Shown here piece after piece: positions 1 to 43,299 of a DNA stretch of 43,299 bases. Each line of letters opens with the position of its first letter. The stretch's first letter is position 1. The position numbers were made by a program, and so were the translations under genes. The stretch covers positions 1 to 43,299 of the forward strand of contig CAYQEW010000001.1 in assembly GCA_964416605.1 (NCBI GenBank), in the 5' to 3' direction. The notes below the pieces were generated by a model. It did no database searches, was not told where the DNA came from, and was given only the letters and a program-made list of their open reading frames with translations. The stretch is from an uncultured Bacteriovoracaceae bacterium (GTDB lineage: Bacteria > Bdellovibrionota > Bacteriovoracia > Bacteriovoracales > Bacteriovoracaceae).

Positions 1-180
1 ACTGACAAAAACATTTTTTTTCATCAGTAAACTTGTTAGAAGAGATCCTGAATCCAAATACTCTTTAAAACAAATCCCTGTCATCGTTGGTATATTCCAA
101 ATAAAATAATCTGTATTCTCATGTTGTATGAGAGTATTGGGATTTATCTGATCTGTTACTTTGGCAAAAGAAAAAATCAT
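1..180 (-). CDS. hypothetical protein, N-terminal 60 codons only (ORF runs off the window start)
   Basis: ATG at 180-178 overlaps the TGA of the upstream gene (ATGA). My hand translation stays open for all 60 codons to position 1 ([35 protein letters not shown]...). No recognisable motif. Confidence 0.3.
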
Positions 181-587
181 AGTCTCGATTTTTCAATAAT
201 AGAAGTCGTCGAATAGCCATTGTGAAAATCTAGCGAGTACACTTCGCCCCCCCAAGCCAACACTTCTTTCGCGCCAACAATCTGATCTATTTTCCAATCG
301 CCACCCTTAACAAGTACTTGTGGTTTTATTTGCATAATAAGATCAAGAGGGGTGTCTTCATCAAAAATAATAACTTCATCGACAGCTTTTAAATTTTCTA
401 AAACAAATTTTCGATCAAGCTCGCTGTTAATGGGACGACTGAGCCCCTTAAGTCTTTTCACACTTGCATCGGAATTCATCCCAACAATTAAATAATTACC
501 TAAGGATTTAGCCTGATTAAGATAGGCAACATGCCCTTTGTGAACGATATCGAAACAGCCATTCGTAAAAACAATTTTGCGATCCAT
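177..587 (-). CDS. hldC: D-glycero-beta-D-manno-heptose 1-phosphate adenylyltransferase (stand-alone RfaE domain II, cytidylyltransferase fold)
   Basis: 136 aa. [19 protein letters not shown] (nucleotidyltransferase HxGH motif), [15 protein letters not shown] and LVKGGDW all match the RfaE/HldE C-terminal domain pattern. Confidence 0.75.
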
Positions 588-1330
588 TATTTCACAATAA
601 CTTTTGTATTCGACAGGACTTCATCTAAACCGAGAATTTGCGGAAAGCCTATAAACACAAGCCCTGCAAGCCCAACACAAGCTCTAGTAAAAGATTTTAT
701 CAACGTTGGCTCTCCATCTTTTACTTCTAGACCTAAGCCCAACAATCTTTTTCCCACCGTATTTCCATCAAAGCGCTCAGAAATTGTAAAATAAACAATA
801 AAGTAAAATAAAAAAAGCGCAGCCGCGACACTCAGAGAGACGAGATTGTAAGGTAACATATCGATACCCGTAAAAAGAATAAAGAAAGCATGAATCAAAA
901 AGAAGCTTCCCATCGTCACCAGAGCAACAAAAAAAAGATCTGTGAAGAAAGCTCCAAGTCGGTGCCCCATATTCACAGCCACTGGAACCTGTCTCACTTC
1001 AAGTATTTCTGAAACATCCTGCTCTATTTCTTTTTGAGAAGAAACAGGAGCTCCATAAAAAGCATGGAGTTCTTCTCGCAGATCAAATTGAAATTGGTTA
1101 TATTCAGAAATTTTTCTTTGATTAACAGGATCAGAAACTTCTTTGTAAGAAGAAATAATAGGAGAAACAGATCTTGTCGTATTTTTTTTCTTATTAAATC
1201 CTAAGCCTGAAGTCAGTGCTTTAAATTCAATTTCATCATCCGCATTATCTATTTTAGGTTTTATTGCCTTAGGAATATGAGGAATAGGCGTAACTGAAGT
1301 TCTATTTTTTAACGAATTATATAATTCCAT
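587..1330 (-). CDS. RDD-family integral membrane protein
   Basis: The C-terminal half has three hydrophobic spans and [13 protein letters not shown], typical of RDD domains. The N-terminal half is low-complexity. Confidence 0.55.
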
Positions 1331-1369
1331 AACGATTCCCTCTTTCCTTTATAATTAACACTAAAAGCA

Positions 1370-2041
1370 TCATCTCGCCACCAAATTTGTCATTCCTGCC
1401 ACCACCGCAGTGGGCGTTCGAAGAATCGGAAAATCCAAACTCAAACAAAAAGCTCGTCCTTGCAATAATTTAGCTTCATCATCACTCCAGCCTCCCTCGG
1501 GTCCCACAATTAACACGGGAGACTCATCCAATCCACTTATTTTTCCGGAACCTCCTCTGTCCATGTAAACCAAGGTGCGATCTAGGGCTAAAAGAGAATT
1601 TAATTTTTGCGCTGGATGAAGTTTAGGATAAAAATAATGATTGCTCTGCTCCATGGCATTTTCAATAATTTGAAAGTGACGAGTTTTCCATTCAAAATCT
1701 TTTTCCGAATACTGCGTGATAAGAGGAAAAATTTCATAGACTCCGCATTCCACGCTCATGCGCAGTGCCAATTCAAAGGCATCTTTCTTAACCAAAGAAA
1801 GAGCAAGCGCTAAGCGATGTTTATATGCGTAGCAAAATTCTTGGAGAAGATCAAAAATAATCTCATGAGAAGTAATTTGTTGCACTCGTAAATCAAGCAC
1901 AAGTCCTAAGCCATTAAAAGCGCGCAGGATTTCTCCTTTGCGAAGGCGCACAACGCGAATTAAATGATGAAACTGTTCTCCCGTATAGATATTTTTATTT
2001 TTCCAAAAAAGATCATTTTCTTGAATATAAATTGATCTCAT
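1370..2041 (-). CDS. rsmE: 16S rRNA (uracil1498-N3)-methyltransferase
   Basis: 223 aa. Has an N-terminal PUA-like region (HHLIRVVRLRKGE) and the SPOUT motif LIVGPEGGWSDDE. Confidence 0.8.
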   Translation of the reverse strand: MRSIYIQENDLFWKNKNIYTGEQFHHLIRVVRLRKGEILRAFNGLGLVLDLRVQQITSHEIIFDLLQEFCYAYKHRLALALSLVKKDAFELALRMSVECGVYEIFPLITQYSEKDFEWKTRHFQIIENAMEQSNHYFYPKLHPAQKLNSLLALDRTLVYMDRGGSGKISGLDESPVLIVGPEGGWSDDEAKLLQGRAFCLSLDFPILRTPTAVVAGMTNLVAR

Positions 2042-2044
2042 CGT

Positions 2045-2998
2045 TTATTCATTTTTAAATAAAAGAGCAATCCAATCATTTTTCGCCACTCGGTGAATAA
2101 ATTTATACTCACTATAAACTTCTAAAATTTCTTTTTCTTGAGCACGCAAAAGACCCGATAAAATTAAATAACCGCCAGGAGCCACTTGTTTTTGAATTGT
2201 CTGTTTTTCACTGCAAAGCGCATCCAGAAGGATATTGGCAAAAACTAAGTCGTAGTTATTTTTAAATCTTGGTGCAGTCACATCGAGTAGAGTTAAGTGA
2301 GAATCCTCTTGCCAATGATTATGCTCAAGATTCATTTGAGTGTTTTCCATCGCCAAAATATCGATATCATAAAAATCAACTTGAGCAGATTTATGAAAAT
2401 AAAAAAAAGACAAACCTAAAATTCCTGAGCCGCAACCAAAATCAAGACAGCTTTTTAAATCAAGATTGAGAAGTTGATGCATAAGCTTAAGGCAAAGGTA
2501 GGTCGTCTCATGTTGGCCCGTTCCAAAGCCCTGCCCAGGATAAAGAAAAACACCGCTTAAGGGCAAGTGTTTTTCCCAGGAAGGAATAATATGAAAATCT
2601 TGAAAGATTTCAATCGGAGTAAAATTTTTTCGCCAAGAGTTATTCCAATCCTCATCATCTTTAACCATCAACTTAGAGGAAATTAGTTCAATATTTTCTT
2701 GCAAGTAATTAAGCCAGTTTTGAGCATTAAGGGCACTTTCTGATCCCGTAAAATAATAATTAAACTCTCTGGTATCTTGCTCCATCAGAGCTTCAATCTC
2801 TTCGAACATAGCGTCAGGAGGATTTCCTCCTGAGTAAGATCTGTCTCCTAGAATTTCATCTACTCTCGCTTCATCTAAAGCAAATTCCTCTACTCCATCA
2901 CAAGCAAATTCATTCATTGCTTTATGATTTAAGGTATAGGAATCAAATTCTCGGTCCTGTGGAAAAACCACATTAAGTGCATAATAGGTATTTTTCAT
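2045..2998 (-). CDS. prmA: ribosomal protein L11 methyltransferase
   Basis: 317 aa. GTGQHETTYLCL and the SAM motif DFGCGSGILG are present. It lies immediately upstream of rsmE. Confidence 0.85.
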   Translation of the reverse strand: MKNTYYALNVVFPQDREFDSYTLNHKAMNEFACDGVEEFALDEARVDEILGDRSYSGGNPPDAMFEEIEALMEQDTREFNYYFTGSESALNAQNWLNYLQENIELISSKLMVKDDEDWNNSWRKNFTPIEIFQDFHIIPSWEKHLPLSGVFLYPGQGFGTGQHETTYLCLKLMHQLLNLDLKSCLDFGCGSGILGLSFFYFHKSAQVDFYDIDILAMENTQMNLEHNHWQEDSHLTLLDVTAPRFKNNYDLVFANILLDALCSEKQTIQKQVAPGGYLILSGLLRAQEKEILEVYSEYKFIHRVAKNDWIALLFKNE

Positions 2999-3087
2999 GG
3001 ATAAATATTACATCCTCTCGCAATAAAATTCCAAATATTCTTAAAACAAGGTAGTATTTTCATATTAATCTTAAAACGAGAGTCTAT

Positions 3088-3726
3088 ATGTATATTATCG
3101 CTATTGCAGGTGGATCGGGATCGGGAAAAACAACCTTTGCCTACAAAGTCCTCAAAGAGCTTCCAGCGGAGAAAGCCTTTATTTTATCCATGGACTCCTA
3201 TTATTTATCTGAACCACCCAAAGAACATTATACTTCAACGGGCCATCCCAATTTTGATCACCCTGAATCTTTTGATTGGAAACTTCTAGCAACCCATATT
3301 GCTGAACTCAAAAAAGGTAATTCTATTGAAATGCCTCATTACTGTTTTAAATCTCACCGGCGTTTAGAAGAAACGCAAACCGTCCATCCTACGCCTATTA
3401 TTATCTTTGAAGGGATTTTCTCTCTCTTTGATGAAAAAATTCGCACGCTTATGGATTTAAAATGTTTCCTCCATGTCGATGCAGATATTCGTTTTACAAG
3501 AAGACTTCATCGCGATTTGCATGAGCGCGGACGCTCTTTAGATTCTATTATGGCTCAATATTATGAGACCGTGCGTCCAATGTATCAAAAATTTTTAGAC
3601 CCACAAAAGCAATATGCCAATATTATTATTGGCGAAGAAACAGACACTGCTGCGGTTGTCGTCGCTGCGAGACTGAAAGAAATTATTCTTGAGCAAAAAA
3701 ACGAAGATACAACTCGTGAAGCCTGA
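3088..3726 (+). CDS. udk: uridine kinase
   Basis: 212 aa. P-loop IAIAGGSGSGKTT, then DSYY and FEGI blocks characteristic of Udk. Confidence 0.9.
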   Translation: MYIIAIAGGSGSGKTTFAYKVLKELPAEKAFILSMDSYYLSEPPKEHYTSTGHPNFDHPESFDWKLLATHIAELKKGNSIEMPHYCFKSHRRLEETQTVHPTPIIIFEGIFSLFDEKIRTLMDLKCFLHVDADIRFTRRLHRDLHERGRSLDSIMAQYYETVRPMYQKFLDPQKQYANIIIGEETDTAAVVVAARLKEIILEQKNEDTTREA

Positions 3727-5344
3727 TTTTAATGCGATCTTGCGAGTCCAGCCCCTCGGTGGACTCAGTCAGATTGGCTCCAACCTCACTCTTTTAAAAC
3801 AAAAAAAACGATGGATTATTATTGATGCGGGTATTCTCTTTCCCAATGATGATACCTTTGAAATTAATTATCTTATTCCTGATCTCAGCGTCATTGATAA
3901 AGATCTCGTCACCGATATTGTCATCACTCACGGCCACGAGGATCATATTGGAGCCATTCATCATATCGTCAATCATTTCCCCCACATTGTTATTTGGGCT
4001 ACGCCCTTCACCGCGGATCTTATTCGCGATAAATTGAACTATAAAAATCTGAAAGCAAAAATCGAAATTTTTCACCCACATAGTGTTCTTACTTTTAACG
4101 ATCTGATCATTCATCCTATCGAAGTTAATCATTCCATACCGGAAACCAACGGTTTTTTTATTGAGCACAAAAATAAAAACTTTGCTCTTTTCTTTGCTTC
4201 TGATTTTAAATACGATTTCACCCCTCTTTATGAGGCTGGAATCAATGTAGAAAAACTTAAAACGCTGGCTAGCTCTGTCAAAAAAAATATTGCCATGCTC
4301 GATAGCACCAATATTCTCAGCAAAGGCAAAACCAAAAGTGAAACTGATCTCGTGAGCGATATTGCAGAGCACATTAAAAATGCTCCTTCTCGTATTTTTA
4401 TTACTTTATTTTCTTCCAATATTTATCGCATTCAGACAATTTTTAATGTCGCTAAAAAACAAAATAAAAAAATTATTCTTTTAGGACGAAGTCTTGAGCG
4501 CTATATCGACAATGCGAGAAGAAATAATGTCCTGCACTTTGATGAGTCACAACTTCGATCCATAAACAGTATCAGCAATCCTCATGAGGCGATCTATCTT
4601 GTCTCTGGATGTCAGGGAGATTTTTTCAGTGCGCTTAGACGTCTCGCCTACAATGAATATGGCGATATCAAACTCACTCCTTTTGACACCGTGATTTTTA
4701 GCTCTAAAACCATTCCAGGCAATGAAAAAAAACTCAGTGCTATTTACAATAAAATTTCGGAAATAGGCAGTACCATTGTCCTTGACTCCGAGGCAAACCT
4801 TCACGCCTCAGGACATCCTGGACAAGATGATCTTAAGGCACTTCTGGAGCACTATAGGCCCGACGAGTATATCCCCATACACGGCGAAAGTTTTTTTCTT
4901 AAGCGTCATCAAGAATTTATCAATCAAAACTATCCGCATATCAAAACTCATTTAATGTTTAACGCAGATGAATTAATTATCAACGAAAGTGGTGAAACCA
5001 AACTCGTCAAAGGACATTCGCTTGAACCGATTCTTATTCACGGCAATGATTTAGTTATTGAGCGCGAAAAAGTTTCTCAAAGACGCAAAATGGCAGGCAG
5101 TGGTGCCGTCTTTATAACTCTTGATGGCAAAAAACATTTCATCAAAATATCTCATATGGGTCTTCCCTCTTTTATGGATCATGAGATTGAAAATTTTTGT
5201 AAAACTATTTTTGATTTTTACCTCAAAGAACTCACCAAGAAAAATGAGTCCGTCGCCAAAGAAGAGATTCGAGTTTTTACGAGAAGACTGTATAATAATC
5301 TTCTCGGCTATAAACCCGTGGTCGAAACGCATTTAATAATGTAG
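3689..5344 (+). CDS. rnj: ribonuclease J (metallo-beta-lactamase / beta-CASP)
   Basis: PLGGLSQIGSN, ITHGHEDHIGA (HxHxDH) and HASGHPGQDDL (beta-CASP motif C). The start is ambiguous: TTG at 3689 or GTG at 3716. Both overlap the end of udk. Confidence 0.85.
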   Translation: MSKKTKIQLVKPDFNAILRVQPLGGLSQIGSNLTLLKQKKRWIIIDAGILFPNDDTFEINYLIPDLSVIDKDLVTDIVITHGHEDHIGAIHHIVNHFPHIVIWATPFTADLIRDKLNYKNLKAKIEIFHPHSVLTFNDLIIHPIEVNHSIPETNGFFIEHKNKNFALFFASDFKYDFTPLYEAGINVEKLKTLASSVKKNIAMLDSTNILSKGKTKSETDLVSDIAEHIKNAPSRIFITLFSSNIYRIQTIFNVAKKQNKKIILLGRSLERYIDNARRNNVLHFDESQLRSINSISNPHEAIYLVSGCQGDFFSALRRLAYNEYGDIKLTPFDTVIFSSKTIPGNEKKLSAIYNKISEIGSTIVLDSEANLHASGHPGQDDLKALLEHYRPDEYIPIHGESFFLKRHQEFINQNYPHIKTHLMFNADELIINESGETKLVKGHSLEPILIHGNDLVIEREKVSQRRKMAGSGAVFITLDGKKHFIKISHMGLPSFMDHEIENFCKTIFDFYLKELTKKNESVAKEEIRVFTRRLYNNLLGYKPVVETHLIM

Positions 5345-6871
5345 CGAAGGCTCTTGAAACTTGCTCACATCAATTATTTTTACTTTTTCTAAATACTGTT
5401 TAAAAGCTTCACTGTCAGAAAAAGGAGTGCTCTGGAAACTGAGAACATTTGTCATAACAGGAAAATGAGCTCCTCCTGAAGCGAGATAATTAATAGTGAC
5501 TATTTTAAATGTAGTTGAATCATCCTCTACAACTTTTTGACCAGCAACTTCCAATGAATCGATTTTAGACTCTCTCATTTTGATTTTAATACCAGCACAA
5601 TTTAAGCTAGGACTAATGACTTTTGCAAAATAATCATAAAGCTCTCTACCGGTTAGATGAAATGTTACGAGTTGATTTTGAAAAGGCATCATTTCTAAAA
5701 TATCTTTGTACGTTATTATATTCTTTTTCCAATCAACTCGTAGAGCTCCTAGGTTTAAAATTCCTATATCTGAATTCGTCATGCTTCGATAAGACTCTGT
5801 TAAAATTCTTCCTCCATTGCTTTCTTTATCATTCGCACTCGGTCTTCCTAAAACGGCTTCGGTGACTCTTCCAATTTCTTGACTGACTAAAACATCAACT
5901 TTCTCATAGAATGGTCTCAATAATTTTAACATCTCTGCATCTTCTGGTATGTATTGTCCGATTAACTCTTCTTTATTTTTTATATTGACCGGGATTAGTT
6001 CATATTTTTTAACAATTTTTTTCCCATTAACAAATTCTAAATCTAGCCGACCCAGATACTTGCCCCACTCATAAGCCTGTAAAATATATGTTCCATTCAT
6101 AATTGTTGGTTTTAAAAGTGGAATTTGAGTATGCCCACCTACAATAATATCAATACCGTGTGTTTGAGCTGCTAATTGTATATCTCCAGGATATAATCTT
6201 TCTGGCTGTTCATTGTCATAGTGCCCCATATGAGTGACCGCAAAAACTAAATCTGTTTTTTTATCTAATAAAGGCAAAATATTTTGAGCAGCTTGAATAG
6301 GTGATACAAAATCAAACGCCGACATATTTTCTGGTCGACTAATCATCGGTGTTTCATTCGTGGTAAAACCAATAATACCGACTTTAAGATCATCTATTTT
6401 TTTTATTATATAAGGTTTAAATGCATGAACTTGAGTATTTTTTTTAAAAATATTGGCTGCCAAGAAAGGAAACTTGGCAAGTTTTATTTGTTGATAAAGA
6501 ATGTTAGTGGGTTTATCAAACTCATGATTTCCAATAGCCATCGCATCTAGCTTTAAAGCGTTCATACCTAATATATCTGGCACTGCATCTTGCAGGTCAG
6601 ATTCAGGAGTTCCGGTATTTAAATCTCCTCCATCGAGATAGAGAGTTTGCCCGCCAGACTTTTGTACTTCTTGGCGAATTTTATTTATTAAAGTAGCTCT
6701 CGCCGCCATACCATATTCATCTTTGCTATTTTTCCAAAAACGTCCATGATGATCATTCGTATGAAGAATCGTTATTTTATAAATCTTATTTTGAGTAAAT
6801 CCAAAAGTTGTGTCCGATAATAATACACATGAAACAGTGAAAATAGACAAAACTAAAAATATTTTTCTCAT
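5333..6871 (-). CDS. bifunctional 5'-nucleotidase / UDP-sugar hydrolase family lipoprotein (calcineurin-like phosphoesterase + 5'-nucleotidase C domain)
   Basis: Signal peptide with TVSC lipobox, plus ILHTNDHHGRF, GGDLNTG and GNHEFD metallophosphatase motifs. Confidence 0.8.
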   Translation of the reverse strand: MRKIFLVLSIFTVSCVLLSDTTFGFTQNKIYKITILHTNDHHGRFWKNSKDEYGMAARATLINKIRQEVQKSGGQTLYLDGGDLNTGTPESDLQDAVPDILGMNALKLDAMAIGNHEFDKPTNILYQQIKLAKFPFLAANIFKKNTQVHAFKPYIIKKIDDLKVGIIGFTTNETPMISRPENMSAFDFVSPIQAAQNILPLLDKKTDLVFAVTHMGHYDNEQPERLYPGDIQLAAQTHGIDIIVGGHTQIPLLKPTIMNGTYILQAYEWGKYLGRLDLEFVNGKKIVKKYELIPVNIKNKEELIGQYIPEDAEMLKLLRPFYEKVDVLVSQEIGRVTEAVLGRPSANDKESNGGRILTESYRSMTNSDIGILNLGALRVDWKKNIITYKDILEMMPFQNQLVTFHLTGRELYDYFAKVISPSLNCAGIKIKMRESKIDSLEVAGQKVVEDDSTTFKIVTINYLASGGAHFPVMTNVLSFQSTPFSDSEAFKQYLEKVKIIDVSKFQEPSLHY

Positions 6872-7204
6872 ATACCCTCCGGTAAATTTTTTTCAATAAC
6901 CAGAGGCTTTATGCCTTAACAAGCAAAATATCGTCAATTAATATGAAATCATTTTGAAACTAATTTGAAATCACTCTTTGAGACAATCTTCATCGGTATT
7001 ATAATCATTCTAAAAATTTGCTCTCAATAAATACCAATGCCCATAACCTAGATCTAAAATCTAAGCACAATAGTAATGAAATTATTATTACAGAGATCCA
7101 AGAAAGACTCAAAAAAGAACTACAATGAATTGTAAAGTTTACATCGTCCATTGCATAAAAATTAATCTTTGTTACGCTTTGAATATAAAACACAAGGAGA
7201 AATT

Positions 7205-7513
7205 ATGAAAAAAATAGCATTACTTATTATGACAGGATTTATTTTTTCTAGCACTTTCGCCAATATCACGCACGTTAATTGTCTTGCTAATACACCCAGT
7301 GAATTAAAATCTCCTGCTGGCTCAGGATACTGGCCCGGAAATCTTCCCACACCTAGTTTTGACACCAAGGATTATAAAATATCATCAGATAACAGCTTGC
7401 CAAATGGTATTGTTCGCTTCTCTTCAACCTCTCTTGATGAAGAATCTTTAAAAGCAAAATTGGCAGAAAAAAATATTAAGGTTCGTGGCTGTAAAACAGA
7501 CATCTATGAATAG
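7205..7513 (+). CDS. small secreted hypothetical protein (two Cys)
   Basis: AAGGAGA lies 5 nt upstream of the ATG at 7205. Signal peptide MKKIALLIMTGFIFSSTFA. No known motif. The longer track ORF starting at 7169 lacks an RBS. Confidence 0.5.
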   Translation: MKKIALLIMTGFIFSSTFANITHVNCLANTPSELKSPAGSGYWPGNLPTPSFDTKDYKISSDNSLPNGIVRFSSTSLDEESLKAKLAEKNIKVRGCKTDIYE

Positions 7514-7519
7514 ATTTTT

Positions 7520-8011
7520 TTATTTTTTAAGAATTTCCTCAATCGCTTTATCTTGAAAATCAACTTTGCCATCTTTAAAATAAACCAGCTTCCCTTTTTT
7601 AAAAATAAGGGTCGCTGGAATATCGCTAATGCCAAAAAGTTCTGTCGTAATTTTTAAGTTAGGATCATTGATTGATTCAAAATTGAGATTTAATTTTTTA
7701 ACAATATCTTTAAGTTTTTTAGACGACTCATCATCATTATTAATACCCACCAACGTCAGTTTATCCTTGTTCGCATTATAAAACTTAATGAGAGAAGGGA
7801 GTTCTTCTTTACAGGGGCCACACCAAGAGGCCCAAAAATTCAGCAATAAAAGATCGGGCATTTTTTTGATAAGATTAATATCTTTACCATTGATTGATTT
7901 TTTATGAATTAATTTTACGGCAGCTTCATATTTAACGGCATTTTTGATAGGCTCAGCAAAACTTATTTGAGCGAACAAGAGAAAAAGAATGAAAAATCTT
8001 ATTGATACCAC
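7520..8011 (-). CDS. TlpA/ResA-like periplasmic thiol:disulfide oxidoreductase (thioredoxin fold)
   Basis: Signal peptide followed by the active site WASWCGPCKEELP. Confidence 0.8.
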   Translation of the reverse strand: MVSIRFFILFLLFAQISFAEPIKNAVKYEAAVKLIHKKSINGKDINLIKKMPDLLLLNFWASWCGPCKEELPSLIKFYNANKDKLTLVGINNDDESSKKLKDIVKKLNLNFESINDPNLKITTELFGISDIPATLIFKKGKLVYFKDGKVDFQDKAIEEILKK

Positions 8012-8035
8012 GGGCTTTTCCTTTACAATATACCT

Positions 8036-8239
8036 ATGCCTCTAAAGTATAACACAAATGATAAAAAGAAAGCACAGTCTGGTCAAACAGTGGTCGAATT
8101 TGTTCTTCTGATGTTTGTGATATTAGCTATATCCCTAGGTTTTCTTAAAGTTATCAACACCAATCTCGCTAAAATGTGGAAAAATGCTGCCATCTTTATT
8201 GTCAATGACCCCTCTCAAAATTCCAAACTAGATCTTTAA
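8036..8239 (+). CDS. putative Flp/TadE-type (class III signal peptide) prepilin-like protein
   Basis: 67 aa. A charged leader is followed by SG/QTVVEF and a hydrophobic helix VLLMFVILAISLGFL. This fits the G/XXXXE[YF] Flp-family processing motif. Confidence 0.4.
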   Translation: MPLKYNTNDKKKAQSGQTVVEFVLLMFVILAISLGFLKVINTNLAKMWKNAAIFIVNDPSQNSKLDL

Positions 8240-8249
8240 AGGAATCATT

Positions 8250-9737
8250 ATGAAAAAATATATTTTAGCTATCGATCAAGGAACGACAAGTTCGCGCGCA
8301 GTGCTTGCAGACAGCGACACTCTACAAGTGATTGATCATGCAGGTTTTGAATACCCTCAGATTTATCCCAAAGCCAGTTGGGTCGAGCACGATCTGCACG
8401 ATATTTGGCATTCCGTAGAAAAATCTGTTCTCGCTCTTTTACATAAAACTCAGATTGCGAGTTCACAAATTGTTGGCATTGGAATTACCAATCAACGCGA
8501 AACAACCTGTGCCTATAATAAACAAGGTGAGCCTCTGGCTCACGCAATCGTCTGGCAAGATAAACGAACCAGTGACTACTGTTCTGAGCAAAAAAAATAC
8601 TCTGATTTTTTTAAACAAAAAACAGGCCTTCCTCTTGATCCCTATTTTTCCGCCACCAAAATGAAATGGCTTCTGGAAAATGATAAACATGTGCAAGATG
8701 CCTATAGAAAAAAAGATTTGTGTTTATCCACGATTGATAGCTTCCTTCTTTATAGATTAACCAATGGTCAAAGCTTTGCCACGGACACAAGCAATGCTTC
8801 GCGTACTCTACTTTTTAATTTAGAAACTAAGTCTTGGGATGAAGAACTCTGTGCTTTTTTTGCAATCGATTCCAACCTTCTTCCTACTATTCAAAATTCT
8901 TTTTCTTTTTTTGGCAAAACCTCTCATTGCTCATTTCTTCCCGATGGCATTCCCATTCATGCTATTCTTGGCGATCAACAATCAGCGCTTTTTGGACAAG
9001 GTTGCTTTGAAGCAGGTGAAACCAAATGTACTTATGGTACAGGTGCTTTTCTATTGAAAAATACGGGCGACAAAATTATTCACTCTCAAAATGGACTTCT
9101 TACCACCGTCGCTTTTTCTGATGAACACAAAACTTACTACGCCCTCGAAGGCTCTTCTTTTATTGCCGGAGCAGCGGTTTCATGGCTTCGCGATCAATTA
9201 GGTATTATTAAAAAATCATCGCAAATTAATGAGCTGGCGAGTCTCAGTGATTTTACCAAATGCCAGGATATTTTTTTCTTCCCTTATTTTTCAGGCATAG
9301 GAAGTCCCTACTGGAATTCTCATGCCAAAGCCAGTATTCATGGTCTTTCTAGAGATTCAGGCAAAAATGAAATTGCCTACGCTTGTCTAGAAGGAATCGC
9401 CATGAGCGTAAGTGATCTGGTCAGTGTGATGGATCAAGAGTTTTCACAAGCTCCAACCCATTCTCTTAATGTCGATGGCGGTGCTTGCGCCAATAATCTC
9501 ATGATGCAAATGCAAGCAAGTATCTGTGAAAAAAACATTATTCGCCCTCAAAACATTGAAACAACTGCACTAGGTGTTATTTTAGGTGTTCACTATTTTC
9601 AATCCAAAAAAACTCTCAGCGAAATTAAAAAAAATCTCCAAATAGACACTGTCTTTTCTCCGGAAGAAAATAACTTCAATTACTACCGCGATAAAAAAAC
9701 ACGTTGGAAACAAATCATTGAAAAATATTATATTTGA
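8250..9737 (+). CDS. glpK: glycerol kinase
   Basis: 495 aa. ILAIDQGTTSSRAV, GITNQRETT and GDQQSALFGQ are classic FGGY/GlpK blocks. Confidence 0.95.
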   Translation: MKKYILAIDQGTTSSRAVLADSDTLQVIDHAGFEYPQIYPKASWVEHDLHDIWHSVEKSVLALLHKTQIASSQIVGIGITNQRETTCAYNKQGEPLAHAIVWQDKRTSDYCSEQKKYSDFFKQKTGLPLDPYFSATKMKWLLENDKHVQDAYRKKDLCLSTIDSFLLYRLTNGQSFATDTSNASRTLLFNLETKSWDEELCAFFAIDSNLLPTIQNSFSFFGKTSHCSFLPDGIPIHAILGDQQSALFGQGCFEAGETKCTYGTGAFLLKNTGDKIIHSQNGLLTTVAFSDEHKTYYALEGSSFIAGAAVSWLRDQLGIIKKSSQINELASLSDFTKCQDIFFFPYFSGIGSPYWNSHAKASIHGLSRDSGKNEIAYACLEGIAMSVSDLVSVMDQEFSQAPTHSLNVDGGACANNLMMQMQASICEKNIIRPQNIETTALGVILGVHYFQSKKTLSEIKKNLQIDTVFSPEENNFNYYRDKKTRWKQIIEKYYI

Positions 9738-9773
9738 CAAGAAGCCTCGAAGATATCTATAACACATCGATAC

Positions 9774-9858
9774 AAACCTGCGGGTGCCGCCTCATAAGAG
9801 GTGGCTGAGAAATACCGCTATAACTTGAATAGGCTAATACCTACGTAAGGAAGGAATC
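9774..9858 (+). promoter_or_regulatory. TPP (THI-box) riboswitch
   Basis: CGGGUGCC, then an 8-bp stem (gccgcctc/gaggtggc), then CUGAGA..UACCGC...CUUGAAUAGGCUAAUACCUACGUAAGGAAGG. This follows the THI-box consensus (GGGGUGC..CUGAGA..ACCC..CUGAUCUGGAUAAUGCCAGCGUAGGGAA). The 3' end overlaps the SD (aggaagg) of the downstream transporter gene. Confidence 0.8.
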
Positions 9859-9860
9859 AC

Positions 9861-10457
9861 ATGAAAAGAAAATCACTACTTGAGCTTTTTCGCTCTATTA
9901 CCCTTCAAGAATGGATCACCTGCGGCGTACTTGCCGCTTCACTCGGAGTCGCTTTCTGGAGCTGGACAATTATCCACGATCTCGTTAAACCATTTTTAAA
10001 GCCTCTTGGATTAAAATATCTCTTAGCTGGATTTTGGCTTATCTCTTCAGTGTTTTTAAGTTACCTCATTCGCAAACCAGGCGTGGCGCTCTTTGCTTCA
10101 ATTATCGCAGCGCTGGTTGAGGGTATGATCACTCAATGGGGATTAGGTGCCGTACTTTATGGATTTATTCAAGGACTAGGCGCAGAAATTATTTTTTTAC
10201 TTTTTGCTTACCGAATCTGGTCCTTACCTGTCCTGTGTGCTGCTGCCACAATGTCCGCTCTCACGAGTTATGCCTATGATTATTTAACTCATGATTATCA
10301 TCAACTCTCCCTCTCTTTTAATTTAGTACAACTTATTACTTTTATTTTTTCCGCAATTATTTTTGCTGCCATTCTTAGTCGCTATCTTGCTAAACGCCTT
10401 GTTAAAACAGGGCTCTTGGATACTTTTCTTATTGCTCAAGATAAAAACCATGAATAA
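9861..10457 (+). CDS. ykoE: ECF transporter substrate-capture (S) component, YkoE-type (thiamine/HMP precursor)
   Basis: 198 aa with about 6 TM helices. It sits directly behind the TPP riboswitch and ahead of a duplicated ECF ATPase and a T component, as in the Bacillus ykoEDC operon. Confidence 0.65.
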   Translation: MKRKSLLELFRSITLQEWITCGVLAASLGVAFWSWTIIHDLVKPFLKPLGLKYLLAGFWLISSVFLSYLIRKPGVALFASIIAALVEGMITQWGLGAVLYGFIQGLGAEIIFLLFAYRIWSLPVLCAAATMSALTSYAYDYLTHDYHQLSLSFNLVQLITFIFSAIIFAAILSRYLAKRLVKTGLLDTFLIAQDKNHE

Positions 10458-11772
10458 AACAATCCCTCCTTTTTCTTTTTACTATACACGCAGTAGAAAA
10501 AAAATTGTCCTTGAGCATGCACTTACTCTTTCTGATCAAAAAATTATTTGGCTAGTTGGAAATAGTGGATGTGGCAAAAGCACATTCTTGCATCTCCTCA
10601 AAGGTTTTTACCCTGAGTTTCTCCAGGGTGATTTATCAAATGACTCCATCAATATTTTAGAGAATGCTGCCTACATTGCGCAAAACCCTCTTTCGCAAAT
10701 ACTCCATGAGCGAGTGGGTGAAGAATTTTTTTTCTCCATGGAAAACGCCCATTACTCCCATGAACAAATGCGAGCAAAAAAATCATGGCTCAAGGAATTT
10801 GGCTTAGAAGAAAAAGAATTTGAAAAAACAAGCCACTTAAGTCATGGGCAAGCACAACGTCTTCTCCTTGCCTCCATGCTCGCCACAAAACCAGAATGGA
10901 TTATTTTAGATGAACCTACTGCTTTTCTCGATGATAGTATTCGCCATAGTTTTTACACAACTCTTCATTCTTTTAAAAAAAAAATGGGCATTATCATTAT
11001 TGATCATAACTTAAGTATGGCAAAAATCGCTGACACTTGTTTACATATTAATGATGAGGGCCTGATCACCGAAATAAGTGTTCAAGATTGGCTGCTCTTA
11101 CAGGAAAAAGAAATTCTGCAAAGTTCTTCTTTTGGATCAAATCTAATCGCACCAGCTCACACAACTGAACTCAGTGCAAAAAATTTATTGATTGGTTATC
11201 CTTCTAAGATATTATTTCGCGCCACATTTACTATCCAATCAAGAGAATGCGCTGTTCTCCTAGGGGACAACGGAAGCGGAAAGTCTACTTTTTTTAACAC
11301 TCTTGCAAGTATCCAAAAACCTCTGCAAGGTAAACTTGATTTTAAAGTAAATGAAAAACCAGCATCTATTCAGAACCATCTCGCCTATATTTTTCAACAT
11401 CCTGATAGTCATTTTTTTTTTGATACGCTAAGCGATGAATTAAAACAGCTTGGTCTAAATGAGCCTGACAGTGTCCTTAACGAAATGAATCTTCAAAACA
11501 GAAACCATCATTCTCCTCATCAATTATCAGAAGGACAAAAACGTCGCCTCACTCTTTTTTTTCCAGTGCTGCAAAAACGCTCTCTCATCTTAATGGATGA
11601 ACCAACTTTCGGACAGGACCATGTGCAAACTCAAAAAATTATTCAACTAATTCAAGAATTAAAATCTGCTGGCTACGCTCTTATTGTGATCACGCATGAC
11701 ATCAATGTTCAAAAAGAAATTGCAACCCATATTTGGAGAATCAAAAAAGGAGAACTAGAGCATGTCTCATAA
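10450..11772 (+). CDS. ykoD: ECF transporter fused double ATPase, YkoD-type
   Basis: Two ABC cassettes: Walker A GNSGCGKST and GDNGSGKST, signatures LSHGQAQRL and LSEGQKRRL, Walker B ILDEP and ILMDEP. The ATG at 10450 overlaps the ykoE stop by 8 nt. The 10363 start in the track would run through the ykoE C-terminus. Confidence 0.8.
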   Translation: MNKTIPPFSFYYTRSRKKIVLEHALTLSDQKIIWLVGNSGCGKSTFLHLLKGFYPEFLQGDLSNDSINILENAAYIAQNPLSQILHERVGEEFFFSMENAHYSHEQMRAKKSWLKEFGLEEKEFEKTSHLSHGQAQRLLLASMLATKPEWIILDEPTAFLDDSIRHSFYTTLHSFKKKMGIIIIDHNLSMAKIADTCLHINDEGLITEISVQDWLLLQEKEILQSSSFGSNLIAPAHTTELSAKNLLIGYPSKILFRATFTIQSRECAVLLGDNGSGKSTFFNTLASIQKPLQGKLDFKVNEKPASIQNHLAYIFQHPDSHFFFDTLSDELKQLGLNEPDSVLNEMNLQNRNHHSPHQLSEGQKRRLTLFFPVLQKRSLILMDEPTFGQDHVQTQKIIQLIQELKSAGYALIVITHDINVQKEIATHIWRIKKGELEHVS

Positions 11773-12475
11773 TCCTAGCGCCCCTATTCGCCAAAGACTC
11801 TTTCATGATGCTCATCTTGCTTTATTTTTTTTGATTTTTTTTATCGGCATTGCCTTGCCCATTAAATGGTATCTCATTATTTTGTGGGCTGCTTCTTTTG
11901 CGCTTCTTGCTTATTTGTTAAAAGTATCTCTGACGTTTATTCTGCAAAGTCTTAGCTGGGCTCTACTTCTTTCTTTGTCCGTTTGGCTCATCAACTTTTT
12001 CTTTCACAGTAAGCAGATTTCATCTGACGAAATCATAATTCGCGCCACTCACACAACCCTGAAAATTGGAGTCATCACTTGGGTCGCACTGCTCTCATCA
12101 AGAATGATTCATTTGCGAGATATTGTGATGCTCACTTTACAAAAAAAATGGCTACATCTTCCTATTGGCTATGCCTGCCTCTGTGGGCTAGGCTCGCTAT
12201 CACTTTTGCAAGCAGAGTCAAAACGCATTACATTAAATGCAAAACTTCGCGGCATAAAATGGCATCAAAGAATTCTCGTATGGATTCCACTTTTGATTTT
12301 TTCTCTTCGCCATGCACAGCGCGGAGCCATGAGCCTTCGCGCAAGAGGTTTGTATGAAAATAAAAGCTTTTACTATAACTACCAAGCAACGATGGCACAA
12401 ACCAGACGATTTATTTTTTTTATAACCTTATGGTTTATTTTCATCACACTGACTGCATACTTTTTAAAAAATTAG
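11762..12475 (+). CDS. ykoC: ECF transporter transmembrane (T) component, YkoC/CbiQ family
   Basis: 237 aa polytopic membrane protein that overlaps the ykoD stop. Its position and size fit EcfT. Confidence 0.65.
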   Translation: MSHNPSAPIRQRLFHDAHLALFFLIFFIGIALPIKWYLIILWAASFALLAYLLKVSLTFILQSLSWALLLSLSVWLINFFFHSKQISSDEIIIRATHTTLKIGVITWVALLSSRMIHLRDIVMLTLQKKWLHLPIGYACLCGLGSLSLLQAESKRITLNAKLRGIKWHQRILVWIPLLIFSLRHAQRGAMSLRARGLYENKSFYYNYQATMAQTRRFIFFITLWFIFITLTAYFLKN

Positions 12476-12951
12476 ATTCTTGGTTCAATTGAACAAGACA
12501 TGTACCATGTTGTCGAATAAGTACCCTGCACTAAACTAAGAGCTGGAACACCCGTGTAGGAAAGATACATATCCACATATCCTGTACCTGTTTGATCCTG
12601 CCAAGACGTCATGGGAATAGAAGGTACAACGTTACTCTCAAAATCCACTCCTTTTAAATTACTAAAAGAAAAAATCGCACTGGGCATCGTGGCATGAGTG
12701 AGGTGATCCGTTAAATCAAAAGTAGTTACCGTCGTGAAAGCCGAAAAATCAGTATTGTTAGCCATGGTAGCTCGTGCAATATAGAGATCCGTTTGCGAAG
12801 TTGTTAAATCTAAATTAGAGGCAATCGGTTCAGCATCGAGAGAAAGTTCACATGCAGGATCAATCCCCGCAGAAAGATTAATGCTGTCATTGCCTGCGCA
12901 ATACACTGCCTGAAAAATAATAAGAGCAAAAAGCATTATTATTTTTTTCAT
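12472..12951 (-). CDS. secreted protein, SCPU (spore coat U)/Csu-type fimbrial subunit-like; paralogue of 14577..15083
   Basis: Signal peptide. N-terminal Cys strand (PACELSLDAEPIASNLDL) and C-terminal YTGVPALSLVQGTYSTTWYMSC. The G-x-Y-s-t-t strand resembles the SCPU C-terminal motif. The assignment is by eye only. Confidence 0.4.
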   Translation of the reverse strand: MKKIIMLFALIIFQAVYCAGNDSINLSAGIDPACELSLDAEPIASNLDLTTSQTDLYIARATMANNTDFSAFTTVTTFDLTDHLTHATMPSAIFSFSNLKGVDFESNVVPSIPMTSWQDQTGTGYVDMYLSYTGVPALSLVQGTYSTTWYMSCSIEPRI

Positions 12952-13077
12952 TCTAAACTCCTTAAAAACTATTCTAAAGTATAAAAGTTAAAAAAATTAA
13001 AAACCTTTATTATTAATATCTTATGCCATTTCATAAATGAGATCATCTTCAAAAAAGTGTGTCCTTTTTGAGTCGCG

Positions 13078-13107
13078 TTGACACACAGTGCTTTGCAATG
13101 CTATGTA
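13078..13107 (+). promoter_or_regulatory. candidate sigma70-type promoter for padR (possibly leaderless)
   Basis: TTGACA (13078-13083), an 18-nt spacer, then TATGTA (13102-13107). The padR ATG at 13115 lies 7 nt downstream and has no SD. Confidence 0.35.
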
Positions 13108-13114
13108 CTATGTA

Positions 13115-13459
13115 ATGGAAAAACACTTTAATAATTGGCTGACTCAAATCAAAAAAGGATATCTCGATCTTTGTATTCTTATGCTTATTGAGGCAAATCA
13201 AAAAGCTTATGGATTTCAAATCATCGCTCTCTTAGAAGATTTAAATCTCTCCATAAAGGAAGGAACTCTTTATCCTTTACTCAACCGCATGACCGCAGAT
13301 GAGTTGCTGACGGCTAAATGGGAAACCGAAAATATTCAAGGAAATCCCAGAAAGTTTTATTCTATTACACCACAAGGATTAAAAACCTTAGAACAAATGA
13401 CTTTAGAATTTCAAAGCATGAATAAGATATTTACAAAAATAAAAAAAATTGGAGGATAA
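13115..13459 (+). CDS. PadR-family transcriptional regulator
   Basis: KGYLDLCILMLI...YGFQII...IKEGTLYPLLNRM..ELL...W.....NPRKFYSITPQGLKTLE is the canonical PadR winged-helix pattern. The start is uncertain (13088 GTG, 13103 ATG or 13115 ATG). Confidence 0.85.
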   Translation: MEKHFNNWLTQIKKGYLDLCILMLIEANQKAYGFQIIALLEDLNLSIKEGTLYPLLNRMTADELLTAKWETENIQGNPRKFYSITPQGLKTLEQMTLEFQSMNKIFTKIKKIGG

Positions 13460-14338
13460 ATGAAAAACACTGAATTAGAAAATTATCTCACAAAACTAGA
13501 AAAGGCTTTGGGGCCCATCGCGGTTTCCGAGAAAGCAGAAATTATTACGGAAATTAAAAGTCATGTTCTCGACTCTCTCGAAACAAACAGCTTGAAATCA
13601 ACAAAAGATATTTTAAGTAGTTTGGGAGAGCCGGAACAAGTAGCCAACAAATATCTCCTTGAACGTGGACTAGAGCCACAGAAGGCTCCGAAGCACCCCA
13701 TTATAAAATGGCTGACTATTGGTTTTCTCGGCACCATGACTCTTATTGTTCTTTCCTTTTTTCTCCTGCTTTGGAAATTTACTCCGATTATAAAAGTAGA
13801 TGAAAAAAGCGGTCATGTGCAAATTCTTGGAGGCTTGATTGATATCAATGATTCTGATGAAAAACTTAATAATGCAAAAGAATTAAGCGGTGATATCAAA
13901 ATTACAGAACAAAATAAAAATGACATTTTCTTTGATTTTGGCAATGCTCTCATCGATTTTGAAAACAATGAAGTCAGTAATGTCATTCGTTATGAATGCA
14001 AACTTGATCACGACGGAAAAATCAATGTGACTGAAAATAATAAAATTTATTTTGATTTCAAAAACACTGATGGAGTTAAATGTAATATTTATGTTCCTGA
14101 AAAATTAAATTTCAAAGTGAATGCGGCAAATGGCAAATTTACTTTTGATGAAATGGAAAATTCTCTGAGTGCCGATATTGCAAACGGCTTTGTTAGTTTC
14201 TATCCAAAAAGTACGGCTGAATATTTTTATGAAATGTCTGTTAAAAATGGCACCATCGCAAACTTTAAAAATGCCACGGACAAAACAAAAGCCTACGTCA
14301 TCAAAATTAACATTACAAATGGGAGTATCGCGCAATAA
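13460..14338 (+). CDS. PadR-associated membrane protein (DUF1700-like N-terminal helical domain, one TM, DUF4097-like beta-rich extracytoplasmic domain)
   Basis: Starts 1 nt after the padR stop. N-terminus ENYLTKLEKALGPI..EKAEIITEIKSHV is typical of DUF1700. TM is WLTIGFLGTMTLIVLSFFLLLW. The C-terminus has repetitive N-G-x-(I/F) beta-strand repeats. Confidence 0.6.
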   Translation: MKNTELENYLTKLEKALGPIAVSEKAEIITEIKSHVLDSLETNSLKSTKDILSSLGEPEQVANKYLLERGLEPQKAPKHPIIKWLTIGFLGTMTLIVLSFFLLLWKFTPIIKVDEKSGHVQILGGLIDINDSDEKLNNAKELSGDIKITEQNKNDIFFDFGNALIDFENNEVSNVIRYECKLDHDGKINVTENNKIYFDFKNTDGVKCNIYVPEKLNFKVNAANGKFTFDEMENSLSADIANGFVSFYPKSTAEYFYEMSVKNGTIANFKNATDKTKAYVIKINITNGSIAQ

Positions 14339-14576
14339 ATTCCTTACGGCTCTCTTGGCTCTACAGAGCAACTTGCATACCAGGTTGCTTGATAAACTCC
14401 ACTGATAAGGCTTTGGGAAGGAATGCCCGTCGTCGTTAATAAGCAAAGATGACATGCCTCAAAAAATACACAACAAAGAGAACATTCTTTTGAGGAAATG
14501 TCGTTTAAACTTATTATTTTTATTGAAAATAATTTTTTATTATTTTTTTCGATATAATGGCTTTAGAGGGGAATCT

Positions 14577-15083
14577 ATGAAAAAAATAATATTAATATTT
14601 CTATCTTTAATGTTAACTCAATCGCTCTTAGCAGGAACATCTGACTTCATAGATTTAACAACTAATATTGCGTTTAACTGCGAGATTGATATTCTTCCAG
14701 AAGCCATTGCTTCAAATCTTGATATAACTCAAAATCAGTCTCATTTAAAATTGTTTACTCTCAATATGGCAGGTAATGATCAAACACTCTTTACAGTCGA
14801 TATGCCCAATGAAGAAAAATTAATGCATAATTCTATGCTGGGACAATATTTTTCCTTTGCAAGCCTGGACTATAATTTAGCAACAAATATTTCAGGAAGC
14901 TCATCTTCAAGTTCTGGAAATCTCTCCTTTCCTCAATCTCAAAGCTATCCAATAAGTTTTCCTGGAAATGGTTTTACTTTTTCCGAAGATATTTTTGCCA
15001 ACTATACAGGAGTTCCTGCACTCAGTCTTGTTCAAGGGGTGTACTCAGCAACATGGCACTTTTCTTGTGGACCGATGATTTAA
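14577..15083 (+). CDS. secreted protein, SCPU/Csu-type fimbrial subunit-like; paralogue of 12472..12951
   Basis: AGAGGGG lies 5 nt before the ATG at 14577. Signal peptide MKKIILIFLSLMLTQSLLA. NCEIDILPEAIASNLDI and NYTGVPALSLVQGVYSATWHFSC align with the paralogue. Confidence 0.4.
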   Translation: MKKIILIFLSLMLTQSLLAGTSDFIDLTTNIAFNCEIDILPEAIASNLDITQNQSHLKLFTLNMAGNDQTLFTVDMPNEEKLMHNSMLGQYFSFASLDYNLATNISGSSSSSSGNLSFPQSQSYPISFPGNGFTFSEDIFANYTGVPALSLVQGVYSATWHFSCGPMI

Positions 15084-16450
15084 TGAGAATCTTTAAAATA
15101 AGAATGGTTCCAAAGATCCAAAACCGTTCTTATTTTTATCAGCTCTAGTTTCGGTCGCTCCACTTCTTCTTTCACGGAGAGAAAAATTTTTTTAAAATTC
15201 ATTCTCTCTATCTCATTTATTTTTTGCTCAGTGCCCGGCACTCTTCTCACTTCACCCGTCAATCCCACTTCTCCCAAAAAAATAATATCGTTATCAATCA
15301 TTTTAGAAAAATGAGAACTTAAAATAGCCGCAATAATGGCAAGATCACTCTCGCGCCCTTTCAGTTTAATGCCACCGACAATATTGACATACACATCACT
15401 CATGGAAAGAGGAACACCTAAATATTTTTCAATGACCGCCAAAAGAAGACTAAGACGATTTTGATCAATACCTTGAGCGGTACGGCGGCCGTTGCCAAAT
15501 TTATTATCCAGAACCAAAGCCTGCACCTCTACAAAAAGTGAGCGACTTCCTTCTTGAATACAACAAAGTGCCTTGCCATAAGCATTAGGTAGACTATCAG
15601 AAAGAAAATACAGTGAAGGATTCGCTACTTCGTGTAAACCATTTCCTTTCATTTCAAAAATGCCCACTTCCTGCGTGTTTCCGAAACGATTTTTTTGCGC
15701 GCGCAATACTCTGTAATGATGGAAAGGATCACCTTCAAAACTAAGCACCGCATCAACCATGTGTTCAAGGGCCTTGGGACCGGCAATCTGTCCCTCTTTG
15801 GTAACATGCCCCACAATAAAACAAGTCACACCTTGTGATTTCGCTTTATTCATAAGTTCGTGCGTGACTTCGCGAATTTGTGAAAGAGAGCCTGCAGTAG
15901 AGCTAATCGAATCAAGTGCTGTCGTTTGAATAGAATCCAAAATAAAAATTTGCGGTGCCTCTTGTTCAATCACTTGATCAATAATATCCCAAGATGTTTC
16001 GTGTAAAATAAGAAGTTTATCACTTTCTAAACCAAGCCTCTGAAAACGATCGGCAATCTGTCCTTCACTTTCCTCTCCACTGACATAGAGAATGGGGCCC
16101 ACATTATTTTTTAAAAGTTTGGCACAAACTTCTAAGAGAAGTGTTGATTTTCCCACTCCAGGTTCACCTCCGAGTAAATTAAGAGAACCTTTCGTAATAC
16201 CTCCTCCTAAAACGCGATCAAATTCGCTAATTCCACTCATTAAACGCTCTTCCACATTTCGCTGAATAGATTCAATGGTTTTAGGTTTTTTTGACGTAAG
16301 TATTTTTTTAGAGCTTCCTGAATGGTTATTAGAAGCAAAAGTTTCTTCGACAAAACTATTCCATTGCTCACATTCGGGACACTTCCCCACCCACTGAGAG
16401 GCTTGATAGCCGCAACTCTGACAAACATAATAGGATTTGATTTTTGCCAT
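15080..16450 (-). CDS. radA: DNA repair protein RadA/Sms
   Basis: Zinc finger CQSCGYQASQWVGKCPECEQW, Walker A GEPGVGKST, the KNRFG motif and a Lon-like C-terminal domain. Confidence 0.95.
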   Translation of the reverse strand: MAKIKSYYVCQSCGYQASQWVGKCPECEQWNSFVEETFASNNHSGSSKKILTSKKPKTIESIQRNVEERLMSGISEFDRVLGGGITKGSLNLLGGEPGVGKSTLLLEVCAKLLKNNVGPILYVSGEESEGQIADRFQRLGLESDKLLILHETSWDIIDQVIEQEAPQIFILDSIQTTALDSISSTAGSLSQIREVTHELMNKAKSQGVTCFIVGHVTKEGQIAGPKALEHMVDAVLSFEGDPFHHYRVLRAQKNRFGNTQEVGIFEMKGNGLHEVANPSLYFLSDSLPNAYGKALCCIQEGSRSLFVEVQALVLDNKFGNGRRTAQGIDQNRLSLLLAVIEKYLGVPLSMSDVYVNIVGGIKLKGRESDLAIIAAILSSHFSKMIDNDIIFLGEVGLTGEVRRVPGTEQKINEIERMNFKKIFLSVKEEVERPKLELIKIRTVLDLWNHSYFKDSH

Positions 16451-16483
16451 ATAAACTCTTTTGTAATGGGCTTAGATAATTTG

Positions 16484-16605
16484 TATCATTTATAAAATCA
16501 GTTTTCGGCAGGCAAGCAAAGAGGAATCGCCGGAGCGTACACATAAGTACGTGAGGACGATGACGATGAAGCTTAACGAACCGAAAATTGATTTTATAAA
16601 TGATA
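16484..16605. other. 122-nt long-stem hairpin element (unclassified structured RNA or miniature inverted-repeat element)
   Basis: The 25-nt arms tatcatttataaaatcagttttcgg (16484-16508) and ccgaaaattgattttataaatgata (16581-16605) are complementary at 24 of 25 positions. The exception is G.U on the plus strand. Nested inner stems are aagc/gctt, atcg/cgat and cgtac/gtacg. Confidence 0.35.
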
Positions 16606-16608
16606 TGA

Positions 16609-16703
16609 GTGGTTTTCCAGTGAACACAAGTAGTTGTCTCCTACCGTTGCTTCCTTCCGAACCTGGCGGGTTCAGAGAAACTACCTCATTCACGGAAAAC
16701 CAC
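16609..16703 (-). ncRNA. ffs: signal recognition particle RNA (small 4.5S type)
   Basis: The minus strand reads GUGGUUUUCCGUGAA...CCGCCAGGUUCGGAAGGAAGCAACGGUAGGAGAC...UUCACUGGAAAACCAC. This is a single long hairpin carrying the conserved domain IV motif (GGAA tetraloop, GGAAGCA). A matching promoter lies just upstream. Confidence 0.8.
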
Positions 16704-16707
16704 CCAG

Positions 16708-16736
16708 AGTCTAACGGCGCAAACTATAATTGTCAA
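16708..16736 (-). promoter_or_regulatory. sigma70-type promoter of the SRP RNA gene
   Basis: The minus strand reads TTGACA (16736-16731), a 17-nt spacer, then TAGACT (16713-16708). The first G of the SRP hairpin lies about 5-7 nt downstream. Confidence 0.6.
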
Positions 16737-16811
16737 AACTTCAACTTTTCTGTTCTTTTAAAGTGCTTTTTTGCAAAAAAATTTGTATTATGAGCTTCCA
16801 ATATTTCTACT

Positions 16812-16895
16812 GCTGGCGTGGTGGAATGGTAGACACGTGCGCTTGAGGTGCGTATGGAGCAATCTGTGGAGGTTCAAGTCCTCTCGCCAGCACCA
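16812..16895 (+). tRNA. tRNA-Leu (anticodon GAG), CCA encoded
   Basis: Acceptor stem gctggcg/cgccagc, 3-bp D stem, anticodon stem tgcgc/gcgta with loop TTGAGGT, long variable arm, T arm ggagg-ttcaagt-cctct, and 3' ACCA. Confidence 0.9.
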
Positions 16896-16997
16896 ATTAA
16901 ATTATCTTTTAAAAATATTAAAATCTTCATTGCAAATTACTAAAAAGTAATTGTACTCATCTCTTTTGATACCTCCTTTTACTTATTCTATATAAAC

Positions 16998-17034
16998 AAT
17001 ATTTAAAGATGCCAATTTGGCATCTTTAAATATT
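16998..17034. promoter_or_regulatory. perfect 37-nt palindrome (18-nt arms, 1-nt centre) abutting the SD of the ORF6N gene; candidate operator or 5' hairpin
   Basis: aatatttaaagatgccaa-t-ttggcatctttaaatatt is followed directly by AAGGAG (17035-17040) and the ATG at 17050. Confidence 0.5.
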
Positions 17035-17049
17035 AAGGAGAATTTAAAA

Positions 17050-17565
17050 ATGGCAAACATGACATCAGTAAAAATTGAAAAAATGATCTACGTCATTCGT
17101 GGGTGTAAAGTTATTCTAGATAGTGATCTTGCCAAATTATATGGTGTAGAAACGGGTACTCTTAATAGACAAATCAAGCGAAATATTGAACGATTTCCAA
17201 GTGACTTTATGTTTCAGTTATCAAAAAGTGAGTTAAAAATTCTTCGTCAATCAGACCCCGTTTTTCAAGACGCTACTCATGCCAGAAAATATGCTCCCTA
17301 TGTTTTTACAGAATATGGTGTTGCGGCACTTTCTGGAGTACTTGGTAGTAAAATTGCTATCAAGGTCAATATTTCAATCATTAGAACTTTTGTTCAAATG
17401 AGAAAATTATTATCAGAAGATCAATCATTTATTGACAAAATTAACGAACTAGAAAAAAACTCAAATAAATTGTTTCAAATTATTTTTAAAAAACTAGACT
17501 CTTTAGAAGCCAGTGCGCCCTTACTGCCAGCCCATAGGAAAAAAATTGGTCTTAATAAAAATTAA
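17050..17565 (+). CDS. ORF6N-domain (KilA-N-like) DNA-binding protein
   Basis: IYVIRGCKVILDSDLAKLYGVETGTLNRQIKRNIERFPSDFMFQLSKSE matches the ORF6N domain pattern. Strong SD. The TTG start at 17017 in the track lies inside the palindrome and is less likely. Confidence 0.7.
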   Translation: MANMTSVKIEKMIYVIRGCKVILDSDLAKLYGVETGTLNRQIKRNIERFPSDFMFQLSKSELKILRQSDPVFQDATHARKYAPYVFTEYGVAALSGVLGSKIAIKVNISIIRTFVQMRKLLSEDQSFIDKINELEKNSNKLFQIIFKKLDSLEASAPLLPAHRKKIGLNKN

Positions 17566-17593
17566 ATGCTAATTGTTCATTCATTAATTTACT

Positions 17594-18460
17594 ATGATGA
17601 AAAAAGTATTATCTATTCACCAAAATAATCAAGCTCACTGGGTAGGAGACGGTTTTTTCGTTAAAACCTTGCTCAGTTATTCCCAAATGGCTGAAGCTAT
17701 TTCTCCTTTTCTACTTCTCGATTACGCAAGCCCCACTCACTTCTCTCCCTCATCCACTCGTCGAGGCGTTGGTTCTCATCCTCATCGCGGATTTGAAACT
17801 GTCACGATTGTTTATCAGGGTGAAGTAGAACATAGAGACTCTACTGGAGCAGGGGGAACTATCGAACAAGGCGATGTGCAATGGATGACCGCTGCCTCGG
17901 GCCTTGTGCATCAAGAATGGCATGGAAAAAACTTTGCACAAACAGGGGGGACTTTTGAAGTAGTTCAACTATGGGTGAATTTACCGCAAAAAGATAAAAT
18001 GACTAAACCTCGTTATCAAAGCATCCAAAAAAAGAATATTCCACTTATTACTTTAGAAAACGAAGCAGGATCTTTAGCGCTTATTGCAGGTGAGTATGCT
18101 AATCAAAAAGGTATCGCTCAAACTTTTAGCCCCATCAATCTCTGGGATATCAGAGTCAAGGCAAACGCAAGTGTCGAACTCAATGTGCCCTCTGAACAAA
18201 CCGCACTCTTGCTCCTTCTCAAAGGTAAAATAGAACTTTCTGGGTCTCACGAAGTCAAAGAAACAGAAATAGCTATTCTTGATCTCATAGGAAACAAAAT
18301 TATTTTTACAGCACAAGAAGACTCAATACTTCTTTTTTTAGGTGGCGAACCTATTCAAGAACCTATTGCTGGCTACGGCCCCTTTGTGATGAATACTCAA
18401 GAAGAAATTGTTCAGGCCATCAAAGATTACCAAGAAGGCAAAATGGGTTTGATCCCATGA
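17594..18460 (+). CDS. pirin-family bicupin protein
   Basis: GVGSHPHRGFETVTIVYQGEVEHRDSTG is the pirin metal-binding signature. 288 aa. Confidence 0.9.
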   Translation: MMKKVLSIHQNNQAHWVGDGFFVKTLLSYSQMAEAISPFLLLDYASPTHFSPSSTRRGVGSHPHRGFETVTIVYQGEVEHRDSTGAGGTIEQGDVQWMTAASGLVHQEWHGKNFAQTGGTFEVVQLWVNLPQKDKMTKPRYQSIQKKNIPLITLENEAGSLALIAGEYANQKGIAQTFSPINLWDIRVKANASVELNVPSEQTALLLLLKGKIELSGSHEVKETEIAILDLIGNKIIFTAQEDSILLFLGGEPIQEPIAGYGPFVMNTQEEIVQAIKDYQEGKMGLIP

Positions 18461-18496
18461 ATTTTTTACAACCCTGCTTTTTATAATTTTTAAGAA

Positions 18497-19327
18497 ATGA
18501 TATCATTCTCTATGTTTCAAAAAATTTTCTTTTTATTGATCTGTTTAGTGAGCATGTTTGCTTATTCTCAAAATTATATTGAAGATCGCTATGAGGAATT
18601 ACTGGAGCAAAACGATTGTAGAGATTGGCTAGAACAAGAAAATTTTCCCTGCGCCTTAAGACTCAAAAATACTAATGGCGAATGGAAAAAACCTAGCTCC
18701 GTTGCCATCAATTTTGTCAAAAATCACAAAACGTCTATTATTGAATACGCCAAAATTTATGGAGTAGCTCCTGAAGCGATTGCCGCTGTTTTTATCGCTG
18801 AAGGCACTGTCAATATAAACCTTGATGATAAAATTCAAAACCTAGTCTCTCAACTAGTTGGCGAAAAACTGGTTATGAAATTAGGCAAGATGATCGGATT
18901 GAATATTAGTTTGGGGCCCGCTCAAATTAATGAACAGGGGCTTATTCAGGCTCTGGAAGTGATCCGCTCGGTTGAGAAAAAAAATATTAGTCTCGAAAAA
19001 CTAAAAGAAGAAATTATGTGGGGTAATGATGAACCTTACGGGCTTATCTGTCCGACTCTCATTGTCATTGGGGCGATGATAAATAATAATACAACGGGCT
19101 CTATTCGCATTGTTGCTGCTCTCCTCCATAAAGCTCAACAGGATTATCAAAAAAAAGGTGTCGATATATCAAAAAATCTAGGTGCCTTAGTTACTCTCTA
19201 TAATTTAGGTAAAACTCAAGAAAAAGCACAAGCAATTAATGATCCTCTTAAATATATACCTAAGGTTAATTTCTTAGGGCTTTTTGCCCAAAAATATCAA
19301 TCAATCATTTTGCAATCTCTGAAATAG
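18497..19327 (+). CDS. secreted hypothetical protein (possible lysozyme-like fold)
   Basis: Signal peptide ending in FAYSQ. IAEGT and LGPAQIN weakly recall the E...G-L-M-Q blocks of lytic transglycosylases. This is a weak assignment. Confidence 0.4.
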   Translation: MISFSMFQKIFFLLICLVSMFAYSQNYIEDRYEELLEQNDCRDWLEQENFPCALRLKNTNGEWKKPSSVAINFVKNHKTSIIEYAKIYGVAPEAIAAVFIAEGTVNINLDDKIQNLVSQLVGEKLVMKLGKMIGLNISLGPAQINEQGLIQALEVIRSVEKKNISLEKLKEEIMWGNDEPYGLICPTLIVIGAMINNNTTGSIRIVAALLHKAQQDYQKKGVDISKNLGALVTLYNLGKTQEKAQAINDPLKYIPKVNFLGLFAQKYQSIILQSLK

Positions 19328-19441
19328 AATCTCTCCAAAGTGACTCTTATTTGAGGCGTTTTATTTTATATCGTCCTAAAATATCCTTTAATTAAGTTAA
19401 AATTATTTTTTCTCCGATAATGAACCTTGAAAGAGGTGCGT

Positions 19442-21028
19442 ATGTTTAAAATCATTCCTTTATTATTTCTCTTTATCTTTGCCAGTTGCGGAGATAATGC
19501 CAATGTGGGCATTAATCCCAATCAACCAACTCTTAAACCTTCTTCTTTAGCTTTGCCTTCTAGCGCTGATGCTCTAGATGATGCTCTCTCTGTCGAACAA
19601 GGAAGCTCTTCTGCGATCAACGTTCTTATTAATGATGTTATCAAAGACATTGATAACGAAAGCTTAGTCATCACCAAAGAAATAAATGCGGACTGTTCGA
19701 TTGTGAATGGAGAGGTATCGATTAACACAGCGACAAGTACTGTCGGTGCAGCTAGTTGTGAGTATCAAATTTGTAATAAAGACAAAGTATGTGATCAGGC
19801 GAATATAAATATTAATATTTATTCACCTGCCTCTCCTGATCTATTGCTAACCAAAAAAGTAGATAAGTCTTCAGCAATTGTTGGGGATAATGTTGTCTTC
19901 ACCCTCACCGTCAAAAACAACGGTCCAACTAATGCAACGGGTGTCAGTGTTACAGATATTCTTCCTAACACGCTCCAATTTATTTCTAGTAGTTCCAGCG
20001 CTTATAATCAGACAACAGGAGTTTGGACAATTGGTTCTCTGAGTAGTGGCGCTTCTGTCTCGTTAACAATCACTACTCAGATTCTCGCCTCAGCATCTGG
20101 ATCACTTATTACCAATACTGCGACCAATCTTCACTGTGATCAAGGAGACGCCAATAGTTCTGCGGACACACCAAGTGCCACAGTAAGCGTTGGGAGCCTT
20201 TCTCCTGACCTTCAAGTTACAAAAGAATTAGGAACAGCAGAACTTATTTTTCCCACTGGTTCTGAGGATCCTGACTATACTTATGCGACAGCCGGAACAA
20301 ACATAAGTTACAAAATAACAATTAAAAACAATGGGCCCGTCAATGCAACACTTGTTTCTTTAACAGACAAATTACCTAGCACTCTTGAGTTTATTTCTAG
20401 CAACTCTTCCAAAGGATCTTATTCAGCAGTATCTGGTATATGGAATATTGGTTCTCTAGGTAATGGAGAATCTGCCACTCTCACACTCACAGCAAAAATC
20501 ATTGTTTCCGCCTCTATTAACGGGGCTACTATTATCAATACGGTCACCAATGTCACTTCTCAAAATGGTGATAGTAATTTATCTGCCGATGATTTAATTG
20601 AAAGTGTGAGAATTGAGACATTGGCTCCTGCTTTGATTTTAAATAAAACGGTGAGCAATCCAAATCCTCAATTAGTCTATTCTCCTGCAGTACCGACACC
20701 GTTCTTCTATACCATTACAGTTAGAAACCTAAGTCAGGTAGAAACAACTGGTGTCAAAGTTACAGATCTTTTGCCAAGTGGCATCGTCTATCAATCAAGT
20801 TCGGCTTCTCATGGAAGCTATAATAACACTACTGGCCTATGGTCTATTGGCACACTTAACTCAAATGAAACAGCTTCTCTGCAAATTAATGTCACCCTCA
20901 ACTCAAGCCCTGTTTTTTGGGCAAGTCATATTTTTAGAATAACTAATTGGGTGACCAATCCAACGTCAGAGCAAGGAAATAATAATTTGTACCAAACTGC
21001 TTCTGCAACGATCAATGTGGTGCCTTAA
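19442..21028 (+). CDS. surface lipoprotein: cadherin/Ig-like N-terminal domain + three DUF11 (conserved repeat domain) units
   Basis: SD AAGAGG precedes the ATG at 19442. Lipobox FASC. N-terminal domain is DDALSVEQGSSSAINVLINDV...CEYQICNKDKVCDQANININI. Three repeats of about 125-135 aa carry (V/I)KNNGP.NATGV.VTD.LP..L.F(I/V)SS...G.Y...TG.W.IG.L..G. Confidence 0.75.
   Translation: MFKIIPLLFLFIFASCGDNANVGINPNQPTLKPSSLALPSSADALDDALSVEQGSSSAINVLINDVIKDIDNESLVITKEINADCSIVNGEVSINTATSTVGAASCEYQICNKDKVCDQANININIYSPASPDLLLTKKVDKSSAIVGDNVVFTLTVKNNGPTNATGVSVTDILPNTLQFISSSSSAYNQTTGVWTIGSLSSGASVSLTITTQILASASGSLITNTATNLHCDQGDANSSADTPSATVSVGSLSPDLQVTKELGTAELIFPTGSEDPDYTYATAGTNISYKITIKNNGPVNATLVSLTDKLPSTLEFISSNSSKGSYSAVSGIWNIGSLGNGESATLTLTAKIIVSASINGATIINTVTNVTSQNGDSNLSADDLIESVRIETLAPALILNKTVSNPNPQLVYSPAVPTPFFYTITVRNLSQVETTGVKVTDLLPSGIVYQSSSASHGSYNNTTGLWSIGTLNSNETASLQINVTLNSSPVFWASHIFRITNWVTNPTSEQGNNNLYQTASATINVVP
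19835..21025 (+). repeat. three tandem intragenic DUF11 coding repeats
   Basis: Units begin PDLLLTK, PDLQVTK and PALILNK. Each contains the NNGP/TD.LP/G.W.IG.L blocks. Confidence 0.7.
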
Positions 21029-21121
21029 ATAAAAGGCGCCATGTTCCCATAAGAAACTCTTTTTCTCTTTATTTAATTTTTTTTTACTTTTCGCCGATAA
21101 TTAAACTTGAAAGAGGTGCGT

Positions 21122-24100
21122 ATGCTAAAGTTTTTATCTGTCCTATTTATGCTGATTCTGACGAGTTGTGGAGACAATGCCAATGTGAGCATTAATCCCA
21201 ACCAATCCAACTTAAAACCATCTTCTCCGCTTGTCACTCCTGCCAAAGTAAGTGCGGCTGATGATACCACTTCTGTTGAGCAAGGTTCTTCCTCTCAGAT
21301 TGATGTCCTAAACAACGATACAATTGATGACAGCAGTCCAACTGTCACAATTATAAATCAAAACAATGTCAGTTGTTCTATTGTCAGCAATCAAGTTGTA
21401 GTGAGTACCGCCTCTAGTTCAGTCGGCGCTGGTTTATGTGTTTATCAAGTATGTGATTCTCATAACAACTGTGATCAAGCTAATATTCATATCAATATTT
21501 TCACTCCAGCTTCTCCGGACTTACAAGTCTCTAAGTCTGCAAACAGTGCTTCTGCCACAGTTGGATCAAATGTTGTATTCACTCTTGCAATCAAAAATAA
21601 TGGGCCCGTAAATGCTACTAGTGTGGCTCTTACGGACCTTCTTCCTTCTTCTTTGCAGTATGTTTCGAGTGCTGCCTCTATTGGATCATATAATTCGACA
21701 AATGGTTTATGGTCTGTGGGAAGTCTGGCAAATGGTGCAACTGCTACTCTATCTATTACGGCTAAAGTTCTTGCTGCAGCTTCTGGCACAAGTGTGACAA
21801 ATGCCATCACAAATGTAACTTCGGCAAATGGTGATTCCAATGGCTCTACGGATGATAATACTGCTACGATCAGTGTACCTGTCGCAGCTCCTGATCTTGT
21901 TGTCACTAAATCAGTTACTCAAACCGTTGTGAGGGCAGGTGAAAGTTTTGCACGAGTGGGAGATACCCTTATTTACACTCTTACAATTCACAATAATGGA
22001 CCGACCGATGCCACGGGCGTTGCTCTAACGGATATACTCCCTAATGGCATTCAATATATTTCAAGTGTTGCGTCTCTTGGAAGCTACAACTCCTCTTCCG
22101 GTTTATGGAGTGTTGGATCTTTAGCTAATAGCGCTACTGCTCAATTGACAATCACCACTAAGATTTTACCTTCTGCGCTTGTTATGAATGACATACAATA
22201 TTATAAAAATATTGTTCAAAATTTTGTTTCTTCACTTTTCATGTCCACTGCATATGGCGCAGCTCACATTGTCACCAACACAATTACCAACGTAACTTCT
22301 AATCAAGGTGACTCAAATACTTCTGTGGATGACAATACCGCTTCAATTGCTGTAGCAGTAGCCATCAATGATATTCAAGTTTCTAAAGCAGTGAATCTTT
22401 CCTCTGCAATAGTTGGAAGCAATGTCATTTTTACTCTTACTGCAAAAAATAATGGGCCTACTGACAGTGGGGATGTCTCACTTACAGATATCCTTCCTTC
22501 AACATTGCAATTTATTTCAAGCACACCTTCTCAAGGAACTTATGACAGTACTTCAGGAGTTTGGCTAGTTGGTACACTTATCAATGGTGCTTCAGCAACG
22601 CTTTCAATTACCGCGAAGATTCTTCCTGCCGCTTCTGGAACAAGTGTGACAAATACCATCACCGCGGTTAGTTCAAGCAATGGAGACAGCAATGCTTCCG
22701 CGGATGATAATACTGCAATTATTAATGTACCAATTGCCGTAACTGTTAATGCGGTTGATGATTCCTACAATGCGGGCCACAATATTCTTTCAAGTCTCAA
22801 TGTTTTATCTAACGATACATTTAATGTATCGAGTGGCACAGTCTCTATTGTGTCAGGATCAAATGGAACTTGTACTTGGAATTCAACAACTCATTTAATT
22901 AATTTTTTACCAACTCTAGGATTTTCAGGAAGCGCTAATTGTATTTATCAAATCTGCCAAGGATCAACCTGTGACACTGCAACGGCAACTATCAATGTCG
23001 CAGCTTTTCAAACACACGTTGGGCCGAACCAACCCATCGGTTGTACCAATGTTTCTCAGTACTATCCAGCTAGCGCTCTTCCAACAACCTATAACGCTAT
23101 TGGATTAGGAACCGTTGCAAGTCCTTATATTATATATACTCCAGCACAACTTGCTCATCTAGCCAGTATTTCAACGAATATGAATTCTACTCGAAAAGAT
23201 TTTAGCATTAGAAGTAATATTGATTTTGCTCCTTTTTATACAGCAGGAGGAAGTGAATTTTCTATTCCCAATAACCCTAATATACAATTAGATCAGCTTG
23301 TTGTTTGGGGAAATAACTGTCTCCTACAAAATTTTAAAGAGACCTCGAATGGAACAAGAAGTTATGGTGGGCTTTTTGGAAAGATATCAGGAGAGGCTAA
23401 ATTTTATAATGTGCGTATGAGAAACACTACGCTAGAAAATCATAAAGGAAATGTGGGATCTCTTGTAGGATCCGTTGCTCAATCAGTCATCTCTGATAGT
23501 TCTTCAAGTAATCTCGTTATTAAAGCGAATTTAAATTTTCCTTATGCTCCTTTTGGCACAACGATCATTGGTGGTATCCTAGGCTACAGTGATCGTGGTT
23601 CTCAAATTTGGAATACTTTTGCCTGTGGAGAAATATCATCTCTTAGTGCGAAAATGGGGGGAATTGCTGGATCCTTTGGAGACACTGGAGCTGGCGAGAT
23701 CTTTGATACTTATTTTAAAGGAAAGCTAGATAATATTAAAAACCTTAAGATGGCGGGGATTTTAGCAGAAGCTTCTGACACTATTATTTATACCTCACCA
23801 GTTATAAAAAACAGTTATTCTGTGGGGAAAATTATTTCAACAGGTGTTGGCGCTGCTCCTGGATCAGGGAGCACAACAAACTATGCAGCGGGTATTAGTA
23901 CAGCAGGAAATGAAAAAAGTGATGGACAACTTACCTCTAAATCTGTCTTTACGACAATGTATGTTGATACAGCTCTTTCTGATGCCGCGAGTTACAGTGC
24001 CCCCATTAATACTAATGATGGGGTAAGTGGAGGTTATTTTCAAAGCAGTATTTGCTCTACACCAATAAAAAACTGTCGAACAAATAGTTTAGATGCACCA

Positions 24101-24235
24101 GTGACATCTCCTCTTAGTTATTTTTACAATATGGCAAATGCTCCAATGAATACATGGGGTTCTCAATGGACAGCCACAACAACTTTTCCAACTCTGGCTC
24201 CTGGTGATCCATGTGACAGTTACGTTGTGCCATAA
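21122..24235 (+). CDS. large surface lipoprotein: cadherin/Ig-like domain + three DUF11 units + second cadherin/Ig-like domain + C-terminal GLUG-like beta-helical domain
   Basis: The leader, SD and signal peptide are paralogous to the preceding gene. Lipobox LTSC. The second Ig-like domain is VNAVDDSYNAGHNILSSLNVLSNDT...CIYQICQGSTCDTATATINV. The C-terminal roughly 400 aa carry repeated G-G-(L/I)-(F/V/A/L)-G motifs (YGGLFGKI, VGSLVGSV, IGGILGYS, MGGIAGSF, MAGILAEA). Confidence 0.75.
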   Translation: MLKFLSVLFMLILTSCGDNANVSINPNQSNLKPSSPLVTPAKVSAADDTTSVEQGSSSQIDVLNNDTIDDSSPTVTIINQNNVSCSIVSNQVVVSTASSSVGAGLCVYQVCDSHNNCDQANIHINIFTPASPDLQVSKSANSASATVGSNVVFTLAIKNNGPVNATSVALTDLLPSSLQYVSSAASIGSYNSTNGLWSVGSLANGATATLSITAKVLAAASGTSVTNAITNVTSANGDSNGSTDDNTATISVPVAAPDLVVTKSVTQTVVRAGESFARVGDTLIYTLTIHNNGPTDATGVALTDILPNGIQYISSVASLGSYNSSSGLWSVGSLANSATAQLTITTKILPSALVMNDIQYYKNIVQNFVSSLFMSTAYGAAHIVTNTITNVTSNQGDSNTSVDDNTASIAVAVAINDIQVSKAVNLSSAIVGSNVIFTLTAKNNGPTDSGDVSLTDILPSTLQFISSTPSQGTYDSTSGVWLVGTLINGASATLSITAKILPAASGTSVTNTITAVSSSNGDSNASADDNTAIINVPIAVTVNAVDDSYNAGHNILSSLNVLSNDTFNVSSGTVSIVSGSNGTCTWNSTTHLINFLPTLGFSGSANCIYQICQGSTCDTATATINVAAFQTHVGPNQPIGCTNVSQYYPASALPTTYNAIGLGTVASPYIIYTPAQLAHLASISTNMNSTRKDFSIRSNIDFAPFYTAGGSEFSIPNNPNIQLDQLVVWGNNCLLQNFKETSNGTRSYGGLFGKISGEAKFYNVRMRNTTLENHKGNVGSLVGSVAQSVISDSSSSNLVIKANLNFPYAPFGTTIIGGILGYSDRGSQIWNTFACGEISSLSAKMGGIAGSFGDTGAGEIFDTYFKGKLDNIKNLKMAGILAEASDTIIYTSPVIKNSYSVGKIISTGVGAAPGSGSTTNYAAGISTAGNEKSDGQLTSKSVFTTMYVDTALSDAASYSAPINTNDGVSGGYFQSSICSTPIKNCRTNSLDAPVTSPLSYFYNMANAPMNTWGSQWTATTTFPTLAPGDPCDSYVVP
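21515..22741 (+). repeat. three tandem intragenic DUF11 coding repeats (the middle unit carries an insertion of about 30 aa)
   Basis: Units begin PDLQVSK (21515), PDLVVTK (21890) and NDIQVSK (22367). Confidence 0.7.
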
Positions 24236-24240
24236 ACAAT

Positions 24241-25548
24241 TTAAAAAGGAAGAGGATAATGATTATCCTCTTCTCCACTGACGAAAGCGCGCTGATAAGG
24301 ATCAATCAAAAAAAGAAGTTCGCGATAATTTTTCTTTTGATCAATGAATTCTTGAATAAGTGAAAAAATAGAATCGCCCGCAGAGGCAAAATAGGAAGGC
24401 ATTGCATTGGTTATAATATCTAAATGCTTGCTCCAATGAAAGTTAGGATTCACTGCCTGATGGCGTTTCTCTAAAGTTCCGTCGGTATAAGAGAAACTAT
24501 CGCAGGCATCAAGATAAAAAATTTGATATTTATCTTTTATAAAATTTCCCACTCGTTCTAAAAAATAAATATTACTCCCTAGGCCCGCATGGCCACTATA
24601 AATAATAACATCTGCTGCCCCAATATTTTTATTGTAAAAAAAAAGTGATTTAACTGAATCAATATTTAACTCTCCTGCCAAAAGTATTTTTATCTCAATT
24701 TTTTTTCCATCCTTTTGCTCAAAAAAAAGCTCAACGGTCGGATGGTCTAACCCTGGTAACTCTCCTTCTTGAAGAGAATTCGAGACGATTTTGCCTAAAG
24801 AATTTTTCCATTTTTGATAGAGATTTCTCACATTCAAAATACCTATATCTTTTTGAGGATTGGGGGATTTTTTATCCGCAACACTTTGGATGTATAAAAT
24901 TGAGAGTTTATTGTCTTTCCATATTTCTTGATACTCTGGAAATTTCCCTTCCGTATTGAAAGAACTTTTTTTAAACCCAATAGGAAAACTAATCGCTAAG
25001 TCTTCATCACTGTTTTGATGGTTTCTTAAAAGACAATTTTTATTTAAGGGACGATAATGATACCAAAAATTTAATTGAAGCATTTGATATTGACCGCTTT
25101 CAAAACATTGATAACCATCCACTTTTTTTTTGTTCTGAGCATACTGAGAGTACCAAGGTCCCTGCAAAAATTTTTGGTCTCCCCGTTTCGGTAAAATAAG
25201 ATCTAAGCTGTCAGGGATTTTGCGCTCAATGGGCCAGACAATTTTCAGTTGTGCTTCATAAACATAGTGATGGTTTACCTGCAAATCTGTCGCTCGTGTT
25301 ATTTGTATCTTAAGATGACGGAGTTTGACTCCTGCACTCAGTCCATTGAAAAAACCTAGGGAATAATAAAGTTGATTAACAATTTCCTGCTTAACGGTGG
25401 GAATATCCGATGAACTGGACTCGATTATTCCTCGACTAATAGTTCCCTCAAGAAGCACGGTGTTCGCCGAATCATGAAAAAAAGAAGACTGAGCACTCAT
25501 ATTCTGAGTGAAAAAAATAAGCCATAACATCCATATTAAAATCTTCAT
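24241..25548 (-). CDS. secreted hypothetical protein with a caspase-fold-like His/Cys dyad in the C-terminal domain
   Basis: Signal peptide MKILIWMLWLIFFTQNMSA from the ATG at 25548. The 25593 start would overlap the asnB start. ADVIIYSGHAGLG is followed about 34 residues later by YQIFYLDACDSFSY. This gives beta-strand-(S)GH(A)G and beta-strand-(D)AC, as in clan CD peptidases. Confidence 0.5.
   Translation of the reverse strand: MKILIWMLWLIFFTQNMSAQSSFFHDSANTVLLEGTISRGIIESSSSDIPTVKQEIVNQLYYSLGFFNGLSAGVKLRHLKIQITRATDLQVNHHYVYEAQLKIVWPIERKIPDSLDLILPKRGDQKFLQGPWYSQYAQNKKKVDGYQCFESGQYQMLQLNFWYHYRPLNKNCLLRNHQNSDEDLAISFPIGFKKSSFNTEGKFPEYQEIWKDNKLSILYIQSVADKKSPNPQKDIGILNVRNLYQKWKNSLGKIVSNSLQEGELPGLDHPTVELFFEQKDGKKIEIKILLAGELNIDSVKSLFFYNKNIGAADVIIYSGHAGLGSNIYFLERVGNFIKDKYQIFYLDACDSFSYTDGTLEKRHQAVNPNFHWSKHLDIITNAMPSYFASAGDSIFSLIQEFIDQKKNYRELLFLIDPYQRAFVSGEEDNHYPLPF
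24249..24273 (-). terminator. candidate intrinsic terminator overlapping the 3' end of the 24241..25548 gene
   Basis: Perfect 12-nt arms gaagaggataat/attatcctcttc. On the minus strand they are followed by CTTTTTAA. The plus-strand context is not T-rich. Confidence 0.35.
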
Positions 25549-25591
25549 ATTCTCTCTTTTATAGCCGAAGAGAGATAAAAAAGGAAACGAC

Positions 25592-27151
25592 ATGTGTGGT
25601 CTAATGATCTCCCCTGTGCACTGGCAGAATAAACAAGAAAAAAAGACACTCTCTCATCGAGGGCCTGATCAAATCAATCATCTCAAAACAAATTATTTTT
25701 CAATGGACTTTTATCGTCTCGCCATCATGGATCTTTCTCCGCTTGGAATGCAACCCTTTGAGTCTGAAAAAAACTTAGCCCTTTGTAATGGTGAAATTTA
25801 TAATTTTGAATCTTTGCAAAAAGAACTGACGAATTTTATTCCTAAATCTCATTCTGACTGCGAATTTCTTGTTCATTATTTTGAAACCTTTGGAGCTGAG
25901 CGCTTGTGCCAAAAACTAGATGGAGAATATGCTCTCGTTATAGCTAGCAAAAACTCTTCTGACATATTTGCAACCAGAGATCCTTTAGGAGTACGGCCTC
26001 TTTTTTATATTGAGCACAATAATGAAATTGCTTTTGCCTCAGAAGTAAAATCGCTGATGCATCTTGAGGGAACCATTAAGCCTTTTCCTCCTGGACATTA
26101 TTATTTCAATAAAAAATTTATTCCTTACTTTCATTTTCCTAAAACTCACATCTCTCCTCATTTAGATTCTATTTTCAAAAACATTCATGACTTACTCTAT
26201 AGCGCAGTCGAAAAAAGATTGCACGCCGATGCGCCGCTTGGCTTTTTACTCAGTGGTGGAGTTGACTCCAGTCTGGTTTGTGCCATCGCTTCGCGTGTGC
26301 TCAAAAAACCGCTTGAAACTTTTTCCGTGGGACTCAATGTTGACCCTATTGATTTAAAATACGCCAAAATGGTCGCTGATCATATTGGCTCAAATCATCA
26401 TGAAATTATTTTTACGACGCAGGAAGCGATTGCTCATGTCCCAGAACTCATTAAGCAACTAGAAACTTTTGATATCACAACTATTCGCGCCTCTATTGGA
26501 ATGTCTCTTTTATGCAAGGCTATTCGTGCCAAAACAAGTATCAAAGCTCTTCTCACTGGCGAAGTCAGCGATGAATTATTTGGTTATAAATACACCGACT
26601 TTGCTCCCAGTGCAGAAGAATTTCAAAAAGAATCTTTAAAAAGAATCAAAGAATTATTTGTTTACGATATTTTAAGAGCTGATCGCTGCATTGCTTTTCA
26701 TAGTCTTGAAGCGCGTGTGCCTTTTAGCGACAAGCAATTTGTTGAGTATGTTCTCTCTCTCGATCCACAGCTTAAAATGAATACCTACAATATGGGTAAA
26801 TACCTGCTTCGCAAATCTTTTGATCATTCAGATTATCTACCTCATGAGATTTTATATCGCGACAAAGCTGCTTTTTCTGATGCCGTCGGACACTCCATGG
26901 TCGATGAACTCAAAAAATATGCCGACAATAAATACAGCGATGAAGATTTAAAAAAGGCTCAAACGAAATACTCTCACTGCCCTCCGATTAGCAAAGAGTC
27001 TCTTTGGTATCGAGAAATTTTTGAGAGCTTTTATCCCGAAAAATCCTATCTTATTCCTAGTTTTTGGATGCCCAATCAAACTTGGCAAAACTGCAATGTG
27101 AATGATCCCTCGGCGAGAGTGCTCGCTAATTATGGTAAAAGTGGGGAGTGA
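25592..27151 (+). CDS. asnB: asparagine synthetase (glutamine-hydrolysing)
   Basis: N-terminal MCG (Cys2 nucleophile), a GATase-2 domain and the PP-loop LLSGGVDSSLV. Confidence 0.85.
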   Translation: MCGLMISPVHWQNKQEKKTLSHRGPDQINHLKTNYFSMDFYRLAIMDLSPLGMQPFESEKNLALCNGEIYNFESLQKELTNFIPKSHSDCEFLVHYFETFGAERLCQKLDGEYALVIASKNSSDIFATRDPLGVRPLFYIEHNNEIAFASEVKSLMHLEGTIKPFPPGHYYFNKKFIPYFHFPKTHISPHLDSIFKNIHDLLYSAVEKRLHADAPLGFLLSGGVDSSLVCAIASRVLKKPLETFSVGLNVDPIDLKYAKMVADHIGSNHHEIIFTTQEAIAHVPELIKQLETFDITTIRASIGMSLLCKAIRAKTSIKALLTGEVSDELFGYKYTDFAPSAEEFQKESLKRIKELFVYDILRADRCIAFHSLEARVPFSDKQFVEYVLSLDPQLKMNTYNMGKYLLRKSFDHSDYLPHEILYRDKAAFSDAVGHSMVDELKKYADNKYSDEDLKKAQTKYSHCPPISKESLWYREIFESFYPEKSYLIPSFWMPNQTWQNCNVNDPSARVLANYGKSGE

Positions 27152-27797
27152 GGATATCCTCATAGAAAACCCCAAACTCTCCAGAAGAATGAAGTAGATG
27201 AAGCTCGAGCACCCAAAGATTTTCAATCGGTTTTTTTTCAAAACCTGCTAATGAACCTTTGTGATAAAGGGCATGAGGAAAATCTCCCAAACGATGGCCT
27301 ACCATTTTATCATTCAGAAAATAATTTTTTAGCTTTGCTAACTCTTGAGCTCTTTCATAGAGATTTATGCCAGAGAGGTTTTCTTGTTTCCATAAGTTTT
27401 GTAATGTAAAAAAAATTTCGCAAACATCCTCAATCATTTTTTGCGCTTGATCGTTTTTGCCATGGACATAACTTCTGCCAATATCTGTTTCATACCCATC
27501 TATTACGGCACCTAAATCAATAAAATAAATGTCATTTTCTTTGAGGATAATTCCTTCTTCAGAAATTTCCTTAAAAGACTTTTGAGTATTAGAAGCGATT
27601 CTCAATTTAGTGGGATGCCAAAGTTTTTGAACACCATTTTGATAACAAAGATTTTCGAGAAGCTCTATTCCTTCCTTTTCACTTATACCTGTTGGTATTT
27701 GAGCTGCAAAAAGATCTATCAGGCCCAGCACTTTTTCGCGTGCTTTTAAATAATCATTGAGGCAAAATCCTTTTCCCACTTGTTCTCTAATATCCAT
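27126..27797 (-). CDS. M24-family (pita-bread fold) metallopeptidase-like protein, catalytic domain only
   Basis: 223 aa. DIYFIDLGAVIDGYETDIGRSYV (paired Asp metal ligands) and GHRLG resemble the catalytic domain of Xaa-Pro/Met aminopeptidases. Confidence 0.55.
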   Translation of the reverse strand: MDIREQVGKGFCLNDYLKAREKVLGLIDLFAAQIPTGISEKEGIELLENLCYQNGVQKLWHPTKLRIASNTQKSFKEISEEGIILKENDIYFIDLGAVIDGYETDIGRSYVHGKNDQAQKMIEDVCEIFFTLQNLWKQENLSGINLYERAQELAKLKNYFLNDKMVGHRLGDFPHALYHKGSLAGFEKKPIENLWVLELHLLHSSGEFGVFYEDILTPHFYHN

Positions 27798-28413
27798 AAA
27801 AAACCTTTTGAAAATTACTTTCTATTTGCAAAACCAAGTCTTTCACTTCCCCATTCAAGCGACGAGAATACTCAGCATAAACTTCTTGAATCGAAGTATC
27901 ATAGTCATCTGTTTCCAGAAAAACTCTATTAATTGGATAGGCTCTTAGTTTAGTTAAAGACATTTTACTTATTTGTTTAAAAGAAAAAGAAAAATACACA
28001 TCGCTTTTAAAAAGATTTTGAATACTAGGATTCTCACCACAATGATGAAAAATAAGAGGTGATGTTATTTTATATTTTTTAAAGTAAAAAGCTAAGTCAC
28101 TTGCAGCTCGCACACAATGGACAATAATCGGCTTAGGATTCTCTGCAATAAACTCTAATTGCTTTTGCAAAATATCAATTTGCTGATCCCAGTTTTCCTT
28201 TCGCACTCGATCAAGTCCCAATTCTCCATAAGCAAGAAAAAAAGGATCCTGTAAACATTCTGTGAAAAATATTTTTTGAGAGGTATGCCACGGATGAATT
28301 CCATAAGAATAATAAAAATTATTCCTTAGGGATAAATCATCAATACTATTTACGGTGAAAATATTCTCTGATTTTTCTTTTAAATGGTGTGAATGAGTAT
28401 CAATAAACTTCAT
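27787..28413 (-). CDS. TatD-family metal-dependent hydrolase
   Basis: FIDTHSHH, YGIHPW, GELGLD and IIVHCVRA are present. Confidence 0.75.
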   Translation of the reverse strand: MKFIDTHSHHLKEKSENIFTVNSIDDLSLRNNFYYSYGIHPWHTSQKIFFTECLQDPFFLAYGELGLDRVRKENWDQQIDILQKQLEFIAENPKPIIVHCVRAASDLAFYFKKYKITSPLIFHHCGENPSIQNLFKSDVYFSFSFKQISKMSLTKLRAYPINRVFLETDDYDTSIQEVYAEYSRRLNGEVKDLVLQIESNFQKVFYGY

Positions 28414-29143
28414 TTTTCTTCACCAGATAATCCAAAACATAAGAAGCTGCATGCAAGCCAAAAGCCCCTGTCACACAGGAGCTAGAGCCCAAACCTTCAG
28501 TACATGACTTACGCTCACAGATTTCCTCTGAACTAAATAGCGATTCTTCGCTTGAGCTAATACAATCCGTAAATATTTTTTTTTGCTTATAGGGCGGTAA
28601 AATTTTGTCTAATTTCATTTTTTTACGCATTCTTGCCAAAAGTTTATCATGTTCCGTGCGAGCCATATCTTTTATGGAAACAAGAGAAGGATTTTTTTTA
28701 CCTGCCGAACTTCCACTCACCAAAAGTCCTATCTTTTTCTCTGTGCATATCTTAAAAATTAAACATTTCGCTGAAAGCGAATCAATGGCATCCAAACAAA
28801 AATCAACTCCCTCCACAATCTGCTCCACATTACAAGCCGACACAAAATCATAAATAATATTAATTTTACATTGAGGATTAATGTCTTGCAGACGACTCGC
28901 AAGGACTTCTACTTTTGGTTTACCAATAGAGCTATTAAGAGCTTGCAATTGACGATTAATATTCGTCACACAAACATCATCCATATCCACAAGAGAAATG
29001 CAGCCAATACCACTGCGCACCAGAGATTCTGCTGCCCAGCTTCCAACTCCCCCTAGGCCAATGATCATGACATGAGATTTCTGAAAAATTTCAAATTTCT
29101 CCATTCCGTAAAGATGAATAATTCCTCTAAATGCTTGACTCAT
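28400..29143 (-). CDS. tcdA: tRNA threonylcarbamoyladenosine dehydratase (ThiF/E1-like)
   Basis: MIIGLGGVGSWAAESLVRSGIG..SLVDMD.VCVTNINRQ matches the TcdA/CsdL Rossmann region. Confidence 0.75.
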   Translation of the reverse strand: MSQAFRGIIHLYGMEKFEIFQKSHVMIIGLGGVGSWAAESLVRSGIGCISLVDMDDVCVTNINRQLQALNSSIGKPKVEVLASRLQDINPQCKINIIYDFVSACNVEQIVEGVDFCLDAIDSLSAKCLIFKICTEKKIGLLVSGSSAGKKNPSLVSIKDMARTEHDKLLARMRKKMKLDKILPPYKQKKIFTDCISSSEESLFSSEEICERKSCTEGLGSSSCVTGAFGLHAASYVLDYLVKKNEVY

Positions 29144-30035
29144 TTTTTTTATAGTTCTCTTCGATAAATTTTATAATGTCACTGGCAATATTAACACCTG
29201 ATGTTTTTTCGATTCCTTCAAGACCTGGGCAAGAATTTACTTCGAGTATCATGGTCTTCTCTTTTGAACGAATCAGATCAACTCCTGCCATATTTAAACC
29301 AATTTTATTCGCGGCAAGCTTAGACATTTCCTCTTGAGAAAGACTAATTTCAATTTTTTGAGAAGTTCCTCCGCGATGAAGATTTGATCTAAAATCACCC
29401 TCTTTCGCTGTGCGCTCCATCGTGGCGATAATTTTATTTCCTAAAACAAAAACGCGAATATCACAGCCCTTTGATTCCGCAATAAATTCTTGTAGCATGA
29501 TATTTGTTTTTAAACTAAGAAGAGTTTCAACAACCGAATAAGCCGATTTTTCAGATTCCGCAAGCACTGTACCAATTCCCTGCATACCTTCTAAGAGCTT
29601 AACGACAACAGGTGCCCCACCCAAAGACTGAATATTGCTTTCAACATTTAAGGCATTATGAGACACAATAGAGTTAGGAAAAGGTAATTGATTCTGCGCC
29701 AAAATTTGCATGGTGCGAAGTTTGTCGCGAGCATTCAGAATGCCTTGAGAAGAATTTAAAGTAAAAATACCCATCGCCTCAAATTGCCTCACAACCGCTA
29801 TGCCATAAAAATTTGTTTCGACACTAATACGTGGAATAATCGCATCTAAAACACTCAGTGATTCTCCTTGATAAAAAATATCGCATTGATCACTCGAAAT
29901 TTTTAAATCACAATTTACATAATCAATTGGAAATATTTCATGGCCCGCGCGAACCGCCTCATTGGCAATACGCGAGTTGCTGTAATTAAGTGAGTTGCGA
30001 CAAAGCAAACCAATTTTCAATTTATTCATAGGCAT
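29127..30035 (-). CDS. rimK: RimK-family ATP-grasp alpha-L-glutamate ligase
   Basis: 302 aa. VVVKLLEGMQGIGTVL, DIRVFVLGNK, FRSNLHRGG and LEVNSCPGLEGIE follow the RimK pattern. Confidence 0.85.
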   Translation of the reverse strand: MPMNKLKIGLLCRNSLNYSNSRIANEAVRAGHEIFPIDYVNCDLKISSDQCDIFYQGESLSVLDAIIPRISVETNFYGIAVVRQFEAMGIFTLNSSQGILNARDKLRTMQILAQNQLPFPNSIVSHNALNVESNIQSLGGAPVVVKLLEGMQGIGTVLAESEKSAYSVVETLLSLKTNIMLQEFIAESKGCDIRVFVLGNKIIATMERTAKEGDFRSNLHRGGTSQKIEISLSQEEMSKLAANKIGLNMAGVDLIRSKEKTMILEVNSCPGLEGIEKTSGVNIASDIIKFIEENYKKNESSI

Positions 30036-30093
30036 ACCTGCATTTTCTCGTTAAAATTTAGACACATTAAATATTAATACGGAGAAGTAGTCT

Positions 30094-31068
30094 ATGGCTA
30101 AAATCACTCAAATAAAAAATAAAGAAAGTTTAGAACTTGAACAATTAGAAGCGGGACAAATTCATCGTTTCCAACTTCATATTCCCGGTAATTCGCTCGG
30201 TACAGCTTGGAGACTTCCTATTATTGTCGCTAAAGGTGTCAAAGATGGTCCCGTCCTAGGTATCACCGCTGCAGTTCACGGCGATGAACTCAATGGTCTA
30301 TCGAGTATCTTTAAATTATTTGCAGAACTCAATCCAGAGGAAATGAGTGGCACTCTCGTGGCTGTACCTATCTATAATGTTCCAGGCTATATGAGTAAAC
30401 AACGCTATTTTATTGACCGCAATGATTTAAATCGTTTTATGCCTGGTAAAAGAAAGGGCAATCCCGCTGAAATTTATAACTATCATCTCACCCATAAAAT
30501 TATTAAAAAATTTAATTATCTTATGGATCTTCATACTGCGAGTGCTGGTAAAGTGAACAGTCTCTATATTCGTGCCGACTTAGAAAACGCTGAATGTAAA
30601 ACACTTGCCTATCTGCAAAACCCACAAATTATCGTGCAAAAATATGATGCCGAAGGAACCTTAAGAGGGTGGGCTAACACTCAAAATATTCCTAGCATCA
30701 CCGTTGAAATTGGAAACCCCAATACCTTTCAACACGATTTAATCGACGATACTCTCGATGGTATAAAAAATACGATGCGCCATCTCAAAATGATTGAGGG
30801 GCCCGTGCGCGATTTCACGGGCGATGCCACTATTTGCGATCACTCCTATTGGATTAATAGTTACAGCGGGGGCATCATTGATGTACTGCCTAAGCTCACA
30901 CAAAAAATAAAAAAAGGCGAACTCATCGCCAAAGTTTATGATGTTTTTGGCGATCTTAAAGATGAAATTTTTTCTGATCAAGATGGTGTCGTGATTGGCA
31001 AAAACACTTCTCCATCCTGCGAAGCAGGTATGCGGATTGTGCATTTGGGAGTGAACAACGAATCTTAA
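30094..31068 (+). CDS. succinylglutamate desuccinylase/aspartoacylase-family (M14-like) zinc hydrolase
   Basis: AAVHGDELNG (H-x-x-E zinc ligands) and DLHTAS. Members of this family are commonly found next to rimK. Confidence 0.75.
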   Translation: MAKITQIKNKESLELEQLEAGQIHRFQLHIPGNSLGTAWRLPIIVAKGVKDGPVLGITAAVHGDELNGLSSIFKLFAELNPEEMSGTLVAVPIYNVPGYMSKQRYFIDRNDLNRFMPGKRKGNPAEIYNYHLTHKIIKKFNYLMDLHTASAGKVNSLYIRADLENAECKTLAYLQNPQIIVQKYDAEGTLRGWANTQNIPSITVEIGNPNTFQHDLIDDTLDGIKNTMRHLKMIEGPVRDFTGDATICDHSYWINSYSGGIIDVLPKLTQKIKKGELIAKVYDVFGDLKDEIFSDQDGVVIGKNTSPSCEAGMRIVHLGVNNES

Positions 31069-31101
31069 AAATAATGAACCCTGCTGATTCCGAAGTACTA
31101 C

Positions 31102-32070
31102 TTAATATCCCAAAATATACGCAAAAATAAGTGGTGCTACAATCGTAGCATCACTTTCAATCACATACTTTGGTGTGTGGATATCAAGTTTTCCCCAAGT
31201 AATTTTTTCATTGGGAATCGCTCCAGAATAGGATCCATAACTTGTTGTAGAATCTGAAATCTGGCAAAAATAACTCCAAAAAGGAACATCGTGCATTTCC
31301 ATATCCTGATAAAGCATCGGCACCACGCAGATCGGAAAATCGCCAGCAATTCCACCACCAATTTGAAAAAAACCAATTCCCTTACCTGCGCAATTTTCTC
31401 TATACCAGTTAGCAAGCCACACCATGTACTCAATGCCTGATTTCATCGTAGAAGTTTTAAGCTCATTTTTAATACAGTAAGAAGCAAAAATATTTCCCAT
31501 GGTTGAATCTTCCCAACCTGGAACAACAATCGGCAAATTCATTTCAGCAGCTGCTAACACCCATGAGTTTTTCGGATCAATTTGATAGTATTCTTTGAGA
31601 TCACCACTCAGGAGCATTTGATACATATACTCATGAGGAAAATAACGTTCATTATTTTTATCTGCATTATTCCAACGTTTAAAAATTTGCGCCTGAATAC
31701 GGCGAAAAGCCTCTTCCTCTGGAATACAAGTATCCGTCACTCGATTTAAGCCTTTTTCTAAAAGATCCCATTCGTCCTGTGGCGTTAAATCGCGGTAGTG
31801 AGGAATGCGCTCATAGTGATCGTGCGCCACAAGGTTCATAATATCTTCTTCCAGATTTGCACCGGTGCAACTAATAATATCGATTTGTCCGGCGCGAATC
31901 ATCGGCGCCAAAATCTTTCCCATTTCCGCAGTACTCATGGCTCCTGCTAGAGTGACCATCATTTTACCGCCAGCAGTCTTATGAGCGACATAACCTTTAG
32001 CCGCATCGACAAGAGAAGCAGCATTAAAATGCAAATAATAATTTTCCATAAACTGTGAAATGGTTTTCAT
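31102..32070 (-). CDS. deoxyhypusine synthase-like protein (DHS / homospermidine-synthase-type aminobutyl transferase)
   Basis: 322 aa. TLAGAMSTAE...IISCTGANLEEDI and GGGI..DF blocks. IPNEKITWGKL aligns with the eukaryotic EAVSWGK active site and keeps the catalytic lysine. Confidence 0.8.
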   Translation of the reverse strand: MKTISQFMENYYLHFNAASLVDAAKGYVAHKTAGGKMMVTLAGAMSTAEMGKILAPMIRAGQIDIISCTGANLEEDIMNLVAHDHYERIPHYRDLTPQDEWDLLEKGLNRVTDTCIPEEEAFRRIQAQIFKRWNNADKNNERYFPHEYMYQMLLSGDLKEYYQIDPKNSWVLAAAEMNLPIVVPGWEDSTMGNIFASYCIKNELKTSTMKSGIEYMVWLANWYRENCAGKGIGFFQIGGGIAGDFPICVVPMLYQDMEMHDVPFWSYFCQISDSTTSYGSYSGAIPNEKITWGKLDIHTPKYVIESDATIVAPLIFAYILGY

Positions 32071-32077
32071 AAATATC

Positions 32078-32548
32078 CTATTGTAAAAATTTTCCGTAAA
32101 TTACTTTGTCATCTCCGTCGCGATAAAAATCTTTGAGACGAGCTACTTCGGTGTAACCAACCTTAAAATAAAAATGGCGAGCCGCCTCATAATCAGAGGT
32201 TCCGGAGGTTTCAGCATAAAGAGCTTTCCCGCCTTCTTCTTTAACTTTTTGCTCTGTCATGTGAATCAACTGTGAACTTAAGCCCTTGCCCTGTTGATCT
32301 TTGGCCACCGCAATCCAGTAGAGATCATATCTTTTATTCGTTAGAGGAATTTCACTAAAGCACGTATAACCGACAATGCGATCATTCTCTCTCGCGAAAA
32401 TAAAAGAATAAGCTGCGGGATCAAGAAGCGCTTCTTCTACTAATTCTTGAGCGGTTTGCACTTCAATCTCATTAAACACTTTTACTTGTGCCACCAGTTC
32501 TCTAATTTTTTCGGGATCATCTTTTTTTAACGTTGTATCAAAAATCAT
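32078..32548 (-). CDS. GNAT-family N-acetyltransferase
   Basis: 156 aa. YWIAVAKDQQGKGLSSQLI is the acetyl-CoA-binding motif A (Q/R-x-x-G-x-G/A). Its ATG overlaps the upstream stop (ATGA). Confidence 0.85.
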   Translation of the reverse strand: MIFDTTLKKDDPEKIRELVAQVKVFNEIEVQTAQELVEEALLDPAAYSFIFARENDRIVGYTCFSEIPLTNKRYDLYWIAVAKDQQGKGLSSQLIHMTEQKVKEEGGKALYAETSGTSDYEAARHFYFKVGYTEVARLKDFYRDGDDKVIYGKFLQ

Positions 32549-33475
32549 AGCGTTCCTATTTTAACAATTTTTTCAATCAGCTGATTATAGCTAATACCTT
32601 GGCGCTCTGCGGCTGCAATAAATCCTGAGTCACTGGTGATACAAGGATTAGGATTGACTTCTAAAACATAGGCTTCGTTGTTTGCATTAAGTCTAAAATC
32701 AACCCGTGCATAGCCCTTTAATCCAAAAGCGTCCCAAGATTTTCTCGCAAGATCTACCACGAACTGATACTCCTCGCCTAAGAACTCTCTCGTACTGTTT
32801 TCATACTCAAAACTTCCTTCTGTCCATTTGCAATTATAATCGACAATATGGGGTTTACCTTCTGGATAGTTAAAAACAATTTCCGAGATACCGAGCACTT
32901 CCGAATGATTTTCGGCTCCAATTAAACCAACCTGAAGCTCTCTGCCTTCAATAAATTCTTCGGCAAAAAAATCAAATCCATACTGAGTTCTTTTTTCTTC
33001 AATTTTTTGTAAAACATTATCATACCCTGTCACAATGCTCTTTTCATCAATCCCGATAGAAGCATCTTCGGCACAAGCTTTAACAATATACGTTCTCTCA
33101 TCTTTTTTAAAATCACCAGGATGATTAATCGCAAAAGACTTCATAAGAGATTTGGCAATTTTTTTATCTGCCGCTAAAGCAAGTGCGCGTGAACCATTTC
33201 CTGAAAAAGGAATTTTAAGAGCTTCTAAATAAGAAGGTATTAAATAAATAAACTGATCAGAGCCCTTAAAAGATTCTACTAAATTAAAAATAAAATCTAT
33301 CTTGTGATGACTTAAATAATCAGCCAAAAACATTGAAACAATTCTGCAAAGGCAGTTCATCGACTTGATGATGGTTTGCCTCTAAGCCCAGCCTAACTTC
33401 TTTCACTTGGACAAGTGTATCAAGATCATCTTGTCTCTCAGAGCTAGGAGCATTGTAGATAATTAAAATATTCAT
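32545..33475 (-). pseudogene. D-Ala-D-Ala-ligase-like ATP-grasp ligase, split by a 1-nt frameshift (or assembly error)
   Basis: A 51-codon N-terminal frame (33475..33320, MNILIIYNAPSSERQDDLDTLVQVKEVRLGLEANHHQVDELPLQNCFNVFG*) is followed by a 271-aa ORF in the adjacent frame. Together they align with the full-length paralogue. C-terminus ARVDFRL..NEAYVLEVNPNPCI. Confidence 0.65.
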
Positions 33476-34458
33476 GAGATCTTATAACGGTTTAGAGCTG
33501 AATCGACAATTCTCTTTATAAGTTCCTTATAAGGTAAATTGATTTGCTTACAAAGCAAAAGAAGATCCGATCGATCCGGATTTAAACCGGCGAGTGGATT
33601 GACCTCGATAAAAGAAGGAACCCCTTGAGCATTACAACGAATATCAAATCTTGCACAATCTCTAATCCCAAGAGCTTGCCAACTTTCTAGTACAAGTTTA
33701 CCCACCTCACTGGCAATGCTATCAGTCGCTAACCTGTATTCGACGAGGGTTTCACAGTTTTCTTTATTGAAGTAAGTGTGGCCTCCCACTTCTGCACCTT
33801 GTTTTAAAATAACCTCTAAAACCCCTAGCACTTGAGGGCCTCTATCCCCGCCAACTACTCCCACAGTAAATTCACGGCCCGGCAAATACTCTTCCACTAA
33901 AACGGGTTGTTTGAAATCAGCTAAAAGAACAGAAGTAACTTCTTCTAATTCTTGCTTGGTATGGACAAGTGATTTTTGCGAAACTCCTTTGCCAGTGCCT
34001 TCCGCAACTGGTTTCGCAAAAAGAGGAAAGTTAAGAGAAAGAGTACTCAGGTCATTAAGATGAGAAATTAAATGATAATGAGCAGTTGTGAGGCCACTAT
34101 CTCTTATTTGTTTTTTCGCAAGAGCCTTATTATGACAAATAATCAAGGTTTCAGTACTCGAAAAAGTGTAAGGTATTTGATAGGCGTCAAGAAGAGCGGG
34201 AACCTGTGCCTCTCTTGCAAGGCCGTGAAGTCCTTCTGCGATATTAAAAACAAGATCCCATTTTTTTCCCTGCGCGAGCAAGTTCACAAGGTTAAAAATA
34301 TTTCCTATGCGCTCTACGGTGTAGCCTAAATCTTGAAGAGTACTCTCAATTGCATGAATGGTGTCTTCTGAATCAAACTCTGCTAATTGTTCTGAGTTTA
34401 GATTGAAATTCTTATAATCTGACTTAAGATCATAAACAAATCCAATTTTAAGACTCAC
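33472..34458 (-). CDS. D-Ala-D-Ala-ligase-like ATP-grasp ligase (substrates unknown)
   Basis: 328 aa. HGLAREAQVPALLDAYQIPYTFS, KPVAEGTGKGV and ARFDIRCNAQGVPSFIEVNPLAGL follow the Ddl-family pattern. Its GTG start overlaps the kamA stop (GTGA). Confidence 0.8.
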   Translation of the reverse strand: MSLKIGFVYDLKSDYKNFNLNSEQLAEFDSEDTIHAIESTLQDLGYTVERIGNIFNLVNLLAQGKKWDLVFNIAEGLHGLAREAQVPALLDAYQIPYTFSSTETLIICHNKALAKKQIRDSGLTTAHYHLISHLNDLSTLSLNFPLFAKPVAEGTGKGVSQKSLVHTKQELEEVTSVLLADFKQPVLVEEYLPGREFTVGVVGGDRGPQVLGVLEVILKQGAEVGGHTYFNKENCETLVEYRLATDSIASEVGKLVLESWQALGIRDCARFDIRCNAQGVPSFIEVNPLAGLNPDRSDLLLLCKQINLPYKELIKRIVDSALNRYKIS

Positions 34459-35798
34459 AAATAAATTCCATTTTCACTTAAGCGACGCCCTTTTTTTCTC
34501 AACTCATTTTGCGCTTTGCCCAGATTACCCATTGGATCAGGGTAACGATAGGTTCCTCCCTCAAAATTAGTCAGGAGTAGATCATCACCATCTCTTCCCA
34601 CAATATAATCTGGAAGAAGAGGAATTTTTCCTCCACCGTTGGGAGCATCTACAACAAATTGCGGTATCGCATAACCCGTGGTGTGTCCTCGTAAGCCTTT
34701 AATAATTTCCAGGCCCTTTTCCACGGAAGTTCTAAAATGAGAAGAACCTGAAACAGGATCGCACTGATACAAATAATAAGGTTTAACCCGAGCCATCAAA
34801 AGCTTGTGCATAAGCGATTTCATCGTCTCAACATTATCGTTAATATCTTTTAACAGAACGGTTTGACTGCCTAAAGGAATCCCCGCATCAGCAAGGCGCG
34901 CAAAAGCCTCTATTGACTCCGGAGTAATCTCATCGGGGTGAGCCACGTGAATGCTCATCCAAAGCGGATGATATTTTCGTAAAATGCGAGTGAGATTTTT
35001 TGTAATACGCTGAGGCATGACAATCGGAATCTTGGTGCCAATGCGGATAAATTCCAAATGCTTTATTTTTCTTAGGCGATTCAGAAGCCAATCGAGTTTC
35101 TCATCGCCAATACTCAGCGGGTCTCCTCCCGATAAAAGGCAATCGCGAATTTCAGGGTGAGCCTCAATATATTGAGCGGCTTTTTCCCATTGAGCCGTAT
35201 TAAAACTGTATTCGCCGTTAGTTTCTCCTACCATGCGCGAGCGAGTACAGTAACGACAATAGGTAGAGCAAAAGCCCGTTGTCAAAAAGAGAACGCGATC
35301 TGGATAGCGATGAACCAGTCCCGGCGTTGCAGTATCGTGGTCTTCCCCTAACGGATCTGGATCTTCACCTGGGGTCTGAATAAATTCATCTCCTACGGGA
35401 ATATGAGTGCGTCGTAAAGACTGCATCGGATTCTTTGGATCAAGAAGAGAGAGATAATAAGGAGTAATGGCAATGGGCAGATTGGCGGTACGCTTATCGA
35501 CAGCCTTGCGCTCTTCATCCGTTAAATCAACAAAACAACTGAGGTGTTCCGTCGTTCTAATGCGATTTCTGACCTGCCACTTCCAATCATTCCAATCAGC
35601 AGAGCTAATGCCTGGGTAAAATTTTTTAATGAAGTTTTTGGTATTTTGACTTTGAGGGAATTTATTAATCAGATTTTTTGATACAGGAATATAAATGATG
35701 TTACCATCGAGAGAGCCGCACTGGGCGCTATTTTCAGCGTTTTTCTCCACCTTGCTAGGAGGCTCACCTTCTTCTATCTTTAGTTCGGAATTATTCAT
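34455..35798 (-). CDS. kamA: lysine 2,3-aminomutase family radical-SAM/PLP enzyme
   Basis: 447 aa. W.DWKWQVRNRI, the radical-SAM cluster motif CSTYCRYCTRS, LLSGGDPL and YLYQCDPV..SSHFR are KamA hallmarks. Confidence 0.9.
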   Translation of the reverse strand: MNNSELKIEEGEPPSKVEKNAENSAQCGSLDGNIIYIPVSKNLINKFPQSQNTKNFIKKFYPGISSADWNDWKWQVRNRIRTTEHLSCFVDLTDEERKAVDKRTANLPIAITPYYLSLLDPKNPMQSLRRTHIPVGDEFIQTPGEDPDPLGEDHDTATPGLVHRYPDRVLFLTTGFCSTYCRYCTRSRMVGETNGEYSFNTAQWEKAAQYIEAHPEIRDCLLSGGDPLSIGDEKLDWLLNRLRKIKHLEFIRIGTKIPIVMPQRITKNLTRILRKYHPLWMSIHVAHPDEITPESIEAFARLADAGIPLGSQTVLLKDINDNVETMKSLMHKLLMARVKPYYLYQCDPVSGSSHFRTSVEKGLEIIKGLRGHTTGYAIPQFVVDAPNGGGKIPLLPDYIVGRDGDDLLLTNFEGGTYRYPDPMGNLGKAQNELRKKGRRLSENGIYL

Positions 35799-35875
35799 TC
35801 ACTCTCCTTAATACTAAAAATTAACACTTTCTTTTTTCAGACACAATAAAAATCTTCTATTATACTGACGGCATT

Positions 35876-37108
35876 ATGATTATAAATAAAACTAAGTGGA
35901 ATCAAGTTGAACTTCATCCCACTACCCTGAAACAATTTAAAGCTGGTCATCACCTCGTTATTAAGGATCAATACACGGATCGCTTTCCCGATGATTCGAT
36001 ATTTCTTAAGACGGCTCAAATCTCTTTAAAAAAAATTTACTATACCCTTCAAGACTCGTCTCACCCTAAGGTTAAGGCAAGGCTTTGGAAGATACTTCCC
36101 TATGAAACAGAGCATCTTCCCAATATTGATTTTTACGATGAACTTGCAAAGCGTATTGCAACTAGTGTCGACAAAAGAAAGCGACTGGGTTTACTAGAAA
36201 ATCGCAATAACTTCTATCTTATATTTGGGGAGCAGGATCAACTCCCTGGTCTGCATGTTCAACTTCTTGGTGATATCGTGCTTGTACAATACTATGCCTT
36301 TTACTGGAGCCAACTCGAACAAAGTATGTATAAGGCTTTGCACCAAGCGATCAAACAATTTTTTCCCGAACTTAAAATCAAAGACTATATTCGCCAATCA
36401 AGAAATCCTGATAAAAAATCAGTATATTCAAGCCTTAAAAATAAAAATATTGAACCAACTACCATAGAAGAATTTGGCGTTAAGTTTAAAATTAAATTTA
36501 ATGAACACTACGATATCGGAATTTATACTGACATGAGCGCGATTCGCTCTGACATTATGAAAAAACTAAAACCAGAAAGCCATTTTCTCAATCTTTTTTC
36601 TTATACCGGAGCTTTTTCTTTGCAGGCAGCGAAGAAAAAGATCTACGCCACTTCCGTCGATCTTTCTAAAAAGTTTTTAGACTGGTCGGAGGAAAATCGT
36701 GCACTCAATCCTGACATTGCAGAAGACTATCTGGAAAATATCTGCGGCGATGCTTTAAAGGTAACGAGTAAATTTGCACAGGAAAAAAGAGTCTTTGATG
36801 CCATTCTTATGGATCCTCCTTCTTTTTCAAGCAATAAGAAAAAAGGCAGCAATGCTCTTGAGAGCTACAAGAGCTTTCTTCCGCTATTTGATAAAATCTT
36901 AAGTAATGACGGAAGTCTTTTTATTTTTCTCAACAATCACTCGGAAAAAAGAAAAAAATTTGAAGAAACTATTGAGAGTATTATTAAAAACAATCGCCTC
37001 AATTTTAAAATTAATAAAAAATTTAAACTTATTGATGATTGCAAACTTAATTTTCCCTACCCCGAAGCAGACTATTTAAAAGGTATTGAACTTATAAGAA
37101 ACAAATAA
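35876..37108 (+). CDS. class I SAM-dependent rRNA methyltransferase, RlmI/RlmK-like (PUA + MTase)
   Basis: 410 aa. LKQFKAGHHLV (PUA-like N-terminus), NLFSYTGAFSL and ILMDPPSFS. Confidence 0.75.
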   Translation: MIINKTKWNQVELHPTTLKQFKAGHHLVIKDQYTDRFPDDSIFLKTAQISLKKIYYTLQDSSHPKVKARLWKILPYETEHLPNIDFYDELAKRIATSVDKRKRLGLLENRNNFYLIFGEQDQLPGLHVQLLGDIVLVQYYAFYWSQLEQSMYKALHQAIKQFFPELKIKDYIRQSRNPDKKSVYSSLKNKNIEPTTIEEFGVKFKIKFNEHYDIGIYTDMSAIRSDIMKKLKPESHFLNLFSYTGAFSLQAAKKKIYATSVDLSKKFLDWSEENRALNPDIAEDYLENICGDALKVTSKFAQEKRVFDAILMDPPSFSSNKKKGSNALESYKSFLPLFDKILSNDGSLFIFLNNHSEKRKKFEETIESIIKNNRLNFKINKKFKLIDDCKLNFPYPEADYLKGIELIRNK

Positions 37109-37119
37109 AAGGAGTCTTT

Positions 37120-37734
37120 ATGAAAACGATTTTATCTCTACTTCTCGCTCTCTCAATTATCTCTTCTTGTGCTACCGATTACAAAAAAACGGCGATTGGT
37201 GCTGGGGCTGGCGCGGTAGCAGGTGCTGCGGCAGGAACTCTTTTAACAGGTAAGGGAAGTCACAATGAAGGAGCCTTGATCGGAGGACTGATCGGTGGTC
37301 TTATCGGTGGCGGTGTCGGAATATATCTCGATAAGCAAGCTAAGGAACTTGCCCAAATTGCTGAAACTAAAATGACTGAACACGGTCTTGTCACCAAACT
37401 TAAAGGAGACATCACTTTTGATACCGGAAAAATAAGTGTCAAACCAGATGCCAAAAATCGCATTGCGCAAATCGCAGCCATTATCAAAAAATATCCTAAA
37501 GACATCGTAACAGTTTCGGGCCATACAGATAACAGTGGTTCAGAACTCGCCAATCAACAACTTTCTGAAGCTCGTGCCAGTGCGGTTCGCGCAATTCTTA
37601 TTTCAAATGGTGTTCCCGCTGCAAGCGTCAGCGCCGTTGGAATGGGGTTCTCAAGTCCCATAGCAGATAATACAACTGCAACTGGCAAAGCTCAAAATCG
37701 TCGTGTTGAAATTGGTATCACTGTTCAAGAATAA
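37120..37734 (+). CDS. OmpA-family lipoprotein with N-terminal glycine-zipper
   Basis: Lipobox ISSC. Glycine zipper GAGAGAVAGAAAGT...LIGGLIGGLIGGGVG. OmpA_C motifs GHTDNSGS, N..LSEARA and NRRVEI. Confidence 0.85.
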   Translation: MKTILSLLLALSIISSCATDYKKTAIGAGAGAVAGAAAGTLLTGKGSHNEGALIGGLIGGLIGGGVGIYLDKQAKELAQIAETKMTEHGLVTKLKGDITFDTGKISVKPDAKNRIAQIAAIIKKYPKDIVTVSGHTDNSGSELANQQLSEARASAVRAILISNGVPAASVSAVGMGFSSPIADNTTATGKAQNRRVEIGITVQE

Positions 37735-38225
37735 TGAAAGTTTTATTCATACTTATCACAATCCTTGCTCATCCGATTTACTCTCAAAACTCTCACTGGG
37801 TTTTGGGAGGCTCTTTAGGGTTTGGATTTGGAAAAATAAATGTAGTTGAAGTTTCTCCAAGAATTGGCTACCGCCTCACGCCAAGACTCACGACAGGAGT
37901 TGGCGTTGGTTATCGCTACTATAATAACCGAAATTATACGCCGACACTCACACAGAATATTTACTCTGGGCTGGCTTACGCCAATTACCAGTTTTTGCAA
38001 AATCTCTATGCCCACTCAGAATTTGATATCACTTCCTACAAAAATACTCTCACCCCATCGCGCACCTCCAGTCCTGGTCTCCTGGCAGGAGTTGGATATA
38101 TCTTAGGCACTGGCTCGAGTCTTCAGTTTACCATTGAGGCGCTCTATGATCTTCTCTATGATAAGCAAAAATCTTATCGCAGTGATCCTTGGGTTATTCG
38201 CGGTGGAATAAGAGTTAATTTCTAG
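37734..38225 (+). CDS. small outer-membrane beta-barrel protein (hypothetical)
   Basis: Signal peptide, alternating amphipathic strands rich in G/Y, and a C-terminal ...GGIRVNF ending in Phe (OMP sorting signature). Confidence 0.45.
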   Translation: MKVLFILITILAHPIYSQNSHWVLGGSLGFGFGKINVVEVSPRIGYRLTPRLTTGVGVGYRYYNNRNYTPTLTQNIYSGLAYANYQFLQNLYAHSEFDITSYKNTLTPSRTSSPGLLAGVGYILGTGSSLQFTIEALYDLLYDKQKSYRSDPWVIRGGIRVNF

Positions 38226-38231
38226 GAGGTC

Positions 38232-38894
38232 ATGATGAAAAAAATTTTCTTAGTACTCTTTCTACTCTCCCAAAGCTTATTGGCTTCCACGAATCAAGAT
38301 GGTGGAACATGGCTCGGTCTCTTTAACCGAACACAAAACAATAAAGTAGGAAGCTTTGCTATTTGGAATGAATTGCAATTGCGCTTTAATACCGATGTTT
38401 CGGGCATGCAGCAACTTCTCTTTAGACCCGGTGTGATTTATCAATACAATCAAAACAATGATTTTGGACTTCTCTTGGGCTATATCAATACTAAGAATTT
38501 TGCCAAAGATAAAAACACAAATGAATACAGATTTACTCTTCAACATCAGTATTACCAAACTTTTGGCGAAGGCAATAAAATAACTTTTAGATCGAGACTT
38601 GAGCACCGTTTTCTAGAGCAAGCTGGGCCTCTTGATTTACGCTTTAGAGAAATGATTCGTTATAGTAAAAACCTTACTCCTAAAACTCAATTTGTTATTT
38701 GGGATGAGCCTTTTCTTAATTTCAATAGACCAAGCTGGGTTTATGATAGTTTTTTTGAGCGCAACCGCTTTTTCATTGGAACCAATATCCAAGTCGGTAC
38801 GATTAAACTAGAAGTGGGGTATCTCAATCAATATATTCCTCACAAAGGTGCTGACACCATGGAACATATTCTTCTTACTTATTTTATCTACTAA
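38232..38894 (+). CDS. outer-membrane beta-barrel protein, DUF2490-like
   Basis: Signal peptide, repeated R-F/R-L strand pattern (LQLRFN, TFRSRLEHRF, DLRFREMIRY) and a C-terminal aromatic ...LLTYFIY. Confidence 0.4.
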   Translation: MMKKIFLVLFLLSQSLLASTNQDGGTWLGLFNRTQNNKVGSFAIWNELQLRFNTDVSGMQQLLFRPGVIYQYNQNNDFGLLLGYINTKNFAKDKNTNEYRFTLQHQYYQTFGEGNKITFRSRLEHRFLEQAGPLDLRFREMIRYSKNLTPKTQFVIWDEPFLNFNRPSWVYDSFFERNRFFIGTNIQVGTIKLEVGYLNQYIPHKGADTMEHILLTYFIY

Positions 38895-39642
38895 ATTTTT
38901 TGACAATAAAAACAATACGGCGGTTCCTGTCTAGATTATCCCAAAGTACTTTCCCTTCACTGTCAAAACTTTTAAAAGCTGGACGAGAACTGCCGAATCC
39001 AACAGCTTTTAAATGGCTTTCTTCCACACCCGATTCCATAAGTTTGCGAACAACATAAGAAGCTCTTGCGGCACTTAGCTCCCAATTACTCGGATAGGTT
39101 TTATTCATTGATATTTTACGATAATCACAATGCCCTTCAATTTCAATAAAAATATCATCCTTTTGTGTCAAAATAATATTCATGATTTTTTTTAAAATAT
39201 TAAGTCCATCAGTGGTTGGAACAGCACTAGCTGTCTCAAAAATTTTCTCCCCCACCATTTCAATTTCAACAGTTTCTTTTTTTTTATTTTTTTTAACTTC
39301 TGCAAAAGATGAGATATTTTTTTGCAGCTCTATATAAAGTAAGCTAAGTGGTTCCCACTCAAACTCTGCCTCAACTTTTGGTATTTTTGCAGAATAACTT
39401 TTGCCAACGTAACCTCTTCCTGAACGTGCTTTAGAAGATGAGTTTATTTTTTGACTTGTAAATGATTCTTGAATTTTTTCAGCCTTTTCCTGAAAAGTTT
39501 TATCATCAAAGTTTGCGAAGGAAACTAGTAAAATAAAAAAACACGCAATAAGTGTCATTAAATCTGCAAGAGAAGTTAGCCAAACACTATCATCGCTTTC
39601 GATGTTTCGTTTTTTACGACTCAAGAGTTTTTCTCCAGTCAT
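38884..39642 (-). CDS. motB: MotB-like stator protein (OmpA-like peptidoglycan-binding C-terminus)
   Basis: TM segment WLTSLADLMTLIACFFILL carries the conserved channel Asp. The C-terminus has IEGHCD, SNWELSAARA and NRRIVFIV. Confidence 0.8.
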   Translation of the reverse strand: MTGEKLLSRKKRNIESDDSVWLTSLADLMTLIACFFILLVSFANFDDKTFQEKAEKIQESFTSQKINSSSKARSGRGYVGKSYSAKIPKVEAEFEWEPLSLLYIELQKNISSFAEVKKNKKKETVEIEMVGEKIFETASAVPTTDGLNILKKIMNIILTQKDDIFIEIEGHCDYRKISMNKTYPSNWELSAARASYVVRKLMESGVEESHLKAVGFGSSRPAFKSFDSEGKVLWDNLDRNRRIVFIVKKFSR

Positions 39643-40393
39643 AGCGATGAGAAGCAGGCAATCTTGCGTTTAATTCTTCAATTATTTCAATAGTGCTGAC
39701 CTTTTGATTGATCAAGTCTAGTCCTCTTATAATTAAACTGTTTTTTAATGCCATATCATTCATGGTTTCGACGAGGTTTTCGCTCAAGGGCAAAAGAAAA
39801 AAATTGGCAATAATAACCCCATAAAGTGTCGTGATAAGACAAATTGCCATCGCAGGCCCCATGCTTTTCATTGCATCAGATGTCCCAAGGTTTGAGAGAA
39901 GAACAATCATACCAATAGTTGTCCCCATCATTCCAAAAGCTGGCGGATATTTTCCGAGGGTTTTAATCTTAGAAGCATCGGCAAAATACTCATCTTCGAT
40001 TTGCTCTGATCGTTGTTTAATAATATTAAGAGCTTTTTCAAAAGGCATAATTTTTTCACTTAAAAGCAATAATGAATCATTCAAAAACTGATCATTTGAT
40101 TTGTTGGGAAAATTTTTATGGATTTCATAATGTTTTGCCGTCGATACAATTTCTTTAATTGTATCTGTAAACGAAATATTTTTTCCTCGTAATATTTTTA
40201 AAAAAAATGCTTTAGAGAGATAATACATTTTATCTAATTTAATAGAGAGAGCCATAACTGCAACGGTTCCGCCAAGAACGATAAAAAGTGAAATACCATC
40301 CCAAAAAAGTAACAAATTACTAGAGGAAAATTTTAATCCAATAATAATTACTGAAATACCTGCCATTAAACCAATCAGAGTATATTTATTCAT
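39614..40393 (-). CDS. motA: MotA/PomA-like proton-channel stator protein
   Basis: 259 aa. Two N-terminal and two C-terminal TM helices, a cytoplasmic loop, and GKYPPAFGMMGTTIGMIVLL (MotA/TolQ/ExbB signature with conserved Pro). Confidence 0.8.
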   Translation of the reverse strand: MNKYTLIGLMAGISVIIIGLKFSSSNLLLFWDGISLFIVLGGTVAVMALSIKLDKMYYLSKAFFLKILRGKNISFTDTIKEIVSTAKHYEIHKNFPNKSNDQFLNDSLLLLSEKIMPFEKALNIIKQRSEQIEDEYFADASKIKTLGKYPPAFGMMGTTIGMIVLLSNLGTSDAMKSMGPAMAICLITTLYGVIIANFFLLPLSENLVETMNDMALKNSLIIRGLDLINQKVSTIEIIEELNARLPASHRYDWRKTLES

Positions 40394-40402
40394 ATCATCC
40401 TT

Positions 40403-41302
40403 TTACATTTCTGCTTGAGCAGAAAATATAATTGAATCCGTATATTCTCCCTCAGGTAAAATTTTATTCGCTTCAGGCACCACTACTTTTAAAGAATAAG
40501 TTTGACCATCGAGATTAGCCGTCTCGAATGGACTAAAAACAATTGGAGATCCCATTGAGTTTTCCAAAGAAACCTTCTGGTTATTAATAAAGAAGTTATA
40601 GGGCATTTGAGCCCCATAGGGTGATTTCATTGCCCCTCCATTCAATGAGTAGCATTCAACGGAATAAGGAACATTTGATTTCACTACCATATCTGCTTCA
40701 ACAACTTTTTCAGAGTCAAGGTTACCTAAATTTTTTTTCACTCCTCCACTTCCTGACTTAAAGTTTTCTCCTTTTTCTAAAACTTTTAATTGAACTTCAA
40801 TAGGAATTTCAATCGCTACATTAAAATTAAGCACGGCAATAGCACTAGCCAGGAACTCTTTAGAATCAGTTGTAATATATGCCGTAACAGTATCTAAATA
40901 ATTCCCATAATAGGTTGGGACAGGTCCCTCATAGCGAAAAAAAACTCGATGAATTTTTTCTTTTTCTCCTGTGCTAAAACTTCCTTGCAAATATTCATTA
41001 GCAGAAGAATTTCCCGCTTCTTTTAAAATATATTGAAAATCATTCTTCGTATAAATATTATAATTAACCGATTTATCGAGATATTTAGCAGTTCGCAGAT
41101 ACGTTGTACCTGAGTTTCCAGCGAAGGAAATAAAATAGTTAGGACACGCCACTTCTGTATTGTTTTTAATATGAAGATCCGTAAATACCCATAGTTCATT
41201 TTCTTGGTAAGTATAATTAATATTAATTTGCTGCATAGAAAGATTGCATGCCATTGTAAAAGTACTCATCAAAATAAAAATTAATTTTTTAATTACTTCC
41301 AT
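40403..41302 (-). CDS. two-domain SCPU-like pilus subunit (CsuE-like tip/adhesin candidate)
   Basis: Signal peptide. The two beta-rich halves end in YYGNYLDTVTAYITT and PEGEYTDSIIFSAQ, which resemble the G-x-Y-x-D-t-v-t-v terminal strand of SCPU domains. It lies immediately after the usher gene, as csuE follows csuD. Confidence 0.45.
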   Translation of the reverse strand: MEVIKKLIFILMSTFTMACNLSMQQININYTYQENELWVFTDLHIKNNTEVACPNYFISFAGNSGTTYLRTAKYLDKSVNYNIYTKNDFQYILKEAGNSSANEYLQGSFSTGEKEKIHRVFFRYEGPVPTYYGNYLDTVTAYITTDSKEFLASAIAVLNFNVAIEIPIEVQLKVLEKGENFKSGSGGVKKNLGNLDSEKVVEADMVVKSNVPYSVECYSLNGGAMKSPYGAQMPYNFFINNQKVSLENSMGSPIVFSPFETANLDGQTYSLKVVVPEANKILPEGEYTDSIIFSAQAEM

Positions 41303-43299
41303 TAAAAATCACCTTTTTGTATTCCATATTAATTTGACCTAAATCTATAAAACCATCGACATCATTCTTAAGTGAAATATTAGCAGGTAAAAAACTATCA
41401 TCAAAGAGGAGCACGTAATCGCCCTTTGGAACTCCATCAATATTAAAACTTCCTTGATCATCTGTGAAAATTTCTGCAAGCATTTTTCCATTTTTATCAT
41501 TCAGCTGAGCATATTTATACTGGTAGGGCGCACCATCCAAGAAAATATGACCACTGGCAAAGACTTCGGAAAGAAGTTTCATTTGCACTAAATGACCACT
41601 TTTATAGCTTGGAACAACTACACTAATTTCATTGTCAAAAACTTCTCCCGCCTTAAGCTCTTTTTTATTGAGCCAAACTCTGTTGCGACGATAATCGCCA
41701 ATTGACGTGAGAACTCCATTAAACACACCGACCTGAGAAACACTGTCATTATCTCCCGTTGGATTTAAATTAATTGTTCGATTCCATTTAGTTCCAGATA
41801 GAGAGACTAAAGCAAAGCTACCCGAAAAAGGACGCGTTAGAGCAAATTTTTTCTGCGCAAATGCTAAGGCTGTCCCAAATGTCATACTATCTGTTTGTGA
41901 TTTGTTTCCAGTAAAATTAGACTTGTGTTTTATACCAGCGGTAAAATAAGGATGAAAATAATCCGCAGAAAAATCTCCACTTATAATATCTTTTGCTCGA
42001 TGCATTTCAGCATTAATATTAAAACCACGTTGAGCATAGGGAGAGCGATAACCCATTCTTAAACTTTGCTCATCGTGTATTGGATCAATACTAGAATAAA
42101 GTGATGTCTTTTTTTGATTAAAACTAATATTAAATAATAAAGAAAAATTATCTTTCGCATTAGAAATAAAATCATTAGAAACAGTCATATTGAAACGATA
42201 TTTTCTGGCAATTGTTTTGGAAATATTAAATCTTATTCCATAAAGATCATCAGTATAAAGAAAATCAGTTCCATAAAGCGATCCATTAATTGTCACTATA
42301 TCAGTAAAGGTAAAGCCTGTACCAATAACGGCATCATACTTTTTGGGAGCATCAATCGTATAATTGCCTACATCATTAGAAAATTTAGGAGTGTAGGCAT
42401 TAAAATTCAAATCAACTCTTCTAAAGGGACTTGTATTTTCCGTATTCAGTAAGTATTCCCAACCGAGATTGAGAGCATAGCCTTTTTTCGTTTCATTTTT
42501 AAATCCATTTGTAGCAAAATCTGCAATAATGTTTCCAACGTCTGTTCTAATAATATTTTGATTTCCTGCTAAATAAAAATTATTCGAAATATTAGAATAA
42601 GCCCCTGTTGTCCAAATTTTTGTGACTCCTACTTTATGATAAAAATTTAAAGAAAGTGGATCTCCTGGAGTATATTTATAAAATTCATTCTTTCCTTTAT
42701 TTAAATAACCTAGCGAATAAGAAAATTGATTTAATCCACGTTCTAATAAATTTCGATTTCCAAATTCATTATACTTAATTTCTTCCACTTCATTGGTTCC
42801 AAGTTTACGTGTTTTAATAGTGATACTATTAAAGCCATGGTTAAGAATAATATTTTCAAAGGAATGTTTTCCCATGCGTAAAATTTTAGAAAAAATAATA
42901 CGGCCATTCACAAATATTTCGACAAATGATTCTTGTTTTAGAAAAAAAGAATATTCTTCTAACGGTACAATATTTTTATTAGGATCCATTCCGAAAACTC
43001 TATCTGCTCTTACTCCAAGATAATGGACACTTCCTTGGAAGCCGATTCCATTAGACGTTAAATCACCTAAGTGCATTCTCGTCCTTGCTTTAGCAAAATC
43101 TCTAGTAAAAAAGAAATCATACAATGTCCAGTTAGGAGAAAGACTATTTTTGCTCGCGGCGCCTTCAAAAACAAGGCCCCATAAATTAATAGCTCCATCA
43201 AGTGAGAGATTTGAACTGACGTTAGGATAAAGGGATTGATTAATAAATGAATTTACATAAAAAGAAAAAGAATTGGGTGTTACAGAATAACTATCGGAT
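41289..43299 (-). CDS. fimbrial outer-membrane usher protein (N-terminus lies beyond the window end)
   Basis: HLGDLTSNG..F.G....GVRADRVFGMDP, SFVEIFVNGRIIFSKIL..G.HSFENI and ITIKTRKLGTNEVEEIKYN....NLLERGLNQFSYSLGY match the usher plug and barrel N-terminal pattern. SFALVSL, GDYRRNRVWLNKKEL and VVVPSYKSGHLV match usher C-terminal domains. The frame is open from 43124 to 43298. Confidence 0.8.
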   Translation of the reverse strand, partial: SDSYSVTPNSFSFYVNSFINQSLYPNVSSNLSLDGAINLWGLVFEGAASKNSLSPNWTLYDFFFTRDFAKARTRMHLGDLTSNGIGFQGSVHYLGVRADRVFGMDPNKNIVPLEEYSFFLKQESFVEIFVNGRIIFSKILRMGKHSFENIILNHGFNSITIKTRKLGTNEVEEIKYNEFGNRNLLERGLNQFSYSLGYLNKGKNEFYKYTPGDPLSLNFYHKVGVTKIWTTGAYSNISNNFYLAGNQNIIRTDVGNIIADFATNGFKNETKKGYALNLGWEYLLNTENTSPFRRVDLNFNAYTPKFSNDVGNYTIDAPKKYDAVIGTGFTFTDIVTINGSLYGTDFLYTDDLYGIRFNISKTIARKYRFNMTVSNDFISNAKDNFSLLFNISFNQKKTSLYSSIDPIHDEQSLRMGYRSPYAQRGFNINAEMHRAKDIISGDFSADYFHPYFTAGIKHKSNFTGNKSQTDSMTFGTALAFAQKKFALTRPFSGSFALVSLSGTKWNRTINLNPTGDNDSVSQVGVFNGVLTSIGDYRRNRVWLNKKELKAGEVFDNEISVVVPSYKSGHLVQMKLLSEVFASGHIFLDGAPYQYKYAQLNDKNGKMLAEIFTDDQGSFNIDGVPKGDYVLLFDDSFLPANISLKNDVDGFIDLGQINMEYKKVIFNGSN

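Follow-up and report, generated by a model that had tools for sequence, protein, structure and literature searches.

A widespread four-gene cassette with predicted β-lysine chemistry, followed by a probably acquired speY gene, in a Bdellovibrionota-like genome

The window (the whole 43-kb stretch of DNA analysed here) carries, among ordinary housekeeping genes, five tightly packed minus-strand open reading frames between positions 31102 and 35798. These genes and the associated features are as follows.

35859..35886, minus strand: promoter-like site TTTATA-16-TATAAT 5′ of kamA (10 of 12 positions match in a consensus scan); the evidence is weak, as shuffled sequence yields the same number of such sites as the region
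34455..35798, minus strand: kamA, lysine 2,3-aminomutase-type radical SAM/PLP enzyme, 447 aa (Pfam Radical_SAM and LAM_C)
33472..34458, minus strand: AG1, Ddl-type ATP-grasp ligase 1, 328 aa, with a GTG start overlapping the kamA stop (Pfam Dala_Dala_lig_C)
32545..33475, minus strand: AG2, Ddl-type ATP-grasp ligase 2, 309 aa when intact (Pfam Dala_Dala_lig_C and ATP-grasp_3; translation)
33326..33330, minus strand: T5 homopolymer breaking the AG2 frame, T4 elsewhere (pairwise alignment with L088 and L089)
32078..32548, minus strand: small GNAT N-acetyltransferase, 156 aa, RimI/NAT-like and not AblB-like (Pfam Acetyltransf_1)
31102..32070, minus strand: speY-type deoxyhypusine synthase (DHS) homolog, 322 aa (Pfam DS, 142 bits)

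Reading of the sequence gives start/stop overlaps GTGA at 34455-34458, ATGA at 33472-33475 and ATGA at 32545-32548, a Shine-Dalgarno-like AAGGAGAG directly 5′ of the kamA ATG at 35798, and 7 nt (GATATTT) from the GNAT stop to the start of the DHS-like gene. A scan of the region found no terminator between these last two genes, and all five are probably co-transcribed; no riboswitch was found in the window or in five other cassette loci. The initial annotation had described the same coordinates, overlaps and 7-nt gap; the motifs that it listed, CSTYCRYC in KamA, QQGKGL in the GNAT and ITWGK in the DHS-like protein, are all present in the translations, and Pfam profiles return the families that it had assigned (Radical_SAM with LAM_C, Dala_Dala_lig_C twice, Acetyltransf_1 and DS). 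It had overlooked, however, that AG2 is not one open frame in the window. The frame from the ATG at 33475 stops after 51 codons, positions 32545-33360 being open in the +1 frame, and a single extra T in the T-run at 33326-33330 accounts for the break; over AG2 this T alone distinguishes the window from L088 and L089, two independent assemblies of the organism, in which the gene is intact (309 aa, start and stop overlapping its neighbours), as it also is in L001, a diverged relative with about 83% nucleotide identity in AG2. Since the five-gene layout is present in the independent assemblies and in the diverged relative, it is not a chimera, and because dozens of distant genomes share the order of the first four genes, and L001 that of all five, the arrangement goes beyond chance.

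Relatives of AG1 were found in at least 598 species-representative genomes, the carriers being mostly anaerobic bacterial lineages; Prolixibacter denitrificans is a cultured carrier of the cassette. The best 80 loci, on which the synteny counts are based, span at least 14 phylum-level groups and conserve the order kamA, AG1, AG2, GNAT; KamA lies directly upstream of AG1 in 64 of the 76 loci with room for it, AG2 downstream of AG1 in 67 of 72, and the GNAT after AG2 in 61. The tightest linkage to kamA is that of AG1, and three loci (L018, L043, L058) have KamA and AG1 without the GNAT. Among 149 top cluster representatives, 16 have AG1 and AG2 fused and one has KamA fused to AG1, which indicates that the core genes are tied together. 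The lone KamA-AG1 fusion could stem from an assembly indel where stop and start overlap. In one variant locus, an MFS transporter lies between a KamA-AG1 fusion and AG2, which hints that export occurs in some lineages at least. Beyond the core and an accessory deacetylase, no neighbour is conserved, whether exporter, carrier protein, regulator or tailoring gene, and none of 87 loci has an efp within 10 kb. The supposition that the five genes form a syntenic set thus holds for the first four but not for the DHS-like gene, which stands beside the cassette in none of the 80 best other loci; speY is not a member of the conserved cassette. No description of the cassette was found in the full-text literature (subscription journals lying outside this coverage), and neither an NCBIfam equivalog nor a PADLOC model fits it. 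The four-gene cassette therefore appears to be a widespread pathway that is uncharacterised, the latter as the initial annotation had proposed for the whole operon, although the DHS-like member belongs to the known SpeY type.

KamA scores well above the cut-off of the NCBIfam KamA family model (364 bits vs 199) and matches the lysine 2,3-aminomutase (LAM) of PDB 2A5H with E=3e-131. Its best NCBIfam match is AblA, at 469 bits but below the cut-off of 525, whereas it reaches 256 bits with the EpmB model, which has a cut-off of 369. All 68 cassette KamAs retain the CxxxCxxC motif and the equivalents of R134, D293, D330 and K337, so that the two Asp on which lysine specificity had been suggested to depend are both in place, while the C-terminal Zn cysteines are missing. 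From the 2A5H-like sequence and the invariant substrate residues, KamA is predicted to convert L-lysine to β-lysine.

Both ligases keep the ATP, Mg and catalytic residues of Ddl, the equivalents of K97, K144, E180, E187, K215, R255, D257, E270 and N272 being invariant in AG1 and AG2, but the D-Ala-binding positions E15, S150, Y216 and L282 are changed. The AlphaFold model of AG1 (pLDDT 90.7) has Ddl enzymes as its best fold matches (TM 0.75-0.8), whereas AG1 and AG2 score about half the Ddl cut-off (121 bits vs 243 for AG1 with the NCBIfam Ddl subfamily model). In AG1 the L282 equivalent is always Asp and the Y216 equivalent mostly Glu, which suggests a cationic acceptor; in AG2, Trp stands in place of DdlB Y216 and Cys in place of G276. 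Any assignment of donor and acceptor substrates to the two ligases is a guess from these few residue positions.

The GNAT falls below the NCBIfam cut-offs for both RimI (53.8 bits vs 86.4) and AblB (29.6 vs 205). Its best PDB match is 2R7H (E=2.7e-32), a GNAT-family structure annotated on deposition as a putative D-alanine N-acetyltransferase, and its similarity is highest to protein N-terminal acetyltransferases, a profile that would also be compatible with a protein target. In 17 of the 80 best loci, about a fifth, the GNAT is accompanied by an accessory protein, not found in the window, in which an additional GNAT-like domain is fused to an HDAC domain. This domain is closest to acetylpolyamine amidohydrolase (1.6e-70), in comparison with about 1e-59 for two-domain HDAC6 chains and about 1e-34 for other stand-alone bacterial deacetylases. 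The pairing of GNAT and deacetylase suggests reversible N-acetylation of an alkyl-amine, as in the acetylpolyamine amidohydrolase/SpeG cycle, although the extra GNAT-like domain sets the accessory protein apart.

SpeY, a bacterial DHS homolog, couples two agmatines into G44G on the way to homospermidine (Li et al., J Biol Chem 2026, PMC13625781), and Winogradskyella algicola has an ADC-SpeB-SpeY cluster whose SpeY makes G44G (PMC13625781). Bacteroidota proteins encoded in clusters of this tested type share 80-84% identity with the DHS-like protein; these orthologs adjoin Orn_Arg_deC and Arginase-family genes (ADC and ureohydrolase), a neighbourhood that matches the W. algicola cluster and so identifies the protein as SpeY type. 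Its TWGK, within the retained catalytic-lysine motif, aligns with SWGK of the archaeal DHS 7CMC, while it lies far below the NCBIfam cut-offs of the Thermus-type and 'homospermidine biosynthesis protein' models. It agrees with the Bacteroidota orthologs, stand-alone or ADC-linked, in 187 of 189 near-invariant columns and differs in two, giving no sign of a changed substrate pocket. Unlike those of the described pathway (PMC13625781), however, this speY lies behind an unrelated β-lysine cassette in a Bdellovibrionota-like genome, and no arginine decarboxylase or ureohydrolase partner was found in the 43-kb window. The RadA of the host is 57-59% identical to those of Bacteriovoracaceae, Peredibacter and Bdellovibrionota, and 66% to its closest match. 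Because the identity of speY to Bacteroidota proteins is far above that of RadA to its Bdellovibrionota relatives, speY was probably acquired horizontally, from Bacteroidota.

The locus is therefore best read as a composite of a widespread four-gene β-lysine pathway and a polyamine gene of a type already understood, gained by horizontal transfer and adjoining the cassette in this lineage only, and we hold with moderate confidence that the cassette makes a β-lysine-based, reversibly N-acetylated intracellular amide metabolite to which speY has been appended. β-Lysine from KamA would enter an ATP-dependent amide bond formed by AG1, AG2 would form a second amide bond, and the RimI/NAT-like GNAT would acetylate a free amine, either of the substrate or of the product, a step that the deacetylase could reverse in the roughly 20% of loci that encode it. 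Candidate products are a β-lysyl di- or tripeptide, an oligo-β-lysine or a β-lysyl-amine conjugate, which might function as a compatible solute or as a polycation resembling polyamines, its charge being tuned by acetylation; the lack of a conserved exporter, carrier protein, efp or regulator makes a small intracellular amide most likely. Independently of the cassette, SpeY would form N1,N9-bis(guanidino)homospermidine, a homospermidine precursor, from two molecules of agmatine. Gene order, its conservation, the fusions, the conserved residues and the orthology of the DHS-like gene are observed; the chemical steps and the nature and function of the product are inferred. NAGGN and NAAG are made by osmolyte or dipeptide systems that combine a GNAT with ATP-grasp enzymes. 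Two successive ATP-grasp amide ligations with N-acetylation, as proposed for the cassette, resemble these systems and MysC/MysD of mycosporine synthesis, and the cassette ligases share the fold and the full ATP/Mg/acyl-phosphate machinery with the Ddl-like enzymes; the cassette differs in drawing its building block from a radical SAM aminomutase and in lacking a conserved amidotransferase partner.

Another of the closest known systems is AblA/AblB of methanogens and some bacteria, in which a lysine 2,3-aminomutase and a GNAT encoded in one operon make Nε-acetyl-β-lysine, likewise an acetylated β-lysine derivative that is probably intracellular. The top AblA score of KamA and a weak GNAT-AblB match (4.6e-7) could mean that the cassette makes this osmolyte only and that the Ddl-like genes are unrelated cell-wall paralogs. 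This is very unlikely, since two catalytically intact ligases without Ddl D-Ala-binding residues lie in between and are the best-conserved partners of KamA, AG1 persists where the GNAT is absent, KamA is without the C-terminal cysteine region, and the GNAT has 156 aa against a 266-position AblB model. Alternatively, the ligases might attach β-lysine and a second residue to a protein side chain, such as an EF-P lysine or a ribosomal protein, before acetylation. EpmB is a KamA paralog that supplies β-lysine for EF-P modification, also through an amide bond, and RimK is an ATP-grasp enzyme that modifies proteins; the GNAT profile and the lack of a conserved exporter would fit such a function as well. 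Yet EpmA is a class II aaRS paralog and not an ATP-grasp enzyme, the 87 loci have neither efp, epmA nor any conserved candidate for a target gene within 10 kb, KamA is closer to free-lysine LAM and AblA than to EpmB, the ligases belong to the small-substrate Ddl type rather than the RimK, LysX or TTL type, and the accessory deacetylase is closest to a small-molecule type; we consider protein modification unlikely, and the EF-P alternative of the initial annotation finds no support. Several antibiotics contain β-lysine as a building block, and resistance is known to arise through acetylation of its amine, as with streptothricin. A secreted β-lysine peptide antibiotic or other specialised metabolite, self-protection and activation being the tasks of the GNAT and the deacetylase, would agree with this and with the MFS transporter of the variant locus, but is unlikely, because the wide spread of the cassette, its housekeeping context and the absence of conserved exporter, regulator and tailoring genes give the profile of primary metabolism and not of a biosynthetic gene cluster.

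The initial annotation had favoured a single system, in which the DHS-like enzyme would add an aminobutyl group to an amine of a β-lysine peptide to yield a free hypusine-like metabolite; in a variant of this reading the group would be guanidinobutyl. The 7-nt spacing without a terminator, the layout kept in L001 and the independent assemblies, and the recruitment of a polyamine-type deacetylase by the cassette elsewhere are in its favour, and SpeY-type enzymes do alkylate a primary amine (PMC13625781). However, orthology of the DHS-like protein to Bacteroidota speY, its near-complete agreement with stand-alone and ADC-linked orthologs, the function of such relatives without a cassette nearby and the absence of a DHS gene from all 80 other loci argue against cooperation of the five enzymes, which we regard as the least probable of these readings.

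The 7-nt spacing between the GNAT gene and speY is kept in two diverged relatives, and could reflect functional coupling instead of accident.

Five consecutive ORFs occupy the minus strand at 31102-35798 of the window, in the places where the initial annotation had put them. An ORF listing recovers all of them, and a Pfam profile search agrees with the families proposed, namely a lysine 2,3-aminomutase (KamA), two Ddl-type ATP-grasp ligases (AG1 and AG2), an acetyltransferase (GNAT) and a deoxyhypusine-synthase (DHS)-like protein:

34455-35798, minus strand, KamA (Pfam Radical_SAM and LAM_C)
33472-34458, minus strand, AG1, with a GTG start (Pfam Dala_Dala_lig_C)
32545-33360, minus strand, C-terminal part of AG2 (Pfam Dala_Dala_lig_C)
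32078-32548, minus strand, GNAT (Pfam Acetyltransf_1)
31102-32070, minus strand, DHS-like protein of the DS family (Pfam DS)

The 4-nt overlaps and the 7-nt spacer between the GNAT and DHS-like genes are present in the sequence. Ahead of kamA lie a site resembling a promoter and a strong Shine-Dalgarno-like sequence, and no terminator-like site was found between the five genes. The description of AG2 as one of the packed genes stands only in part; its overlapping ATG is found at 33475, but the ORF starting there stops after 51 codons and the remainder lies in the +1 frame. Aligned with its counterparts from the same organism in two independent Logan assemblies, the window AG2 shows one difference, an extra T in the T-run at 33326-33330, and an intact 309-aa AG2 is encoded in both of these assemblies and in a diverged JGI relative (L001). 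Because AG2 is intact in the other assemblies and it is kamA, not AG2, that is split in the L001 contig, both breaks appear to stem from homopolymer errors in assembly or from very recent mutation. A programmed frameshift in AG2 is ruled out, as the extra T is absent from the two other assemblies; a chimeric assembly joining the DHS-like gene to its neighbors is also ruled out, since loci L001, L088, L089 and L090 have the identical layout.

The initial annotation had treated the five enzymes as one system. The kamA-AG1-AG2-GNAT cassette indeed recurs across genomes, but the DHS-like gene is not linked to it outside close relatives. AG1 homologs at 50-58% identity are common, with neighborhoods consisting of KamA-AG1-AG2-GNAT without a DHS gene, and when each GTDB species is represented by one genome, an AG1 relative is found in at least 598 genomes. 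The best 80 loci belong to Desulfobacterota (about 35), Planctomycetota (10), Bacteroidota (including the cultured Prolixibacter denitrificans) and Spirochaetota, and also to Alpha- and Gammaproteobacteria, Acidobacteriota, Fusobacteriota, Melainabacteria, Cloacimonadota and others, with at least 10 groups beyond the main four. In P. denitrificans DSM 27267 the cassette (locus L065) occupies about 437.1-440.7 kb of NZ_PYGC01000003.1. By tblastn on these loci, KamA is encoded directly upstream of AG1 in 64 of the 76 with room for it, AG2 follows AG1 in 67 of 72, and GNAT follows AG2 in 61; a DHS homolog adjoins the cassette in none of the 80. The single DHS match near a cassette is 26% identical, 8 kb off and on the opposite strand. 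A substitute amino-acid-modifying enzyme was sought by eye in the loci lacking KamA and rejected, the upstream genes looking like unrelated housekeeping genes.

When the ORFs of 90 aa or longer from 81 loci were clustered all against all, nothing was conserved apart from the four core genes, an acetylpolyamine amidohydrolase (APAH)-like protein and shadow ORFs; no conserved transporter, regulator, carrier protein or efp gene emerged. No riboswitch or other Rfam element lies upstream of the cassette in the window or in five other loci. None of the five proteins has a PADLOC match, by which a known anti-phage defence system is ruled out. Searched exhaustively with HMMER, 1.84 billion representatives yielded 575 clusters at E<=1e-30; of the top 149, 16 are AG1-AG2 fusions, 19 are tandem AG1-like proteins and one fuses KamA to AG1. 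These fusions, together with loci that have KamA and AG1 only (L018, L043 and L058), indicate that AG1 would take the KamA product directly and work together with AG2. In a variant locus (L093, 5001-9666), a KamA-AG1 fusion of 746 aa is followed by an overlapping MFS transporter gene and, behind that, an AG2-like gene, with transposase fragments on the flanks.

KamA matches the Clostridium lysine 2,3-aminomutase (LAM) 2A5H at E=3e-131 and passes the NCBIfam model of the KamA family, TIGR00238 (364.1 bits, cut-off 199.2). The CxxxCxxC motif for the [4Fe-4S]/SAM site (CSTYCRYC; C177, C181 and C184) is invariant in 68 of 68 cassette KamAs, and so are K391, R186, D347 and D384, which align to K337, R134, D293 and D330 of 2A5H. 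In 2A5H these four are the PLP-binding Lys, the carboxylate-binding Arg and the two Asp residues that bind the lysine epsilon-amine, respectively. Because all of them and the three cluster cysteines are invariant, the comparison argues for lysine as the substrate, and its conversion to beta-lysine is predicted. The two Asp residues had been proposed as the means of separating lysine from glutamate specificity, and the retention of both points to the lysine side; Ruzicka and Frey are reported to have described in 2007 that glutamate 2,3-aminomutase has Lys and Asn in their place. The retained residues and the score for its equivalog (413.6 bits, cut-off 650) speak against that identity, and the arginine 2,3-aminomutase cut-off is not reached either. 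The C-terminal Zn-binding cysteines of clostridial LAM are missing; Asn, Asp or Ser takes the place of C268, and a Cys cluster is lacking from the tail.

The two ligases share with Ddl its ATP/Mg2+/catalytic residues and, in the modelled AG1, its fold, and differ from it at the D-Ala-binding positions. Ddl is the nearest solved relative of both by sequence, and the structure model of AG1 (pLDDT 90.7) finds its best folds among Ddl enzymes (TM about 0.75-0.8); a solved structure closer than Ddl was found neither by sequence for AG1 and AG2 nor by fold for the AG1 model. In the numbering of a DdlB reference sequence, which agrees at the eleven positions checked (E15, H63, S150, K215, Y216, R255, D257, E270, N272, S281 and L282), the equivalents of K97, K144, E180, E187, K215, R255, D257, E270 and N272 are invariant in 73 AG1 and 60 AG2 sequences, with the sole exception of Asp at the E187 position in two of the 60 AG2. 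The Ddl pattern is not kept at the D-Ala-binding residues tested (E15, S150, Y216 and L282). In AG1 the E15 position is taken by Ala, Y216 by Glu or Lys and L282 by an invariant Asp; AG2 has Asp, Trp and Gly at these positions, in that order. The acidic residues in the predicted acceptor site of AG1 hint at a cationic nucleophile. For the Ddl family model NF002378, AG1 and AG2 score 121 and 123 bits, only half of the cut-off of 243, and identification of the product would give a function to two large protein groups now annotated as 'D-alanine--D-alanine ligase'.

The nearest relatives of GNAT are RimI, N-terminal acetyltransferases and the structural-genomics entry 2R7H (E=2.7e-32) rather than AblB. 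In 17 loci an accessory protein of about 600 aa joins a GNAT-like N-terminus to a histone-deacetylase domain, the best solved relatives of which are acetylpolyamine amidohydrolases (1.6e-70; other stand-alone bacterial deacetylases reach about 1e-34 and two-domain HDAC6 chains about 1e-59). Its position varies among the loci:

between AG2 and GNAT: L008, L011, L013, L024, L025, L030, L031, L036, L049, L051, L068, L075, L077 and L084
after GNAT: L034
upstream of AG1: L023 and L041

Some loci encode this protein and the terminal GNAT as a single fusion of 750-770 aa. Two rarer additions fall between KamA and AG1. In Planctomycetota cassettes (L024, L050, L051 and L068) the insert is a YkgJ-like protein of 180-230 aa, rich in Cys and with a CxxCxxCC motif, and in one case (protein P0386) it forms the N-terminal part of an AG1 fusion. 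A JGI contig (that of protein P0122, genes at 6143-10715), the nearest non-self relative of the cassette, has a SET-domain (lysine methyltransferase-like) gene.

The DHS-like protein reaches 142 bits against 27 for Pfam DS, and its TWGK motif with the catalytic Lys aligns with SWGK of the archaeal DHS 7CMC. The score of 95.4 bits for TIGR00321, below the cut-off of 304, speaks against a deoxyhypusine synthase proper, modifying IF5A, as does the host domain, since bacteria are not known to possess IF5A. Homologs 80-84% identical to the window protein are found, the named ones almost all in Bacteroidota, where they stand alone or beside an Orn/Arg decarboxylase gene and an arginase-family gene; two such genes (in L091 and L092), flanked by Orn_Arg_deC and Arginase-family genes, encode proteins of 81% identity. 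Compared with 118 orthologs of this kind, the window protein agrees at 187 of 189 near-invariant columns and differs at two. The clustered orthologs share their cluster type, a likeness of gene arrangement, with the SpeY cluster of Winogradskyella algicola, and SpeY homologs from diverse phyla couple two agmatines to yield N1,N9-bis(guanidino)homospermidine (G44G), which dedicated ureohydrolases turn into homospermidine (Li et al., J Biol Chem 2026, PMC13625781). The NCBIfam SpeY-type equivalogs, which model other SpeY clades, are not reached (NF001980, 117.9 against 450; NF002699, 88 against 500). Judged from these alignments and neighborhoods, the DHS-like gene appears to be already explained, as a speY encoding this recently characterised type of polyamine enzyme. 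No homolog of the arginine decarboxylase or of the G44G ureohydrolase or iminohydrolase partners of SpeY occurs in the 43-kb window, L001, L088 or L089, and these may be encoded elsewhere in the genome.

RadA of the window (15080-16450) is 57-59% identical to its nearest named relatives, from Bacteriovoracaceae, Peredibacter and Bdellovibrionota, and 66% to the closest unnamed match. Because the DHS-like protein is 80-84% identical to Bacteroidota proteins whereas RadA reaches no more than 57-66% identity with any protein of the database, speY was most likely acquired from Bacteroidota by horizontal transfer and inserted behind the cassette. Its reading as a captured speY removes the most speculative part of the initial annotation. 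Two RNA genes adjoin radA and mark the contig as ordinary chromosome:

16608-16702, minus strand, bacterial small SRP RNA
16812-16895, plus strand, tRNA-Leu(GAG)

In the pathway proposed here, of which we infer every chemical step, KamA would convert lysine to beta-lysine, AG1 would carry out an ATP-dependent amide ligation involving beta-lysine, and AG2 would carry out a second ligation. GNAT would then N-acetylate a free amine, reversibly where the APAH-like enzyme is present, and SpeY would work on agmatine independently of the cassette. Because no conserved exporter, carrier, target-protein or regulator gene accompanies the cassette and its surroundings in the window are housekeeping genes (RadA, SRP RNA, tRNA-Leu and RNase J), we favor an intracellular small molecule, a compatible solute or polyamine-like polycation, as the product; a secreted antibiotic is less well supported.

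A plain AblAB-like route to N-epsilon-acetyl-beta-lysine would pair an aminomutase with an acetyltransferase, but is less well supported, as both KamA (469.2 bits for AblA, cut-off 525.4) and GNAT (29.6 bits for AblB, cut-off 205.1) stay below the equivalog scores. The initial annotation had also considered protein modification, and the EpmB/EpmA system would offer EF-P as the target of beta-lysine. This has less support too, since KamA is below the EpmB cut-off (255.8 against 369.3 bits) and no efp lies in the window or near any of 87 loci. Joint production of a hypusine-like compound by the five enzymes agrees with their adjacency here and is again less well supported. In its boldest form, the cassette would make a new class of beta-lysine oligo-amide, a polyamine-like polycation or compatible solute, widespread among anaerobes, and SpeY would here alkylate a free amine of it with a 4-aminobutyl or guanidinobutyl group to give the first free hypusine-like metabolite in bacteria; we regard this as very improbable.

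The established fates of beta-lysine in bacteria are few: fermentation, EF-P modification, the osmolyte N-epsilon-acetyl-beta-lysine and a few antibiotics. Fusions within a conserved four-gene unit indicate an additional, unstudied fate. Once identified, the product could prove to be a compatible solute of a new kind, or a stand-in for polyamines, in anaerobes. The component families of the cassette are all known already; what appears to be new is a widespread pathway joining lysine 2,3-aminomutase to two Ddl-type ligases. No description of this gene combination was found in a literature search that left out most subscription journals and is therefore not proof, and the literature found on extra Ddl copies in piezophilic Colwellia mentions neither an aminomutase nor an acetyltransferase.

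Several other features of the window were recorded:

25592-27151, plus strand, asparagine-synthase-type glutamine amidotransferase
27787-31068, TatD, TcdA-like ThiF, RimK and a convergent AstE/AspA-family deacylase (DoeB-like, 82 bits)
9770-9868, plus strand, TPP riboswitch (RF00059, 63.5 bits)
19427-21028 and 21107-24235, plus strand, tandem paralogous DUF11/CLIPPER-repeat proteins

L001 and L088 also have the amidotransferase gene, which lies a few kb away from the cassette, but no linkage to the cassette was seen in other loci; enzymes of this type amidate a dipeptide in NAGGN synthesis. The TatD-ThiF-RimK-deacylase block abuts the DHS-like gene and is kept in the close relatives L001, L088 and L089. 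A role of its deacylase on an N-acetylated diamino acid is conceivable in principle, but partnership with RimK is more likely. Directly downstream of the TPP riboswitch come an ORF (9861-10457) and an ABC ATPase gene (10363-11772), and the block may be a thiamine-related transporter operon. The tandem repeat proteins are similar to cysteine-rich outer membrane protein 6 of Chlamydia.

Follow-up and report, generated by a model that had tools for sequence, protein, structure and literature searches.

Gene layout at the locus

The stretch of DNA analysed here, hereafter the window, comprises 43,299 nucleotides from an uncultured Bacteriovoracaceae bacterium; the host lineage consists of predatory Bacteriovorax-like bacteria. 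Near one end of the window, four minus-strand genes follow one another in the order usher, SCPU tip subunit, motA and motB (Table 1). The usher and tip genes overlap by 14 nt and motA and motB by 29 nt, while the TAA of the tip gene is separated from the motA ATG at 40393 by a short junction whose AAGGA is the Shine-Dalgarno (SD) sequence. Direct reading of the sequence bears out the coordinates and junctions in the initial annotation, and a consensus scan agrees with it that no hairpin parts the pilus genes from the stator genes, as no terminator-like site was found at the tip-motA junction or elsewhere between the four genes. Promoter-like matches to consensus are many and weak in this AT-rich DNA, and an internal promoter may be present.

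Table 1. Features of the window and the evidence for each.
Feature	Coordinates	Strand	Evidence and remarks
Usher	41289..43299 (runs off window end)	-	C-terminal 669/778 residues; predicted outer-membrane assembly platform
Pilus subunit, putative tip/adhesin, 299 aa, two-part	40403..41302	-	SCPU N-half; C-half without match
tip-motA junction	40394..40402	-	9 nt, AAGGATGAT, includes motA SD
MotA/PomA-type stator A subunit, 259 aa	39614..40393	-	PF01618, fold model
MotB-type stator B subunit, 252 aa	38884..39642	-	TM helix with Asp27, plug, OmpA-like peptidoglycan anchor
Pilin-like secreted protein, 159 aa (tentative)	12472..12951	-	Iterated HMM, E 2e-68
Second pilin-like paralogue (tentative)	14454..15083	+	Family HMM, E 1e-74; likely start is internal ATG near 14577

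The same usher-tip-motA-motB layout recurs in a Logan contig (L001) and in an independent JGI contig (L006) from a diverged sister strain, and thus is not an assembly artefact. The sister strain has kept the four-gene layout at a synonymous divergence from the window of dS ~0.2-0.5, and at dS ~0.4 the tip-motA junction is still conserved, reading AAGGGGATGAT (11 nt). Purifying selection acts on each of the four genes, with dN/dS values against the sister strain of 0.03-0.06 (usher 0.03, tip 0.04, motB 0.06). Tight packing and the conserved junction make co-transcription of the pilus and stator genes likely, as was first proposed.

The chaperone-usher genes

The assignment of the usher, although it has no direct Pfam or PDB match, follows from three observations: the window gene is 99% identical to a full-length copy of 778 aa (P0121), distant homologues of P0121 carry PF00577, and the usher family profile matches FimD over nearly its full length (E 3.9e-24). 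The adjoining subunit had been described as a two-domain SCPU-like protein, which holds for its N-terminal half (PF05229, residues 13-141, with 33 bits where the cut-off is 22.4) but not for its C-terminal half, where no Pfam match was obtained. The tip protein is weakly similar to the product of a 304-aa gene that follows the usher in L007, a chaperone-usher cluster of the same kind from a distant usher relative, with no motAB adjoining; L007 is the sole distant usher relative with readable context, there being three other matches beside it. The only PDB match of the chaperone profile is CsuC (E 1.1e-4). Given the CsuC-matching chaperone, the SCPU subunit and the L007 cluster without motAB, the predicted chaperone-usher block reads as a normal archaic (Csu-like) system. 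The initial annotation named both families correctly, calling the pilus genes archaic Csu-type chaperone-usher and the other pair a MotA/MotB stator.

Like the Csu system of Acinetobacter baumannii and other archaic (sigma) systems, the block has a PapD-like chaperone with CsuC as its sole solved relative by profile, a FimD-related usher directly followed by an SCPU-domain subunit gene, and small secreted pilin-like proteins nearby. In contrast to those systems, its proteins are extremely diverged, with no direct Pfam Usher or PapD match above threshold; an additional 74-aa membrane protein is encoded between chaperone and usher; the pilin-like genes are divergently transcribed and not recognisable as SCPU; and a stator operon surrounds the block. 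The pilin-like family is characterised by a signal peptide, an N-terminal Cys and a C-terminal PALSLVxGxYS...C motif. Its minus-strand member in the window is a tentative paralogue of two small proteins beside the pilus/stator operon of the sister contig, and neither of the two paralogues in the window has a Pfam match.

A flagellar-type stator

MotA matches PF01618 with 62 bits and can be aligned along its full length with the solved structures of flagellar MotA/PomA. Its AlphaFold2 (AF2) model (pLDDT 75) places four cytoplasmic helices in the stretch from TM2 to TM3, and the top Foldseek matches of this model are all flagellar MotA/PomA (TM ~0.7), against 0.3-0.4 for ExbB/TolQ. MotB has, as first noted, the channel Asp (Asp27 in SLADLMTLI) and an OmpA-like domain (PF00691, 56 bits), together with a plug (MotB_plug PF13677, 44 bits) and the peptidoglycan-binding motif NWELSAARA, read from the translation. 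The best NCBIfam matches, PomA and MotP for MotA and MotD and MotS for MotB, all fall below the equivalog cut-offs (PomA 107 vs 341 bits, MotD 117 vs 283 bits). On sequence and modelled fold, the pair is best described as a flagellar-type (PomAB/MotPS-like) ion-driven stator rather than an ExbB/TolQ-type one. It is taken to be this lineage's copy of a stator clade found across the Bdellovibrionota.

The features of the pair satisfy the FIT criteria of PMC12505986, in which the PomAB, MotPS and MotCD flagellar stators form the FIT clade of TGI4 type (Puente-Lelievre et al. 2025, PMC12505986). Shared with these stators are the full-length architecture of MotA, including the four-helix cytoplasmic stretch that separates TM2 from TM3, the conserved TM3 and TM4 prolines, the Asp, plug and OmpA-like anchor of MotB, and the A-then-B gene order with overlap. 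The pair differs from them in falling far below the equivalog cut-offs, in the absence of flagellar genes from both the window and the sister contig, and in the replacement of the PomA charged residues: after a 3-residue deletion, the equivalents of R88/K89 and E96/E97 are K/H and F/P. The rotor-facing charged motif YR[KNS]GE, present across the clade, has been lost from MotA in this lineage alone.

The nine-gene run and related stator loci

In the sister contig L006, the four genes correspond to the 3' end of a nine-gene run, with intergenic gaps of -29 to +62 nt, that encodes a TPR lipoprotein (family HMM E 2e-51), a 512-aa form of protein X (X512), a small outer-membrane barrel (omp; E 1e-44), a CsuC-like chaperone, the 74-aa membrane protein (orf74) before the usher, the usher, the tip, MotA and MotB. 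The chaperone-usher block is placed precisely between omp and motA; on the divergent promoter side of the operon are two pilin-like genes. The chaperone gene that the initial annotation had expected is thus found upstream of the usher. The chaperone-usher-related genes occupy two separate places in the module; they have GC3 values indistinguishable from those of neighbouring genes and no flanking repeats, so the arrangement is old and settled and compatible with functional integration.

A comparison set of 64 related MotAB loci from Bdellovibrionota gives a different context for the stator. None of the 64 loci has usher or tip genes, and when a general usher HMM was run at a cut-off as lax as E<=10, the 63 genome-scan loci gave no usher-like ORF, the sole matches being L001, L006, L007 and the window itself. 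The conserved synteny expected of a pilus-dedicated stator is thus lacking, which by the initial annotation's own standard tells against such a stator. The loci instead have a common partner set: the small outer-membrane barrel, the TPR lipoprotein, X (~640 aa), the outer-membrane protein f558, whose periplasmic linker is long, and giant surface proteins of the fibronectin type. Where at least 17 kb of sequence is present (34 of the 64), X is found in 25 loci, TPR in 22, omp in 23, f558 in 20, FN3 in 21 and usher/tip in 0; three loci (L029, L031, L051) have every partner family grouped around a single pair. Neither NCBIfam nor Pfam supplies a name for any of the partner proteins. The closest MotA relatives (L002-L004, 47-48% identity) are without chaperone-usher genes, and their TPR, ~640-aa and giant fn3 proteins are homologous to L006 gene products (fn3 E 1e-128). 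In the closest basal relatives the order is TPR, X, omp, motA, motB, with omp directly before motA in L018 and L045. Most genomes yielded a single locus of the stator clade; in those with two pairs, one is X-type and the other has no X.

The best solved match of the X family profile is Thermotoga maritima FliG-MC (E 6.8e-6, 167 residues), with the 'ENPE' of X at the position of FliG 'EHPQ' in the 3ajc alignment; MgtE_N is detected in 13 of 28 family members and FliG_N in 3 of 28. From its N-terminus X runs through a classical signal peptide, a periplasmic domain, one transmembrane helix and then the ARM/FliG-like domain, which is accordingly predicted to be cytoplasmic. FliF and FliG meet at the flagellar MS-ring/C-ring interface, engineered FliF-FliG fusions are functional, and X likewise joins a transmembrane helix, a segment weakly resembling the FliF TM2/C-tail (E 0.02) and a FliG middle/C-like region (E 7e-6). 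It differs from FliF-FliG in its very low sequence similarity, in lacking detectable FliF ring-building domains, and in having no FliM/FliN or export-apparatus genes nearby; its N-terminal domain has no detectable relative. X512 is linked to the family by a colinear match to the X HMM (E ~1e-5 with one target), a weak link in that BLAST is not significant and hhalign gives E 0.016; phmmer recognised no X relative of X512 among 1.84 billion proteins.

Proposed reading: a pilus block within a stator operon

The reading we favour, with a probability of roughly 70%, is that a stator operon here encloses an archaic Csu-like pilus block, which is co-expressed with the motor but not energised by it. 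The position inside the operon is indicated by the nine-gene run of L006 set against the basal order, and the motor is most likely not what energises the pilus because more than 60 related loci hold the motor and its partners only. The four genes in the window would be the 3' end of a nine-gene operon, in which the stator ancestrally had for companions the TPR lipoprotein, the FliG-like membrane protein X and the small outer-membrane protein, and to which the chaperone-usher genes were added between omp and motA in this lineage. Insertion here rather than loss elsewhere is judged by parsimony, since the lineage is sampled by two strains. The block between omp and motA and the pilin-like genes at the divergent promoter side make it probable that pilus and motor module are produced simultaneously. 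The pilus would assemble by chaperone donor-strand exchange at the usher, an energy-independent process, whereas the stator would have as its target not the usher but a FliG-like partner, be it the flagellar rotor or X; no mechanical coupling of stator to pilus is presumed. Counting against this reading, loss of the MotA motif, divergence of X and the lack of f558 in the readable 22 kb of the sister contig suggest that the module was remodelled around the arrival of the pilus genes.

The initial annotation, which is partly supported overall, had offered three possibilities. That the stator paralogue merely sits there comes closest, although with the relation reversed, the stator being ancestral and the pilus genes the addition; a shared regulon for attachment and motility is possible; and a pilus accessory energised by proton-motive force (PMF), with MotAB directly driving the chaperone-usher fibre's rotation or retraction, or gating its secretion, is the least supported and very improbable. 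The tight tip-motA translational coupling, kept in two diverged strains, the purifying selection on all genes and the altered rotor-facing motif of MotA would all fit such an accessory. However, co-occurrence is absent outside this species (0/64 stator loci), the one usher relative with readable context has no adjoining motAB, a FliG-like stator partner is encoded in the same operon, and usher, chaperone and subunit show no extra domain able to receive force. Chaperone-usher assembly, moreover, needs no energy at the outer membrane.

What the conserved module itself does is a separate matter. A sub-case of the favoured reading, committed to a flagellar role and a serious contender at rather less than even odds, holds that MotAB drives the flagellum, that the pilus genes share only a promoter in an attachment/motility regulon, and that omp, TPR, X and f558 are the Bdellovibrionota counterpart of periplasmic stator scaffolds, either FlgY/MotE/FlbB with TPR partners PflA/MotC or MotX/MotY/FlgO/FlgP. 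It accords with the FIT-type stator, the single clade locus in most genomes and the loci with all partner families around one pair. FlgY and MotE are three to four times smaller than X, which counts against it, as do the best solved match of X to FliG-MC, the genomes with one pair lacking X, the loss of the charged rotor motif from MotA, and the absence of any flagellar Pfam family from the top 25 by frequency reported among 150 neighbouring ORFs. The flagellar role gains from the literature, since a sole motAB pair has been reported for H. marinus SJ and the title of Morehouse et al. 2011, as cited in PMC3526173, has all three B. bacteriovorus pairs aiding flagellar motility. E-ring proteins, also present in B. 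bacteriovorus, are MgtE_N/ARM-like, paired with TPR proteins and act on stators (PMC13023049). As in FlgY-PflA, in MotE-MotC/MotK and in FlbB-FlcB, MgtE_N/ARM-like and TPR proteins are here encoded with stator genes (PMC13023049); X, in contrast, measures ~640 aa (512 aa in this lineage), has its match in FliG-MC and not in a lone MgtE_N unit, does not adjoin fliJ or fliK, and has its ARM-like domain after the transmembrane helix, predicted cytoplasmic, whereas FlgY/MotE heads are periplasmic. A less probable reading, though clearly ahead of the PMF-driven pilus, is a separate ion-driven, non-flagellar motor spanning the envelope, with X as 'rotor' alongside MotAB, the TPR lipoprotein and outer-membrane proteins, which would move giant fn3/HYDIN-like surface proteins or, in this lineage, the pilus, possibly for surface motility or adhesin movement. 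The set does extend from inner membrane through periplasm and outer membrane to giant surface proteins, co-localised in most loci, X combines FliG-like and FliF-tail-like features, the partner proteins are unnamed in both databases, and chaperone-usher genes are present in a lineage in which f558 does not appear and whose MotA and X have each diverged; the motor and adhesins of Bdellovibrio gliding are, furthermore, not yet identified (PMC13104615). On the other side, the single-sequence AF2 model of X512 is unusable (pLDDT 39), the N-terminal domain of X is without relatives, Halobacteriovorax probably has its sole flagellar stator within this clade, and the adjacency of the giant proteins may be coincidence. 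The ion-driven surface-motility machines of Myxococcus (AglRQS-Glt) and Bacteroidota (GldLM-T9SS-SprB) similarly combine a 5:2-type motor with TPR, outer-membrane and giant adhesin-like proteins, but their motors are TolQR-like or GldLM and not flagellar-type MotAB with a peptidoglycan anchor, and no Glt, Gld or T9SS homologues were seen. The conserved FliG-like module may serve as a scaffold of the flagellar stator or be an envelope motor in its own right, and it is a more interesting lead than the pilus link.

Pilus genes probably nested in a stator operon

The usher, tip, motA and motB genes do lie side by side, an arrangement kept within the species, and it is best read as a set of pilus genes lodged in a stator operon, rather than as a stator taken on by a pilus. 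The gene order, junctions and overlaps described in the initial annotation hold on re-reading (see table), and a consensus scan detected no terminator-like site at the usher-tip, tip-motA or motA-motB junctions. The tip-motA junction is retained in L006, a sister-strain JGI contig, where it measures 11 nt as against 9 nt in the window, with the Shine-Dalgarno sequence intact. Between the two strains, dS is 0.18-0.46 across the four-gene set and dN/dS is 0.03-0.06, the same as in the housekeeping neighbours; the GC and GC3 of the chaperone-usher genes are no different from those of neighbouring genes, and no flanking direct or inverted repeats were found around them. The low dN/dS, the kept junction, the neighbour-like GC3 and the lack of repeats thus indicate an old, settled and selected arrangement. 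Decay of the stator genes was considered and rejected (dN/dS 0.06), as was a recent horizontal insertion of the chaperone-usher genes, which was looked for in base composition and repeats. The proposed co-transcription of pilus and stator genes is probable, and their co-expression likely.

Coordinates of the pilus, stator and pilin-like genes (window positions unless L006 is named)
Feature	Position	Strand	Remarks
Usher ORF	41289-43299	minus	669 codons, open to the window end
Tip (SCPU) subunit ORF, 299 aa	40403-41302	minus	14-nt overlap with the usher ORF
motA, 259 aa	39614-40393	minus	start 9 nt past the tip TAA; spacer AAGGATGAT
motB, 252 aa	38884-39642	minus	29-nt overlap with motA
Secreted pilin-like protein	12472-12951	minus	paralogue of the small sister-strain proteins beside the operon
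Secreted pilin-like protein	14454-15083	plus	paralogue of the small sister-strain proteins beside the operon
PapD-like chaperone, 247 aa	L006 8958-9701 (beyond the window)		weak PapD_N match, E 0.009

On the opposite strand, a DUF2490 gene (38232-38894, plus) is convergent with motB, with an 11-nt overlap at the 3' end of the latter, and L006 lacks this DUF2490 gene. Adjoining it is a gene for a 163-aa outer-membrane protein (37734-38225), the L006 counterpart of which is split into two ORFs.

An archaic chaperone-usher system

Direct searches of Pfam, NCBIfam and the PDB with the usher ORF gave no match, so it was identified through distant homologues. The fragment in the window shares 99% identity with P0121, a JGI protein of 778 aa and the full-length usher of L006, which has a few distant, PF00577-bearing relatives among 5.8 billion sequences (E 3e-9 to 9e-6), and a profile of five usher proteins matches FimD with an E of 3.9e-24 over almost the whole length (residues 102-816). 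The usher call stands on these distant relatives and the FimD profile match. A metagenome scan with P0121 alone found no relative, and exact-sequence look-up led from the tip protein to a 6-kb contig only and from P0121 to the 47-kb sister contig.

The tip protein had been described as a two-domain SCPU-like subunit. This is upheld for its N-terminal half, in which residues 13-141 match SCPU (PF05229, 33.1 bits against a cut-off of 22.4; 25 bits when that half is scanned alone), while the C-terminal half matches neither SCPU nor any other Pfam family; NCBIfam and PDB searches with the tip protein added nothing to the SCPU match. As had been anticipated, the sister contig, which extends beyond the window, shows a chaperone gene upstream of the usher: directly 5' of the usher, L006 encodes a 74-aa membrane protein and a 247-aa putative chaperone. 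The latter is homologous (E 1e-8) to the chaperone of L007, an unrelated cluster of the archaic chaperone-usher type, and a profile of these two sequences has CsuC as its sole PDB match (E 1.1e-4). The order at L007 is subunits, chaperone, usher and a 304-aa subunit, followed by an opposite-strand gene; no motAB follows the cluster. Taken together, the FimD-like usher profile, the CsuC-like chaperone and the SCPU subunit support the label of an archaic, Csu-type system that the initial annotation had given to these genes.

The 74-aa product lying between chaperone and usher (orf74, L006 9714-9938) is a single-pass, Cys-rich membrane protein with a CCKTQSCC motif, and we know of no counterpart of it in Csu-type clusters. 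Adjoining the L006 operon are also genes for two secreted proteins of 151 and 157 aa with a pilin-like C-terminal motif, and two paralogues of these are encoded in the window, on either side of a PadR/HAAS regulator pair (13088-14338). The small pilin-like proteins have no match to the SCPU domain and match L007 subunits weakly by hhalign (E 1.3e-4, over 37 columns only). The window pair may serve the same usher as additional subunits.

A flagellar-type stator with an altered rotor-facing motif

The assignment of motA and motB as a stator pair is borne out by Pfam, and alignment to solved structures and Foldseek point to a flagellar type. MotA has a Pfam MotA_ExbB match and can be aligned over its full length with the solved MotA and PomA structures. 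MotB matches MotB_plug (PF13677, 44 bits) and, as first noted, keeps both the channel Asp, which is Asp27 in SLADLMT, and an OmpA-like peptidoglycan-binding domain (PF00691, 56 bits). The best NCBIfam matches are PomA, MotP, MotD and MotS, all far under their equivalog cut-offs, and the ExbB and TolQ matches are marginal. An AF2 model of MotA built on ten homologues (pLDDT 75) places four cytoplasmic helices (53-69, 75-92, 102-112 and 118-148) in the TM2-TM3 interval; in Foldseek, its 23 best matches are all flagellar MotA or PomA (TM about 0.7), with ExbB and TolQ at 0.3-0.4 and at most 0.42.

Flagellar ion transporters of the TGI4 type are defined by an A subunit with four transmembrane helices and at least four cytoplasmic helices between TM2 and TM3, and by a B subunit in which a conserved Asp is accompanied by a plug/linker and by an OmpA-like domain that binds peptidoglycan (PMC12505986). 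Given the AF2 fold of MotA and the plug, Asp and OmpA domain of MotB, the pair as modelled has the structural features of this type. The charged rotor-facing residues that also belong to the definition (E. coli MotA R90/E98; PomA R88, K89, E96 and E97) are lacking: in an alignment with PomA, the four PomA positions are K, H, F and P in the window MotA, after a three-residue deletion. The rotor-facing stretch (MotA residues about 86-100) reads KHY---EIH in both the window and L006, whereas YR[KNS]GE is retained at the PomA R88/K89 rotor-contact position by the majority of the 63 other members of the clade, a few of which show substitutions. Despite this altered motif, motA is under purifying selection. 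No flagellar genes were found in the 43-kb window contig or in the 22-kb locus taken from the 47-kb sister contig.

Gene content of related stator loci

The nearest relatives of the window MotA are only 47-48% identical, and all come from Bacteriovoracaceae or Halobacteriovorax. Their loci hold no usher, tip or chaperone; shared with L006 are a TPR lipoprotein, a protein of about 640 aa (hereafter X) and giant fn3 proteins, the 1208-aa fn3 protein of L006 matching a 1347-aa protein at one of these loci (L002) with an E of 1e-128. Scanning species representatives, one genome for each species and the source genome of the window not among them, added 63 further loci, in which ORFs were called and iterated family HMMs were built. 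Among the 34 loci for which 17 kb of sequence or more is available, X occurs in 25, a small outer-membrane barrel (omp) in 23, the TPR lipoprotein in 22, giant fn3 proteins in 21, and f558, an outer-membrane protein whose long linker is rich in K, E and P, in 20; at least one of these families is present in all 34, and an usher or tip in none (0/34). A general usher HMM matches only the window, L006, L007 and L001, a Logan contig with the window's arrangement; with the threshold relaxed to E<=10, it still picks out no usher-like ORF at the 63 loci of the genome scan. Conserved synteny of usher or tip with motAB is thus absent from the related loci, an outcome that the initial annotation had itself named as a refutation.

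In L006, one strand carries the fn3 giant and the two pilin-like genes, and the other a nine-gene run of TPR, X512 (P0126, the putative L006 copy of X), omp, chaperone, orf74, usher, tip, motA and motB, with gaps of -29 to +62 nt. The TPR and omp proteins, which like the fn3 giant are encoded beyond the window, are strong members of their families (E 2e-51 and 1e-44 against the family HMMs). In a neighbour-joining tree the window lineage forms the basal long branch of the stator clade, and in the neighbouring basal loci L018 and L045, omp lies directly before motA. The simplest reading of these gene orders is that a chaperone-to-tip block would have been set inside an ancestral TPR-X-omp-motA-motB operon.

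Across L002-L069 (for example L018 6718-11500 and L015 5221-11700), and at L006 6263-8950, the flagellar-type MotAB pairs of Bdellovibrionota, Bacteriovoracaceae included, nearly always come with genes for an omp and a TPR protein of about 200 aa each, X, f558 and giant fn3/HYDIN-like proteins. Some genomes hold two stator pairs of this clade (L052, from Halobacteriovorax sp. ZH2_bin.1, with L010; L018 with L023; L032 with L062); one pair adjoins an X gene and the other adjoins giant fn3 proteins and the 190-aa f183, which suggests sub-functionalisation.

A FliG-like membrane protein beside the stator

X, omp, f558 and the recurring neighbours f534 and f183 have no Pfam or NCBIfam name; the protein set that accompanies the flagellar-type stators in Bacteriovoracaceae and elsewhere in Bdellovibrionota is not named in any curated library. 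A profile of 28 X members matches the middle and C-terminal domains of T. maritima FliG (E 6e-5), the C-terminal part of X alone matches better (E 6.8e-6), and ENPE of X aligns at the position of EHPQ in FliG. The full-length profile also matches TM2 and the C-terminal tail of Salmonella FliF weakly (E 0.02). Taken singly, 13 of the 28 members match MgtE_N and three match FliG_N; single-sequence PDB searches of X members returned nothing, and a profile of the periplasmic N-terminal domain had no PDB match. Each member opens with a classical signal peptide and contains a single transmembrane helix after it, a topology that predicts a cytoplasmic FliG-like region, which should lie beside the cytoplasmic domain of MotA.

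For X512, an exhaustive phmmer search of 1.84 billion representatives returned only X512 itself, and a three-sequence X alignment run against 5.8 billion proteins likewise gave back its own query alone. What ties X512 to the X family is therefore an HMM built locally, which it matches in two colinear segments (E about 1e-5 for a single target). BLAST against the family is not significant, and the hhalign match (E 0.016) and the MgtE_N match (E 0.009) are weak; the architecture and gene position of X512 fit the family. Its single-sequence AF2 model (pLDDT 39) was left out of the fold search.

MgtE_N matches are a feature that X has in common with the E-ring proteins FlgY, MotE and FlbB. However, the latter are small, begin with a signal peptide or transmembrane segment, have a periplasmic C-terminal MgtE_N domain and are usually encoded next to fliJ or fliK, whereas X is 512-770 aa long, has an MgtE_N-like domain with a predicted cytoplasmic location, and is encoded away from any fliJ or fliK.

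Possible roles of the module

Chaperone-usher pili are held to need no cellular energy. The initial annotation raised, as one of several options, a pilus energised by proton-motive force, which as first framed would overturn that rule; with no usher or tip at related stator loci, such an overturning is unlikely. Direct energisation of the pilus by MotAB is very improbable, although the changes to the MotA rotor-facing motif, X and f558, confined to the window lineage, leave it a small probability. The components are of known kinds and their arrangement is new. Two explanations of the conserved module remain, and under either of them the encoded partner of the stator is the FliG-like protein, not the usher. 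The module may be a flagellar stator with its scaffold or regulator: the E-ring proteins likewise resemble MgtE_N, have TPR proteins as partners and work on stators, and an E-ring is present in B. bacteriovorus (PMC13023049). Furthermore, a single motAB pair is reported for H. marinus (PMC3526173), and Halobacteriovorax pairs belong to this stator clade. Alternatively, the module may be a motor in its own right that spans the envelope and works on surface proteins, a view favoured by the predicted cytoplasmic location of the FliG-like domain, unlike that of E-ring heads, and by the two-pair genomes, in which one pair goes with X and one without. No flagellar family is among the 25 most frequent Pfam families in 150 neighbouring ORFs, which led us to reject the view of these neighbourhoods as flagellar clusters and also speaks for a separate motor, and the gliding motor of Bdellovibrio is unidentified in the literature (PMC13104615).

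We give little credence to a more specific form of the separate motor, in which omp-TPR-X-MotAB would be a self-contained, non-flagellar, ion-driven machine working on surface fibres, with the pilus recruited as its output in this lineage. Here the flagellar-type stator would turn or pull the membrane-anchored FliG-like protein. The missing f558 and re-shaped rotor interface would fit remodelling for pilus output. If true, no earlier case of a chaperone-usher pilus tied to membrane energy would be known, and the module would be a candidate for a Bdellovibrionota surface-motility motor.

Whether the module is a new kind of stator scaffold or clutch, or a separate envelope motor, bears on the extra rings of the high-speed flagellar motors of BALOs and on what drives Bdellovibrio gliding, and the most rewarding lead is the FliG-like module conserved around the stators of Bdellovibrionota. 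The nested operon itself clearly exemplifies adhesin genes set within a motor operon, and is a ready test case for the co-regulation of attachment and motility in predatory bacteria.

Other features of the window

Two adjacent DUF11-repeat/Chlam_OMP6-like proteins of 533 and 1042 aa (19427-21028 and 21107-24235, plus) are probably cell-surface proteins. A minus-strand cluster at 31102-35798, conserved as a whole in the sister strain, brings together an unusual combination of a lysine-2,3-aminomutase-like radical SAM enzyme, two D-Ala-D-Ala-ligase-like ATP-grasp enzymes, an acetyltransferase and a deoxyhypusine synthase; its product may be a modified polyamine or derive from beta-lysine. A TPP riboswitch (9770-9868, plus) lies ahead of an ECF/ABC-type transporter operon (9861-12475), and a small SRP RNA and a tRNA are found at 16608-16702 (minus) and 16812-16892 (plus).
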